Shown piece by piece: positions 1 through 64,000 of a stretch of 64,000 nt of DNA. The DNA lies in assembly GCA_030704615.1 (NCBI GenBank), contig CM060734.1, forward strand, positions 57,226,001 to 57,290,000. Reading direction: 5' to 3'. The position numbers and the translations under genes were made by a program. Source of the DNA: Takakia lepidozioides. Taxonomy: Eukaryota > Plantae > Bryophyta. A model generated the notes under the pieces. That model ran no database searches, was not told where the DNA came from, and saw only the letters and a program-made list of their open reading frames with translations. Each line of letters begins with the position of its first letter. Positions within the stretch are counted from its first letter, which is position 1.

Positions 1-23
1 TAAACTTGGTGGCAGTGCGGCTG

Positions 24-3000
24 TCAATGAATTCTGCAGGCACCAAGCAAGGCCCTCCACACCACATCATTAGCTTTCATTGGCATTCTGTTAATCAAGT
101 CCTCTGCCTCAACTAATCGCCGCTCACGGCCAAGAAGGTCCACCATGCAGCCAAAGTGCTCCACTGCAGGAGTGATGCCATGATCTTGACTCAGAGAGTT
201 GAAATTGTATCTGCCTTCATCCACTAGACCAGCATGACTACATGCAGAGAGAACACATATGAAGGTGATACTGTTCAGCTTCAGGCCTTCCCCTTGCATT
301 TCTTAAGACAGTTGCAGGGCTTCCATATCACAACCATGCTGGGCATATCCTGCGATCATCGCGTTCCACAACGCCACATCTCGTTCAGCCATAGTGGCGA
401 ACACTGCCTTTGCATCCTCAATGCTCCCACCTTTGGCATACATGTCCACCAGGGTATTGTTCAGAATGACATCTGGTACAATCCCAGCTTTGATGATGTC
501 ACCATGGACCTCTTTGCCCTTTTCCAGGGCTGCGAGACTTGCACACGCATTACAAACACAAACAAATGTGAAATGGTTGGGCCTGACCCCTTCGCGCATC
601 ATTTGCTCATAGGTCTCCAAAGCCTCCATCCCGCACCCATGCTGGGCATATCCTGCAATCATCGCGGTCCAGGACACCACATCTCGTTCAGCCATACTGT
701 CAGCTTCAGGCCTTCCCCTTGCATTTCTTGAGATAGTTGCAGGGCTTCCATATCACAACCATGCTGGGCATATCCTGCGATCATCGCGTTCCATGATGCC
801 ACATCTCGTTCAGCCATATTGTCGAACACTGCCTTTGAATCCTCAGTGCTCCCACCTTTGGCATACATGTCCACCAGGGTATTGCTCAAAATGACATCTG
901 GTACAATCCCAGCTTTGATGATGTCACCATGGACCTCTTTGCCCTTTTCCAGAGCTGCCAGGCTCGCACACGCATTGCAAACACAAACGAATGTGACCCG
1001 GTTGGGCTTCACCCCGTCACGCATCATACCCTCATAGGTCTCCAAAGCCTCCATCCCGCACCCATGCTGGGCATATCCTGCAATCATCGAGGTCCAGGAC
1101 ACCACATCTCATTCAGCCATATTGTCAAACACTGCCTTTGCATCTTCAATGCTCCCGCCTTTTGCATACATGTCCACAAGGGTATTGTTCAAAACGACAT
1201 CTGGGACAATTCCAGCTTTGATGATGTCCCCATGGACCTCTTTGCCCTTCTCCAGAGCTGCCAGGCTCGCACACGCATTGCAAACACCAACGAATGTGAC
1301 CCGGTTGGGCTTCACCCCTTGCTGCCTCATTTGGTCATAGGTCTCCATCCCACACCCTTGATGGGGATATCCTGCAATCATCGCGTTCCAGGACACCAAA
1401 TCTCGTTCAGCCATATTGTCAAACACTGCATCCTCAATGCTGCCGCATTTGGCATACATGTCCACCAGGGCAGTGCTCAGAATGACATCTGCTACAATTC
1501 CAGCTTTGATGATGTCACCATGAACCTCTTTGCCTTTTTTGAGGGCTGCCAGACTTGCACACGCATTGCAAACGCACACAAATGTGATGTGGTTGGGCTT
1601 CACCCCTTCCCGCATCACTTGATCATATGTCTCCAAAGCATTCTTCCCACACCCATGCTTGGTAAATCCTGCAATCATTACATTCCCCGTGATCAAACCT
1701 CGTCCAGGCATGTTGTTGAATACTTGGTGTGCATCCACAATGCTCCCACATTTAACATGCATGTTCAGAAGGGTGTTGTGTAGAAAAACGTTTGGCTTAA
1801 ATCCACTTTGGATAACGTGAGAATGAACCTGTTTCCGGCTTCCAGGCCTTCCATCTTGATGCACTTACGCAAGAGACAGACATAAGTATCTGAATCCGCT
1901 GAAATGCCTCCGTGGTTCAACATTTGGAGAGCCTCTTTCAGTTGCCCTGCCTCACATAGCGTCCTCACATGCCCAGAAGTGGCAGAAGAGATATTGTGGA
2001 CTGCCTGTCTTGGACTTCTCTTGGAAGCTGTGGTCATCGTGGAGATTCCTGATTTTATCGACTGTGCCGCCACCACCACTGCTTCAAGCTGACCATCTAC
2101 CCTTGCAGGTTTCGTGTAGCTATCAATCCACAGGGAATCATAGGTACTCTTGTGCTTGAAATCCGGCCATCTCGGATAAATCTGGACCCACACTCCATCC
2201 CTCCCTCAGCTATCCCTGCCTCGGCACTACTGATGCATAGATTGTTCCCTTGCTGCTTGCCAGCTGACAATGACAACCCAAATTTTTTCTAGCAAACACC
2301 CCAACGCTACTTATCACACACCTTTGCTCCAAAGACCTTCCAAATGTACTGGGGAGAGAGGCAGGATGACAAATTGCAAGAAAGCTTTTGTGAGGCATCG
2401 TCTGCTTCTCTCTGCAATTTAACAGGCATTCACCTTTTGTCTCGATTGTCCCACCATTGACTGGGGTCCGGAAAATATTCCTTCCAGACCTTCTCCTCAT
2501 CTCTGTTTTCAGTTTTTGGACCTTTGCCTGTTGCCACATTGGCAGTAGCATGTCAAAACTAACTCCAAACCGACAGGCTAACTGGAGAGTTCAACTTGAC
2601 AAAATTAGGGACAACTCTTATATGAGGACAAATCAGGTCAAAGTGTGTTGACGAAGGTGTCCTCACCACGTTGTCCTTGACCTTGTGTCATGAAAGCAGC
2701 TAGCTTTTCTTTCACCCAAGGAGGATTCAACCAACCATCAACCGAAAGGACCTCTTGTGTGCGCTGCTTATGTCTGTAGTCAGGTGATCTCGGATTGGTC
2801 TGTGAGAACCACCGCGGTGCAGCTGAGCATACAGTTTAAGCACGGCCTCCTGAGACAAAGCTAACCCTCGCAAGTACCTTGGAAAAAGAACACATCATGA
2901 AAATTGAAAGGCAGAGTGCACAAAATGGGCAAACTTACTCACATCATACATTAAGAAAGGCACACCTTGCCATTGTAGTTGTTGTCCCACCATTGTGAAG

Positions 3001-3064
3001 GATCTTTAAAATACTCGTGCCAGCGCTGCTCCATGCTCCACGGTAGACCTTCGTGCCCCAAACT
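24..3064 (-). pseudogene. PLS-class PPR gene with partial E domain and two N-terminal OSB-like PDF motifs; disrupted
   Basis: Repeating P/L/S motifs (VSWNAMIAGYAQHG, PNHFTFVCVCNACASL, NTLVDMYAKGGS) and an E-type end (HFGCMVDLLGR...VVWRALLGACRIH). Upstream exons 3064-2966, 2799-2667, 2527-2434 and 2181 onward have GT-AG borders. Lesions: TGA at 1109-1111, TAA at 303-305, frameshifts near 2434, 1835 and 697, small in-frame deletions, truncation at 24. The 5' end may extend to an ATG near 3528. Confidence 0.85.
268..1118. repeat. ~425 bp tandem duplication inside the PPR array
   Basis: 268-693 is near-identical to 694-1118; the junction has ATACTGT/ATATTGT microhomology and shifts the frame. 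Confidence 0.8.
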
Positions 3065-3724
3065 CTGACAGTATCAACACTTGGATAGGTTCCTTCATGG
3101 AGGAGTGCTAGCATAGCTTTCACCAACATTCATGCAAGTCACTGTGGGCTCCATTGGACTCTACACAATGAGGAACATATGACCATCAGTCAGTCCTAAG
3201 TTTATTTTTGAGGCCCTTGGAAAAGATGTCCAAGATATTATTTTGCTTAGGTCATACTCACTCTCATCTGCAAGCTTCCAACGAGCACCACCATCTACAC
3301 CAGAATGAGAATAGCGCTCTGATATCTTCCCTCCGTCACCATACTGTTCTCGATCACGTGGCATGGAAATTGGTTTTCCTTACACCAAAGGAGGGTTGAA
3401 ACAACCCTATGTGGACAGCATGGAGCAGGTAATCATGAGCAAAATGTGGGAACTAGGTGGTATCACAAAGATTGCCAGCTTTAGACTGGGGTTTTGTTAC
3501 TGTTCCGAGTCAGAGAGGGAGTAGCCATTACTCCCTTTTTTTTCCCAGACCGCGTGGGTGGGTCCAAAAGGACCCTTATTATTTTTTTGTTTTGCAAAGC
3601 CCTTTTCAGGGGTCGCGGGAGCAGGAGGTGGTGTTCAAGCACCCCTCCTGCCCCTTGTAGCCAAGGTCAATCTTCGTACAGGGAACGAGGGACCCCTTGT
3701 GAGGCTCTCGCGAACCTGCAAAGA

Positions 3725-4448
3725 TGTCGCGCACCTCACTTCGGTAAACTCCCCTTCAAGTCATAGTTAACCGCTTTGATGCGCGCGCCTGACTCCCAAC
3801 CTGGCCGCCGGGCCAACTTGGAGTTTCGGCTACTCACCGGGACATAACGGTCCCCGTTCGCTTCCTCTAAAACCCTCCACCTATTTGGGACTAGGAGAAT
3901 TCCCTTTGGTAGATGGCAGTCCGGAACAGCTCCCCACTCTTTGGTCGCTTTCCGGCTCGCACGATTACTCACTAGTTTTTGGTCACCAACGGGCTTGCAC
4001 CGTTCTCGGGGTTACTACTCCCTATATATACTTCTGTAGCTGTCCGCGGGGGTTTCATAACCAGCCATGCCATTTTATGGCGAACCACCACGAAAACCCT
4101 CGACTCCCGGTGGTGAGTCGCGGTGAGTCTTGGCCCACTCACCGCGGCCCCAATGGACCGTGATGAGTCCCAAGACTCCCCACGACTCCCACCTCGAGGT
4201 CTCCACCCCATGGTGAGTCCTATGCCACCCCCACTAAGTCCCACTAAGCTACCACCACCCCTTGTGGAGCCACCTCCACCGCAACCCGGTGTGCGGGGCT
4301 CCACCTAGTGAGCGCCTCCGCCTCCTTGAGTGCCTTGGGCACTCAAGGGTGCTTCAGCCCCCCATACCTATCGCCGCCGCTGCCCCCACCACAGGGGCAG
4401 CCCCTCATGTGTCCCGACCCCCTGCCCTCAAGGCAAAGGGCCGCGACA
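3725..4448 (-). repeat. 3' LTR of the Ty3 element
   Basis: Direct repeat of 9970-10693 with TG...CA ends. Confidence 0.95.
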
Positions 4449-5354
4449 CACACCCCTACCAACAGGGAGTCGATGTCCTCATCGACTTGTCCATTTTGTA
4501 GAAACGAACATCCAAGTTGTGGCGTCCCACATCAAGGAGTTTGTTTCCGTACCATGGCGTCCCATGGCAAAGAACCAAACCCCACACTTGACTCCACTCT
4601 CCACTAGCTAGTTCGGCCGACTTCCTCCAAGTCCCGGCCAAGGGTGGAGCCTCTCCAGCTCCTCCCAGTGCACTCTTCTTGGCCTACTTCAAGGCCAAGG
4701 AACGATCCTCCCCGAGGATCGAATCGCCTTACTGCAACAACATTGCTTGCGATCGCTCATGATGCCGCTTTTGGCATCACCTTGAGCAAGGGTTCACCTG
4801 GAACCCTCTTTGACTAGGAAGATAACCTTGAACCAACCGTGCGCCCCAATCACTACAATTGGGTCCGCCTTGGAATGCTGGCCTGAGGTACAGGAACACG
4901 CCGAAGCCGCACTACGACTTCGTCCCGAGGCTACACGATTATAGTACGTGAACGGAAGCACGTAGCTTCCGCGTTAGCCCGCACTACAAGGCAACCCCCT
5001 CGGTAGCGCAGTTATAGTACGCGCACGCGCCAGGTGCGCACTAGCACTTGAACTCCCAAATAAGGCGCAAGTTTCCTTGCCCCTTGGATGGGAGTCACCC
5101 GATTTCGGCACTGCGCAAACACACGATTAACTCAATTTACCTCTCCTACTTTTGTAAGCTAGCATGCATTCTACACACTAGTCAACCACACCATGCATCA
5201 CCATTTCAAACACAATAGGACGCACAATATTTGGAACCCATTTCCTTTATAACAAATTTTTGTACAATACAAGTTTTTGCAATCGGATTCCTGAGCTAGC
5301 TAAACCGGGCTAAGTATGCATTTCCTCCCCCACGCTCCAAGGTTGATGTCCCCA

Positions 5355-8300
5355 TCAACGTTTCTTCCGCTTTTGAGGTCGCCCTTCGAACGCTGCAACT
5401 GCCTCGGATGCGTTTCCCATTTCTGAGGCACGCACCCAAGATGCCTCCACAAGATGATAGCCCTTCCATTTGACGAGATACTCCGTTTCTCGGTTCTTGA
5501 ACCTCCTCGACTTAAGTATTGCCTCCACCTCGTACTCGGGTTCATTTTCATGATCCAACAGCATAGGTGGCGGACGCAACACTTGCTGCCGATTCGGACG
5601 TGCTTCATCTTTGAAGTAAGGCTTCAAAAGGGAGACATGGAATACTGGGTGCACCTTGCTGTTTGCCGGCAGCTCCAATTCATACACATCCTCATTCATA
5701 ACCCTCCGAATGCGAAAGGGACCCGCATACGGAGGTACGAACTTCGGACTCACTTCCGGAGGTAGTCGAAAATTCTTGATGTTCAACCAGACCTCTGTGC
5801 CTGCCTCAAACTTCACTTCCCTCCGCTTCCGATTCGCCTGCCTTTCATACCGTTTCCTAGCTTTGGCAATGTTGTACTTTGCGAGCTTCAACAAACGCTC
5901 GCGTTCTTCCAGCACCGCCGCTACTGCCGGTTCCTCAACGTCCTGGGCGGCCCAACTTGTCGGCACCAGAGGTGCTTTTCCATAGACCAACACAAAAGGG
6001 GAAACTCCCGTCGCGGAGTGTTCTGTGTTATTATAACAGAACTCTGCCGCGTCTAAGTGTTCCATCCAGTCTGATTGGTCTGCCGACACGTAATTCCGCA
6101 AGAATTGCTTCACTACGGAATTCACTCTTTCCGTTTGGCCGTCCGTCGTAGGTCGGAAGGCGGTGCTCATCTTCAGCCTCGTCCCCATCTTCTTCCAAAG
6201 TGCTCTCCAAAATTTACTCGTAAACTTTGGGTCGCGGTCCGAGACAATATCCTTCGGGACTCCATGATGCTTTAAGACGTGGGCGAAGTAAAGTCGCCCT
6301 GTCTCCTGCGCCGTTGCCGTTTCCTTGGTGGGGATGAAATGGGCCATTTTACTGAACCTATCTACCACCACCATGATTGCATCGAATCCTTTTGACAGCG
6401 GCATAGCAGTCATGAAATCCATCGAGACGCTTTCCCAAGTCCCCTCTGGAATCGGCAAGGGTTGTAACAGCCCGCTTGCTTTTTGTACTCGCTCCGGTTT
6501 TGTTGGCATGTGGTGCATGTCTTGACATACTCCTCTGCCTCCTCCCTCAGTTTGGGCCAGAAATACTCTTTCTTCAAGAGTGCCGCAGTGCGCTTGGCTC
6601 CGCCGTGGCCCGCAAGCAGGCTATCATGGCATTCTCTCAAGAGGCTATCTCTGATCCCTCCCTTTGGCACATAGAGACGTTTTTGCTTATACCGGAGCAG
6701 TCCTTTTTGCAAGTGGAACTGCGATTTAACCCCCATTCTCAAGTCCTGCATCACGCGCTTTGCCAGCTCATCCTTCCGGCAAGCCTTCCGGATCTTCCTT
6801 TGGAGCGCCGTCTCGCCCTTGTACACCAACAAGAGCTGCTGCTTTCTACTTAAAGCATCGGCCACCACATTGTCCCGTCCCGGTTTGTACTGGATATCCA
6901 CGTCGAACACTGCCAAAGTATCTTGCCACCTAAGTTGTTTTGGGGACAACTTGGGCTGCGTGGCAAAATACTTCACCGTGACATTGTCCGTGAACACCTT
7001 CACTGGGTTGGAACCAACATAGTGGCGCCAGAGTTCAAGGCAATGCACCACCGCCTTCATCTCTTTTTCGTGCGTCGGCCACCGTCGCTCCACTTCATTC
7101 AGTTTCTTACTTTCGTAAGCCACTGGTCGTCCATCTTGCATAAGTACACCCCCAATCGCGAAGTCCGATGCATCTGTATGAATCTCAAACGGACGATCGA
7201 ACTCCGGGATTTTCAAGACTGGAGCTTCCGTCATCCGCTGCTTCAATTCAGCAAAAGCTTGGCCACAAAATGTGTTCCATACCCAGACTTTGGATTTACA
7301 CAGAAGGTCCGACAGCGGCCCCGCGATCTTGGCGAAATTTCTCACATACTTCCGGTAATAGGAGGCGAGTCCTAGGAAGGATCGCACTCCCGGGACCGAA
7401 GTCGGAGGCTCCCAGTCCAAGATCGCCCTCACCTTTCTGTCATCCATTTTGATCCCATCCTGTGTAATCACATGCCCCAGGAACTCCACTTTTGTGACCC
7501 CGAATTCGCACTTTGAAGCTTTGGCATACAGCTTCCCGTCCCGCAATTTTTGGAACACCCTTTTGAGGTGCTCCAGGTGCTCCTCCTTTGTTTTCGAGTA
7601 CACCAAGATGTCGTCGATGTACACGATCACAAAGTCATCCAACCACTCCTGGAAAAGGCTGTTCATCAGCGTGCTAAATGTCGCTGGTGCATTGGTGAGC
7701 CCAAAAGGCATCACCAAGAACTCATATGAACCATACCTTGTCCTGCACGCGGTCTTCTCCTCATCTCCTTCTGCCACCCGAATTTGGTGATAGCCGGAGC
7801 GCAAGTCGATCCGGCTGAAATACTTCGCTCCTGCCAACCGATCGAAGAGGTCGTCGATCCTTGGCAAAGGGTACCGGTTTTTGATAGTCACCTTATTCAA
7901 AGCCCTGTAATCGACACACATCCGCAGCGTCCCATCCTTCTTGTCTGCGAATAGCACCGGGGCTCCGTAAGGTGACTTACTCGGCCGGATGTACCCCTTT
8001 GACATTAGATCCTTGAGCTGAGTCTTCAGCTCGACCAACTCTCTGTGGCTCAACCGGTAGGGCGCCTTGGCAGGCGGTTCCGATCCCGGTATCACCTCAA
8101 TCTTGTGGTCAACTCCTCTTCGCGGTGGCAAGCCGCTTGGTAAATCCTCCGGCATCACATCCTGGTATTTCTCCAAAATCCCTTTGATCCAATCTGGGCT
8201 CGGCTCCCCATCGCCTTCTCCTTTCACTTCTCTAATGTAAAGCAAAAACTGGGACTCGTGTGCCTCCTCCACGGCCCACTCCTTTGCTGACAGAAGGTTT

Positions 8301-8730
8301 ATTCGCCCTCCCACGGATTTGGGCGTTTCCGACACTCGTAAAACTTCACCACCATTCCCACATGGCAGCGTGACTACTCTCTTGCGGCCATCTATGACCG
8401 CTCCGGATTTGCTCAAAAAGGTCATCCCCAAAATGAGATCCACTCCATCGATCTCGCAGATAGTGAAGTTCTCACGTCCCTCCCAACTCCCCAGTTGAAG
8501 AGGAACATCAAACGCCAACCTTGTCGCCAACTGAGGTTCTCCTTTGGCAGAGCGCACCTCAATAGAGGCCCCCACGTCACTTGTCGGGAGTCCCAACTTT
8601 CGCGCCGCCGCCGGCGTCATGAAGGAGTGCGACGCTCCTGTGTCCACCAACAACGACACGTTAGTTCCGGATATTATCCCATCCACGAACAATAACTGAC
8701 TCCCTTTACGCAGGGCGCCAGTTTCCTGAT
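5355..8730 (-). CDS. pol: Ty3 Pol (protease, RT, RNase H, integrase, chromodomain) with a 1-nt frameshift near 6472
   Basis: [11 protein letters not shown]; VYIDDILVY; [10 protein letters not shown]; HHCC (H...GH...CTTC); integrase core SMDF/VSDRD/GQTER; GPF; chromodomain EYEVEAIL...YLVKWKGY. Confidence 0.93.
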
Positions 8731-9840
8731 ACAACTCACAAGAATATTGCCTACCTTGCAAGTCCTGGCGACCACCGCTTCCACCAAACGACTGATGGTA
8801 TCTTCCGACAGCTCCGTGGTCGCCCGAGTCATGTTCAATTGCCGGGGCTTCGTGCACTTCTTGGCCATGTGCCCGGGCTCCCCGCAATTGAAACACACTC
8901 CATCAAAGGTCGCCTTCTGTCCGCCATAAGCCGCTCCACCCGCTTTTCCTTTCGAAGCACCGGGTGCCGCCTTGACGTGTGAAGGCCCTCCCTTCGATTT
9001 CCACGTGCCATTTTCGCCGCGTGGCCTATCCCACTTCTTTTCCGGTCGGGAGGAGTCACCTTCCCGCCGGGTCTTCTTGTGGTTCAGCTCCGTACGGCCT
9101 TGTCTCTCACCCCTAGGGACATCCGAGAAACATTCAGCTCTCTCAATTGCCTCGTTCAAAGTCTTGGGTGGCTTCTCCTCCAACTTCCGCCTAGCCCATG
9201 GGGCCAGTCCCGCCACAAAGTTGAAGACCATTTCTGGTTCTGCCATGTCCGCGACTTCGAGCAACAGCACATTGAAAGCCTGGACATACCCCCGAATGTC
9301 ATCTGTTTGCTTCAAATTCCTCATCTTGTCCCGGGCAAGCCAGGATGCGTTGAGGGGCACAAACTGTCTCTTCATCAATTCCTTGAACTCACTCCAGTTC
9401 AAGGTTTCCGGGCTTGGGCCTCGGTCGTGAAGGCGTTTCTGCCACCATTGTTGAGCATAGCCCCTCAAATAGGTGGGAGCCACTTCCACCCGATCCTCGT
9501 CACTCAACTTGGCCGCCCGGAAGTACTGCTCTAGCTCCAGGAGCCAGGTGTTGAGTGCCTTCCGGTTTCGAACGCCCTCGAAGGTGCCGGGTTCCTTAGG
9601 CTTCACCTTAAACTTTGCCTTAGTGGAAGTGGCATTAGCCGCCTTCAACACGTCTTTCAACGTCCCGCCAAACTGCGCCAACAACCCTTCCCAAAAGGCT
9701 GCTGGCATGGGAGGCATCTCTTGGTTTGTCGGAGCTCTCGAGGATTCCTCGGGCTCCGACTCCTCGGATTCCTCCCGCTCTTGAGCGGCCTCGTTTTCGG
9801 AAACATTCATCGCTTCCTCAAACGGCCGCCTCGGTGACAC
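8674..9840 (-). CDS. gag: Ty3 Gag with CCHC zinc knuckle
   Basis: 388 aa; capsid-like WLLELEQYF and [10 protein letters not shown]; knuckle [14 protein letters not shown]. Confidence 0.92.
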
Positions 9841-9969
9841 GTCGCCCCCATCGGGCTCACCGGGATCATCATCTTTGGGCCGTTCCGCTTTCGCTTCGGC
9901 TTGCCCGACCCCATGATGAGGCCGATCCCAAGGACGATCGCGTACTGAACTCTAAGCTCTGATACCAAA

Positions 9970-10693
9970 TGTCGCGCACCTCACTTCGGTAAACTCCCCT
10001 TCAAGTCATAGTTAACCGCTTTGATGCGCGCGCCTGACTCCCAACCTGGCCGCCGGGCCAACTTGGAGTTTCGGCTACTCACCGGGACATAACGGTCCCC
10101 GTTCGCTTCCTCTAAAACCCTCCACCTATTTGGGACTAGGAGAATTCCCTTTGGTAGATGGCAGTCCGGAACAGCTCCCCACTCTTTGGTCGCTTTCCGG
10201 CTCGCACGATTACTCACTAGTTTTTGGTCACCAACGGGCTTGCACCGTTCTCGGGGTTACTACTCCCTATATATACTTCTGTAGCTGTCCGCGGGGGTTT
10301 CATAACCAGCCATGCCATTTTATGGCGAACCACCACGAAAACCCTCGACTCCCGGTGGTGAGTCGCGGTGAGTCTTGGCCCACTCACCGCGGCCCCAATG
10401 GACCGTGATGAGTCCCAAGACTCCCCACGACTCCCACCTCGAGGTCTCCACCCCATGGTGAGTCCTATGCCACCCCCACTAAGTCCCACTAAGCTACCAC
10501 CACCCCTTGTGGAGCCACCTCCACCGCAACCCGGTGTGCGGGGCTCCACCTAGTGAGCGCCTCCGCCTCCTTGAGTGCCTTGGGCACTCAAGGGTGCTTC
10601 AGCCCCCCATACCTATCGCCGCCGCTGCCCCCACCACAGGGGCAGCCCCTCATGTGTCCCGACCCCCTGCCCTCAAGGCAAAGGGCCGCGACA
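9970..10693 (-). repeat. 5' LTR of the Ty3 element
   Basis: Followed on the minus strand by the iMet PBS; contains TATATA. Confidence 0.95.
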
Positions 10694-11376
10694 AAAGATG
10701 CCACCATTTCCAACTCATCCGTTGCAACGTTAAAAGATGCCAACGCTTGCGAGGCATTCGTCAGAGCCACGTCCATGGACGCCAACACATCGGAAGCCCG
10801 CTTCAGGAGGGCATCAAATCGTGCAAAACAACTCCAACGGCCCTCTCAATGCAACAGCAAGCACGTCCTTGTGAGCAACACTTGAGGCCATTTCCAAAGA
10901 GCGAAAGAGATTAATGGGGCCACCAAGGCCTCCCCTCTTTTTATATGGATGGATGGATGGTTCCTCCTAGAGGCTGGATGGATGGCCGGTTACTGTTGTT
11001 GTGCCTAGAACGATACATCACCAGAACAAATATGGCAAATCAATTGGAACACAAATGAACACTAAAAGTTATACGATGCATCTCAGCAATGTGCGTGATG
11101 TGGCATGTACATGTCACCTTAGAAGCACTCCATCAGTCATGATTCTGACATGCAATCAGCAAAGCAAATCGGATGCTTCAGCAGTTGCTGCAGACATTCA
11201 TTTCAAATTGTGGACTATCCCAGTGGCAGCTATAGCCAACCAACGGTGATATCAGAGATAGTAAGAAAGGATGTGCTTTGTTGGCCTTCCTCTACCCTCA
11301 AGTGAGGTCAGTATTATGAAGCCGGTATTTACTGAAAATGACATGGTGTGTTTGAATGGGGTCTTTTGACTGCAAG

Positions 11377-13606
11377 TAGACATCCAGGACCTTTTGGGAT
11401 CACTGGCGGTGACCATGGTGGAAGCTTTACCAACCCTTCATGAACTGAATGATATGAGTGCGACCACAATTCTTGAAAGAGAAGTGATGAGTGCTATGTG
11501 GTAATATATCTTGACATACAGACTAGCTGACGAAGAGAAGCTTGATGAGACACCCATCTGGTAAAGGTGGCCTTGCTGGCTCTCACGTTCCTGCTTCCTG
11601 TTCTCACTCTTTTGTGTCACTCTCTTGCTCTGACTGGTGATGATTCCCAAACTCCCTGCTTTTATGGGATGCTTGAGGACTGAGCCATAAAACAATTCTA
11701 CAGTCTTGTTAAGTACATCTTCCATTTTCCTTCTAAGACCCTGAATGTTGAGTACATTCTTACACACACCTCATATGAAAAGAAGAGTATCACATATTAT
11801 TGTCCTGCATTGCATAATGGATCAGCTCTCTCGATATTCTTATCCAGGGGTATGTTTGGTTCATCGGGTTATCCAAGTACTTGAGCTGACCCTGCTTGGA
11901 AACCTGATGTCTTGGCGAGGGTTTGGTTCTGTTGTACATTGCCAGATTATGCAAGAAGTGGGGTTCTGAATAAGCAGCAATTATGACAGGTATGTAATGG
12001 ATGAACTGGGGTCCGCACTTCGGCACAGCGATGCACCCAACTTCCGGGTTGCTCCCTTCATGTTCTTACCTGATGGCACACTTCAGTCTGCAATCAGGTT
12101 CTCTTCCTGTGTCCGTCTCCCTCTCTTCTTTAAACATCTCAAATGGCACTCCCTCTTAAGCTCTGATGTTTGGTGCTGCAGACGTCCTTGATCTTGCAGA
12201 GGAAGGTAGATGTTGGTGTCTAGCGAAAAACAGGGGACACTTTGATCCTTGGTAGAATGTACTCATAAGAATGTGCCGTAGCCTTGTGGCCATTGACCCC
12301 GCACCCAGTTTGAGCGGAACTCAAAGGGACAGAAACTACCTTTGTCAGGGGCTGACGAAGGTAGTATCCTGGGCTTTTGGCTCAGCCAGGAGATTTTCGA
12401 AGCTGGTAAACAGAGGTACAGGAATAATTCCCTTGATGGAATTAAAGAGGGTGTCTCTCTGGTGAGAGTACCCAGGACGATGAATCTGGAAGTGGATATT
12501 GTCTTCAGCTTGCCCGCAAACGGGCACTCCAAGCTATGCTTTGCTCTACGATGCGTCTGTTTGCTGTTCAATGGTAGGCTACCCGCCCTGAGTTTGAATT
12601 TCAGTCTAACGTCAAGAGTGGGTAAACCCTTGAGGTCATCCATGATGGCCTCACTCATGTCACATACTGGAAACAGGTTCAGGGAAATTATCTGCCCAAC
12701 TTCATTTTCATCAGACAATTTCCTGGCAACAGACATGGCTTTGGAAACTTCAGTCTCTAGTTGATCTCTCTGAAGTGGAAAAATTTACGAAATTTTTGAT
12801 CCTTGGTAGAAAGTGAGAGAGAGCACTCGGCCCATAGCAGCTGGTAATATCGTGAGCTGACTTTGCTTTGGAATATCTAATTATGGCAGATTCTTTCTGC
12901 AGCTATTCATTGCTATGGCCTATCTGGGACCTAGAAAAAGGGTGTAGTCAGTGTGGTTTGTGCATCTCTATCTCAGTTGTGTCGTATTACTTTGTGCCTA
13001 AGCATTCGGGGCGCCAGACTGGCTCCAACCAACCTACAACATGGAGACACAGCTACCCGCTCTAATGGGCGAGTATTTGGAAAGAGAGGAGATGGGACGA
13101 GACAATCTCTGGATTGTGAAACCGTGGAACATGGCACACACCATTGACAGTACTGTTGACAGGGAGCTTACCAGCACTGGTGCGACTGGTGATTGGCCAA
13201 AAGTATATTGAGCAGCCTGCCCTCTACCAGGGGCGCAAGTTTTATCTGCGCTACGTCGTTTTGTTGAGGAGTGTGCAACCCTTGGAGATATTCCTCTATG
13301 ATGTTTTCTGGGTACCAGTTGACCTCCCTCTGGCCTTTGATTCAGATGTGACTAAGCTACCTCCAATGTTGTCGCCAGTCCAAGATTTCAAAACCACAGC
13401 ATGAACAAATTCTGTCATGCTTGAGACGAGAGTAACACTTGGGACTTAAAGACCTTGTCAAAACCCCCTGGCTCAAATGGCAAAGAAGGCAACGTGGGTC
13501 GAGAGTATCAATAACAAGAAGAGGGTAGTGGTGCAGGCTTGATTTTCAAACAACCACTACTGAAGAGAGCAGCCTTGCAGACTATGACACTCATTTCACA
13601 GTTATG
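11377..13606 (+). pseudogene. TTLL12: Tubulin-tyrosine ligase-like 12 (plant TTL-family) pseudogene fragments
   Basis: Spliced pieces TYRLADEEKLDETPIW|YVMDELGSALRHSDAPNFRVAPFMFLPDG, SYSLLWP, WLQPTYNMETQL, QKYIEQPALYQGRKF.LRYVVLLRS and YDTHFTVM; has an in-frame stop, frameshifts and missing segments. Confidence 0.75.
12258..12794 (-). mobile_element. 5'-truncated LINE (same family as 22933-27316)
   Basis: Homologous to the 3' end of the long LINE ([13 protein letters not shown]); 17 bp TSD TTTGATCCTTGGTAGAA at 12241-12257 and 12795-12811. Confidence 0.9.
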
Positions 13607-14659
13607 GTGAGTAACATCTTCAAGATCTCCATAATGTTCCCCTGTGTGTATAGTCTTGGTTACTAAGGTCCTGCAGCCTGTCCTCACGTTTTTGCCCTGT
13701 CTAAAGGGGGAAATGGCCTTGTGGCACTTATTGCATTGTACAATATGTTAGAAATTTGCCGCATGAAGATACTGAAGTCGAAGTGGGAAGTTTGGGAGGT
13801 TTGCAATAATTGTGTTAACTAAGGGTAGGGCAGGATAGCTGATGTGGGGTGTCACCCTGGGACTTCTCCCAGTTCATAGATTATCCAACATGGAGGTTTT
13901 TCCTACATATTTAAAATGATATACCTGTCCCAGAGTATGTCTTCAGATGCAAAATTACATTTCCACAGCCTTATTTGATGATATGTGACACCCCAACAAG
14001 ACACCCTGGAGCATCACAGAGTGAAGTGTCTTTCATCATATGTAGCCCCACATTGTGTTGCAGAAAGTATTGTCATCTGTTACATCCAAGAAAATCGATC
14101 TGATCTTTCTACTCAAAACAAACCAACCGTCCCTCTGACAGAGATGTGTCCAGTGAAGCCAAATTGATCTGTTTATTTCCCCCTATTTTGTTTGCTATTG
14201 GTAAAAAGAGTTGTCCATTATGTCATGACTGTTCAAATTTCCACCTAAAATTCCTTGTTCCTTGGGGTGATCATTGTGGAGTTGGGTTTTACGATAGGAA
14301 AATGAAAATTCTGCATCATCCATAACTACCATGTCTTTTGAGCCCAACCCTAAACTGGAAAGTGGGTATGATTGATTTGCTGAATTATGGTTGCAGGCCG
14401 CTGAACTGGGTACTGATCTGCATGATGCCTCTTTTGCTCACGTAACAAATCAAAGACCCAGATCATCCGGATCTTACCTATATGCCAAGAGCGAGGATTG
14501 TGTGAGCTGATAACATTCTACTGTCACCCAGTACGTCCCCAACTTCCCAAACCGAGAATTTTACTACCATATTCTACCCAACTTTGCAAATGAAAGCATC
14601 AACCAGACCGCTCATTATTTTCCATGGCAACCAAAAACTGAGTGATCTGTCGTCCTACA

Positions 14660-14852
14660 TATACTCTGGACCACTGAGAGAAATTAAAAGTGAAGAAGAC
14701 AAATCATAAAGCAACTAAAAAGACCTGAGGAAGCGGGGAAAAACTTTTTATAAGATTATACTCTGGACCACTGAGAGAAATTAAAAGTGAAGAAGACAAA
14801 TCATAAAGCAACTAAAAAGACCTGAGGAAGGGGGGAAAAACTTTTTATAAGA
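14660..14852. repeat. ~97 bp tandem duplication
   Basis: TATACTCTGGACCACTGAGAGAAATT...TTTTATAAGA occurs twice in a row. Confidence 0.85.
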
Positions 14853-14961
14853 TCAGACGGCCAACTTCTTTCACATCTTACTTTACAAACACCTTCTTGC
14901 AGATCTGGACGAAGCCTGCTACAGGGTGGAGGCATGATATGGCAAACTCCTGTACAGATGG

Positions 14962-15490
14962 CCTTTTTTTGCCCAGACTGCGTGGGTGGGTCCAAAAGGA
15001 CCCTTATTATTTTTTTGTTTTTTTGCAAAGCCCTTTTCAGGGGTTCGCGGGAGCAGGAGGTGGTGTTCAAGCACCCCTCCTGCCCCTTGTAGGCAAGGTC
15101 ATCTTTCGTACAGGGAGCGAGGGACCCCTTGTGAGGCTCTCCCCAACCTGTAGAGATGCCACCATTTCCAACTCATCCGTTGCAACGTTAAAAGATGCCA
15201 ACGTCTGCGAGGCATTCGTCAGAGCCACGTCCATGGACGCCAACACATCGGAAGCCCGCTTCAGTAGGGCATCAAACCGTGCAAACAACTCCAACGCCCC
15301 TCTCAATGCAACATCAAGCACGTCCTTGTGAGCAACACTTGAGGCCATTTCCAAAGAGCGCAAGAGATTAATGGGGCCACCAAGGCCTCCCCTCTTTCTT
15401 TATGGATGGATGGATGGATGAATTTGTGGATGGATAGATGGGCATAATTTTCATCCATTCATCTACCACAGGGTAATCATCCATCCAACC
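14962..15490 (-). mobile_element. Small dispersed cassette, copy B, with a 93-aa ORF (15348-15067)
   Basis: Paralogue of the Ty3 flanks. Terminal hairpin GGGTCC-AAAA-GGACCC beside a T-run, GC hairpin over the stop codon, (GGAT)n/(ATCC)n at the other end. Confidence 0.65.
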
Positions 15491-15574
15491 TGTGCTGTCC
15501 ACATGTGAAACGAGAGTGTTGTTTTCTAGGGCAGAAGGCTTGGTTGTCTCTCTCGCGAGGACTGTGCCTGAGCG

Positions 15575-16129
15575 ATGTTCTTCCACGTATATTTGGAGCG
15601 GAACATGCAACTGCATCCGCGGCACTTTGGACCTCATTTGAAAGACAAACTCGTATCCAAGCTCATACAAGACGTGGAAGGTACATGCAGGTATGCACCA
15701 TCAAATTCTTTCAAAACCCTTAGGATCTGCCTGCTTGACAATTTCCGATCTCTGCATAAACCCGGCGTGGGTTCTATGGCCGCAAGGTTGCTCAAGCACA
15801 GTGCAGTAAGTTTGGTTCTGCATCAATGTAGTGAGTACCAAATTAAATTTGGTTTCTATCTCTTTCTCTGGGTGCAGTGGGCGGCATGGATTTGTGGTAG
15901 CTGTGACAGCCGTGGAGACAATTGGGCAAGGCCTTATCCGGGATGGAACAGGATTCGTCACCTTTCCTGTGAAGTATCAGTGTGTAGTTTTCCGGCCATT
16001 TAAAGGCGAGATTCTGGAGAGTGTGGTCACGATGGTCAACAAGGTGCTCTTCCTTTCTCCATTCAATTGTGTACCAAGAGTTGGCGGTGGGAGGAGAAGA
16101 AAGAAGTGCATGGGAGACCCAGAGGGCCC

Positions 16130-16208
<79 letters not shown>

Positions 16209-17830
16209 TGTGCTCATAAGACGTTGTTTGCGGGAACCTTGTGGCCATAGACCCTGCCCCAGTTTGGGCAGAACGACAGGGAAAGTCACCACCTTTGTGA
16301 GGGGCTCACTCCAGTAGTCGGACTTAACTTGATACAAATAATTGGATCGGGCTTCCCAGATTTCCCCTAGAAACCCCTTCTCACAAGCATCAATCTGCTG
16401 TCTACCCAGCAATTAAATCCAAACAGGGCCAGGGTTTTAGGCTCAGCCTCGAGATTTTGCAAGTTGGTGAACAGAGGTGCAGGAACTCTGTTCTTGATGG
16501 TCCTGAAGAGGTCACTCTCTGATGTGAATAACCCAGACGTTGTACCAGAAAATGGATATTGTCTTCAGGTTGCCTGCAGATCGGGAATTGAAGAGAGAGA
16601 GATAGAGTCACACTGCTAGTCTGTTTTCTCTGTCAAGCATCCTTTCTGAACTATGTTGGGTGAAGCATGTGCAGATGGGCTTCTTTGCTGAAGCTGGCCC
16701 TGTGCAAATTTTTGTATCCAATCATGTGAGTCCCTTCTCACTCCACTTGACTTCTCTTTGCAGCAGTAGACATGATTTTTGCACCATAAGGGCTTTGGCA
16801 AATTAATTGTATCTTTGTGCTCTACTCTTTTTGAAATTCGTTGTGGAACTTAGATAATGGACTAAAAAGCTGGCAGCCATCGACAGGAGACTGCTTACAT
16901 AGAGCTGGTAGGTGTTGCTTTGTCTTGGATGACCTTGCATCTTATCAAATTTATCTCTATGCTCAAGTTTAATGGATGGTGAGATTATTCCTTTTTGGAT
17001 GCTCCTGCAGTTGATACCCGACGACATGGCGTTCCAATCTGGAGATGTGCCAAGTTATGAGACAGCAGATGGCTCGGTAATGATCTCACCAGAGGGCCGT
17101 GCCATTGTTCCTTGTGTGATGACTAACTGACACAGATGCACCTCTCTCCAAAGTGCGTGAGTCTGTTTTCACAAGAATAGGGCGAGCACTAGCGCATCCA
17201 TCTGTCCCTCCCTTGGTATAATACCCTGGTGGATGCAGGAGGGTATACACCTTGCCAGGACTGTGACCTCAAAGAGTTCCCATAGAATAGTCAACCAAGT
17301 ACAATTCTGTTTCACATAATTCCTATTCGTAAGCTGGCCTGAATTGCATATGTTGATTATCTCTCTCTCAGGCATCTTGGGGTTTCTCCTGGGGATATTG
17401 GTTTGCCATGTAAGCTGTATTATTTTGGCTCCACATTCAATATAACTGCTGATTTGGTATGGGAAGTGCAGGTCAGGATACAGAAGGACAGTGAAGTACG
17501 CCTCAAGATTGTTGGAACCCGTGTTGATGCAACAGAAATTGTAAGCCTTACTTCTCTTCTCATTTCAGAGAATGCCTTTCACTCCATGTGTGACTTTGCG
17601 CGTCCTGGATTCATGAACATTGGATCCTGGTGTTATTGCACCTCTAAGTGACCTGTGTGCTAAAAGTGTCTTAAACCAATGCAACTAATGTTATCAAGTT
17701 TTGGGTTTGTCTCGACCCCCTTGAGTAAGTTGAATCTAATGTTGTGCATTATATATGTATGCAGTTCTGCATTGGGACTATAAAGGATGACTTCCTGGGC
17801 CTCATTGGTGACCCTGGTGGAGCCACATAG
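15575..17830 (+). CDS. NRPB7: DNA-directed RNA polymerase II subunit 7, 177 aa
   Basis: Exons 15575-15690, 15878-16043, 16675-16725, 17011-17076, 17472-17540, 17765-17830; all GT-AG and in phase. MFFHVYLERNMQLHPRHFG...FRPFKGEIL...GFFAEAGP...IGTIKDDFLG. Confidence 0.96.
16129..16205. repeat. Compound (GT)n(GA)n microsatellite
   Basis: Seen directly, in NRPB7 intron 2. Confidence 0.95.
16209..16591 (-). mobile_element. 5'-truncated LINE fragment inserted in a GA repeat
   Basis: Same 3' terminus as the long LINE and a CPICRQPEDNIHFL-like zinc finger remnant; (GA)n on both sides. Confidence 0.8.
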
Positions 17831-18689
17831 GACCGGTTTGTGTTGATGCATCCTGCTGCCATGGGGAAGACAAGGCTACAGATGCAGGGTTGGCCATAAA
17901 CTGAGTTTGGGCAAAGCTCTAATCAGATGATGCTATTACCCTGAGGTGTGGCTAGAATGCTCCAGTGTCAATAGCAATCATTTCATCATCTGGCAAACCT
18001 GTGTGAAAGGGAAGCATCTACAGCTAGCCTCATGGTGATAATCTCTTACACCAGCTAACTTGCTATGTATTTGCACTGAAAGATAATATGACAGAGCAAT
18101 TTTAGGTGTAAATTCAACTGTAGTGAATAGTAAGTTTTGATAAAAACGCTCCAACCGAACAGTAAGTGTCTCTTCCCCGAAAGATAATCCTAACATGAGA
18201 AATTTCCCCAAAATCTTGAAAAACACTTTGGGGTTATTTTGTCTAGTGAAATTAAAATATGTAGGCCTTAGTAGTTCAGGTCTGAAGTCTGGACTATGTT
18301 CTATCACTAACTGTAACCACATGGGGTTGCGTGTTTGCATAGTGAAATCATGATATACTGGCCCTGCTAGCTAGCTAGACTTCTGCACAAGGTTGCGGAG
18401 GCTGTTTGTGTTGTTGCTAATGATCAAGTGGCGGGAGAGGGATGATAGGAAGGCCCACATTTTGAAGGAGAAAATTTACTTGTAGTAACTTAAAGGACAG
18501 GGACTGATAGAATGGTTGCTGGTGGCCAGCCAGCTATGAGTAACCAATGGGGAGATCGGCATGAGCTCGCTAGCTGATTCAGCTGTAGAGGGGATGGCTG
18601 TATACTTCTATACTTGCATCCTTGTTGTATATAGCTATGAGCAAGTGGTTTTATATTGTGTAGTGAAATATTGTTGTCTACAACCAGCT

Positions 18690-18960
18690 AATTCAGGTCT
18701 GGACCTGGGTATATTGATTTCATTATACCCACCGGGTCCGGGTTACCCCTGTTCAGTAAAATGGTTGATCATTCCGGTCCGGGTTTAAATTTTTGTGCAC
18801 GCACAATCCTGGTCGGGTCAGGGTAAAGTAAGATAAAAATCACAGGCTGGGTTAGGGTATATCCGGATACCTAGTTATACAATATACCCCAGGGTCTGGG
18901 TAATAAGATATACCCTACCCAAGTTATCCATTGGGTATAACAGGGTAAAATAAGTGTAGG
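18690..18960. repeat. Degenerate MITE-like region with GGGTA/TACCC/CCGGGT motifs
   Basis: Short direct and inverted motifs repeated; no clear TIR or TSD. Confidence 0.3.
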
Positions 18961-20003
18961 GTATGATGTTGAGGCTATTAGCATGTTCAATAATTCACAG
19001 AAAATTTAAAGTTTAAAGGAAAATGGAAGAATATATATTTCTTGTCTGCATTTCAAAATCATCCAAATTTTGTTCCACTGACCAAAGTTCATTCCCCCAT
19101 TGAAACTACACTAGAGTTCTCATATAGTTTGGCTGCCAGGCAGCCTGATTGCTACCTTGTTGTTGCTAGGCTGCATCTTATTTTGCAGTTGGATTCTCCA
19201 CTTGCTCTACAATATTATGGCACCTTGCATGTGGACAATTTAGCAACCAGAACCGCCAATGTGGAGCCTGTCTCGCTGTTTGTAAACTGGTGTTTATGTC
19301 AAATGTAATCATAGGTTGGCTTTCATCAGATATGTGCATGTGGTTTGCAAAGTGATTCACCATCCAGAATAAACCAGATGCAGTGGCGACTCCATGGAAA
19401 GATCGGAAAGTCAGATCACCAGCTCCATGCAGGGAGCCGCAAACATTTGAACACAAAGAACAAGAGCAGGCTCTTATGTACTCCTGGCACTCCCAGGCCC
19501 TAAAATATGGCAACAGTCTGACCAGTGGATGTGCATGTCTTCTGCAAAATTATTTACTGAGCCATAGCACACATTCTTGAAAGCTACCCCTCACTGCAGT
19601 TAGATGCTGAATTATATTAATAATTAATAGCAGTGTCTGTGGTCAGGCATCGATTACCATTTGTATCATCCATGCACAATCCTCAATGCCTGTTATTGGT
19701 AGAATGTGTCATTTCACAAGTATTGGTAAATGTCTTCCTTATACTCAAGTTAATAAATCCACTGATACACCCTTCAAAACCAAGGACTGAGATGGCCTCA
19801 CATCTCCACCACAGAAGAATTGAAAGAGTAAGAGGAAGAAAGCAGGGAATAGTATGGGCGTCGAACATCAAGAATGTCACACTCATAGCAAGTCTAACTC
19901 TGACCAGATGTTGACAATGCCTGGATTTCAATAAAAAGAAGGAGAGACTGTACACAAATTGGAGCTCAACTCAGAGAGCAGTTAGAAGGGCATTGGAAGA
20001 TCC

Positions 20004-23000
20004 TCACCTTTTATCATACTTCATAAATCGAAGAGCTATTGCACCAGCTATCATAAAGAAAAGATTGAACACAACAAGGAGGCCCATACTTCTGAAACGG
20101 GTCTCATAGTTCAATGACATACTGTCACTAACAACACTCCAAGCCAATAAGTTACCTGCATCTTGCAGACGTACACACTTGCACTTGGGACAGCTACTAG
20201 GGGCCATGGTGCATGTGTCGCAAGGGGGTCGACTAGTGTCACAATAGAATGCTATGGAGGTGAGTGCACTGATGGTATATTGAGTGGGGTTGATCCAATA
20301 TAGCCATACCCAAAATTGTGGGATTTTCTTCTTTGGAATTATGAACCCTGAGGTCATGTTCCTGTTTATGTCAACAAGATGAAAATCAGGTGAAGAATGT
20401 CAAAATTGGAAATCTTGTGCGAGTTATCTGATTGTGCAATCAGTGGATCAAAAGTCTAGTTGCAAAACTTCCTCTACCTGTTAGCCAATGTGGCAACAGG
20501 AAAATGTCCGAAAACAGGAAACAAGATGAGGAGATGCTCTGGAAGGAACATTTTTCAGACCCCATACTTCATTACAAAGTCTTTCCCTGTTCTTTGCAAT
20601 GGGTTTCACATTGTAACCCAAATATTTTGGGAAAGACCAAAATAGGTGTATGTTGGATGTCCCATTACAGCCAACCCAACTATTAAAGGGGGTGGTCAAC
20701 CAATGTGTGGTACCTAGGGTAGAAGGTTTGTGTACCACATCGCCGCAGTTTATGGTCATGTGTCCACCTTAATGGTACGCAATAGCTCTTCGGAATAAAG
20801 AAACGACATATTTCCATTTGCTTTCACACAAATTTTTTTTGTTTGTTTTTTTGGCCCTTCAACATGCAATAACTATCTTAGCTTTGGTTTGAGACATCTG
20901 AACTGCCCAAATGCGCAGTACAGATGTCCCCATTAGAGCAACCCTTGAGCCCAAAAGACTCCCTGTAACGCCAAAATTACGTGATCGATTCAGGGCCTGT
21001 TGGGTTCTGTGGTGAGGCAGTCCCGACTCGCGCACACCCTTGCCCCTGAATTGCCCACGCTATCCCCGCGCACCTCGTCTCCCATTGGCAGGAAGGGGCG
21101 TGGTCGCTGCCAAGATGTTGACACGCATGTGCTAGACATGGGCATGGTCACGTTGACTTGGATTCAGGGGCGTATTTGGGGCCCTGAATACAGCGCTCGG
21201 GTTCAGGGCACGGAATGATATTCAGTGCCCGCTTTTCATGGAATATAGGGTTCAGTGCAAGGGTGTGGACGTTTTCCCGCCCACCTTGAAACTGTATACC
21301 CTGATATTCCGTTGGCGTGCTGGGTTCACTGTAGGGTGGAATGCTCTTAGGAGGGGCCAGGGTGGAGGCAGCAAGTTTTGAATGCCCATAAGCACAAAAT
21401 AACAACATTGACTGGACAAAAAATTAAAGATGGTTCCCACAAGTGTCCCATACATCGCACCAAATATTGGGCAGTATAACTCACCAGATGTTGACAACGA
21501 TGGGAATGAAAACTGTCGCCACCTGCAATTGGATCCATCAGTTAATAAGAATTTTTCATCAGACAAATCATTTTGTTTAGGGTGACAAACAACACAACAA
21601 TCTTGTTTCCCATGCTGGTATAGAGGCAAGATCTCCAAGTGGGTAAAAAATTTGCAGTGTTGCAAGATGGCATACACCTGCTATCTGCAGTTTTCTTATT
21701 CAAACCTTGGCTTGTGATCCAATAGCTGGTGCCCTTACTATATGCATCTCGTAGGTCTGGGAAAGGCGACTCAAAATGTGACCATTGATATGGTTTGTTT
21801 GGCATAAAGACATGTTTGTAAGCTCAGGAGAGACTTACCTGGGCATTTGGAGTCACCATCGCCAAGAAGATGCCAAAGAATGTGATCACTGTAGAGTACT
21901 CACAGAAAATAAACCAAAACTCAAAAAATGTTTTCACTGAAATTGTGGCTACTCCAGACATTGTAAAGCATATGGAACAGAAGAGGAGAGTTGAAAAGCA
22001 TATATATGGGATCTGCCAACACATGACGATGCTTTAATTTTCTCCTTTTCTTAAGACAGTCATAAAAATTCTTTCTCTAGCTCTTCTCTCATAAGCTCTT
22101 GGAGCTTTCCGTGGACTTTCTAAGTACCCTTCCATTTCATTTCATTTCATTTCTTTCTTCTTTCTTTGAATGTTATTAAACTTTCTTCTTGTCATGTTGT
22201 CTTTGGTCTGGACATGACCTGCTCTGGCTGTCTTTGATGCTGTCCTCAGTCTGTTGAGCTTTCCGCGGACGTTATAAAGCACCATTTCATTTCATTTCAT
22301 TTCATTTCTGTTTCTTATTCTTCCATTTCCTACTCATCCAGATAAACCTATCTGTGCCTTATGGTTGAGACTAGGATGCTATCTGATTGTCTTTAAGCCC
22401 CCAACTTAACAATTGATTAATGAAAACATCCGTTCCTAGTTTGTGTGACTTAGCCTCTATCATGAAATATGGCAAGACACACATGGCTGGTTGTCCAGAC
22501 CAGGGAGGAAACTCTCTGGCATGGCGTCTCCAACATGTCTCAAGCGGAAATTCAGCTCAAGGTAGTTGAGGAGAGAAGTCTTCTGAAGGCGTGATCCTAA
22601 ACCAGGACAGTCATCCCTCTAGAAGTTGTATTACCTCAGCCAGGGCCCAGGCGGAGTCGTACAGATACACAGGATACATGTTGGAGGCATGTTCACGATA
22701 GTATACTACCCGCTCTGCAGTAACCTGCACAAAACAATCTCCTTTTACTTATAAGAATGGGACACACAACCTCAGATGATTTAGAAGAAAGAGGAACCTC
22801 AGACTGAATAAACCTCTGCATGGCCACTCAAGACACCAACAGGTTAGCAGCTGAGACACGACATTGGCATGGCAGCTAATGCAGAGGTGTAAGCAGTCAG
22901 TGTTGGGCAGTACCAACAGCTCAGGTGAGAGATTGTACTCATAAGACGTTGTTTGCCGTAGCCTTGTGGCCATTGACCCCGCGCCCAGTTTGAGCGGGAA

Positions 23001-26000
23001 CAAAAGGGACAGAACCTACCTCTGTCAGGGGCTGATGTTGGTAGTAAGACTTACCTCCATATAAAGAATTAATCCGGGTTTTCCAGATATCCTCTAGAAA
23101 TCCCTTCACACAAGCATCAATCTGCTGTGTGTGATTTGCCCAAAAACTAGGCCTCAGGAGGGCCTGGGCTTTTGGCTCAGCCTCGAGACTTTCAAAGTTG
23201 GTAAACAGGGGTACAGGCACAATTCCCTTAATAGATTTGAAGAGAGCGTCTCTTTGGTGAGAGAACCCCGGACAGTGTATCAGAAAATGAATACTGTCTT
23301 CAGATTGCCCACACAACGGGCAATTGCACTCTCCCTTTCCTCTCTGCTTCTGTTTGCTGTTCAAAGGTAGGCTTCCTGCCCTGAGTTTAAATTTCAGTCT
23401 AGTGCCGAGAGTGGGTAGACCCTTGAGGTCATCCAAGATGTCCTCCCCCATGTCACAGACTGGAAACAAGTTCAGGGAAGTTTTCTGCCTAACTTCATTT
23501 TCATCAGACAATCTCATGGCAACAGACATGGCTGATGACAGGATGGATGATGTGTCCTTTAAAACTACATGCTCTAGCTTAGGCTTGGATTTCATGGCTA
23601 ATGGTACCATCTTGAGACTTGATAACAGGGGTACGTTGAAGGTTGCAATGACCAAAAGTGCTTCTAATAGAGTCCCGCATCAATTCAATCTCAAAGAAGT
23701 TCGTCCCTTGACTGGCTGGAGAGCGGTCTTAGACATTGGTGATTCAATGGGGCGCTCTAGGAAGACAACCAAGGGCAACAACTTCAACTTGAGAGTTTCT
23801 AATCGGTTTGATGCTCTGGATGAGGTTGAATCCAAACAGCCAGAAGGACACGATGCCCCTAAGTGTACGAAACCTGAACGTCCTGAATCTGAAGGATTTG
23901 GTACTCTGAATGGTTTACCAATCCTCAAGGTTTACACAAGACGAACAAATTCTATACACGGGGTAATTGTCCCCAAGCCGTCAGATGGACAATCTGTCCC
24001 TAAGTGTGCAGAGCCTGAACGTCGTGTAACTGAAGGATTTGGTACTCTAAATGGTTTACCAATCCTCAAAGTCTACACAAGACGAGCAAAATCTATACAC
24101 GGGGTAATTGTCCCCAAGCAGTCTGACGGACAATCTGCCCCTATGTGTGCGGAGCCTGTGCGTCGTGTAACTGAAAGATTTGGTACCCTGAATGGTTTAC
24201 CAATTCTCAAAGTTTACACAAGACGAGCAAAATCTACACATGGGGTAACTGTCCCCCCTTTGCAGAACGGTTGGCCGTCCAGGAGCAATCACAAGCTACC
24301 TAGACGACAAACAATTCACACGCAAAGGGCTGGCTTGCGGCTGGCCACTTTCAACTTCTCAGGGTTGACCAACGAAAGGAAACAACTTGAAGTGGGACAA
24401 GTTCTTCGGACTAATGATATTCATATCTGTGCTGGGCAAGAAACATGGGAAACGTCGGATAAACTGGTTGGAGATGTCATTGGTTATAAATGGGCAGGTA
24501 AGATGTGTACTCTCAAGGCAGCCTCTGCCAAACGCGGTCAAAAAGGGGTCGGATTCTTTGTCCGTGATTTCTTGTTTGACAATTGTGAAATTATCAACAA
24601 GGGTTTGAGGTACGAGCATAGTATCTGGTTAAAACTGAATTTGAAGGGCGGCATGAGTACAAAGGACCTCTTTGTTGGTTGTGTTTACATGCCCACAGAG
24701 GGGACCCTTAGTGCTGACGCAGACAAGGCCTTCGAAGATGTAAAGCTGGACTGTGCTTCGTTCCTTGCCAAAGGTCAAGTGGTACTATTGGGGGACTTCA
24801 ATGCCCGGGTGGGCAATCAGGACGATATCATTGGACCTTTTGGTGAGGATGAGCTGAATTCTAATGGCAGACGGTTAATTAACTGTCTAGAAGAGCTTCA
24901 GCTTTTGACCTTGAATAACAGGACAAGAGGTGACCAAGTGCAGTGGACTCGTGAGAAACCCCAAACTGGGAACGTTCCATTGTGGACTATATCATAATGG
25001 ACAAAATTTTGTTCCCCCAGTGTGCCAATGTGTTGATCGACAGAACTGATATTGGTACCTCTGACCACTTCCTGGTTTGGACTGAGATCAAAAGGTGTTT
25101 TCCCACCACCAAGAGATCTGTGAAACGTTCGATTCGGAAGTGGCGCATAGAAAAATTCCACAATGAGGAGGTCAAGGCTGAGTACGTCCAGGCCTTGCAA
25201 GAGGCTCTCCCTCATTTTGTCCAATCGCTCCAAGAACTTCAGTCACGCTCTGTTAACGCAAGAAATGAAGTCGAAAGAGCAGTGGACTCTTGGGAGAGTT
25301 TCGTTTCCTCCGTGGCTGACAAGATCATTGGGAGGAAACTAATTGTCTGCGGTGGAGCAGTTAATTGGTGGACTAATGAGATTAAACTCAAGATAGCTGA
25401 GAGACGAGCCCTCTATAAAGAGTGCTGCAATTTGGAAACCAACAGAGAATTGTGGGCGAGGTACTACCAGCTCCGTAAAGATATCAATCAGCTTGTTAGG
25501 TCTCAGAAGAAATTATACTGGGACAAGTTATACAGTGAAATAAACTTAAACCACCATGGTGGTAATGACAGGAAATTCTGGTTGGCCCTTCAACATTTGT
25601 ACAAGCCGAAAAACGGTCAGCAAGTACAAGCGCTGAAGACTACTACAGGTGCAGTGGTGACTTCATCGGTTGACATTGTCAAAACCTTTGAAACTCACTA
25701 CAGTATCCTTGGCAGAACTTCTAGGTCTAACAGTGAGGGGTCTTCTGCTGAATGGAGGGACACAGTTGGAAAAACTGTTCCTATGATTCAAAACAGCCCT
25801 GATGAACTGGAGTATATTTCAATGGCTTATAATGCTCCCATTAGTTCTTCTGAGATTGTGGAAGCAATTGAACATTTAAATGGATATAAAGCTGGTGGAC
25901 CTGATGGTATTGTCAACGAGCTTATCAAGCACGGTGGCGATCCCATGATAGAGGCCCTAGTTCTCCTCTTTAACCTTATCTGGAAGACTGAAATGATCCC

Positions 26001-29000
26001 CTTTCGCTGGCGACAGGGGGTCATTGTCAATCTATACAAGAAGGGTGACAGAGAAGAACCGGGGAACTACCGTGGCATCACGCTCCTCAATGCTGTTGGC
26101 AAGACATTCTGCAGAGTTATAAGTACTCGTCTCGAGGTTGATCTGGAGTCTAGAGGTTGTTTCCACGAAGGCCAAGCTGGCTTTCGGCGAAACAGGGGCT
26201 GTGTGGATCATATCTTCACTCTAAGCCAGATTATCCAGGGAAGGAAAAAAGAAGGGAAACCCACTTATGTCTTTTTCCTGGATGTCAAAAAGGCTTATGA
26301 CACAGTGTGGAGAGATGGCCTATGGTTCCGCCTCTGGTCTTTTGGGATCAAGGGAAAGATGTGGAGAGTTGTCCACAACTTGTATGCTCACACCAAAAGC
26401 TGTGTCACTGTTAACGGACAGAAGTCCAACTTCTTTGACATAGACCAAGGTGTAGCTCAAGGATGTACTCTCTCCCCTCTGCTCTTCAATGTTTTCATCA
26501 ATCAACTCCTCGAGGATGTGGAAAGTGAGGGATTTGGGTTAAGGGTGGGTGATACCACCATACCAGCCCTTATGTTTGCGGATGACTTCGCAGGCATAGG
26601 GGAGACTCCAACCAGGAGTTGATTGATTGCGCGAAGAGATACTTTGATCTTTGGGGGCTAGAGGCTAATGTCAGCAAATGTGCAGTGGTAGCATTCAACG
26701 ACAGAGGAGAGGGAGGAAGTGATCTTAAGTGGCAGTGGGGTAGCCAAGAGATCCCGGTCCTACCTTCCTACACTTACCTGGGCGTTGAGTTCTCCTCCAA
26801 TTGTAATTGGGATGCACATATCCGGAAAGTTGTTCAAACTGGCAAGGGCAAAGCTCTGGGGCTCACTAAATTTTTCCACTGCAGAGGGGTCAACTCTGAG
26901 GTTAAGAAAACCATGCTTTGTCGCGTTATTAGACCTGCCTTGGAGTACGGATCTGCTATATGGGTTGATAACTCCAACCAGGCTAAGTCTCTAGAATCCA
27001 TTCAAGTGGGGGTGCTTAAGGAGTGTATGTCAGCATGCTCCAAAACAGCCAATGTGGCTGTTCGGGGTGAGTTTGGCATTCCGTCCTTAAGCTCCCGACG
27101 AGATGAAGTCAAGGTCAGATGGTGGGGTCAGCTGCAACATATGCCCAACACCAGATATCCTAAGGTAATCGACTCTATATCTTGGAAACAGGACCGCCCT
27201 GTCAAACAGGCTAAGTCCTGGCAGAAGAGAGTAGAAGAGATCCTCAAGGACCTGGACCTGGATCCGCAAGTCTTTGACCCTGCTGGATAAATCTGACTTA
27301 GAGGCTGTAGTGTCCTCAGCTCAGGTGAGAGACTTAACCTAGTGGACATGCGCTGATGCCTTATCTAGAACAGAAGATAGGGAAATGAAATGGTGCTTTA
27401 TAACGTCCGCGGAAAGCTCATAGAGCTTATGGGACAAAATGGAAGAAAACCTGAGAGGAAACAAAACCAGAGCAAAAATAAAAACTATTGAAAGTTTGCA
27501 AAAGAGGTATCCATGAGAATATCAGAAAGAAACATACTTTGCAGTGTGACATGGCCACCATACAATGACAACACATATAAGAAACCTCTGCTTTTATTTG
27601 CTCCTAAGTAATGGAATTTGCTGAATATTGATAAAACTGCTGGCACCTGTGGAATGACATTATTTGCATTGGATATGGCCACCATCACCACTGATATATA
27701 GATAAGGCCCATTCGGGACACCATTCCTGGAGTAGTGTTGTACTTGATCTGCCATGGAGCCACACAATGCATTAAAAATAGGGGTCTACAGGATGGATGA
27801 CAAACGTCAAATCCCCACTTTGAAACCTAGCTATGTGGCGTTTTGTTTGTTCCCATGAAGTCAGGCGCAATTTTAAGTTTTTGCATGATTCAGTGGACAA
27901 CAGCACAATAGCAGCACTTCACAGATCACTTGAATATGTTAAGCTAATGAGCCTAGGAAGATTGACCCTACAGTAGACACCCTTCCTGAAATAAGGTTTG
28001 ATATGCTATCTGTGTGTGCCTTAGCTAAGAGTGAGATGCACACCTTTTGGGGTGCCAGAGGGTCAAAGGAGTGAGATGATTGAAACAAGATTCCTCTTCT
28101 CCTTAAGGATATCACAAAGAAAAGAAATACCCACCTGCCAGAAAGTGCTCCCCAGAATCAAACCAAGTGTGGCGACCACTCTGATTCGACCAAAACTGCA
28201 ACCAACAAGGCGTGCACACAATCCGTGTAGTAGGATATACAAACCACATCCACTGATCAGCTCAGAGAATAAACTTCTAACCTAAGGACCCAGGAGGGAA
28301 GGCTTGGGTATTTCAGAGTTGTCAATCAGAAACTCGTATGTGCATGAATCAGAAGGTTCATATCCTTAGGGGAATAAATTGTAAGCCATATACATCACTT
28401 CAAATTAGGGATTAGGCATGAGCTCAGATAACAGTTGAGGCAAGATCGTTTTGCTAGCTGAAGCAATTAAGTTTTAATCTAGCCAAGTGAAAAGGGCTTG
28501 ACCTGTATGAAGTATTCCGCCAATAGGTTTTGAATTGGCGCATAATAACAACTCGAAACATGAGGGGCCATGTAGCAGCATATCCTCGCATCAGTGGTTC
28601 TTTCCCTAACATCCCTCTGCCAAACTTGAAGGAATCCAGTTGCTCCACTGCACCAAATAGACAAAGGCATGCTGATTGCAGTCAATTAATTGTTTCAGGT
28701 CGAGAGAATGCATGGGCTTGGGATATGGTGAGCCATATGATGGGTAACTGTCAAACTACGGTCCTTTCCGAAGATGAACAGAAATGAAATGGTGCTTTGT
28801 AACGTCCGCGGAAAGCTCATAGAGCTTATGGGATAAAATGGAAGAGAAAACATGAGAGAGGAAACAAAACCAGAACCCAAGAATGAGAACTAATGTTCTA
28901 GTGATTGTCTAAGGGTGAAGACCTCGTGCAGGTAAGCTGCCAAGCATTTCTGATCCTCATAATGGAAGACCTCAGTGAGAGATTGGGTTCCACTGAATAA

Positions 29001-32000
29001 ACAGTGGAATCTCCCACGGATCTCGTAGTATAGAGGGCAGTAGAAGAAGTGTTTTCCCTGCTCCAGGGTAAAATAATTTCAGTCGTCCTTGGTCAAAAGG
29101 GGGAATGAAAGTTTGTATTCTGGAAATTAACATTCAAAGACAGATATTCACCAAAATGTGTGGCAAGGTGCAAAGTGGAGCATTTCACAAGCATGACACC
29201 AACACTTCCAAAGAACATCAATTTTGTGGGGCGCTTCGCCACTGAAGTACAGACGAAATACAATTCTCGTAAGCTATTCAGCACCAAGCATAGATGAACT
29301 CACATGAAAGTAACATATACTCCTGTTTTCACTCACGTAATTGTGATTCTGTGGCAGTACGCCTCCAACAGTGATACATTACCTCTTGAGAGGCTTCTCA
29401 CCTTCAGGAGCTCTGTGTCTTGACAGTCTAGCTAGAAATAGGTAGCCACAGACCACGCGACAAGGGTAGTTGCTTTCTGCAGGTCCAATTGTGTATGGCA
29501 GAACTACTCGTGTGCATAAGGTAAGTGCGAAAGACTTGAAAAATTCCATAACCTTGACATCAGAACAGACAGGTTGAGAACTGGACATACGGTTTTCCTG
29601 GTTAAGAGCACTTGTTTGATAATCCATTGCAAAGTCACGTAAAGCATGATGTCCAATCCCAGCTCCAATTATCTCCAGCATGTATGATGCTGGGTTCTGA
29701 TGTGCTGGACATTCCAATACTCCAGGAAGCGAATGGAAGTATTCCTGAAACAGCCATACTAGCATTATTCGGAGCCCCCATTGTCTTACATATACTGCCG
29801 GTTGGATGAAAACTCTGACAGTAACATCACCAACAGATACGACTTACAAAAATGTGCAGATGAGTAGTAGGGTTCAAGTGTGGTTTCCCAAGCATGAGAA
29901 ATGTTTTGCATAAATGTTGCACGGGAGTGAGCTCCCTACAATAGACTGTCTCAGGCGTACCAAAAGGTCTTGTGCATCTTGTCCAGTAGGTCCAAAATAT
30001 GCAATTTCTCCCCCACGCTTCAAGAGCAAGAGGTGATCAAAACACATAAACAGGCGTCGGCTAGGTTGATGTATGGTGCAGATGATGCTACGCCCTGATC
30101 CGACTATATTAGAGATACCCCGCATCACAATATCCGCAGCTAGGCTGTCCAGCCCACTTGTTGGCTCATCAAGAAACAATATACTCGGGTTCGACACCTG
30201 CAAACCTGAGGACCAGTTACTTTGGAGTGCGAATTGGTCAGACAGACTTCAATGGACTTTGTAGTCCAGTAGTATTACCAACCATCCCAAGATGTCAGAC
30301 ATATATGTATCGGACACTCTGAAAGCATTGACACCCAACAAAGACAACTAAATCATCTCTTGTAGTTGGAAATCTACATACAAGTTCAACGCCGATGGTG
30401 AGACGCTTTGCTTCCTCCTCTGAGAGTCCACCATCTCCAATGTTACCCACCAGTTTGTTGCGAATGTTGTTCAACTCCAGCACAACCAGGACCTGAGCTG
30501 TTTCAAGTTAAAGGTTAATGGATCGTAAGCTAACTTAGAATGAAGAGGCCCTTTTATGAAGCTAGGGGATATGTAATCTTGACCAGAATAAGATGCACTA
30601 CAAGTCATTGATAACATCTCTGGAGAAGGGGTGTTGTGTCAAACAATTTACTGCATTGAAATGTAACCTAAATTGGTTCTGTATCCTGTGCCTGCCTATA
30701 CCTCTTCGATGAATTTTTCCCGACAAGCAGAAGTAGTGTCTCTTGGAAGGCGAAGAGCACAACTAAACTCCAGAGACTCCTTGACCGTGATGAAATGAGT
30801 ATGAATGTTGTTCTGCTCCACATATCTGTCAACAAGAGGAAAAATACCATTCTTACACACACTGAGCCACGTACTCACTTCCAACTGCTAGTGGCACAGT
30901 AATATCATTCATATGTGCTATTAAATTTGACACTTGGCTCTTACAGGAAGCCAGTATAGTAGGCTGAAGCTAGACATTTAGTTTATCACAGTGGAATCCT
31001 CTGACATAAGCATCCAGACCATTCCATCCAACTGACGCAAAGCTGATGTTGAATATCAGGAGTAATGTCACAGAAATTTCCAACACCCAATCTCGCCCCC
31101 AACTCACCCGGATATATGAGCAAATGTCTCTTGTACTTTAGGGTACCCATTGACAAGAATGTCACCAGTCATTCTGCCTATGGTTTTGCGGCCAGCAAGA
31201 ACATCAAGCAGGGTTGTCTTCCCAGCACCACTGCTCCCCATGAGGGCAGTCATAGTCTTTGGCTTTGAAAACCCTGAGACATTGGAAAGCAACTTCCGTG
31301 GATCTTTGCATCCCGGTATATCCACCTGGCGAATGAAACCAAGAAATCAGGTACAGCTGTTCAATTCCAAACGGCTTTACAAATATATCATATGATCTTC
31401 AATAAATTCTCAGTCAACTGAATCGATTCTTTAGAAACCCTGTAACTCCTGTAGCACTTTTAAGGTCTCTTAAAGACATCCAGGCAGAGCATTTTATACA
31501 GCAGATCGACCTAGTTTACACAAGTGGCAACTCCTCTGGATGTTCAAACCTGCATGTTTGCACGGATTGTCCTGGTTTTGGTGTACATGCTGGTGGTTTC
31601 TAGTCATCTCCAGACCAGTGTTGGTTACCAAAACCCTCAATTGAGATCTGTTACAGCAGCATATTCGCCACGACATACATACAGCCAGTCGATACAGCCA
31701 ACAACTTACCAGGTGGCTGAACTACTTGTTCGCCATGCAGAAACAGTTGAAGTGGTTGCCGGGTCAGAATCCATATGGCCATAAACTCCTTCCCTATTAA
31801 TCCAAGCTCTCCTTTAAAAATTGAGACAGCATGTAGTGCAACTTCAAGTGATTCGTGATCACAGGCTCGGGCGGCCAGTCATCAAAGAAGTATTTAGATT
31901 TGCCTGTTATTGAAAGAACCATTACCTCATAAGTCAGCTGGTGGAAGGATAAAATCATGGGCTTGAACCTAATTGCGGATATTTTATTCACAGCAACAGA

Positions 32001-35000
32001 AGCACGAGCCCCTGCTGTATGTCGCACCATATCTTGATAGTATACTTCTTTAGCCGCAAGGGACCCTCTAATAGATTTCACCTCTGGAACCTTGGCTGTC
32101 AGTTGGGGAGTAGACTTTGAAGAAGGTTGCAACTGGGCAGGAGGATGCTTCACCTGGCACAGATCAATACCAAACCAATCCCCGTGGCACGAACAAGGGG
32201 CAAGGGTGAGAGGAATAAGGAACCAGATAAAAAACTGGCTCACACTCCATGAGAAATACCAGACAATTGATGAGTAGTATTTGTGCCACAGACTCATGTA
32301 AAGAACAACATGTGCACAGCATGGAGGTAGTTTTGAATTCATTAGTTCACCTAGCAATGTAGAAGTACATTAATCCTGATAAGTGTATGCCACATTTCAA
32401 TGTCCTAGTGATAACTGTAGAGCTAGATAACTGCAAATCATACCTCATCATGGCGTATGTTGACGATAGTGAAGAAACAGAGCAAAGTCAGCAAAGAGTA
32501 GTAGCAGCAAAGGACAGTGAGAGGAACCCAGACACCACGAAAGAATGTGGTGGGAAACTGGTAGAGATCCAGGTATGCTTGTCCAATTCTCATTTGTCCT
32601 TTGCCAATGCAATAACTAATGCTGTCACTGCAAGCCTGCATAGATACAACAGCTTGTCAAATCAGGCCAGAGCCCTATATATCCAAATACATGGAAGGTG
32701 ATGTGACTCCTCCAATGCTTCTGGAAAGGAAACTTCTTAGTCCTCTTTGCAATTGTCAATTCTTGAATTCAAATTGTACTGCTTCCATTCTTCTCCTCAT
32801 AATCAGGGATTTGACAGGTCTGCACTTCAGGTCAGAAGAGCCTTGACAGACTACTAACTAAGGGAGGAAGAGGCTGACAATCATCTTGGCAAAGGCAAGA
32901 GAGATGGGAATGGTTTGTGTCTTTTCATTGAAGCGATGCCTTGCTGGTCAAGAAAGAGGGTTAGGATTGATAAGGCTGCATGTGGACTATGGGTTGGCAA
33001 ATCTTCTCTCCAAAAGATGTTTGGAAGTTTCACGTCAGCAGACTTTTGTACAGATTCTGGATGTCATTGGTGCTGAGTGTACCACTAGTCTTGTACATTC
33101 AAGCAAAGTACGGCAACTCATCAAGCCCTTGAGAAGGAACATCATGATACAATATTATACGGTTCGTTGTCTGACACTATTTTCCTTCTTTCAAGTTTGT
33201 ATTGTTGGTTGCGTTCACTTACTTGGTCATATCTACCAGAGAGGAACTCATTGCAAATTAGTGCTGTAACACCCCACTGAAGAGGGCTAATATAATAGAC
33301 CCAGAGCCACCAACCAGGCACCTTGTTTCTACTGACCAAAAAACCAGAAAATAACAAAAAGAAGAGGATGAATAGACCTGCAGTGGGTACAAGAAGTAGT
33401 CAGGACTCAAAACGTTATGTTAGACTTGTGCTGTGGTTCATCCCCTTTTCTCCATTCCCTACTACATACTGAAGTTCTCTAACCCTCTTCTCTATATATA
33501 CAGACACAAAAGCCAAAATATATGGCACCCACATCACAAAAATATATACACACACAAGGTTTACTACCACCCATATTTTCTCTGGACTTGACTGCTATTT
33601 TTGGATGGTGAGTATGGGAAGAGGGCGAAGATTTCTCTTTAAGAGGGTCAGATAAATAAAGCACAACTGATTCGAGTCTAGGTTCACAGAATCCAACTTG
33701 CTAGGGCATTTGCTGCTTCTTTTGTATGGCAAAATGAAACCATAGCTCGCACGAATGCTGCAAAAGTGAGTGCCTCAACAAAGAGCACTAGTAGATATAA
33801 AATATAATGGGCTCCATTGTGGGCAGGGCTTAGCCCTGTTAGCCAGTATACAAGTGGAGTATATACGGCCATCTGCATTTCACCAAGGTAAACTGTTCAG
33901 CAAAGCACAACCACCTTAGGCCAAACTTTCTCCCATTCTTTAGCATTGGCTTTTGATGAAGAAAGATAAAGCAATGGCACAACTGGAACATAATGAATGA
34001 AAGACAACATGTGTCAAATGTTGTGCCACGGTACGCATCTCCACAGATTCTGGGAGAGCCAAAACAAGGAGCTTGCAAGGAGCAGCTCTGTAGCTGCCTG
34101 TACCAAATCCCATACCAATACACTCAGACAAACAGTTAAATCCCCACTACCCTTTTCATATCCTCTTCCCACACCATGGTCATGAAATACGTGTAGAACA
34201 GTGTTGCACAAAAACCTCCCGGATGTATTATGTACGTCTGAAGTAGCCACTTTGCTACACATACTTCAACTGTGATATAGCTTTGTTGCAGTCTGCACGT
34301 GCATGACTGCAATATTTACAAGTTTCCATACCTCTATCAAAGTGTAGGGGAGCTGGCTGAGAGTGCAGGCAACCACAAAGGAACTGGGCCTAAAGAATCT
34401 TGCAGCATAATGCTTCTCAAACACCTACATGACAAAGTATTGGCAGTTATGCTCTGTCCTTTGGAAGAACACACAAAATGGCAGAACACACAACAGGAAA
34501 ACACATGCATATGATTGGAATGGTGGACTAGAATGGAAGTTTGTCTCCTCCAATTTTAATTTACTCCCAGTAACACAACCAGAAAAGAGTGTTTTGGCAG
34601 CTCAATCAGACTATTTTCTGCAATGAAGCACACTGTCAGTTCACAATCCAGGAAAGCAAGCAAAGCATCTAATAAAAATGAACTTCCAATTCAGCCAATT
34701 TGAAATCTGCCAGAGCTTAACCTTCCGCTCATCTAGTTGTATAGGTATCTGTGGCACAGTGTTCAATGATAGGGTCACGGTTGCAAGGAAAGTAAGAGAC
34801 TTCCGTAAATCCATATCAGAGCGATGATGAGTATCTGGCATTTGGTAAAATAGAGTCCCAGTGAATGTTCCTAAGATTGCAAGCTGCACATCCACTTACT
34901 GGATCAGATCACAGAAAAACTTGTCTAAATAATGTGCATTGGCTTCATGGCAACATTGTAACTACAGCAGTCAGAACTAGCAGATTTTGTGCCAAAAGGA

Positions 35001-38000
35001 AATGAAATGAAATGCTACTTTATACAGATTTTGTGCCAAGGTAAAGAAAGCTGATTAGGGACAAATACTAACCAAGCATACCCTCACAAATCCTTGGTAC
35101 AGCAAGCATGAATTAGACCTCGTGGCACTAAGCAGCCAAGGTTGGCGGCAAAGATGCAGATTGCAAAGATAGTCAGTGTGACTCATCGTAAAAGGAATGG
35201 AACCAATGTCTTAAACCTGTAGCTTAATGAGCTCTGAAGAGATCTGGTTTTCCATTTTAAAGTTGATAGACTACTGCACCTGCAACAGACGGGCATAGAT
35301 GTAGGTCCGATTACGAATTAATAAGGTGGCCTGCCGTTTGAGCACTGTCCTGGTTGAGGGCCACCAGTCTTGGAGATATTCCTGGTCAAAAACCTTTGCA
35401 GCTGATTCATTTTCCTGCACAAAAGCAGAGTACAATGTCTTCTCATGTCAATGATGAAACCAAAAAATTGCTTGAAAATGAATATTTCAAAATGTTTTGC
35501 TAGACTCCTTGAAACTTACAGGATGTAATTAATTCACTGTAAGGATTCCTGCACCAAATTACCATGTCTTCTCATGTCAAGATTGAAACCAAAAAATTGC
35601 TTGAAAACAAATATTTCAAAATGTCTCGAAACTTACAGGATTCAAATGATTCACTGTAAGGCGACTAGGCACCCACCCTCTATACAGTCATATAATGTGT
35701 AGAGTAATTCGTGACATAAATTACAAAACTGCCAAGGAATTATCTGGAGTGTTCTCTACTCATTACAAATTTTCCATCCAGGTGCAAATATAGGTTCTTG
35801 ATGCAGGCATACCTTTTCCAGAGGACGCTCGAGCTGCATGCGAACATTTCCAGTGACTTCCTGAACTCTGTTCACAATGTCTGCAGCATTGCAATCGCTC
35901 TCTGTGATGTATTCAAGTCTACCACTTCTGTGCACAATTCCTGTCACGCAGTCTCCCTCTGTTACTTGTGTTGTCTGTAGAATGTCAGCAACAGCTGCCA
36001 TTCCTGTGGCTTCGACTTCAGTAACTACTATTCTTGCCCTTTGACCTGCTCCAAAGGCAATGCTGATGGATGAGAAGGAGTGAACTCGAAAATGCTTTGT
36101 AGACAAACTCTCGATTTGAAGTGAACTCTTTAAGCAGGTTGGGCAGGCTACCACTTGAAGGTCCACCAAACAGCAAACAACAGATTTTAAACAGCTAGGT
36201 GTCACATATAACCCCCAACAAGGAATTTCAGGGTCCACACTTGTTTCAGAGTCATGTTCACTCAAAGATGAACTAACTACCCTGCAAGCATGAAAACATT
36301 TGGCACAGGAACTTTGAAAAGGAATGGGACAGCTGCAGTGTATCCAATAGTGTCGTGGTCTTCACCTCACCTGCCTTGCCAGCTCTGTCCATTAGTTTCA
36401 GGCCTAGAGGCTTTGCTGCTTCCAACCAAAGCTCATGGACATTCTGCAACCAGGGTGAGTTACTCAACTTGGACTCCAACAAAAATATGTAGTATTGGTG
36501 GTCTCAAACCAAAAACTTTAGAAACCAGAAACAGTAATTTCGAATAGAATACAATCAATCAAACAGCACAGCCACAGCAGAGAATAGATGATGCTACCAG
36601 CAGATGTTTCCATCCTGTGGGGTTTCCAAGCACTCAAATTTAGTGGAGGTAACCTAATCAGCATGTTGACTATGGACCCATGACCCGAAACTAGTGCTCT
36701 CACTGCATTGGTGATTTATTGTTTCCGGAAGCAACACATTTGAATCTACTATGGATTATTGCATACCTCAGGGCTATTAACAACACGCAGGACATCTTTG
36801 TGCATATTGGAGTCCATATACACCTTCACAAAGTCGTTGATTGTTAGATGTCTAGAACCAGGCTTCATAAATTGCAAGCCCTCTTTTGTGGCAACTTCCT
36901 GAAGAAAGTTGGGTACATCCACATGCTTTGGTTTCACGTACCTGCAATCTGCAGCAAACTCGGTAAGTTCTTAGATGAACAATTACTTTCAGTGCATATA
37001 GTGAAAATCTAAAGAGTACAGTCAGTTGAAAGATGAGCAAGGTACAGACAAGAAGAGAAAACTCTGACCTCCAGTGACCCTACAAAACTACATAACCTTC
37101 AAGATTTGTCTGAGTATTTGTGTTTTACCCAAGTTCAGCGAAATACGGGAGCACATCTTCACGCGGTCCCTGATAAATGATGCGCCCTTCATGCATAACA
37201 ATGAGCCTGCACAAAAAAAAAAGTGGCAAACAATTGACTAAGGAGAAAGACTGGATACTAGGCTCTTTCATTGTAGTTGTTCAGCTGAGCTAGTTTCAAC
37301 CCATGAGGGCATAGGGCTTCCAAGAAGGACAACCATGCTTCATGTCATGCCCTGTACTTGCTGTCGTTGTAAGATAAATGAAAGAGCAACCAACAATGAT
37401 ATATAACAGATCAACAACGACTACACGTGCTTGCAACTGCATTTAAGACTGTTTTTGGCCGCCATCCAACGTAGCAAAGAGCATACAAATGCCGCCACAG
37501 ACATGTCACCTGTCGAAAAGGTCGAACACTTCAGGGGAAGGCTGAAGCAATGAGAACAAGCAGGTGTATCTTCTTATCCTTGCAAATGTGCGAAATGCAG
37601 AAACAATATCATATGCAGCAGAGCTGTCAAGTCCCGTGCTGATGTCGTCAAGGAAATAGACAAGAAAGGTGCCTGCCATGTGGAAGGCATCAGTTTTGAT
37701 TTAACAGCATGACTACCGATCATAAGAGCAAAAGGCATTGCTTTATAGAACACTAGGAGGGAATTGTAGGCCGGTTTGTCATTATGAAATAGTAACTTCA
37801 GCACTCTGTGGATACCATGTCAGCAAGATGCCTTCAACCAGGCAACTTGAAGCAGTCTACAGTCTACACTTGTCTCACGGGGCCTTCTGTGGTTTCTTTC
37901 CTTCTTTCTCGAGCAATAGTTTTTATTTTTGGCTCTGGTTTTGTTTCCTCTCTCATGTTTTCTTCCATTTTGTCCCATAAGCTTTCCGCTGACGTTATAA

Positions 38001-40708
38001 AGCACCATTTCATTTCATTTCTTTGGTTGCATGTGGGCTGTTTTTTGGCTCTGGTTTTATTTCCTCTCTCTTGTTTCTTTCCATTTTGTCCCATAAGCTC
38101 TTTGAGCTTTCCGCGGACGTTATAAAGTACCATTTCAATCTTTCCTAATGATGGACCAACAATAACACACTTATTAGGATGCCCGTATCATACACTAGAG
38201 AAGGTATTTGATCACTCAGTCCTTAGTTTAATAAGCTTGTACCAAACTGAAAAAATCCTTTACTGGGAACTTTGAACAGAGAACGGTACATACCTGAGGC
38301 CATTTCAGCAGTTGTAACCCGATGTCGTTCGCCTCCACTGACTCCACGCATTGATGCATTTCCAACTCTTGTGCCAGCCACGCCCCGCAGTCCAAGCATA
38401 TGCAGTGTCAACTCCAAAGGCAAATTCTCCCCTCCGAGCTCCCTCTCCATCTGCCAGACATATAAACTCTCTTTCAGAGTCTTTTCATTGTGTTTAAGGT
38501 TCTCACAAAGCTCACAGGAAGCTGAAACACTTCATAGAGCCAGAATAGGGGATGAGAAGTAATTTGGTGCTCAAGTGTTCAGGACAAAGGATTATGTTTG
38601 AATGTTGTCATGCTTAACTCAACTATATCATGTATATGTGAGACCCTAAAGATCCAGGAACTTACAGTTCCAGCCTCACGGCCAAGGGCTGACGTCATGA
38701 AATTATTTGTACACGCGTATGCAAACTTGCAAGTTTCACGGACAGTGAGTGTGGGCAAATGGCTGTCTGTCTGTGCAATATAAGTGGCCACACGCCGCAC
38801 TTGGAAATCCTCCAAACCTTTTCCATTGTAAGTCACCTTCCCACTGAGGTGCATGCTGCTGTCCACCAGTAGCCTTCCAGCCAATGCTTTGTGCAAACTG
38901 CTCTTCCCTGGAAAAGTATTTATTTGGTCTCAGAACTGCACCATTCAAAGCCGTGTCCAATAGATTCCTAACCTAAAAGAGATTTTGCACCTAAATGCTC
39001 TCCCAGTTTCTGCGGATGCTGTGACTAGCATATTAATAGTTAAGTTTTAAATACGAAGGATAACTGGTCAACATGCAAGCAAGAAGAAAAAGAAGTCATG
39101 TATAAGCAGACCAGACACAAGCGACGCAAGACAGGTAAATCGAAGTTTGATCCCCTGCTCTTAGTTTTGGTCCTCACCACATCCAGGAGGACCACACACA
39201 AGCGTCAATGACCCAGGCATTAAATAGCCCGAACAGTTTTCTAACACTTGAAACTTTTCTGTAGCTGTCCTTTCTGCAAAGCAGGGTAGTAAGCACTTCA
39301 AACATACTGATCCCACCGTGTCATAACCTTGTTTTGCCCCTGCCACTTCAGCAGTAAAATTTATGTCCTTGAATTTGACTGCCTGCAATAAAGCCCAAGA
39401 GGTTCAGGAGTTGCTCCAAGGCATACGAGGTGGGTAGCCTTAATTTGTCGAATTGCAAGAGATTAACTAGACTACTTTACTTCATTAAAAGAAACTAATT
39501 TAGCATGATGAAAGTATCTCCACATTTGGTAGACTGGTTTTAAGATTCAAAGCTAACTGCTTTGAGGCTAACTGATGTCAATCACTTTACTTTGATGTTA
39601 CTGAACTTTGAAATTACCTGAGGTGGACTTGGAGGAAAATACTTGCTAAGTTTCAGTAGGAAAGCCAGCAGGCCATCCTTAAGAAGCATTTCAATGCCTG
39701 TTTCTGCCTGGGGCCCACTTGGTAGAGAAGGCCTCTTCCTCATCAGCACCTAACATAAGAGCTAAAACTCAGGAAACTCACTTACGTGGTATATTGTCTC
39801 ATTCAGAATGATCCACCCCCTCCACATCCATGGCATCAACCTCTCAATCCTCATTTGCCCTATAACCAAGACCAGATATCTGGGTACTGGATGCACCTTT
39901 AGGTCAGCACATCAAAATCTTTAGCTTATTCTTACTGAAGCTACTTGCTGTGTCTTTTAGATCAATCTCTTGATGGACCAGTGCTAGAACAGACCTGACT
40001 GCTTTTGGAGAATATCCTGCGGATTCTCTAGGTTGTGGCACCACTACCCACACATAGTTCTTAGCTCTGGCTCTGGTTTTTGTTTCGTCTCTCATGTTTT
40101 CTTCCATTTTGTCCCATAAGCTCTATGAGCTTTCCGCGGACGTTATAAAGCACCATTTCATTTCATTTCCCACACACTAAGTTCATTAAAGTGTTTCGTG
40201 CAGTAGATGTGCTTACTGACTGTAAGAACGCTTGGTCTTCCATAGAATGCCCGAGGTCCGGAAGCTGCTGGACCAAACTCATAATCACGTTCATCAAGTC
40301 ATCTTTCCCCATACTTTGCACTAGATTCACGATCACATTCATCAAATCATCTTTTCCCATGGTTTGCAACCCCAGTTTTAGGCGAGTGACAGCTCTTTCT
40401 TTCGAAGGACTTGTCTTATGCTTATCCACGCTCTTCGTGAAACTGTCATCGGAGCTGTGGTCTACCAGTTCGCTCAGGCCTGGACGGGAGACTGCACGGA
40501 GTGTGGATCTTCTTCGAATTGGTTCAGGTAAGTAGAAGGTGGCGTTAGGACGCGCATGCCATTCACGCAGCCTCTCTGTAAAATAATGTGCCTCAGAAAC
40601 TTTGATTGGCCCTGTTCGTTGATCCCTGCCCTCATCTTGGCTCCATGGACCGAAAGCCATTTCAACGTCTCTACTCTCATCTCGACTCCATGAACTACTG
40701 GTAGCCAT
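20004..40708 (-). CDS. Full-size ABCG (PDR-like, NBD-TMD-NBD-TMD) transporter with an internal PDZ-like domain; 29 exons, apparently intact
   Basis: Exons traced by hand (some borders +/- a few nt): 40708-40217, 39749-39618, 39382-39178, 38907-38666, 38450-38294, 37672-37510, 37206-37129, 36941-36767, 36443-36371, 36045-35813, 35414-35280, 34883-34722, 34424-34332, 33872-33698, 33377-33223, 32635-32444, 32153-31926, 31325-31108, 30826-30702, 30492-30382, 30197-29961, 29744-29591, 28647-28503, 28195-28135, 27748-27647, 22724-22635, 22012-21839, 21522-21485, 20361-20004. Motifs: [59 protein letters not shown]. The start ATG is inferred. Confidence 0.92.
22933..27316 (-). mobile_element. Non-LTR retrotransposon (APE-RT-CCHC; RTE/RTEX-like by inference) with inverted 5' part
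   Basis: 16 bp TSD CAGCTCAGGTGAGAGA (22917-22932, 27317-27332). EN motifs ATFNFSG, QETW, LGDFNA, SDH and RT motifs [31 protein letters not shown] on + (23536-27316). C-terminal CPLC..H..C and 3' end on - (22933-23535). Frameshifts near 24972, 26615 and 27278. Confidence 0.93.
23857..24260 (+). repeat. Three ~141 bp (47 aa) coding tandem repeats in the LINE N-terminal region
   Basis: PKC..PER...[24 protein letters not shown] three times. Confidence 0.9.
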
Positions 40709-41594
40709 CAGTACTTATCAATCTTCAAAGAGGTTATTCAACACACGTCTGCAGTCCAATTAAAGCCATCGGTTACGTAGAGAGGAAAAAGTCCAGGCTG
40801 TGATTCACCACTTGCTGAGTTTTTCTTTCATGTGTAATGTTCGTTTCTACTTCACCTACAACATGCATTTCATCTCAGAAGGCATCGCTAGCTGTTGCGA
40901 AATCTGCAGAGAGACTTTTGCATCGCATAATACATGCCCGTCGATACGAGGAACCAAATTCAGATAAAAATTCCAAAATGAAGAAAATTCGCATCTACTG
41001 CAATCCCTCCTCTTCACCCTTCTTAACACAACTTGATTGCAATTGTACTACATATTTCACCCGCATGCCCTGTCTTTGTGTCAATCTTCGAGGTTCTTCC
41101 TGTGTCTTAGAGCTTGCATACTGCGCAATTTCTGTAACAAATCCCTCCGGTTAGATTCAGTTTCATCTTAGTCCACTTGCTCCACGTAGATCTATACAGG
41201 CGTCTGGCTATTTGGATGATAAATTCAGGAACATTGTGCTACTATTTACAGCAAAAACCATTTCTCATGCATTATCTGCCACCTCTCTCACCACAGGTTC
41301 CTTCTACTGCATGCTGTTGCAGGACTTGTTTCCTACTTCTTCCGTGACTATTTGCCGCTGCAGGTCTTATTCTCCCATGGAATGATTCATGTAGATATCG
41401 AGGGAATCCTTTGTTGAGAGCACGGATTTTTTTGGATATCCGAACTCCTGGAAGAACAACTGACATTTGTATCAGTTCAAACTGACGATTAGGGTTTCAT
41501 CTTCTGACCCAAGTTATGGACAAGTCTGTATTCAGTAATACTTGTCCGAGCAACAACCGATTTCAGCTCCACAGGGCCTTGGTTAGGATTAAAG

Positions 41595-42237
41595 TGTCAC
41601 ATCCCCCTCAATATCATTGATAAACGACACTTGCTTTTGCGGATCTCGTGTCATGAGGCCAGGGATAGTCTTCAAGCTTACATACTATATTACTCCGTTC
41701 TGTAGTTCTTGCAACGGAATATTCGGTGAACTGTCTCTTGACGCTGACGCGGGACCCTGGCCCGGGTGGGACACGGCGGGACAGAGCGGCCTGAAGTTCG
41801 GAACCAGTAGGGCTGACATGGCATGACAAGCCAGTCCCTTGGACACAGACGGCCTGACCCCATCAGTATTTTTTTCTTTTGGTTAACCACAGGGGAACAG
41901 AGGCGGGCCTGATCAAACTTTATCGAAGAAGCGGAGAACAGAGGAGGAAATAACCTCCAAAAGGGAAGCGCAGGGGGAACACCCTGAACCGAAGGGAAAG
42001 GGGGAAGGGAGAAGGATATCTAGGTAGACTCCGAGCCAGGCTAGCAAGGAACAGAGAGGCATAACAAACAGAGAAGGAAGCTAAACAGAAGCATAGAGCC
42101 ACTAGGCACTGCTAAAGTCCAGGTGATCTGGAACAAAGAAGCCACGAGGCACCGCTAAAGTCAAGGTGAACTTTGGACTTACCTTATACCTTCTTGCAAC
42201 ACCCAGGCTTCCAACAGTGAGGTCACTTTGGGTGACA
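41595..42237. mobile_element. Possible isolated LTR
   Basis: TGTCAC...GTGACA ends followed by TGGTA (PBS-like); no TSD and no partner LTR in the window. Confidence 0.3.
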
Positions 42238-43345
42238 TGGTAGGCACCACGAAATGATTCCGATGTTCTCTTGACATGTCCACGATAGTGCTGGACCTAG
42301 CTGCAAAGCAAGGTTTCTTTACTCAATGACTTCACTTGGGGCAGTGATTTATGGATATGGCAACATGGGCCCTCATGGTCGATGTGGCCAAAAGTTGTTT
42401 TGCAAAAACACTCTTGATATAAACCAGTTTTGAGCCACGCAAATATTTTTGTATAGGGTAAGTCCCCCACCCCAGGGTGTACCGCGGTGTGAGGGGAGTG
42501 ACTGAGGGCACAGCCCGAGGTCACGACACGAATACCAAGGTACCAGCCCAACTTCCGCTGCGTAAAGGCATAGGGTTTCTTTTCGCTGTGGACGGCTCAG
42601 ATTGGGGCATCTAACATTAAAGATGACATTGTAAGGCAAAGATGGCATGCATAGTCTCCCACGGAACATTATGCGTAATATCCCACGGGAAATTACGCGT
42701 AAGATCCCCGGGCCCGCGGAAGATCCCCCGCCCACTGTTGACGTGACATTCCGCCAGGTAAGCTCCCTGAAAATACAAAGAGAAAAAACCCGTAGGTTTT
42801 TACGCATGTATTTGTATTCTATGTTTTATTCAGGTTTTTGTAAGATATTTTCAGTGAATCAAAAAATTTAAATACAAACCCATTAATTCGCATATAAAGT
42901 AAATATTAAAATATAAAATAAATAAACTAACAGTAAAACACAAAAAACCAAAAGAACCAAATATTAAACAAAAAGCCTCCCCAATTTCAAAATATACTTA
43001 AAAATATATTATATATGTATATAGTTTTAATATTTATTTAAACACCCCAGAGTGAAATATATTTACTAAAACGTGTCCTCTTTTACTGCTTCACAGTAAA
43101 ATACTACACTATATACAGTCAAGCAAAATCACTATCACTAACTCACAGTCGAACCGTACATTAAAAAATCATGGCACAGAGTCATTATGTTCCACTGATA
43201 CAGTCTTAGTATAGTAGAAGATATATACCATACTACTCCACAATACTTCACTTTACTATAAACACTAGCCTTCCACTTGAAATAGTAATAATTTCACTAG
43301 TTTGAGTAGACTACAATCACTTATAGTCAAACACGTCACCCCGTA

Positions 43346-43985
43346 CTTTACTACACGTCATACTTCAGTTAAACCACTTTACTTGACGTCATGAATGCAC
43401 CTCACACTCATGTTAAGCCACTTTACTACACGTCATAATTCAGTTAAACTACGTTACTACACGTCATTCATCCACGTCATCCTATGGTAGAACACTTCAC
43501 TACACGTCATGCATCCATCTCATAATGCAGTTAAGCCACTTTACTACACGTCATACTTCAGTTAAACCACTTTACTTGACGTCATGAATGCACCTCACAC
43601 TCATGTTAAGCCACTTTACTACACGTCATAATTCAGTTAAACTACGTTACTACACGTCATTCATCCACGTCATCCTATGGTAGAACACTTCACTACACGT
43701 CATGCATCCATCTCATAATGCAGTTAAGCCACTTTACTACACGTCATACTTCAGTTAAACCACTTTACTTGACGTCATGAATGTACCTCACACTGATGTT
43801 AAGCCACTTTACTACACGTCATAATTCAGTTAAACTACGTTACTACACGTCATTCATCCACGTCATCCTACGGTAGAACACTTCACTGCACGTCATGCAT
43901 CCATCTCATAATGCAGTTAAACCACTTTACTACAGGTCATAGCCACGTCATACTGTGATACAATCACTTTACTACACGTCATCCC
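43346..43985. repeat. 193 bp tandem repeat (3 full units plus a partial) built from ACTACACGTCAT subunits
   Basis: Units start at 43346, 43539, 43732 and 43925. Confidence 0.92.
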
Positions 43986-44667
43986 CCAGGTTTTCCTGTC
44001 GCATTTCATTGTCAGAACCTGGCCTCTCGATTCAACTGCTTGACTGAATCGACTCGACGCTTGTCACTCATGTTCGACTCTGCAGCCTGGGAGTAAAAAT
44101 GTCGCAAACAACTCAAAAATGAGTCAAATACAGGGTTGAAAAACCCACCTTGTATTGTAGTGATTACGTGCTTTAGAGTATATTTTAGCCAAAATGTCAC
44201 TTTTTGTAGCCAAATAAATATATTGTTAACAATTAAATTATTGAAGGGGAAAAAAAGAGTTAAATCCCAAAGGGTGCCATATGCCCTCAACAGTCAACCA
44301 TGACCAAGAAGAAAAATGAAGCTTGGGAACAATAGCATGGCGGCTCTTGTTGGTCAAGGCTACTCAGAAATTAGATGGCTGGCAAAAAATATGGGTGCAA
44401 ATCTACAACCCTGGCAGGCCTTTCTCAATCTACTTGAAGACATTTTGTCCTCCATGAGTTCAGCAGGGAAGGATGTTGCCACAGCACGTGGTCATCGCAT
44501 TGGCTCCGAAGTATAGAGTTTAAATGCCGGTGCTTATGGCTGTAGCTCACATCTTGACAATGAACTGCAATTATAAGATTTTGACGCATAGGAGTCAGAA
44601 CAACTTTTTAAATGGTTTTTTGAGATCAATTTTTTTCTTCAATCTGGCAGGTATGCTCTGCAAAGAA

Positions 44668-44720
44668 TGTACTCATAAGACGTGGTTTGCCGTAGCCTTG
44701 CGGCCATTGACCCCGCGCCA
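44668..44720 (-). mobile_element. Very short 3' fragment of the LINE family
   Basis: GTACTCATAAGACGTGGTTTGCCGTAGCCTTGCGGCCATTGACCCCGCGC preceded by AAGAA; TSD not evident. Confidence 0.75.
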
Positions 44721-45779
44721 AGACATCCTTGCGACATTCCTTGTCACAGCTTTGGTATTCACAATAACTTCATTTTTGTATAGGGATTCGAACCCTTATA
44801 GCTATCCATTATAGCATACAAATTATGGCCGAAAGGCCTTTAAGATTAACCATAAAAGTTAAATAAATTGAAGTTTTGGAATGTAATATGATAAACAATT
44901 TGATTGAATGGATTTTGAATTTATTGAAATGATGAAATCTGATGATAAAATATAGTATTATATACTATATATTATATTATATATTATATATTATATATTG
45001 ATTTATATTTTTTTAATACATATTATATTATTATATCCATTTAAATTATTATTACTATTAAATAAATTCGTTAATATAAATAGTATATTTGAAATCTTTG
45101 AAGTTTTTGAGATGCAGTATTATAGATTACTTGATTGATTAATAATGAATCTGACATTGAAAGCATGATATAAATTGAAAATATATTTATTCTTATAATA
45201 TATAATATATACCATTATGTTTAAATAAATAAATAAATTATAATTTTAGTTCTCTTAAATAAATATTTTAGTATGTTCAATTATAGAAATAATATAAATA
45301 TTTAAGATTTTAAATTTGAAATATGAAAATGTCATGATAAGATATAAAGTGATATGAATAAATAATTATGTAGTAAGTAAAAATAACACATGATTGTAAC
45401 TGATAATGATTGATTTACAATAATGGATGGATGATAATTGACTGGTTGATGGATAGAATGATAGTTATTTATGTAGTGACGTCGTTAGGTTATAGCTAGA
45501 TTTTAAAATATACCTATTTATTATTAAAAAAATTTTACTCAATGTAATATAAATATTCGGTTTTTATATACTTATTTAAACTATATATATATATAAAATT
45601 CTGATTATAGTTGAATATTTATGATCTCTAAGTTGTATATACTTTATTGATATCATGCTTAAATATCATATATACTATAGATTATGATGTAACATTCAAG
45701 TGGCATAATCAATTTTGATGATTTCTTGGAAATATAAGATAGTGTTTTTGGTAGTTATCTGATAGTGTGTCTAATATGT

Positions 45780-46850
45780 TAGAAGAAGAGAAAACAAAAC
45801 GAAAGAGAAAGAACGAAGAGAAAAAATGAAGAGAAAGAAAGAAGGGAAAATTCTATTCCGCTGAGCAACTCATACAGAAATACAAAGAACAGAAATTAGA
45901 AAGAAACATAAACAAAGACAGAAAGTGAAAGAAAAAAACAAATGAAGGCTATTCAGAAGAACTAGAAGACAGTTCTATTTTGCCACAGAACCGAAAGAAC
46001 AAAGCAAGATAAACAAACAACAGAAGCAAAGAATAAAGACAAACGACGAGTAAAGAAACAAAACAAAAGAGAAAAAACAAAGAGAAAAAAAAATGGAAAG
46101 TTCTATTTTGCTGTACAACTCACACAGAAATACAAAGAACAGAGATCGGAAAGAAACATAAACAAAAAACAAAAAACGAAAGAAAAAAACAAATGAAGGC
46201 TACTCAGAATTAGAACTAGGAGACAGTTTGTTTTGCCACATAACCGAAAGAACAAAGCAACATAAACAAGCAATAAAAGCAAAGAAGAAACACAAACAAA
46301 GAGGAAAGAAAACAAAACGAGAGAGAGAGCATGAATAGAAAGTTCTATTCCGCTGAACAACTCACACAAAAATACAAAGAACAGAGATCAGAAAGAAACA
46401 TAAACAAAAAACAGAAAATAAAAGAAAAAACAAAATGAAGGCTATTGAGAATAATTAAGAGACAGTTCTAAAGAACAAAGAAACATAAACAAACAACAGA
46501 AGCAAAGAAGAAACACAAACGAAGGCAAAGGAGCAGAACAGTTCTATTCTATACAAAAAGCTTGCTTGTAAAAGAAAGTGAAGGAAATGATCCTCGTTCT
46601 GCATACTTATAGAGGTTTCAAAGAAACATAAACAGAGAACCAAAACTGAAGAATAAAGACAAATTACTGAGAACAACTAAAAAAGGTTGCCAAATAACTG
46701 AAAGAACAGAGAAACATAAACCAGCAACAGAAACAAAGAAAAAACAGAGAAACAAAGGTAAAAGAGCAAAACTAAGAGACAGTTCTATTGTCTGCAAACA
46801 ACTTGTGGCAGAAATAGAAGAAAATTATCCTCGTTTTCTATACTTATAGG
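45780..46850. repeat. A-rich low-complexity degenerate tandem repeat (~240 bp period)
   Basis: TTCTATT...CAACTCACACAGAAATACAAAGAACAGAGATC...AAAGAAACATAAAC blocks recur. Confidence 0.75.
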
Positions 46851-46957
46851 GAAAAAAATGAGGTACAGTCTAAAAAGAATGAATGAAAAATAAAATAATT
46901 GGATGAAAACTACATAAAAAGTTACTATTTATTAACCTTATCCCACACACTTTTTGA

Positions 46958-47137
46958 ATAGGTACTAACTCATGAAGGTTTATTCAAAAATAGATGTCGG
47001 TGCATTACAAATAGTTGTATGAACGTTTATCGATGACAAAATCTTGTTTTAATTGTAATAAATGGTGTCACCTACAAATTTTGTCGGTACATACCAATAA
47101 ATAGTACATGTGATTCTTAAATGTAATGATCAAAAGT

Positions 47138-47178
<41 letters not shown>

Positions 47179-47725
47179 CCCTTAGGAATCCTTAGGCCGC
47201 CCTAAAGAGTCCTAAGAGCCATCAAAAATAACAATTTACATCTTTCTATTTTCCCCTCTTAGGACACCTTAGGGCCGCCCGGCAATTATAAATAACAAAA
47301 TACATCTTTCCATTTTCCCTCTTCTTAGGAGGCTAATATAAATAATAATTTTTATCATTTTATTTTTTCCACCCTTAAGACTCATTAGGGGCACCCTAAG
47401 GAGTCCTAAGGGCAGTTATAAATAATAATTTACATTTTTCAATTTTCCCCTTCTTAGGACTCCTTAGGGCAGTCCTAAGGAGTCCCAAGGGCAGTTATAA
47501 ATAATAATATATATCTTACTATTTATTTTTATTTTTAACATAGGTACTAACACGTAAAGGTTTATTTCAAAAAAGGATGTCGGTGCATTACAAATGGATG
47601 TATGAACATTTATCAAAAATAAAGTTTTATTTTAATTATAATAAATGATTACAACCTACCAATTTTGTCGGTACATACCAATAAATAGTATATGTGATTC
47701 ATAAATATAATAACCATAGTTGATA
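46958..47725. repeat. Two ~185 bp direct repeats flanking (AT)n and a CCTTAGG/CCTAAGG palindromic minisatellite
   Basis: 46958-47141 resembles 47540-47725; (AT)n at 47140-47173; repeated CTTAGG..CCTAAGG units at 47180-47510. Confidence 0.75.
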
Positions 47726-48019
47726 CATTTGTTATAGTAGTTCATATTTTTTTCTATTTCTTTTAGGAAATATTCTTTGCTTTTAGAGTTTTCAAGTCTC
47801 TCATGATCTTGCTTAGCTTCTTCCAACATTTCTGTACATCTTTCACAGTTTTTAACAATGTATGCCTTAATTAATTATAGTAGAAAGGAAAAATAGATTG
47901 AAATACTTAGAATCAGATTGTTACTTGTCCGATCTTTAGATGGTTAGAAAATGATTGTGAGGTGGCATTCACAAGAGCCTTAAACACTCCAGGGATCGGC
48001 AGCTCACGGCATCTGCAGC

Positions 48020-48590
48020 ACGAGCACCTTTGCACAAATATATAAACTACATGGTAATGGACAATATCAAATGCGTGGAAGCGTAATTATTGTTGTATCA
48101 AATGTTGATCATACACAGACAAATATTGTCACGCCTCCCTTATGACGATTCTATTTTAGGTATTTACCTTAAAAGACGACTATAATATAAATCTCCATAT
48201 CTATCAGATAACATTCGATCTAATGTTGTTATGTTGGCACTACATGATTTGATTTGAACCACATTATATGTAGATTTAAATATAACAATTCGTCCTCAAT
48301 GGAAAAATCCTTTTTGCTTTACATAATCAAAATTAAAATGATGATCATGACATAGATTTAGATGTTAATGACATAAATGATAGATTTGAAGAAGAACAAG
48401 ACAATGTTGAAACAAATACTATGATACACATTTTTTGACATTCTGAAATAATCCATGATTTCTCTAGCACCAGCTGAAAAATCTTATCTTATAGTACTTT
48501 TCAAAGACAAATACAATGAAGAATTGAACTTCCCAACTTTATTTTTTGGCCATTCTCGAAAAACTCAAAGTTTGAAATCCTTCATGTAGG
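48020..48590 (+). mobile_element. Helitron/Helentron relic, N-terminal part
   Basis: FAQIYKLHGNGQYQMRGSVI, LKRRL*YKSPYLSDNIRSNVV.LALHDL and EELNFPTLFFGHSR, typical of the region upstream of the Rep domain; has stops. Confidence 0.7.
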
Positions 48591-50894
48591 CGGTTTTCTT
48601 GCAATTTTGCTACTTGGATCTCCAAATTTTGTACTTGCATCTCTTGATTTTGTAGGTTCACCACATGTGTAGTCATCTGCGCTTCCAACCTAAGCAAATG
48701 TTACATGTTTGGCATTTAGGGCGTTGGCTCTATTTCAATTGATCGCATTCTTTGTCTTTGACATTTTTCTCACTTTTCAAGTCCGATGGGTTGTCTACTC
48801 CATTGTTTTTTAGGGGTAGTGTAAAGCTCTCCTATCTTACTCACGCTCTTTGGGACTCAGCCCTACGATCTTGCCCACTTAGGAAATTGCACCATCAGTT
48901 GTATGATCTCCAAAACATCTCAAGGTTATCTAGGGGATTCTCAGTGTCACCATTTCAGTGAAAATGAAATAAGAAACTCAATACGTACCATCTCTGAGAT
49001 AGTCTCCTGTGTCTCCTTCATCATCTAGTGCACTCGCACCGAAAGCTGCATCCGCATCAACACCAACATCAACAATAAGTTAGTCAACATCAACAATAAG
49101 TTAAGACACGATAGATATGATAAAGAGAATCGTAAAATGATTACCAATGATGACACAACCGATAGGTTGAGCTCCATTTATCATAACCACATTTGGACAC
49201 TGAAGCGCCCCCACCCACTGAATCTCTTCCAATATTAATCTGTATTAGGCGTTGTAATGTCTATCATATAAACCTTCTCCCACCCTTGCTGCCATTGATC
49301 CACAATACACTATTGCACAGCCCAGATTGGACATCTTTATACATCCTTTGGCACCATCGCCCTCTCTCCTATCTGTCACCCATCCATCACAACCCAAGTC
49401 ACATACACTGAGTCTTCATCCTGAGCCATTACTAACTTGCAAGTGAAATATTGAGGGTATGATGGAACCTGCGTACTCTGGATGGATTTGATGGTTTTGA
49501 TCAGACACATTGTGCTACACGTCGCCTACAACCGGCAATCCCAAGATGTGAAGAGCTCATAACCAATAGGTAAGAAATAATACGAGTGTAATATGAGTGT
49601 CCAACTAGATGGGAGATAGAGTGGGTGTAGGGAAACAAAGGCCACCTGATATTCGAAAGACTAGTCAATTTTAGGTTGCAGAGTGAAGTAATTTCTGACA
49701 GAACACCCCTAAAAGAATTAACCACTATACTTCAAACAAAATCGATCACCACGTGAAATGACATATGATTTCATTTTCATCTATCGTAGCTCCTTCGTGA
49801 AGGAGCCTTTTCGGCGTACGATCCGGAACCAGCTCTAGCTCTGGACCTTCTGCCACTCTGACATAATCAATTTCAGTATTATATATGAAACAAACAAATT
49901 GAACTTGCAAACAGAGAAACACATTGATTGAAGTCTCAAAGTTTAATTACAATATGACACGATCTATAGCGCGGGAGAGTGACTTCATAGCCTTGCTGAC
50001 CCCCGGAGTCAGGCTCCCTGTCTCACTCTCTGCAATTGATACCACAACCAGAGAGATCATCTGCAACTGTCATAGTAGGCAACGGTTGTGTCTCCTGAAA
50101 CTGGAACTGATGTCTAGGTAGACGCAACTATCACTTTGATTGCAGTGCGTGAAGGTGATACTTCCCCTCCTCCCTCCCCTTCTCCTGCCCCTTCCCCTGC
50201 CCCTTCCCCCGCGAACACTCCCCCTCCTCCCCAACGGCACCCTCTGTCAAGGACGAGAACATGACTGAACACAAATAAGAAATAAGACTAGAGGTACAAG
50301 GCTAGACAAGAAGTCAAGGTCGTCGTGGCCGAATGCACGATGAGTAAATATGAATCAAGACGATCTTTATAACAATGAACAAGAGTATAAAATATTGGAA
50401 CACGACTTAAATACTGAAATGCTGGAAACTAGACTGGAGTACCAGATACTGGAAACAAGAGTAGCTTGAACTGGTGTTGGCAAGGCTGAAGAGTGTCCAG
50501 TCTCGCCTCCTATATATACTGGCTACTAAGAAGCTTCCCTAAGAAGCTTCCCCGATGGAGGTTGCTTGCTGGAGAAGTTTCCAAGATTAAACAAAGGTTT
50601 CTTGATGGAGAAGCTTCCTTAAACAAATGAGGTATCTTGATGGAGAAATTTCCTCCAAATGAAACTTCTTGAGTAGTTTCCCAAGTTACTTTTGGTAATT
50701 TGGTAAACTTCCGGTAACTTGATAAGTAATGGTAAATCATGGTAAGTCATGGTAAGTCATGGTAATTTTTTGTAACATGATAACTTGGTAATTTCTGGTA
50801 TTTACTCCTGGTAAGTTTCTCTGGGCTATGTCCGTGACATCACCCCCTCCTCTAGCGCCGAGTTCCTCGAGGAGCGGTGAAATCTTGGACTTGC

Positions 50895-51296
50895 TTACAG
50901 TTGGAGAAAATCCAAAATCCGACGAATGGTACTTGCCAAGTATTCGGCTCTTTGTTCTTGACTCAAATGATTTATAGGTCTATGCAACCATCGATAGTAT
51001 CCAACACCTTGAACTTGGGACCACGCAGTGATTTGAGCATTCTGATTTTCGAAACTGCCCTGAAACATGATTTCGTTGTCCTCTGGGTCTGAAGCCTCAA
51101 CCTCCAACAGAATTATCAGACTTCGAGTAGGCTCCAATTGCCGTCGTACGGGGTCCAGACGAAGAAGTACACGTCGCATTGGTGGCCCATCGTCTCGAGA
51201 GCGTCGGCGTGATGTTGAAGGTCGTGAGAGTCGGAACGGCTGATCTGATAGCTGGGTAAGCGACAACTCCAATGTATCTGGTTCCTGCGACTCCAT
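50895..51296 (-). CDS. Additional 133-aa ORF in the 3' region of the Tcn1-like element, function unknown
   Basis: ATG-initiated uninterrupted ORF between the integrase stop and the PPT; TATATATA about 40 nt upstream. Confidence 0.55.
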   Translation of the reverse strand: MESQEPDTLELSLTQLSDQPFRLSRPSTSRRRSRDDGPPMRRVLLRLDPVRRQLEPTRSLIILLEVEASDPEDNEIMFQGSFENQNAQITAWSQVQGVGYYRWLHRPINHLSQEQRAEYLASTIRRILDFLQL

Positions 51297-54200
51297 ATTG
51301 CCAATACAAGATGCAAGAGTGTTGGAAATGTAGCTATATATACTGATGTATGGTGCTCATCCCTCCTTAGCGTGTATTAAGTACATTGAATGCGGAGTCT
51401 TGACCTTGAAGCTAACTTGGCTGACATCATCGTTGTGACGTCTTATTGACGTGTAGCTCGGGGCTTAGCTGGATATCGTTGATGAAACTCTTGGACTTTG
51501 TCAGACGCATTGGCGAGGTTGGATGAAGGTTCCCACGTTCGTTCGTTGATGTCGTAGCCTTTCCAATGTACGAAATACTCAAGATGTTTATACTTAATGC
51601 GAGAGTCTAGGACTTCGTGGACTTCATACTCAATTTCCTGATTGACTTCGATTGGTGGAGGTGGTACGGAAACTCTCCCTGGAATATTCGATGGATGATA
51701 CAACTCCAATAATGAAACATGAAAGACTGGATGGATGCGCATACTTCGTTGGAGTTCAAGCCGAAAACTGATCGGATTTATTTATCGAATAATTTTGAAT
51801 GGGCCCAGGCGTTGATAATCCAACTCCCTTGATGGTCGCGAGATTTGTATGTCTCGAAGAAGCCACACGCGATCTCCGACCTTGAACTAGGGTTGGAGTT
51901 GACGACGTTGAACTGCATACTCATTGTATTGTTTTTGAGCTTCTGCGAGGTGGAATGTAAGCTCATTGTGAATCGTAGCAAGATGAGTAGCAAGGTTTTC
52001 TACAGCAGGGCTTCCAATAGTCTTCATGTGGAAAGGGTTTGCTTGAGGATGATGACCATAATTGGAGAAAAATGGAGTTTGCTGGGTTGAAGAATGTATA
52101 GTATTGTTGTAGGCAAACTCAGCCAATGACAGAAGGTCCGTCCAATTATCTTGGTGATAATTTATCGTACAGCGAAGATACTGCTCCAAAATCTGGTTTA
52201 CACGTTCGGTTTGACCATCAGTCTGTGGATGATTAGCTGTAGAAAGGTTGATCTTAGTATCAAATATGTGAAATAATCCCCTCCGGAAATTTGATATGAA
52301 CTGTGGTCCTCGATCAGATACGATGTCATTCGGGAGTCCATGAATGCGGTAGATATTATTGAGGAAGAGTCTTGCAGTTTCCTCGCCGGTAACTGTCTTA
52401 TTACATGAAATGAAATGTGTCATCTTCGTAAAACGATCTACAATAACAAGGATTGAATCAGTGGTCATAGAGATTGGAAGGTCCGTAATAAAGTCCATAG
52501 ACACGGACGATATGGACCCTTGGGAATGGGTATTGGTTGAAGAAGGCCGTAAGGTCGATGTCGTGGTCCCTTCGCTCTAGCACACGTGTCGCAAGATTTT
52601 ATAAATTCTTTCACGAGTTTCCACATCTGCGGCCACCAAAAGTCCCTGGATATCAATTCCATTGTTTTGTTGAAACCGAAATGTCCTGCAGCCGGAGGAT
52701 CATGACATGTTTGAAGAATTCGAAGTCGTGTAGATCCTGGAGGTACATTGAGAAGTCCCTTGAAATAAAGTAAGTCATCTTTGAACTCGAAGTCGTTTGT
52801 AACATGTGGGTTGTCTCGAGGTCGATTTAGTTGACTTCGTAGTGTCATAGCGAATTGGTCGCTCTTCAGTGCTTCCTCAATCTCCTTTACGATCTCGGCA
52901 TCGTCATAGGTGGACATAGATAGCATATTCAATTGGAGATTTGCTGGTTTCAAGATGATGGATTTCTGTTGGTCAAAAGCTGCATCCTCTTCATTTGGCG
53001 CAAGATACGATCGTCGAGAAAGAGCATCTGGTTTTCCTTGAAGATGTCCGGGACGGTAGGTAATAACAAAATCAAATCTTGCTAGTGACATACTTCATCT
53101 CGCTTGACGCTTCAAAACACAAACACTTATAAAATATTCGAGGTTTTTGTGATCGGTATAGACAGTGACCTGATGTTTAGCTCCCTCCAATAGATGATGT
53201 CACTCCTCAAAAGCATTGATAATCGCTAGAAGTTCTTTGTCATGGATTTCATAATTGATCTCCATAGCGGAAAATTTGCGAGAACGAAAACCAACAGGGT
53301 GGAGTCGGCTATCTGTACCGTATTGTGACAGTACCGCGCCAAGTGCAAAGTTCGATGCATCTGCTTCTAAGAAGAATGGTTTAGATGGGTCTGCATGTAC
53401 CAGTATTGGAGCCGTTGTAAATGTCTGCTTCAGCCTTTCAAATGCCTGGTCAGCCTTTTCGTCCCATACAAATTTGTCATTCATTGTGAGTCATGTCAAT
53501 GGTGCAGCAATTTTGGAGTAGTCATCGATAAAGATTCTATAGAAATTTACAAAACTGTACATCTCAAACCGAAGTTGGTTTAATACACTCAATGATGGTT
53601 TGTATTTTCTTCTGATCCATAAAGACGTCTTTGTCGGAAATAATGTAGCCCATAAATTCGACCTCACATTGATGGAAAAAAACATTTCTCCAACTTGGCA
53701 TATAGTCCTCTTTATCTTAATTTATCAAGGGACAAGGCGTACATGGCGGCCATGTTCTTCTTCATTCTGTGAAAATATCAAAATGTCGTCCAAATAGATG
53801 ACTACAAAGTCATCTAAAAATTCTCGAAAGATGTTATTCATCATATGTTGGAAAATTGCTGGAACATTTGTAAGACCGAAAAGCATAACACTGTATTCAA
53901 AATGTCCATACCTTGTTCGAAAAGTTGTTTTCCATTCGTCTCCTTCTTTTATCCGTACAAGGTTATAAGCTCATCTCAAGTCGATTTTGGTGAAAATCTT
54001 CGCTCGTCCCAACTGGTCGAGAAGCCCAGAAATCAGTGGCAATGAATAACGATTCTTGATTGTGACTTTGTTGAGACCGCGATAGTCGACACACATGCGT
54101 AATGATCCGTCCTTCTTTTTCACAAACAAGATAGGCGCCCCCGCGGGTGATTTGGAATGTCGGATGAAGTGCTTTGACAAATTTTCATCAATGTATTCGC

Positions 54201-55989
54201 GTAATGCAGCCAACTCCGTCTGGGATAAGTTATAGATTGGGCCGAATGGTGGTTGGGCTCCTTCTTGTAACTCAATTGCACAGTCATAAGGTCGATGTTC
54301 TGGCAATATGTCTGCATTTTTCTTCTCGAAGACATATTTGAAATCTTGATATTGAGCGGGTAATGTTGAAGTACCTTTTGTCTATTGTGGTCTTGATCGG
54401 AGTCGCATAAAGTGCAAATGCCGCCTCCTTTTTGGTAGCTCTCATGAAGGCTCTAGCTCCAAGAAACAGGGGTTGAATACCTTTGGTACTTTTGCATTTT
54501 TGTCTTGCCGAAATTTTTCGTGATTGCTAGTCGATGTCAGGATTATGAAGTACAAACCAGGGAAGTCCAAGGATCACAGGATTCGTTGGAGACTGGAAAA
54601 CAATCTGTGATGCTTGATTTTTAAGCTTCACTTCAAGGGGTCGAGTTTCATGGTCAACATTTTCCTGATGCTAACGATCGTCCATCGATAACTTCAACAG
54701 GGGCCGATAATTTCTTTCTTACGAGCGTTAAATTGTGTTGCTTCGCAAAGTCTTTGTCAATAAAACACGCTGAAGCGCCCGAGTCCAAAAATGCTTATAC
54801 GGAGATATCTCGATTTTGCATCCTGATCTTTACTGGAACTGTGAAACAAGATACAGGGTCTGGAGGTAGAAATAGACTTTTTTTTTGTGAGGAATTTGGG
54901 GTGTCCAGCCGCATGGTCCCTACTGTGACTGGACATCTTCGTTTTCCGACCTCCTCGTATCGAACACTTGAGTGATGCCCTGAGCTTTGAATCTTCTCTT
55001 GTTGGGGCAGTTTAATGCCATGTGATCATTTTCTCCGCAATAAAGGCATAATCCATTCGAGTGTTGTCTTTATTTTTCATGTGGGGTCAATGGCTTGAAC
55101 GGACAGCATCAATCTGCATATGATCATTACCGGATGTCTGATGGATCGTTGTATTTGGTGCCGTAGTAGCAGCGGCATAGTGCGTCGTCGACCATCCAGA
55201 TCGCTTCTCTTGACGTCTTTCGAACAAACGATTATCGCATGCAATGACTTGGGTGATGAATTCGCTCAATGTACTCACGTTTGACATTGTCAACAACAAA
55301 TCTTTAACATCGTCTTTTAGGCCACATCGAAACTGACTAATGAGACTCTTCTCATTCCAGTCAAGGTTGCACGCAAGTTGTCGAAATTCGGCAGTATAAA
55401 CGGAAGCTGGACGTGCTCCTTGTCGAAGATTTCGCATCTATGTCTCTGCAACTCTCTCTCTATCATTCTCTCTAAACGTTGCAGTGAACTCGGACATGAA
55501 CGCTTCAAAATTGTATAGTAAATGCGAATTTTTCTCTAATAGCGGTGCAAACCAAGATAGGGCAGTGCCTGATAGAAGGGTGCCTACGAATCCTACTTGA
55601 ATACCTTCATCAGAGTAGCGTTGTGGATGTAGTCGTAGGAACAATCGTACTTGTTGAACAAAACCGCGAAATCTTGATCTCGTCCCATCAAATGTCTCGG
55701 GCATGCTGACCTTTGATTCCCTTGTAATCTGTTGAAGATTTGGAGGAATCGTTGCAGTAAGATTGTTGTAGTAGGGACTCGTAAGGTTGAAGATCCATTG
55801 TTCGACTCCTTCAACTCTGAAATTTGTTGTTGCAAATTGTTGAGAGCATTGCCAAGGTCTTGAGACTGATTAGCTTGTAGTTGGGCAGTACAGGCACGAA
55901 GTTCTTGCATCTGGAGCTGAAGACTCTGCAATGTGACGATCATTTCTACAAATGTGCATTCCATCTTAACTAACTAAGGAACAAACTTT

Positions 55990-56000
55990 AGTCTCGCCAA
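55990..56000 (-). promoter_or_regulatory. Self-priming PBS (11 nt)
   Basis: TTGGCGAGACT is complementary to LTR 56292-56282, which starts about 30 nt downstream of the LTR TATA box. Confidence 0.8.
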
Positions 56001-56659
56001 ATTGTCAAGGACGAGAACATGACTGAACACAAACAAGAGATAAGACTAGAGGTACAAGGCTAGACAAGAAGTCAAGGTCGGCGTGGCCGAATGCACGATG
56101 AGTAAATATGAATCTAGACGATCTTTATAACAATGAACAAGAGTACAAGATATTGGAACACGACTTGAATACTGGAATGCTGGAAACTGGACTGGAGTAC
56201 CAGATACTGGAAACTGGGCTAGGGTACAAGGAACTGGACTGGAGTACTGGGAACTGGAAACAAAAGTAGCTTGAACTGGTGTTGGCGAGACTGAAGAGTG
56301 CCCAGTCTCGTCTCCTATATATACTGGCTACTAAGAAGCTTCCCTAAGAAGCTTCCCCTATGGAGGTTGCTTGCTGGAGAAGTTTCCAAGATTAAACAAA
56401 GGTTTCTTGATGGAGAAGCTTCCTTAAACAAATGAGGTATCTTGATGGAGAAGTTTTCTCCAAAGGAAGCTTCTTGAGTAGTTTTTCAAGTTATTTTTGG
56501 TAATTTGGTAAACTTCCGATAACTTGGTAAGTAATGGTAAATCATGGTAGATCATGATAAATCACGGTAAATCATGGTAACTTTTGGTAACATGGTAACT
56601 TGATAACTTCTGGTATTTACTCCTGGTAAGTTCCTCTGGGCTATGTCCGTGATACCCTC

Positions 56660-57510
56660 CTCCTCCTCCTCATCATCCTCTTCATTATCATGATCCTCGT
56701 CATCTTCCAAGGCCACCTTGACAAACAAAAACAAAAAAAACATCAGGGCATGCACCAACACATGCAAAACTTGCAAAACAAAAAGAAGTAGAGGCTTACA
56801 GCGAGAATTACTCCATCCGCAAGAGAAGTGTTGAGCTCTTGGACGTACAGGAGGTCCTCCAATTTCATCTTCAACCGCTCCAGATCCCCCAAACTCAAAC
56901 ATTCATGTAGTTGTGCACAAATGTGCTTGGCTACAACACTTTTAGGGTCAGCTGCCTTCCGCCCCTTGCGCGGATGGTAGTTGACTTCCCACCCATCCAT
57001 CTTCGCACGAAACAACTGCTTCATGCGGTCCTCACTCTTCTCCATGTGGTAAACGGACTGGCTCTGGAGCTAGTTCTTCCACGGGCGTAACTTATTTACT
57101 ATGCCTAAAAGACGTATTTTCTTTGGCGGAAAGATCGTCGTCAGGTTGGTGACAGTCCACATCTTCACGCTTTAACCACACAAACGCACTAACCATTTGG
57201 TTAAGGTGTGTATACACATTTGCCACCTCCTCATAGGTGAGATGGGATTTCCAACCCTCGCCGCGCGGGACAAACTTGGCATCCTGAACCCGCGCGGAAA
57301 TGGTGGAAATGAAAGAATGGTCATTCAGGATCTTAAGAAATTGTTGGACAGATCTAGATGCAGACCACCAATACTTCAACCCGAACTCATTTGGCGTTGC
57401 CACAACGGCCAACAAGGGGTAGGGGTCACTTGGCTTGGGCTCATATTGCTGTTTGTCTGCGTTGCACCTGATAGCAAGGAAGAAGCAGCCCACCAGAAGC
57501 AGAAGCATGT
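56660..57510 (-). pseudogene. Unidentified gene-like fragment interrupted by the Tcn1-like insertion
   Basis: 138 aa and 100 aa ORF pieces, a short GT-AG intron, then an acidic tract that continues past the TSD into an RG-rich tract at ~50240-50150. Family not recognised. Confidence 0.4.
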
Positions 57511-57719
57511 GATGCCCCTCGAGAGTCCTCTGCTAGGATTGCAAGCTCAAAACTTCCATCATGCCCATCCATCCATCTAGCAGATATATTTGGATGGTTA
57601 TAGATATTGAAGAGAATATTGAAGTGCTTAATTTTTACTCAAAATGGTAAGAGCGTGGGTTTGACTCAATATCGGAGTGCAATATAAATTACTAATTCAC
57701 TTTTATCACTTCACTTATA

Positions 57720-59050
57720 TGATGTGCACTCCTATAAACACACACGTACCTGCAGAAGAAAAAACCAACCTATATGTAGATTCCATTACCCTTTACCACC
57801 TATGTCTCCACTCAAATTCTTGAATCGTGATTTCAAGAAAATGAAATTATTTCAACATCACGTACTAATTTACAAGCTCGAGCTATTTTTTTTTTTCTTA
57901 AACCACATGAAAAGAATATGGGTGAAAATATTACTTTCACTGATTTTTTACAATCTTTAACATTAGATGAAAATACGAAGTTAACTAAACCACAAATATT
58001 TCTTGAACGTACTCCCAAAAATATACGAGCAGATGCAACACATCTATGGTGTGCAAACACAAACATATACATCTTACATGACAAAACTAGACAAAACAAT
58101 AACACTTGAACTATGTACAATCATCCAAAAATGTGTAGTTGACAAAGTAGATTTTGATACATGAATACAAAAATTGGGTAATGCTTTTTTAATTTCTCAA
58201 CAAATGTCTGCCCAACTTGCAGAGCCCTTAGTTTTATCAATTCATGTACACCATAGCTCTCGCTCATTCAAATTTATTAATACTTCACCATCTCAAAATA
58301 GAGCATTTGTGCTAAAACCTCAAAGTGCACTAGAAAAATTAGATGAGAACTACAAGTTCCTAACTTAAATATATACCAATATTCCCACATAATAATTCAA
58401 GCTCTAAACACAACATCCTTTTGCCAACATCACAAAGACATCAACTCTGACCATAAATTACAATTATCTTGTATTCTTTCCCTTAGTGAAACAAGAGTTC
58501 ATCATTCAACATCTGAATTACCACAATATATGTAGATACAACAAAATTTGATTATATTGGAGCTTACGATGGTCATGGCACTCTCATGTTATACACAAAA
58601 AACATGGCGCTTAATTATTCATAAACATCAACACGTATAGGTTCAGTATATATCGTTGCCACTTTCAACATGAATACACGTAAAACAATATATGTAATAT
58701 CTTTATATAGATCACACTATACTGACACAAAACTATTTCTAAAATATCTTGAAACTTTCATTTTGAATGCCCCTCCTCATTGCCCAACAATAATATTGGG
58801 AGACTTCAATATTGATTTATTACATATCAATGAAAATAACTTTCTAAACTCACACCTACACAACTTTATGAACAAGTATAATAAAAACTTCATTCACAAT
58901 TTCAAATGAGCACGACAAAGAGTGGATCACAATAAGACCACATCTGGGCAAATGTGTTAGGTAAAGACTCCAAATCTGGTACCACATAAGCACATTGGAC
59001 TGACTATCACAAACCAATATACATTGCCTACAAGCTACCAAACAATATTC
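57720..59050 (+). mobile_element. Helentron relic: RepHel fragments followed by an AP endonuclease
   Basis: KHTRTCRRKNQPICRFHYPLPPM; IFLERTP; GNAFL.SQQMSAQLA...SSRSFKFINT; then ISLYRS...TIILGDFNIDL...WTDYHKPIY. Confidence 0.7.
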
Positions 59051-59347
59051 CCATTTTATTTCAACTCAAATATCATCCCGCTTTCATTTAATAACCTCCC
59101 CTCTCTTTTGCTCCAATGGACAGAGCCTCTCGTGGTTTACAGCTTGTTTGGTGACAGGAGAAAATAACCCGTTTCAGAGTAACCTCGCGTCGCCTGAAGG
59201 CTATGGCATCGGACACTGCCCAAGGGAATAGAAGCACATACCACACACGTCAAGGTAGCTGGATTCGACCCCAGAACCAGCATCTGGCTTGACACTCTGT
59301 TGCATCTTCTCCCCGACGATCGTTGAGAATACGCCATAGCTCACAAT

Positions 59348-59360
59348 ACCCTAACCCTAA
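59348..59360 (+). promoter_or_regulatory. Telo-box-like motif upstream of RGTB
   Basis: CCCTAACCCTAA about 55 nt before the ATG; the reverse motif TAGGGTTT lies in intron 1 near 59580. Confidence 0.45.
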
Positions 59361-59414
59361 GTAGCTCATCTTTGATCACAAGCAATGTCTTGCGACCTCT
59401 CCCAAGCTGTAGCT

Positions 59415-62400
59415 ATGGCGGAGCTGCACCTTCAAAAGCATGTGGACTACATTAAGTCGCTCGACAAGGTTCGGTCACAGATTGGGGTACCGACTGATAG
59501 TTTATCGTGTGTTAGGATCCGACACTAATTGGATGCTCCTTGCGGTCCCAATGGCCACGTATGTAGTTCTGTAAGGGGTTAGGGTTTTCACGTTGACTAT
59601 GTACCTTACTTCTGTTCTGCTAAATATTCTGAAGGAAGAGTGAAATGTGCCATTGCCGAGGAGGGGTTTCTGCCTCGGATCTGGATCTGATTAGCAGTGT
59701 TGTTTACAATTGTTGGTTCAGAAGGCGGATTTTGATTCGCTGGTAATGGAGCACCTTCGCATGAGTGGGGCATACTGGGGGCTCACTGCAATGGACATCA
59801 TGGGCTGCCTTGGAGACATGGACGCTAATGAAATTGTGGCCTGGCTTCTAAAATGCCAGGATGAGTCAGGTTAACTCTCTCTCCCTCGCTGAGATGTTTT
59901 CACCCCCAATTCTCCTTTCTTTCTTGTGTATCTACACCAGCCACTGTGGTGCTTTAGATCACAAGCCGTGTAGCGCATCCTCACTGTGGTTACAAATAGT
60001 CTTTGCACAATGCCTGTCCAGGGAATGGTATGGCAGGATTGGCACAAGGGCTTTGTTTGAGGTACAAGGTTCAGTGGTTAGCCACAAATTTGGTTAATAA
60101 TGAAGAGTGATTGATTTATGGATCACAGCAGTCATGATGGGATCATTTGAGTAGTTGAAACTCAATGGGTAGGAATTACAACTGCAGCTATTCACTGAGT
60201 GAAATTATCCAGGCTATGTCTTGGTTATATTGCATCTGTAACAAGGTTGGACACTATAGTGCTCTGTAGAGTAACAAGTATGACACATTACATCATTCTG
60301 ATATGTTTGATGCAAGTATGCCTATAAAAGCATGATGGTTCTGTGCAGGTGGTTTTGGGGGGAATCTTGGACATGACCCGCACATTATCTACACCCTCAA
60401 TGCAGTACACATATTGGCGCTGTTCGACAAACTTCATGTAGTTGATGCGGACAGAATTGCTTCATGTATCTTCCCATTTTGACTCTGGATATGGTGCATC
60501 TGTAGGGTTGGGCATGATGAGTTTTCCGTTTTTGACCCAAAATAGGAATTGAAATCTGGGATATCCTCTTTTAACAACAAAGATGACACTGAGAGATATG
60601 GAGAGGAAGGGGCCAGGCCACGCATGATTCCAGACGAGGTTCAAAACTTGTTATCAAGATTTGTACAATTCTGAGGCCCTTGATTCAGATGGCACAGATA
60701 TTGGCGGTTTGCAAAAGGAAGATGGATCTTTCGCAGGCGATGAGTGGGGAGAGATTGACACCCGGTATGCCCTCCCTTCAGCCTCAGGTGCTTCCACTGC
60801 TCTTACTTATTTCTAGCTAAAATCTTTTCCATTCCAGTTTGTTACCTAGAAAAGATGGATATTTTTCAACTAGCTTGGGTTGAACTTTTTAAACCCTGGT
60901 TCGCTGCATGTGATTGCTGAACCAGGAACATAGGCTAGCCGGAGACACTGGGAGGGAGATCCTACCATTATTGTTGCATCAGTCTCTTTCATATGATTTT
61001 GTTGCTTGGGCCTATCCTGTAGAGAACGGACTCGGGGCCTCAATTTACAAGGAATCCCCTACCTGCCACCATTAAAGGTTACTTTGGTTCAACTGAGGTG
61101 TGGAATGCAGTACATACTGGCATGAGCACCCAGCATGATACATGGAAATCAAAACATGTAGTGGCCAGGTTGAATAGGCTAAGAGTCCTCAGTGGCGTAG
61201 GTGTCGATGCTGCAGATTGATATGAAATGGGGTACTGGGGGACAGGTTTTCATATTGTGCCATCTGTTGCCTTTCCCTTCTGAAGCGTTTGGACAAAATT
61301 GATGTGAAGAAGGCCACAGACTATGTGGCCAGCTGCAAAAACTTTGATGGTGGCTTCGGCTGTACCCCTGGTGGAGAATCCCATGCTGGCCAGAGTATGT
61401 TCTTGTTGTTTTCATCTTGTTATCTGAGTTTGTTTATGCTTCTCGTTATGTAACTGTGGACAATTTCTAAGACAACTGCATCTAATCTTGACACAGCCCT
61501 TTTTTTTCCCCTTGTACTTCTCCTATTGTCAGTTTGTTATAATGGTAGTACGTACAAAATCTTCCATTGAGCTCTATTATGGTTAAATAAAATTCCGTGG
61601 TACTCTAGTACACTCTAAAAGTCTAGCTTACCCTTCTCTCTCTCTCTCTCTCTCCCTCTCCCAAATCTCTCTTGGTCTTTCTTCCTTCTGTGTTTATGTC
61701 TTGGGTTTTTTATGTTCTGAATGCTGAAGCCATGTCGCGAAGTCTTCCTGTGTTACAGAAAGTCTGTCTGCACCCTCTGTCAGAAGCTGATGACATCAGT
61801 GGGGGAGTTCTAACAAATGCTATACAGGATGTAGCACCTTGACTCTGAAGTGATTGGAGAGTAGTTTTTTTGGTTTTCTTCCTCTTTTTATTATTTCTTG
61901 TGTTTTGTCCTGATGGCTTTGTTTTCATCTTCTTTACCTTGCATGCGGCTAACTCCATTTTATCTCCTTTGTTTGCTGGAAGTAGGTGAACGTTTTGCCA
62001 TGTGTCATTTGGTCTTGTTCGTATTTTGTTGCAGTCTTTTGTTGTGTCGGAGCACTGGCTATAGCAGGAGCTTTACATCATGTGGATAAAGATCTCTTGG
62101 GGTGGTGGCTTTGTGAGCGTCAGGTCAAGTCTGGGGGCCTCAATGGGCGCCCTGAGAAACTCCCTGATGTAAGTGTTCCATTTATGCTGGTAATTAAGGG
62201 GCCATGGTTCGGGAGTCTAGAAGTGAAATGATATGTGTGTGGGAAGAGAGAGAGGCAGATTCATGTGTATAGAATGCAGAAAAAAGCAGGAGTGCCAGTC
62301 CTGAGGCAGAAATAAAAGTTTTTGAGATCATGGAATCCTTTTAAAGGTGAACATGCTTGCAGGTGTGCTACTCATGGTGGGTACTGTCAAGCCTTGTGAT

Positions 62401-63951
62401 GTTGGACCGTGTTCATTGGATTGACAAAAAAAAGCTTGAGACATTTATCCTTAATTGCCAGGTAAGATTGTTCCTCATGGAAAATGCTGCGAGCTTGCAT
62501 CTGAAGAGCCTTTAGAACTCAGGTTTCAAATTTTATCTCTCTCAAGTCTTTTTATATTGAGTTATGGAAAGAACTGGTCAGCTTAAATATATAGTGGCTC
62601 TCAACCTGCTGTTGAGAGTAAATAAGGTCCCTAAATCACTACTTGGGTGGAAGCATCCTGCTTTGTAAATAGGAATGGAGTGAAGCTGAGATGATTTCTT
62701 TTCTGCAATCAATCATACGCTTTGATATTTATCGTCAGTTCCACTGGTACTGAAGGCATCCATGGGTATCATTATGTCTGTTTGTGCCTGTTTTTTCACT
62801 CATCCACATACAAGACGTTGTTCTGAGCAGAGACACTTGTAAGGTGATTGGCTCCATTTGAAACTCTTCGGAGTTCCGATTTATGTAAGAGAATTGTCAA
62901 AAAGAGAAATGAATAGAAAACACAAATCCAAAATGCCCAGCCTGGAATGTTCTATGCTACGCTTAAAGACTGGTTGGGTAACTTATCCATGCATTGTTTT
63001 CATGGACAGGATCCAGAGTCTGGCGGAATATCTGATAGGCCCGATGATGCGGTGGATGTTTTTCACACCTTCTTTGGTGTAGCAGGTCTTCTATCTTACA
63101 TGTTTTCTTTCTTCTTGTCAAACATGTCAAACGTGTCAATAATTTCTGCTTGTCAAGTATTGAAGCTCGGAGTCCTCCTGGAGTATACATGGGGGTGGTT
63201 TGCCAGTGGTAGTTTGTCTGATGTGGCAGCTTCTTGTCTGGCATGTTGAGAGATGTGTGGGCAGAGCATGAACCCTCCAAGAGTCTAACCCAAACCTGAG
63301 CCCAGTGGCCATAATATCTGTGCACAAACATTGCAATCTTGTTGTAGGGAATTGGCTGTGGATGTACAGGATGGTATAGACATTTTGCCAGCAAACTGAA
63401 TGTGGATTTTAGCACTCCTGCTCCAGCCCATCTGGCCAGTGGCCATAATATCTGTGCACAAACATTGCAATCTTGTTGTAGGGAATTGGCTGTGGATGTA
63501 CAGGATGGTATAGACATTTTGCCAGCAAACTGCACTCCTGCTCCAGCCCATCTGGCCACACTCCTAGAAAGGGAGAGAATGTACTACAAGACGTTTGTGA
63601 AAGCCTTGTGGCCGTAGACCCTGCTCCCAGTTTTGGCGGAACTCTAGAAAGGGAGAGAAGGAAGAGAGAGAGAGACTTGTCCTAGAGCTTAAATAGGCAG
63701 GATAGAGATGGTGAGATGACAAACAGAACCAGACAGGGCTAATGAATCATGAAATAAATTCTTTGTGTTGTTATTTGGGTACGATTGAGTGTGCTGGTTT
63801 TCCTCAAACAGTTGTGATGTGGTTTTGAGCAGGTTTGGCTTTATTGGAGTATCCAGGGCTCAAGCCCATAGACCCGGCATATGCTATCCCAGTGGAGGTT
63901 GTAGACAGAGTGTTCTTCGGGGTTCAGACGGGACCCAAAAGAGGGCTATGA
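59415..63951 (+). CDS. RGTB: Geranylgeranyl transferase type-2 beta subunit (Rab GGTase beta), 320 aa
   Basis: Exons 59415-59468, 59722-59869, 60349-60465, 60698-60764, 61246-61394, 62035-62168, 62363-62461, 63010-63085, 63833-63951 total 963 nt in phase. [47 protein letters not shown]. Confidence 0.96.
63302..63558. repeat. ~134 bp tandem duplication in RGTB intron 8
   Basis: CCAGTGGCCATAATATCTGTGCACAAAC...CTCCAGCCCATCTGGCCA occurs twice. Confidence 0.85.
63580..63643 (-). mobile_element. 64 bp 3'-terminal LINE fragment
   Basis: Family 3' end between 16 bp TSDs CTAGAAAGGGAGAGAA (63564-63579, 63644-63659). Confidence 0.85.
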
Positions 63952-64000
63952 GAGCTTGTTTTTCCGCATTTCATGCCCACACTTTTCGCTTTTCATTCAC

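What the first reader, a model, noticed from the sequence alone, without database searches (positions are those of the whole stretch)
35813..36443. PDZ-like domain spliced in frame into a full-size ABCG transporter
Seen: two exons (36443-36371, 73 nt; 36045-35813, 233 nt) with GT-AG borders and matching phases (0-1-0) lie between the NBD1 exon ending VVNSPE and the exon leading to TMD1 (ENESAAKVF...RQATLLIRN). They encode [102 protein letters not shown]. Known: KPLGL(x)L, V.EV...G.AA, GD.V.GI and a final helix plus strand (V.M.LERP) follow the PDZ pattern; ABC transporters normally bind separate PDZ scaffolds rather than contain one. Inference: a transporter with a built-in cytosolic peptide-binding module for regulation or localisation. 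The 306 nt cassette is symmetric (phase 0-0), so it could have arrived by exon shuffling and could be alternatively skipped.
Basis: partly seen in the sequence, partly recalled or inferred. Interest (0 to 1): 0.85.

Follow-up and report, generated by a model that had tools for sequence, protein, structure and literature searches.

The report
PDZ-fold domain built into ABCG transporter
Two conserved exons place a roughly 100-residue domain, predicted to have the shape of a PDZ protein-docking module, between the first ATPase domain and the first membrane domain of an intact plant ABCG transporter; the arrangement goes back to streptophyte algae, I found no paper on it, and what the domain binds is unknown.

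Summary
The two minus-strand exons (36443-36371 and 35813-36045) have the stated AG/GT borders and phases 0-1-0. They sit in an intact, roughly 20.7 kb full-size ABCG gene (about 40708 to 20007).

Both exons are conserved. Annotated ABCG proteins of four liverworts carry the same insert, and so do Spirogloea, Closterium and Chlorokybus. Five further land-plant genomic contigs carry at least the main exon among ABCG exons.

The three intron positions and phases are identical in the window, Marchantia and Closterium, so the cassette is ancient, not a recent arrival. Insert-bearing proteins form one clade on a tree built without the insert columns.

Pfam finds no PDZ. An AlphaFold2 model of the Marchantia ortholog (pLDDT 77) matches only canonical PDZ domains (Z 12.0, rmsd 1.7 Å over 83 residues; all top 50). 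It places the conserved PLGL motif where the carboxylate-binding loop belongs.

Peptide binding, regulation and exon skipping remain untested.

The scan had already noted the same architecture at five other loci of this genome, one of them followed up. I rate it a new variant of a known kind, of moderately high interest.

The parts
20007..40708 (-). Whole full-size ABCG gene (N-terminal extension, NBD1, PDZ insert, TMD1, NBD2, TMD2); the ends are approximate
   Evidence: tblastn of liverwort orthologs P0007, P0037 and P0039 and of P. patens P0106 is colinear from 40687 to 20007. Stops occur only where alignments run into introns.
40163..40708 (-). First coding exon: N-terminal extension carrying the family motif (..YF.E.L.EW..R)
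   Evidence: ORF; weak alignment to the P0039 N-terminus; the same motif is visible in the N-termini of P0007, P0039 and P0055.
37128..39388 (-). NBD1 exons. Walker A GPPGCG|KS is split by an intron, the signature is VSGGERHR, and Walker B reads [10 protein letters not shown].
36767..36958 (-). Last NBD1 exon, ending ..VVNSPE in phase 0; donor GT at 36766-36765
   Evidence: 56% identity to P0039 460-521.
36371..36443 (-). PDZ exon 1 (73 nt): strand bA, the KPLGL carboxylate-loop motif and strand bB
   Evidence: Homologous exons at L001:5682-5753 and L002:4455-4526, a further one in L005, and in Marchantia L006 and Closterium L007. 68% identity to P0039 523-544.
36046..36370 (-). Phase-1 intron inside the bB-bC loop, splitting a Gly codon
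   Evidence: Same position and phase in Marchantia and Closterium and in L001, L002 and L005.
35813..36045 (-). PDZ exon 2 (233 nt): bC, aA, bD (GD.VTG), bE, aB and bF (..QLERPLEK)
   Evidence: dN/dS of 0.20-0.33 against five other loci.
35277..35414 (-). Exon for the connecting segment before TM1 (..[15 protein letters not shown]); the 3' end is approximate
   Evidence: this segment is conserved in all family members.
32441..34892 (-). TMD1 exons
29592..31346 (-). NBD2 exons (Walker A GSSGAGKT, Walker [13 protein letters not shown])
20007..28648 (-). TMD2 exons, including a 4.9 kb intron (22728-27616); the protein ends ..KYDKR

Best explanation
The two exons are constitutive coding exons of an intact full-size ABCG transporter. 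Together they encode a domain of about 100 residues with a canonical, non-permuted PDZ fold. It is inserted in the cytosolic link between the end of NBD1 and the connecting segment that leads into TM1. The insert defines an old green-lineage ABCG subfamily. It is shown from Chlorokybus, Spirogloea and Closterium to liverworts and mosses. This is probably the early-diverged 'V1-Type' of Cho et al. 2020. Shown here: exon structure, conservation, purifying selection, one clade, and the predicted fold with the loop motif in place. Inferred: the domain keeps a working ligand groove. The evidence is a conserved P-L-G-hydrophobic loop, a hydrophobic bB, an invariant Ala at the start of aB, and conserved Val/Ile further along aB. 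I infer that it acts in cis as a membrane-proximal docking or regulatory module. It may bind the tail or an internal motif of a partner protein, or an acidic lipid, and so set where or when the pump is active. The transporter's own C-terminus (..KYDKR) is an unlikely ligand.
For: Splice sites and frames were read directly. Exon 2 hits the Riccia ABCG P0007 at residues 583-655, between ABC_tran (259-424) and ABC2_membrane (678-889), plus exon fragments that end at the same exon-intron border. Annotated proteins of Riccia sorocarpa, Marchantia and Calypogeia carry the insert, as do Spirogloea, Closterium and Chlorokybus. hhalign of the land-plant profile against the Chlorokybus insert gives probability 95%, E 2e-8. 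A tree without the insert columns puts all 10 insert-bearing proteins in one clade, SH-aLRT 100. Introns have the same positions and phases in the window, Marchantia and Closterium. dN/dS is 0.20-0.33. The AF2 model with 40 sequences has pLDDT 77 and pTM 0.69, with order bA-bB-bC-aA-bD-bE-aB-bF. Foldseek's top 50 are all PDZ, best E 2.4e-4. VIA-align, without a Foldseek prefilter, gives Z 12.0, rmsd 1.7 Å over 83 residues; 111 chains reach Z>=8 and the top 50 are all PDZ. The Atlas fold search returns PDZ families at TM 0.61-0.72. Language-model features point to PDZ clusters. The top profile hit in the PDB is the PDLIM2 PDZ.
Against: Pfam gives no PDZ hit for the window's exons, and only 1 of 36 relatives reaches E 0.077. 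Profile hits in the PDB are not significant (E 0.1-0.3). Closterium has PIDL instead of PLGL, so the glycine of the loop is not universal. I have no RNA reads for this locus, and nothing shows any ligand. Strongly conserved surface motifs (EVE.TG, QLER) could equally mean a fixed intramolecular contact rather than a free docking site.
Confidence: 0.75

Rival explanations
1. The domain has a PDZ-like shape but no longer binds an outside ligand. It would be a structural or allosteric spacer packed against NBD1 or the connecting helix, playing a role like other in-cis regulatory inserts of ABC proteins.
For: The most invariant residues lie in bC (V-E), the aA region (G, I, T), the GD turn and bF (Q-L-E-R), not only in the groove. 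Closterium lacks the loop glycine. The position just before the membrane-proximal connecting segment suits a fixed contact.
Against: The X-hydrophobic-G-hydrophobic loop, the hydrophobic bB and the aB residues that would line a groove are conserved from Chlorokybus to bryophytes. A mere spacer would not need them.
Confidence: 0.3
2. The cassette is facultative. Because it is phase 0-0, it is often skipped, giving transporter isoforms with and without the domain.
For: Skipping both exons keeps the frame. The NCBI P. patens model P0106 starts inside the domain, so transcript forms that lack an intact domain may exist there.
Against: All annotated orthologs in liverworts and algae include the insert. 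Purifying selection and 0-1-0 introns conserved from Closterium to bryophytes indicate regular use. No read evidence for skipping was obtained. P0106 also lacks NBD1, and some NBD1 exons were not detected in the matching contig L003, which looks more like a truncated or decaying copy than regulated skipping.
Confidence: 0.1
3. The resemblance to PDZ is an artefact of prediction, and the insert has another small beta-rich fold, for example TrkA_C/RCK_C-like.
For: Twelve of 36 relatives give weak TrkA_C hits (best E 0.063), against one weak PDZ hit. All sequence-level PDZ signals are below significance.
Against: Two independent structure aligners return only PDZ domains in their top 50, with rmsd 1.6-1.7 Å over 80-83 residues. 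Even the low-confidence first model retrieved only PDZ. Secondary-structure order and the loop motif fit PDZ.
Confidence: 0.07

Closest known systems
Canonical eukaryotic PDZ domains (e.g. INADL PDZ, DLG1/PSD-95 PDZ1-2, NHERF1 PDZ1, PDLIM2 PDZ)
   Same: Same predicted fold and strand order. An X-hydrophobic-G-hydrophobic loop precedes bB, a GD-hydrophobic motif starts bD, and a long aB is followed by a terminal strand.
   Different: Sequence similarity is below Pfam and PDB-profile significance. The first residue of aB is an invariant Ala, not the His of class I PDZ domains. The bB-bC loop is long. The domain is embedded in a transporter, not in a scaffold protein.
Early-diverged 'V1-Type' full-size ABCG of Viridiplantae (Cho et al. 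2020, PMC8359288) and PDR-type ABCG in general
   Same: NBD-TMD-NBD-TMD order with ABC_tran and ABC2_membrane twice. The taxon range fits (charophytes, mosses, a lycophyte; absent from most angiosperms). By sequence it lies next to the oomycete full-size ABCGs.
   Different: That paper never mentions a PDZ or any insert (0 occurrences). I did not compare its sequences, so the equation with V1-Type is inferred. Oomycete relatives and the one Oryza PDR sampled have no insert.
ABC transporters that use PDZ scaffolds in trans (CFTR-NHERF1, MRP2-PDZK1, ABCG2-PDZK1 axis)
   Same: The same logic of coupling an ABC pump to a PDZ interaction at the cytosolic face (established knowledge; papers listed).
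   Different: In those cases the transporter carries the ligand tail and the PDZ is a separate protein. Here the PDZ is part of the transporter, and its own tail (..KYDKR) is not a typical ligand.
In-cis regulatory inserts of ABC proteins (e.g. the CFTR R domain)
   Same: An extra cytosolic module placed between core domains of a full-size ABC protein (established knowledge).
   Different: The R domain is disordered and lies after NBD1 before TMD2. This insert is a folded PDZ-like domain before TMD1.
Bacterial ABC-2 permeases annotated with a PDZ domain (recalled from memory only)
   Same: A PDZ combined with an ABC-2-type membrane domain.
   Different: Not checked here (one search found nothing). 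As I recall, the PDZ there lies in an extracytoplasmic loop of a separate permease subunit, not in the cytosolic NBD-TMD link of a eukaryotic full-size exporter.

Membership tests
PDZ domain | Six strands and two helices in the canonical, non-permuted order bA-bB-bC-aA-bD-bE-aB-bF | tested here: met
   AF2 model of Marchantia P0038:560-684, built with the window's exons in the alignment: pLDDT 77, element order as required. VIA-align Z 12.0, rmsd 1.7 Å over 83 residues; the top 50 are all PDZ, and so are Foldseek's top 50. This is a prediction, and it is for the ortholog.
PDZ domain | Carboxylate-binding loop X-hydrophobic-G-hydrophobic directly before bB | tested here: met
   The window has K-P-L-G-L-K-L. 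In the model the motif occupies residues 21-24 and bB residues 24-29. It is conserved in bryophytes, Spirogloea and Chlorokybus; Closterium has PIDL.
PDZ domain | Score above the gathering threshold of a Pfam PDZ model (PF00595, PF13180, PF17820) | tested here: not met
   No families at E<=10 for the window's exon peptides. One of 36 relatives reaches E 0.077 for PF00595.
PDZ domain | Binds a C-terminal or internal peptide in the bB/aB groove | not testable with these tools
   No ligand is known. The family's own C-terminus ends in Lys/Arg-Arg.
Full-size (reverse-topology) ABCG transporter | NBD-TMD-NBD-TMD with two ABC_tran and two ABC2_membrane domains | tested here: met
   Pfam on the ortholog P0007. 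The window is colinear with P0007, P0037 and P0039 over the whole length, with intact Walker A and signature motifs.
PDR subfamily in the strict sense | PDR-specific Pfam domains ABC_trans_N (PF14510) and PDR_assoc (PF08370) | tested here: inconclusive
   Neither is hit in P0007 at E<=0.01. PF08370 is precomputed for two Closterium members, and PF14510 for none of the insert-bearing proteins.
V1-Type full-size ABCG (Cho et al. 2020) | Falls in that paper's early-diverged clade | not tested
   Only the taxon range and the early-diverging position agree.

The most novel reading that the evidence does not exclude
The insert is a working PDZ that recruits a partner's tail, an internal motif or a phosphoinositide. 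It would then set the polar placement or the activity of the pump. That would make this the first eukaryotic ABC exporter with its PDZ scaffold built in, an arrangement ancestral to streptophytes and later lost in most seed plants.
Probability: 0.35. Interest if true: 0.8.

Novelty: new variant of a known kind. Interest (0 to 1): 0.64.

Why it matters
PDZ domains are best known as animal scaffold modules that bind the tails of channels and transporters. ABC pumps such as CFTR and MRP2 rely on separate PDZ proteins. Here the module is part of the pump, in a subfamily that has kept it from streptophyte algae to bryophytes.

This gives a testable handle on how an early plant ABCG is placed or switched. 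The tests are to delete the domain or mutate its loop in Marchantia or a moss, and to pull down its ligand.

It also shows that a canonical-order PDZ fold goes undetected by Pfam in sequenced plants. Comparative ABCG studies such as Cho et al. 2020 treat these proteins as ordinary PDR-type transporters.

Tried and rejected
- **Pfam.** The two exon peptides gave nothing. Scanning 36 relatives gave only weak TrkA_C, Peptidase_U32_C and single PDZ hits, which I rejected as family assignments.
- **Spurious search hits.** P0001, P0005, P0009 and P0012 from the representative search are long tandem-repeat proteins with nonsense Pfam hits. I set them aside.
- **First AF2 run.** With 16 sequences the pLDDT was 41. 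I used it only as a lead, although Foldseek already returned PDZ alone.
- **Self-ligand idea.** The family's C-terminus ends ..[FY][DN][KR]R, directly after the last membrane helix.
- **Chlorophyte origin.** Cymbomonas has an insert of similar length at the same place, and groups at the base of the clade. But hhalign gives only 7.5% probability, so homology is not shown.
- **P. patens locus.** The look-up for P0106 found nothing on record.
- **Literature.** Searches for a PDZ inside a plant ABCG, or for bacterial ABC-2 permeases with a PDZ, found nothing relevant.
- **Joined model.** The complete domain was folded from the Marchantia ortholog instead.

Full report
**Observation**

On the minus strand the two proposed exons are as described.
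- An AG at 36445-36444 precedes exon 1 (36443-36371, 73 nt), which is followed by a GT at 36370-36369.
- An AG at 36047-36046 precedes exon 2 (36045-35813, 233 nt), which is followed by a GT at 35812-35811.
- The upstream exon ends in phase 0 at 36767, and the downstream exon begins at 35414.

Each exon was searched by reference, and the complete domain was studied in an ortholog that has a continuous protein record.

**The gene**

tblastn of orthologs shows one intact gene running from about 40708 to 20007 on the minus strand. In order it contains:
- an N-terminal extension;
- NBD1, with Walker A GPPGCG|KS split by an intron;
- the insert;
- a connecting segment (..[15 protein letters not shown]);
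- TMD1, NBD2 and TMD2, the last interrupted by a 4.9 kb intron.

The protein ends ..KYDKR. Stops appear only where alignments run into introns.

**Conservation**

Exon 2 alone was searched without a length filter against 1.8 billion representative proteins.
- It found a 1500-residue Riccia fluitans ABCG, P0007. The match lies at residues 583-655, between ABC_tran (259-424) and ABC2_membrane (678-889).
- It also found eight short ORF fragments of genomic contigs that end ..LQLERP..(K)V, that is, at the same exon-intron border.
- Four long tandem-repeat proteins in the list are spurious.

Further searches widened the set.
- Annotated ABCGs of Riccia sorocarpa, Marchantia polymorpha and Calypogeia fissa carry the insert.
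- About 15 more exon fragments turned up.
- ABCGs of Spirogloea, several Closterium species and Chlorokybus have the same insert in the same place. For Chlorokybus, hhalign against the land-plant profile gives probability 95% and E 2e-8.
- Cymbomonas, a chlorophyte, has an insert of like size there, but homology is not shown (probability 7.5%).
- Oomycete full-size ABCGs, the next-best hits, have no insert.

In five genomic contigs, exon 2 lies between NBD1 and TMD1 exons of one gene. Three of these (L001, L002, L005) also show a clear exon 1; L003/L004 keep only a degenerate one.

On a maximum-likelihood tree from which the insert columns were dropped, the ten insert-bearing proteins form one clade. 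SH-aLRT support is 100, and the branching follows the species order.

dN/dS of exon 2 between the window and five other loci is 0.20-0.33, with dS saturated.

The three intron positions and their phases (0, 1 inside a Gly codon, 0) are identical in the window, Marchantia (L006) and Closterium (L007). The cassette therefore predates the split of land plants and zygnematophytes.

**Fold**

- Pfam gives nothing for the window's exons and almost nothing for 36 relatives.
- A profile search of PDB sequences puts the PDLIM2 PDZ first, but at E 0.1-0.3.
- Language-model features point to PDZ clusters.
- AlphaFold2 with 16 sequences was poor, pLDDT 41.
- With 40 sequences, including the algae and the window's two exons as separate rows, the Marchantia domain (P0038:560-684) reached pLDDT 77 and pTM 0.69. 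The element order is bA, bB, bC, aA, bD, bE, aB, bF.
- Foldseek returned PDZ domains only in its top 50, best E 2.4e-4.
- VIA-align against 48,161 representative chains, without a Foldseek prefilter, gave Z 12.0 with rmsd 1.7 Å over 83 residues. 111 chains reached Z>=8, and again every one of the top 50 was a PDZ.
- The ESM Atlas fold search gave PDZ families and green-lineage PDZ-like proteins at TM 0.61-0.72.
- In the model the conserved P-L-G-L sits directly before bB, where the GLGF loop belongs. An invariant Ala begins aB, and conserved Val/Ile follow one and two turns later.

I read this as a canonical-order PDZ fold with an apparently intact groove. The groove reading is inference from secondary-structure positions, not from coordinates.

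**Mechanism**

Shown: the domain lies on the cytosolic side, immediately before the connecting segment that enters the membrane.

Inferred: it acts in cis as a docking or regulatory module. It may bind a partner's tail or an internal motif, or an acidic lipid.
- The protein's own C-terminus ends in basic residues right after the last helix, so it is an unlikely ligand.
- Strong conservation of surface motifs outside the groove (EVE.TG, QLER) leaves room for the rival view that the domain is packed against the transporter as an allosteric element.
- Skipping of the cassette would keep the frame, but nothing I obtained shows it.

**Known context**

Cho et al. 2020 (PMC8359288) describe an early-diverged 'V1-Type' of full-size ABCG. 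They report it in Chara, Klebsormidium, Physcomitrella, Sphagnum, Selaginella and Amborella, and not in other angiosperms. The word PDZ does not occur in that paper. The family found here fits that type in taxon range and position, but I did not compare the paper's sequences.

No searchable paper combined PDZ with plant ABCG.

One JGI fragment of this exon had been auto-named 'C-terminal processing protease CtpA/Prc'. That is a PDZ-bearing enzyme, so an annotation pipeline may have picked up the similarity.

**Earlier notes of this scan**

Five other loci of the same genome were noted with the same architecture. One was followed up and read as a transcribed PDZ-fold domain in a moss ABCG. These are leads, not evidence. 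My fold, conservation and intron results were obtained independently, and they extend the range to streptophyte algae.

**Limits**

- The structure is a prediction for an ortholog whose domain is about 47-50% identical to the window's.
- The organism was not identified by my own tests. The window is not P. patens, and its exon 2 is at most 61% identical to any database fragment.

**Verdict**

The exons are real and conserved. They encode a PDZ-fold insert that defines an old ABCG subfamily. This is a new variant of known kinds (PDZ domain, full-size ABCG). Ligand and role are unknown.

Noticed in passing
window 37640-37670 (minus strand, NBD1 Walker B): Walker B of NBD1 reads [10 protein letters not shown]. 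The catalytic Glu that the liverwort orthologs keep (LLDEISTGLD) is Asp in this copy, while NBD2 has the canonical LDEPTSGLD. This may mark a degenerate first ATP site in this paralog.
   Followed up: partly
window 27382-27457, 28776-28858, 37930-38012, 38055-38137, 40078-40169: A short dispersed repeat of about 80 nt occurs five times in introns of this gene, in both orientations, at 85-99% identity. It looks like a small MITE-like element.
   Followed up: no
window 23832-24254: Three tandem copies of a 141-nt unit (82-86% identical to the first copy) lie inside the 4.9 kb intron of the TMD2 region.
   Followed up: no
window 35426-35624: The intron just downstream of PDZ exon 2 contains a tandem duplication of about 129 nt (89% identity over 70 nt). 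It repeats the pyrimidine-rich stretch and a ..tgcag acceptor-like site. The upstream copy would lead into a stop-containing frame.
   Followed up: partly
window 40163-40708 (minus strand): The N-terminal exon carries an internal tandem duplication of about 16 residues ([13 protein letters not shown] twice). It also has a motif shared with algal and liverwort orthologs (..YF.E.L.EW..R), so the long N-terminal extension is a second family-specific feature of unknown role.
   Followed up: partly
L003/L004 (contigs carrying P0052; same peptide as the N-terminus of P. patens P0106): In this moss copy some NBD1 exons and the bA part of PDZ exon 1 were not detected. The NCBI model (995 aa) starts at a Met inside PDZ exon 2. 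This may be a truncated or decaying paralog expressed as a half-size form.
   Followed up: partly
L007:12536-12562 (Closterium sp. Naga37s-1, P0059): The annotated protein reads through the conserved donor after ..LERPLVQ into ..VGGMRLEGS. Other Closterium models splice there, so this is probably an intron-retention error in that annotation.
   Followed up: partly
window 2080-3064: A first-stage note on this window reports a PLS-PPR protein fused to OSB-type ssDNA-binding motifs. I did not examine it.
   Followed up: no
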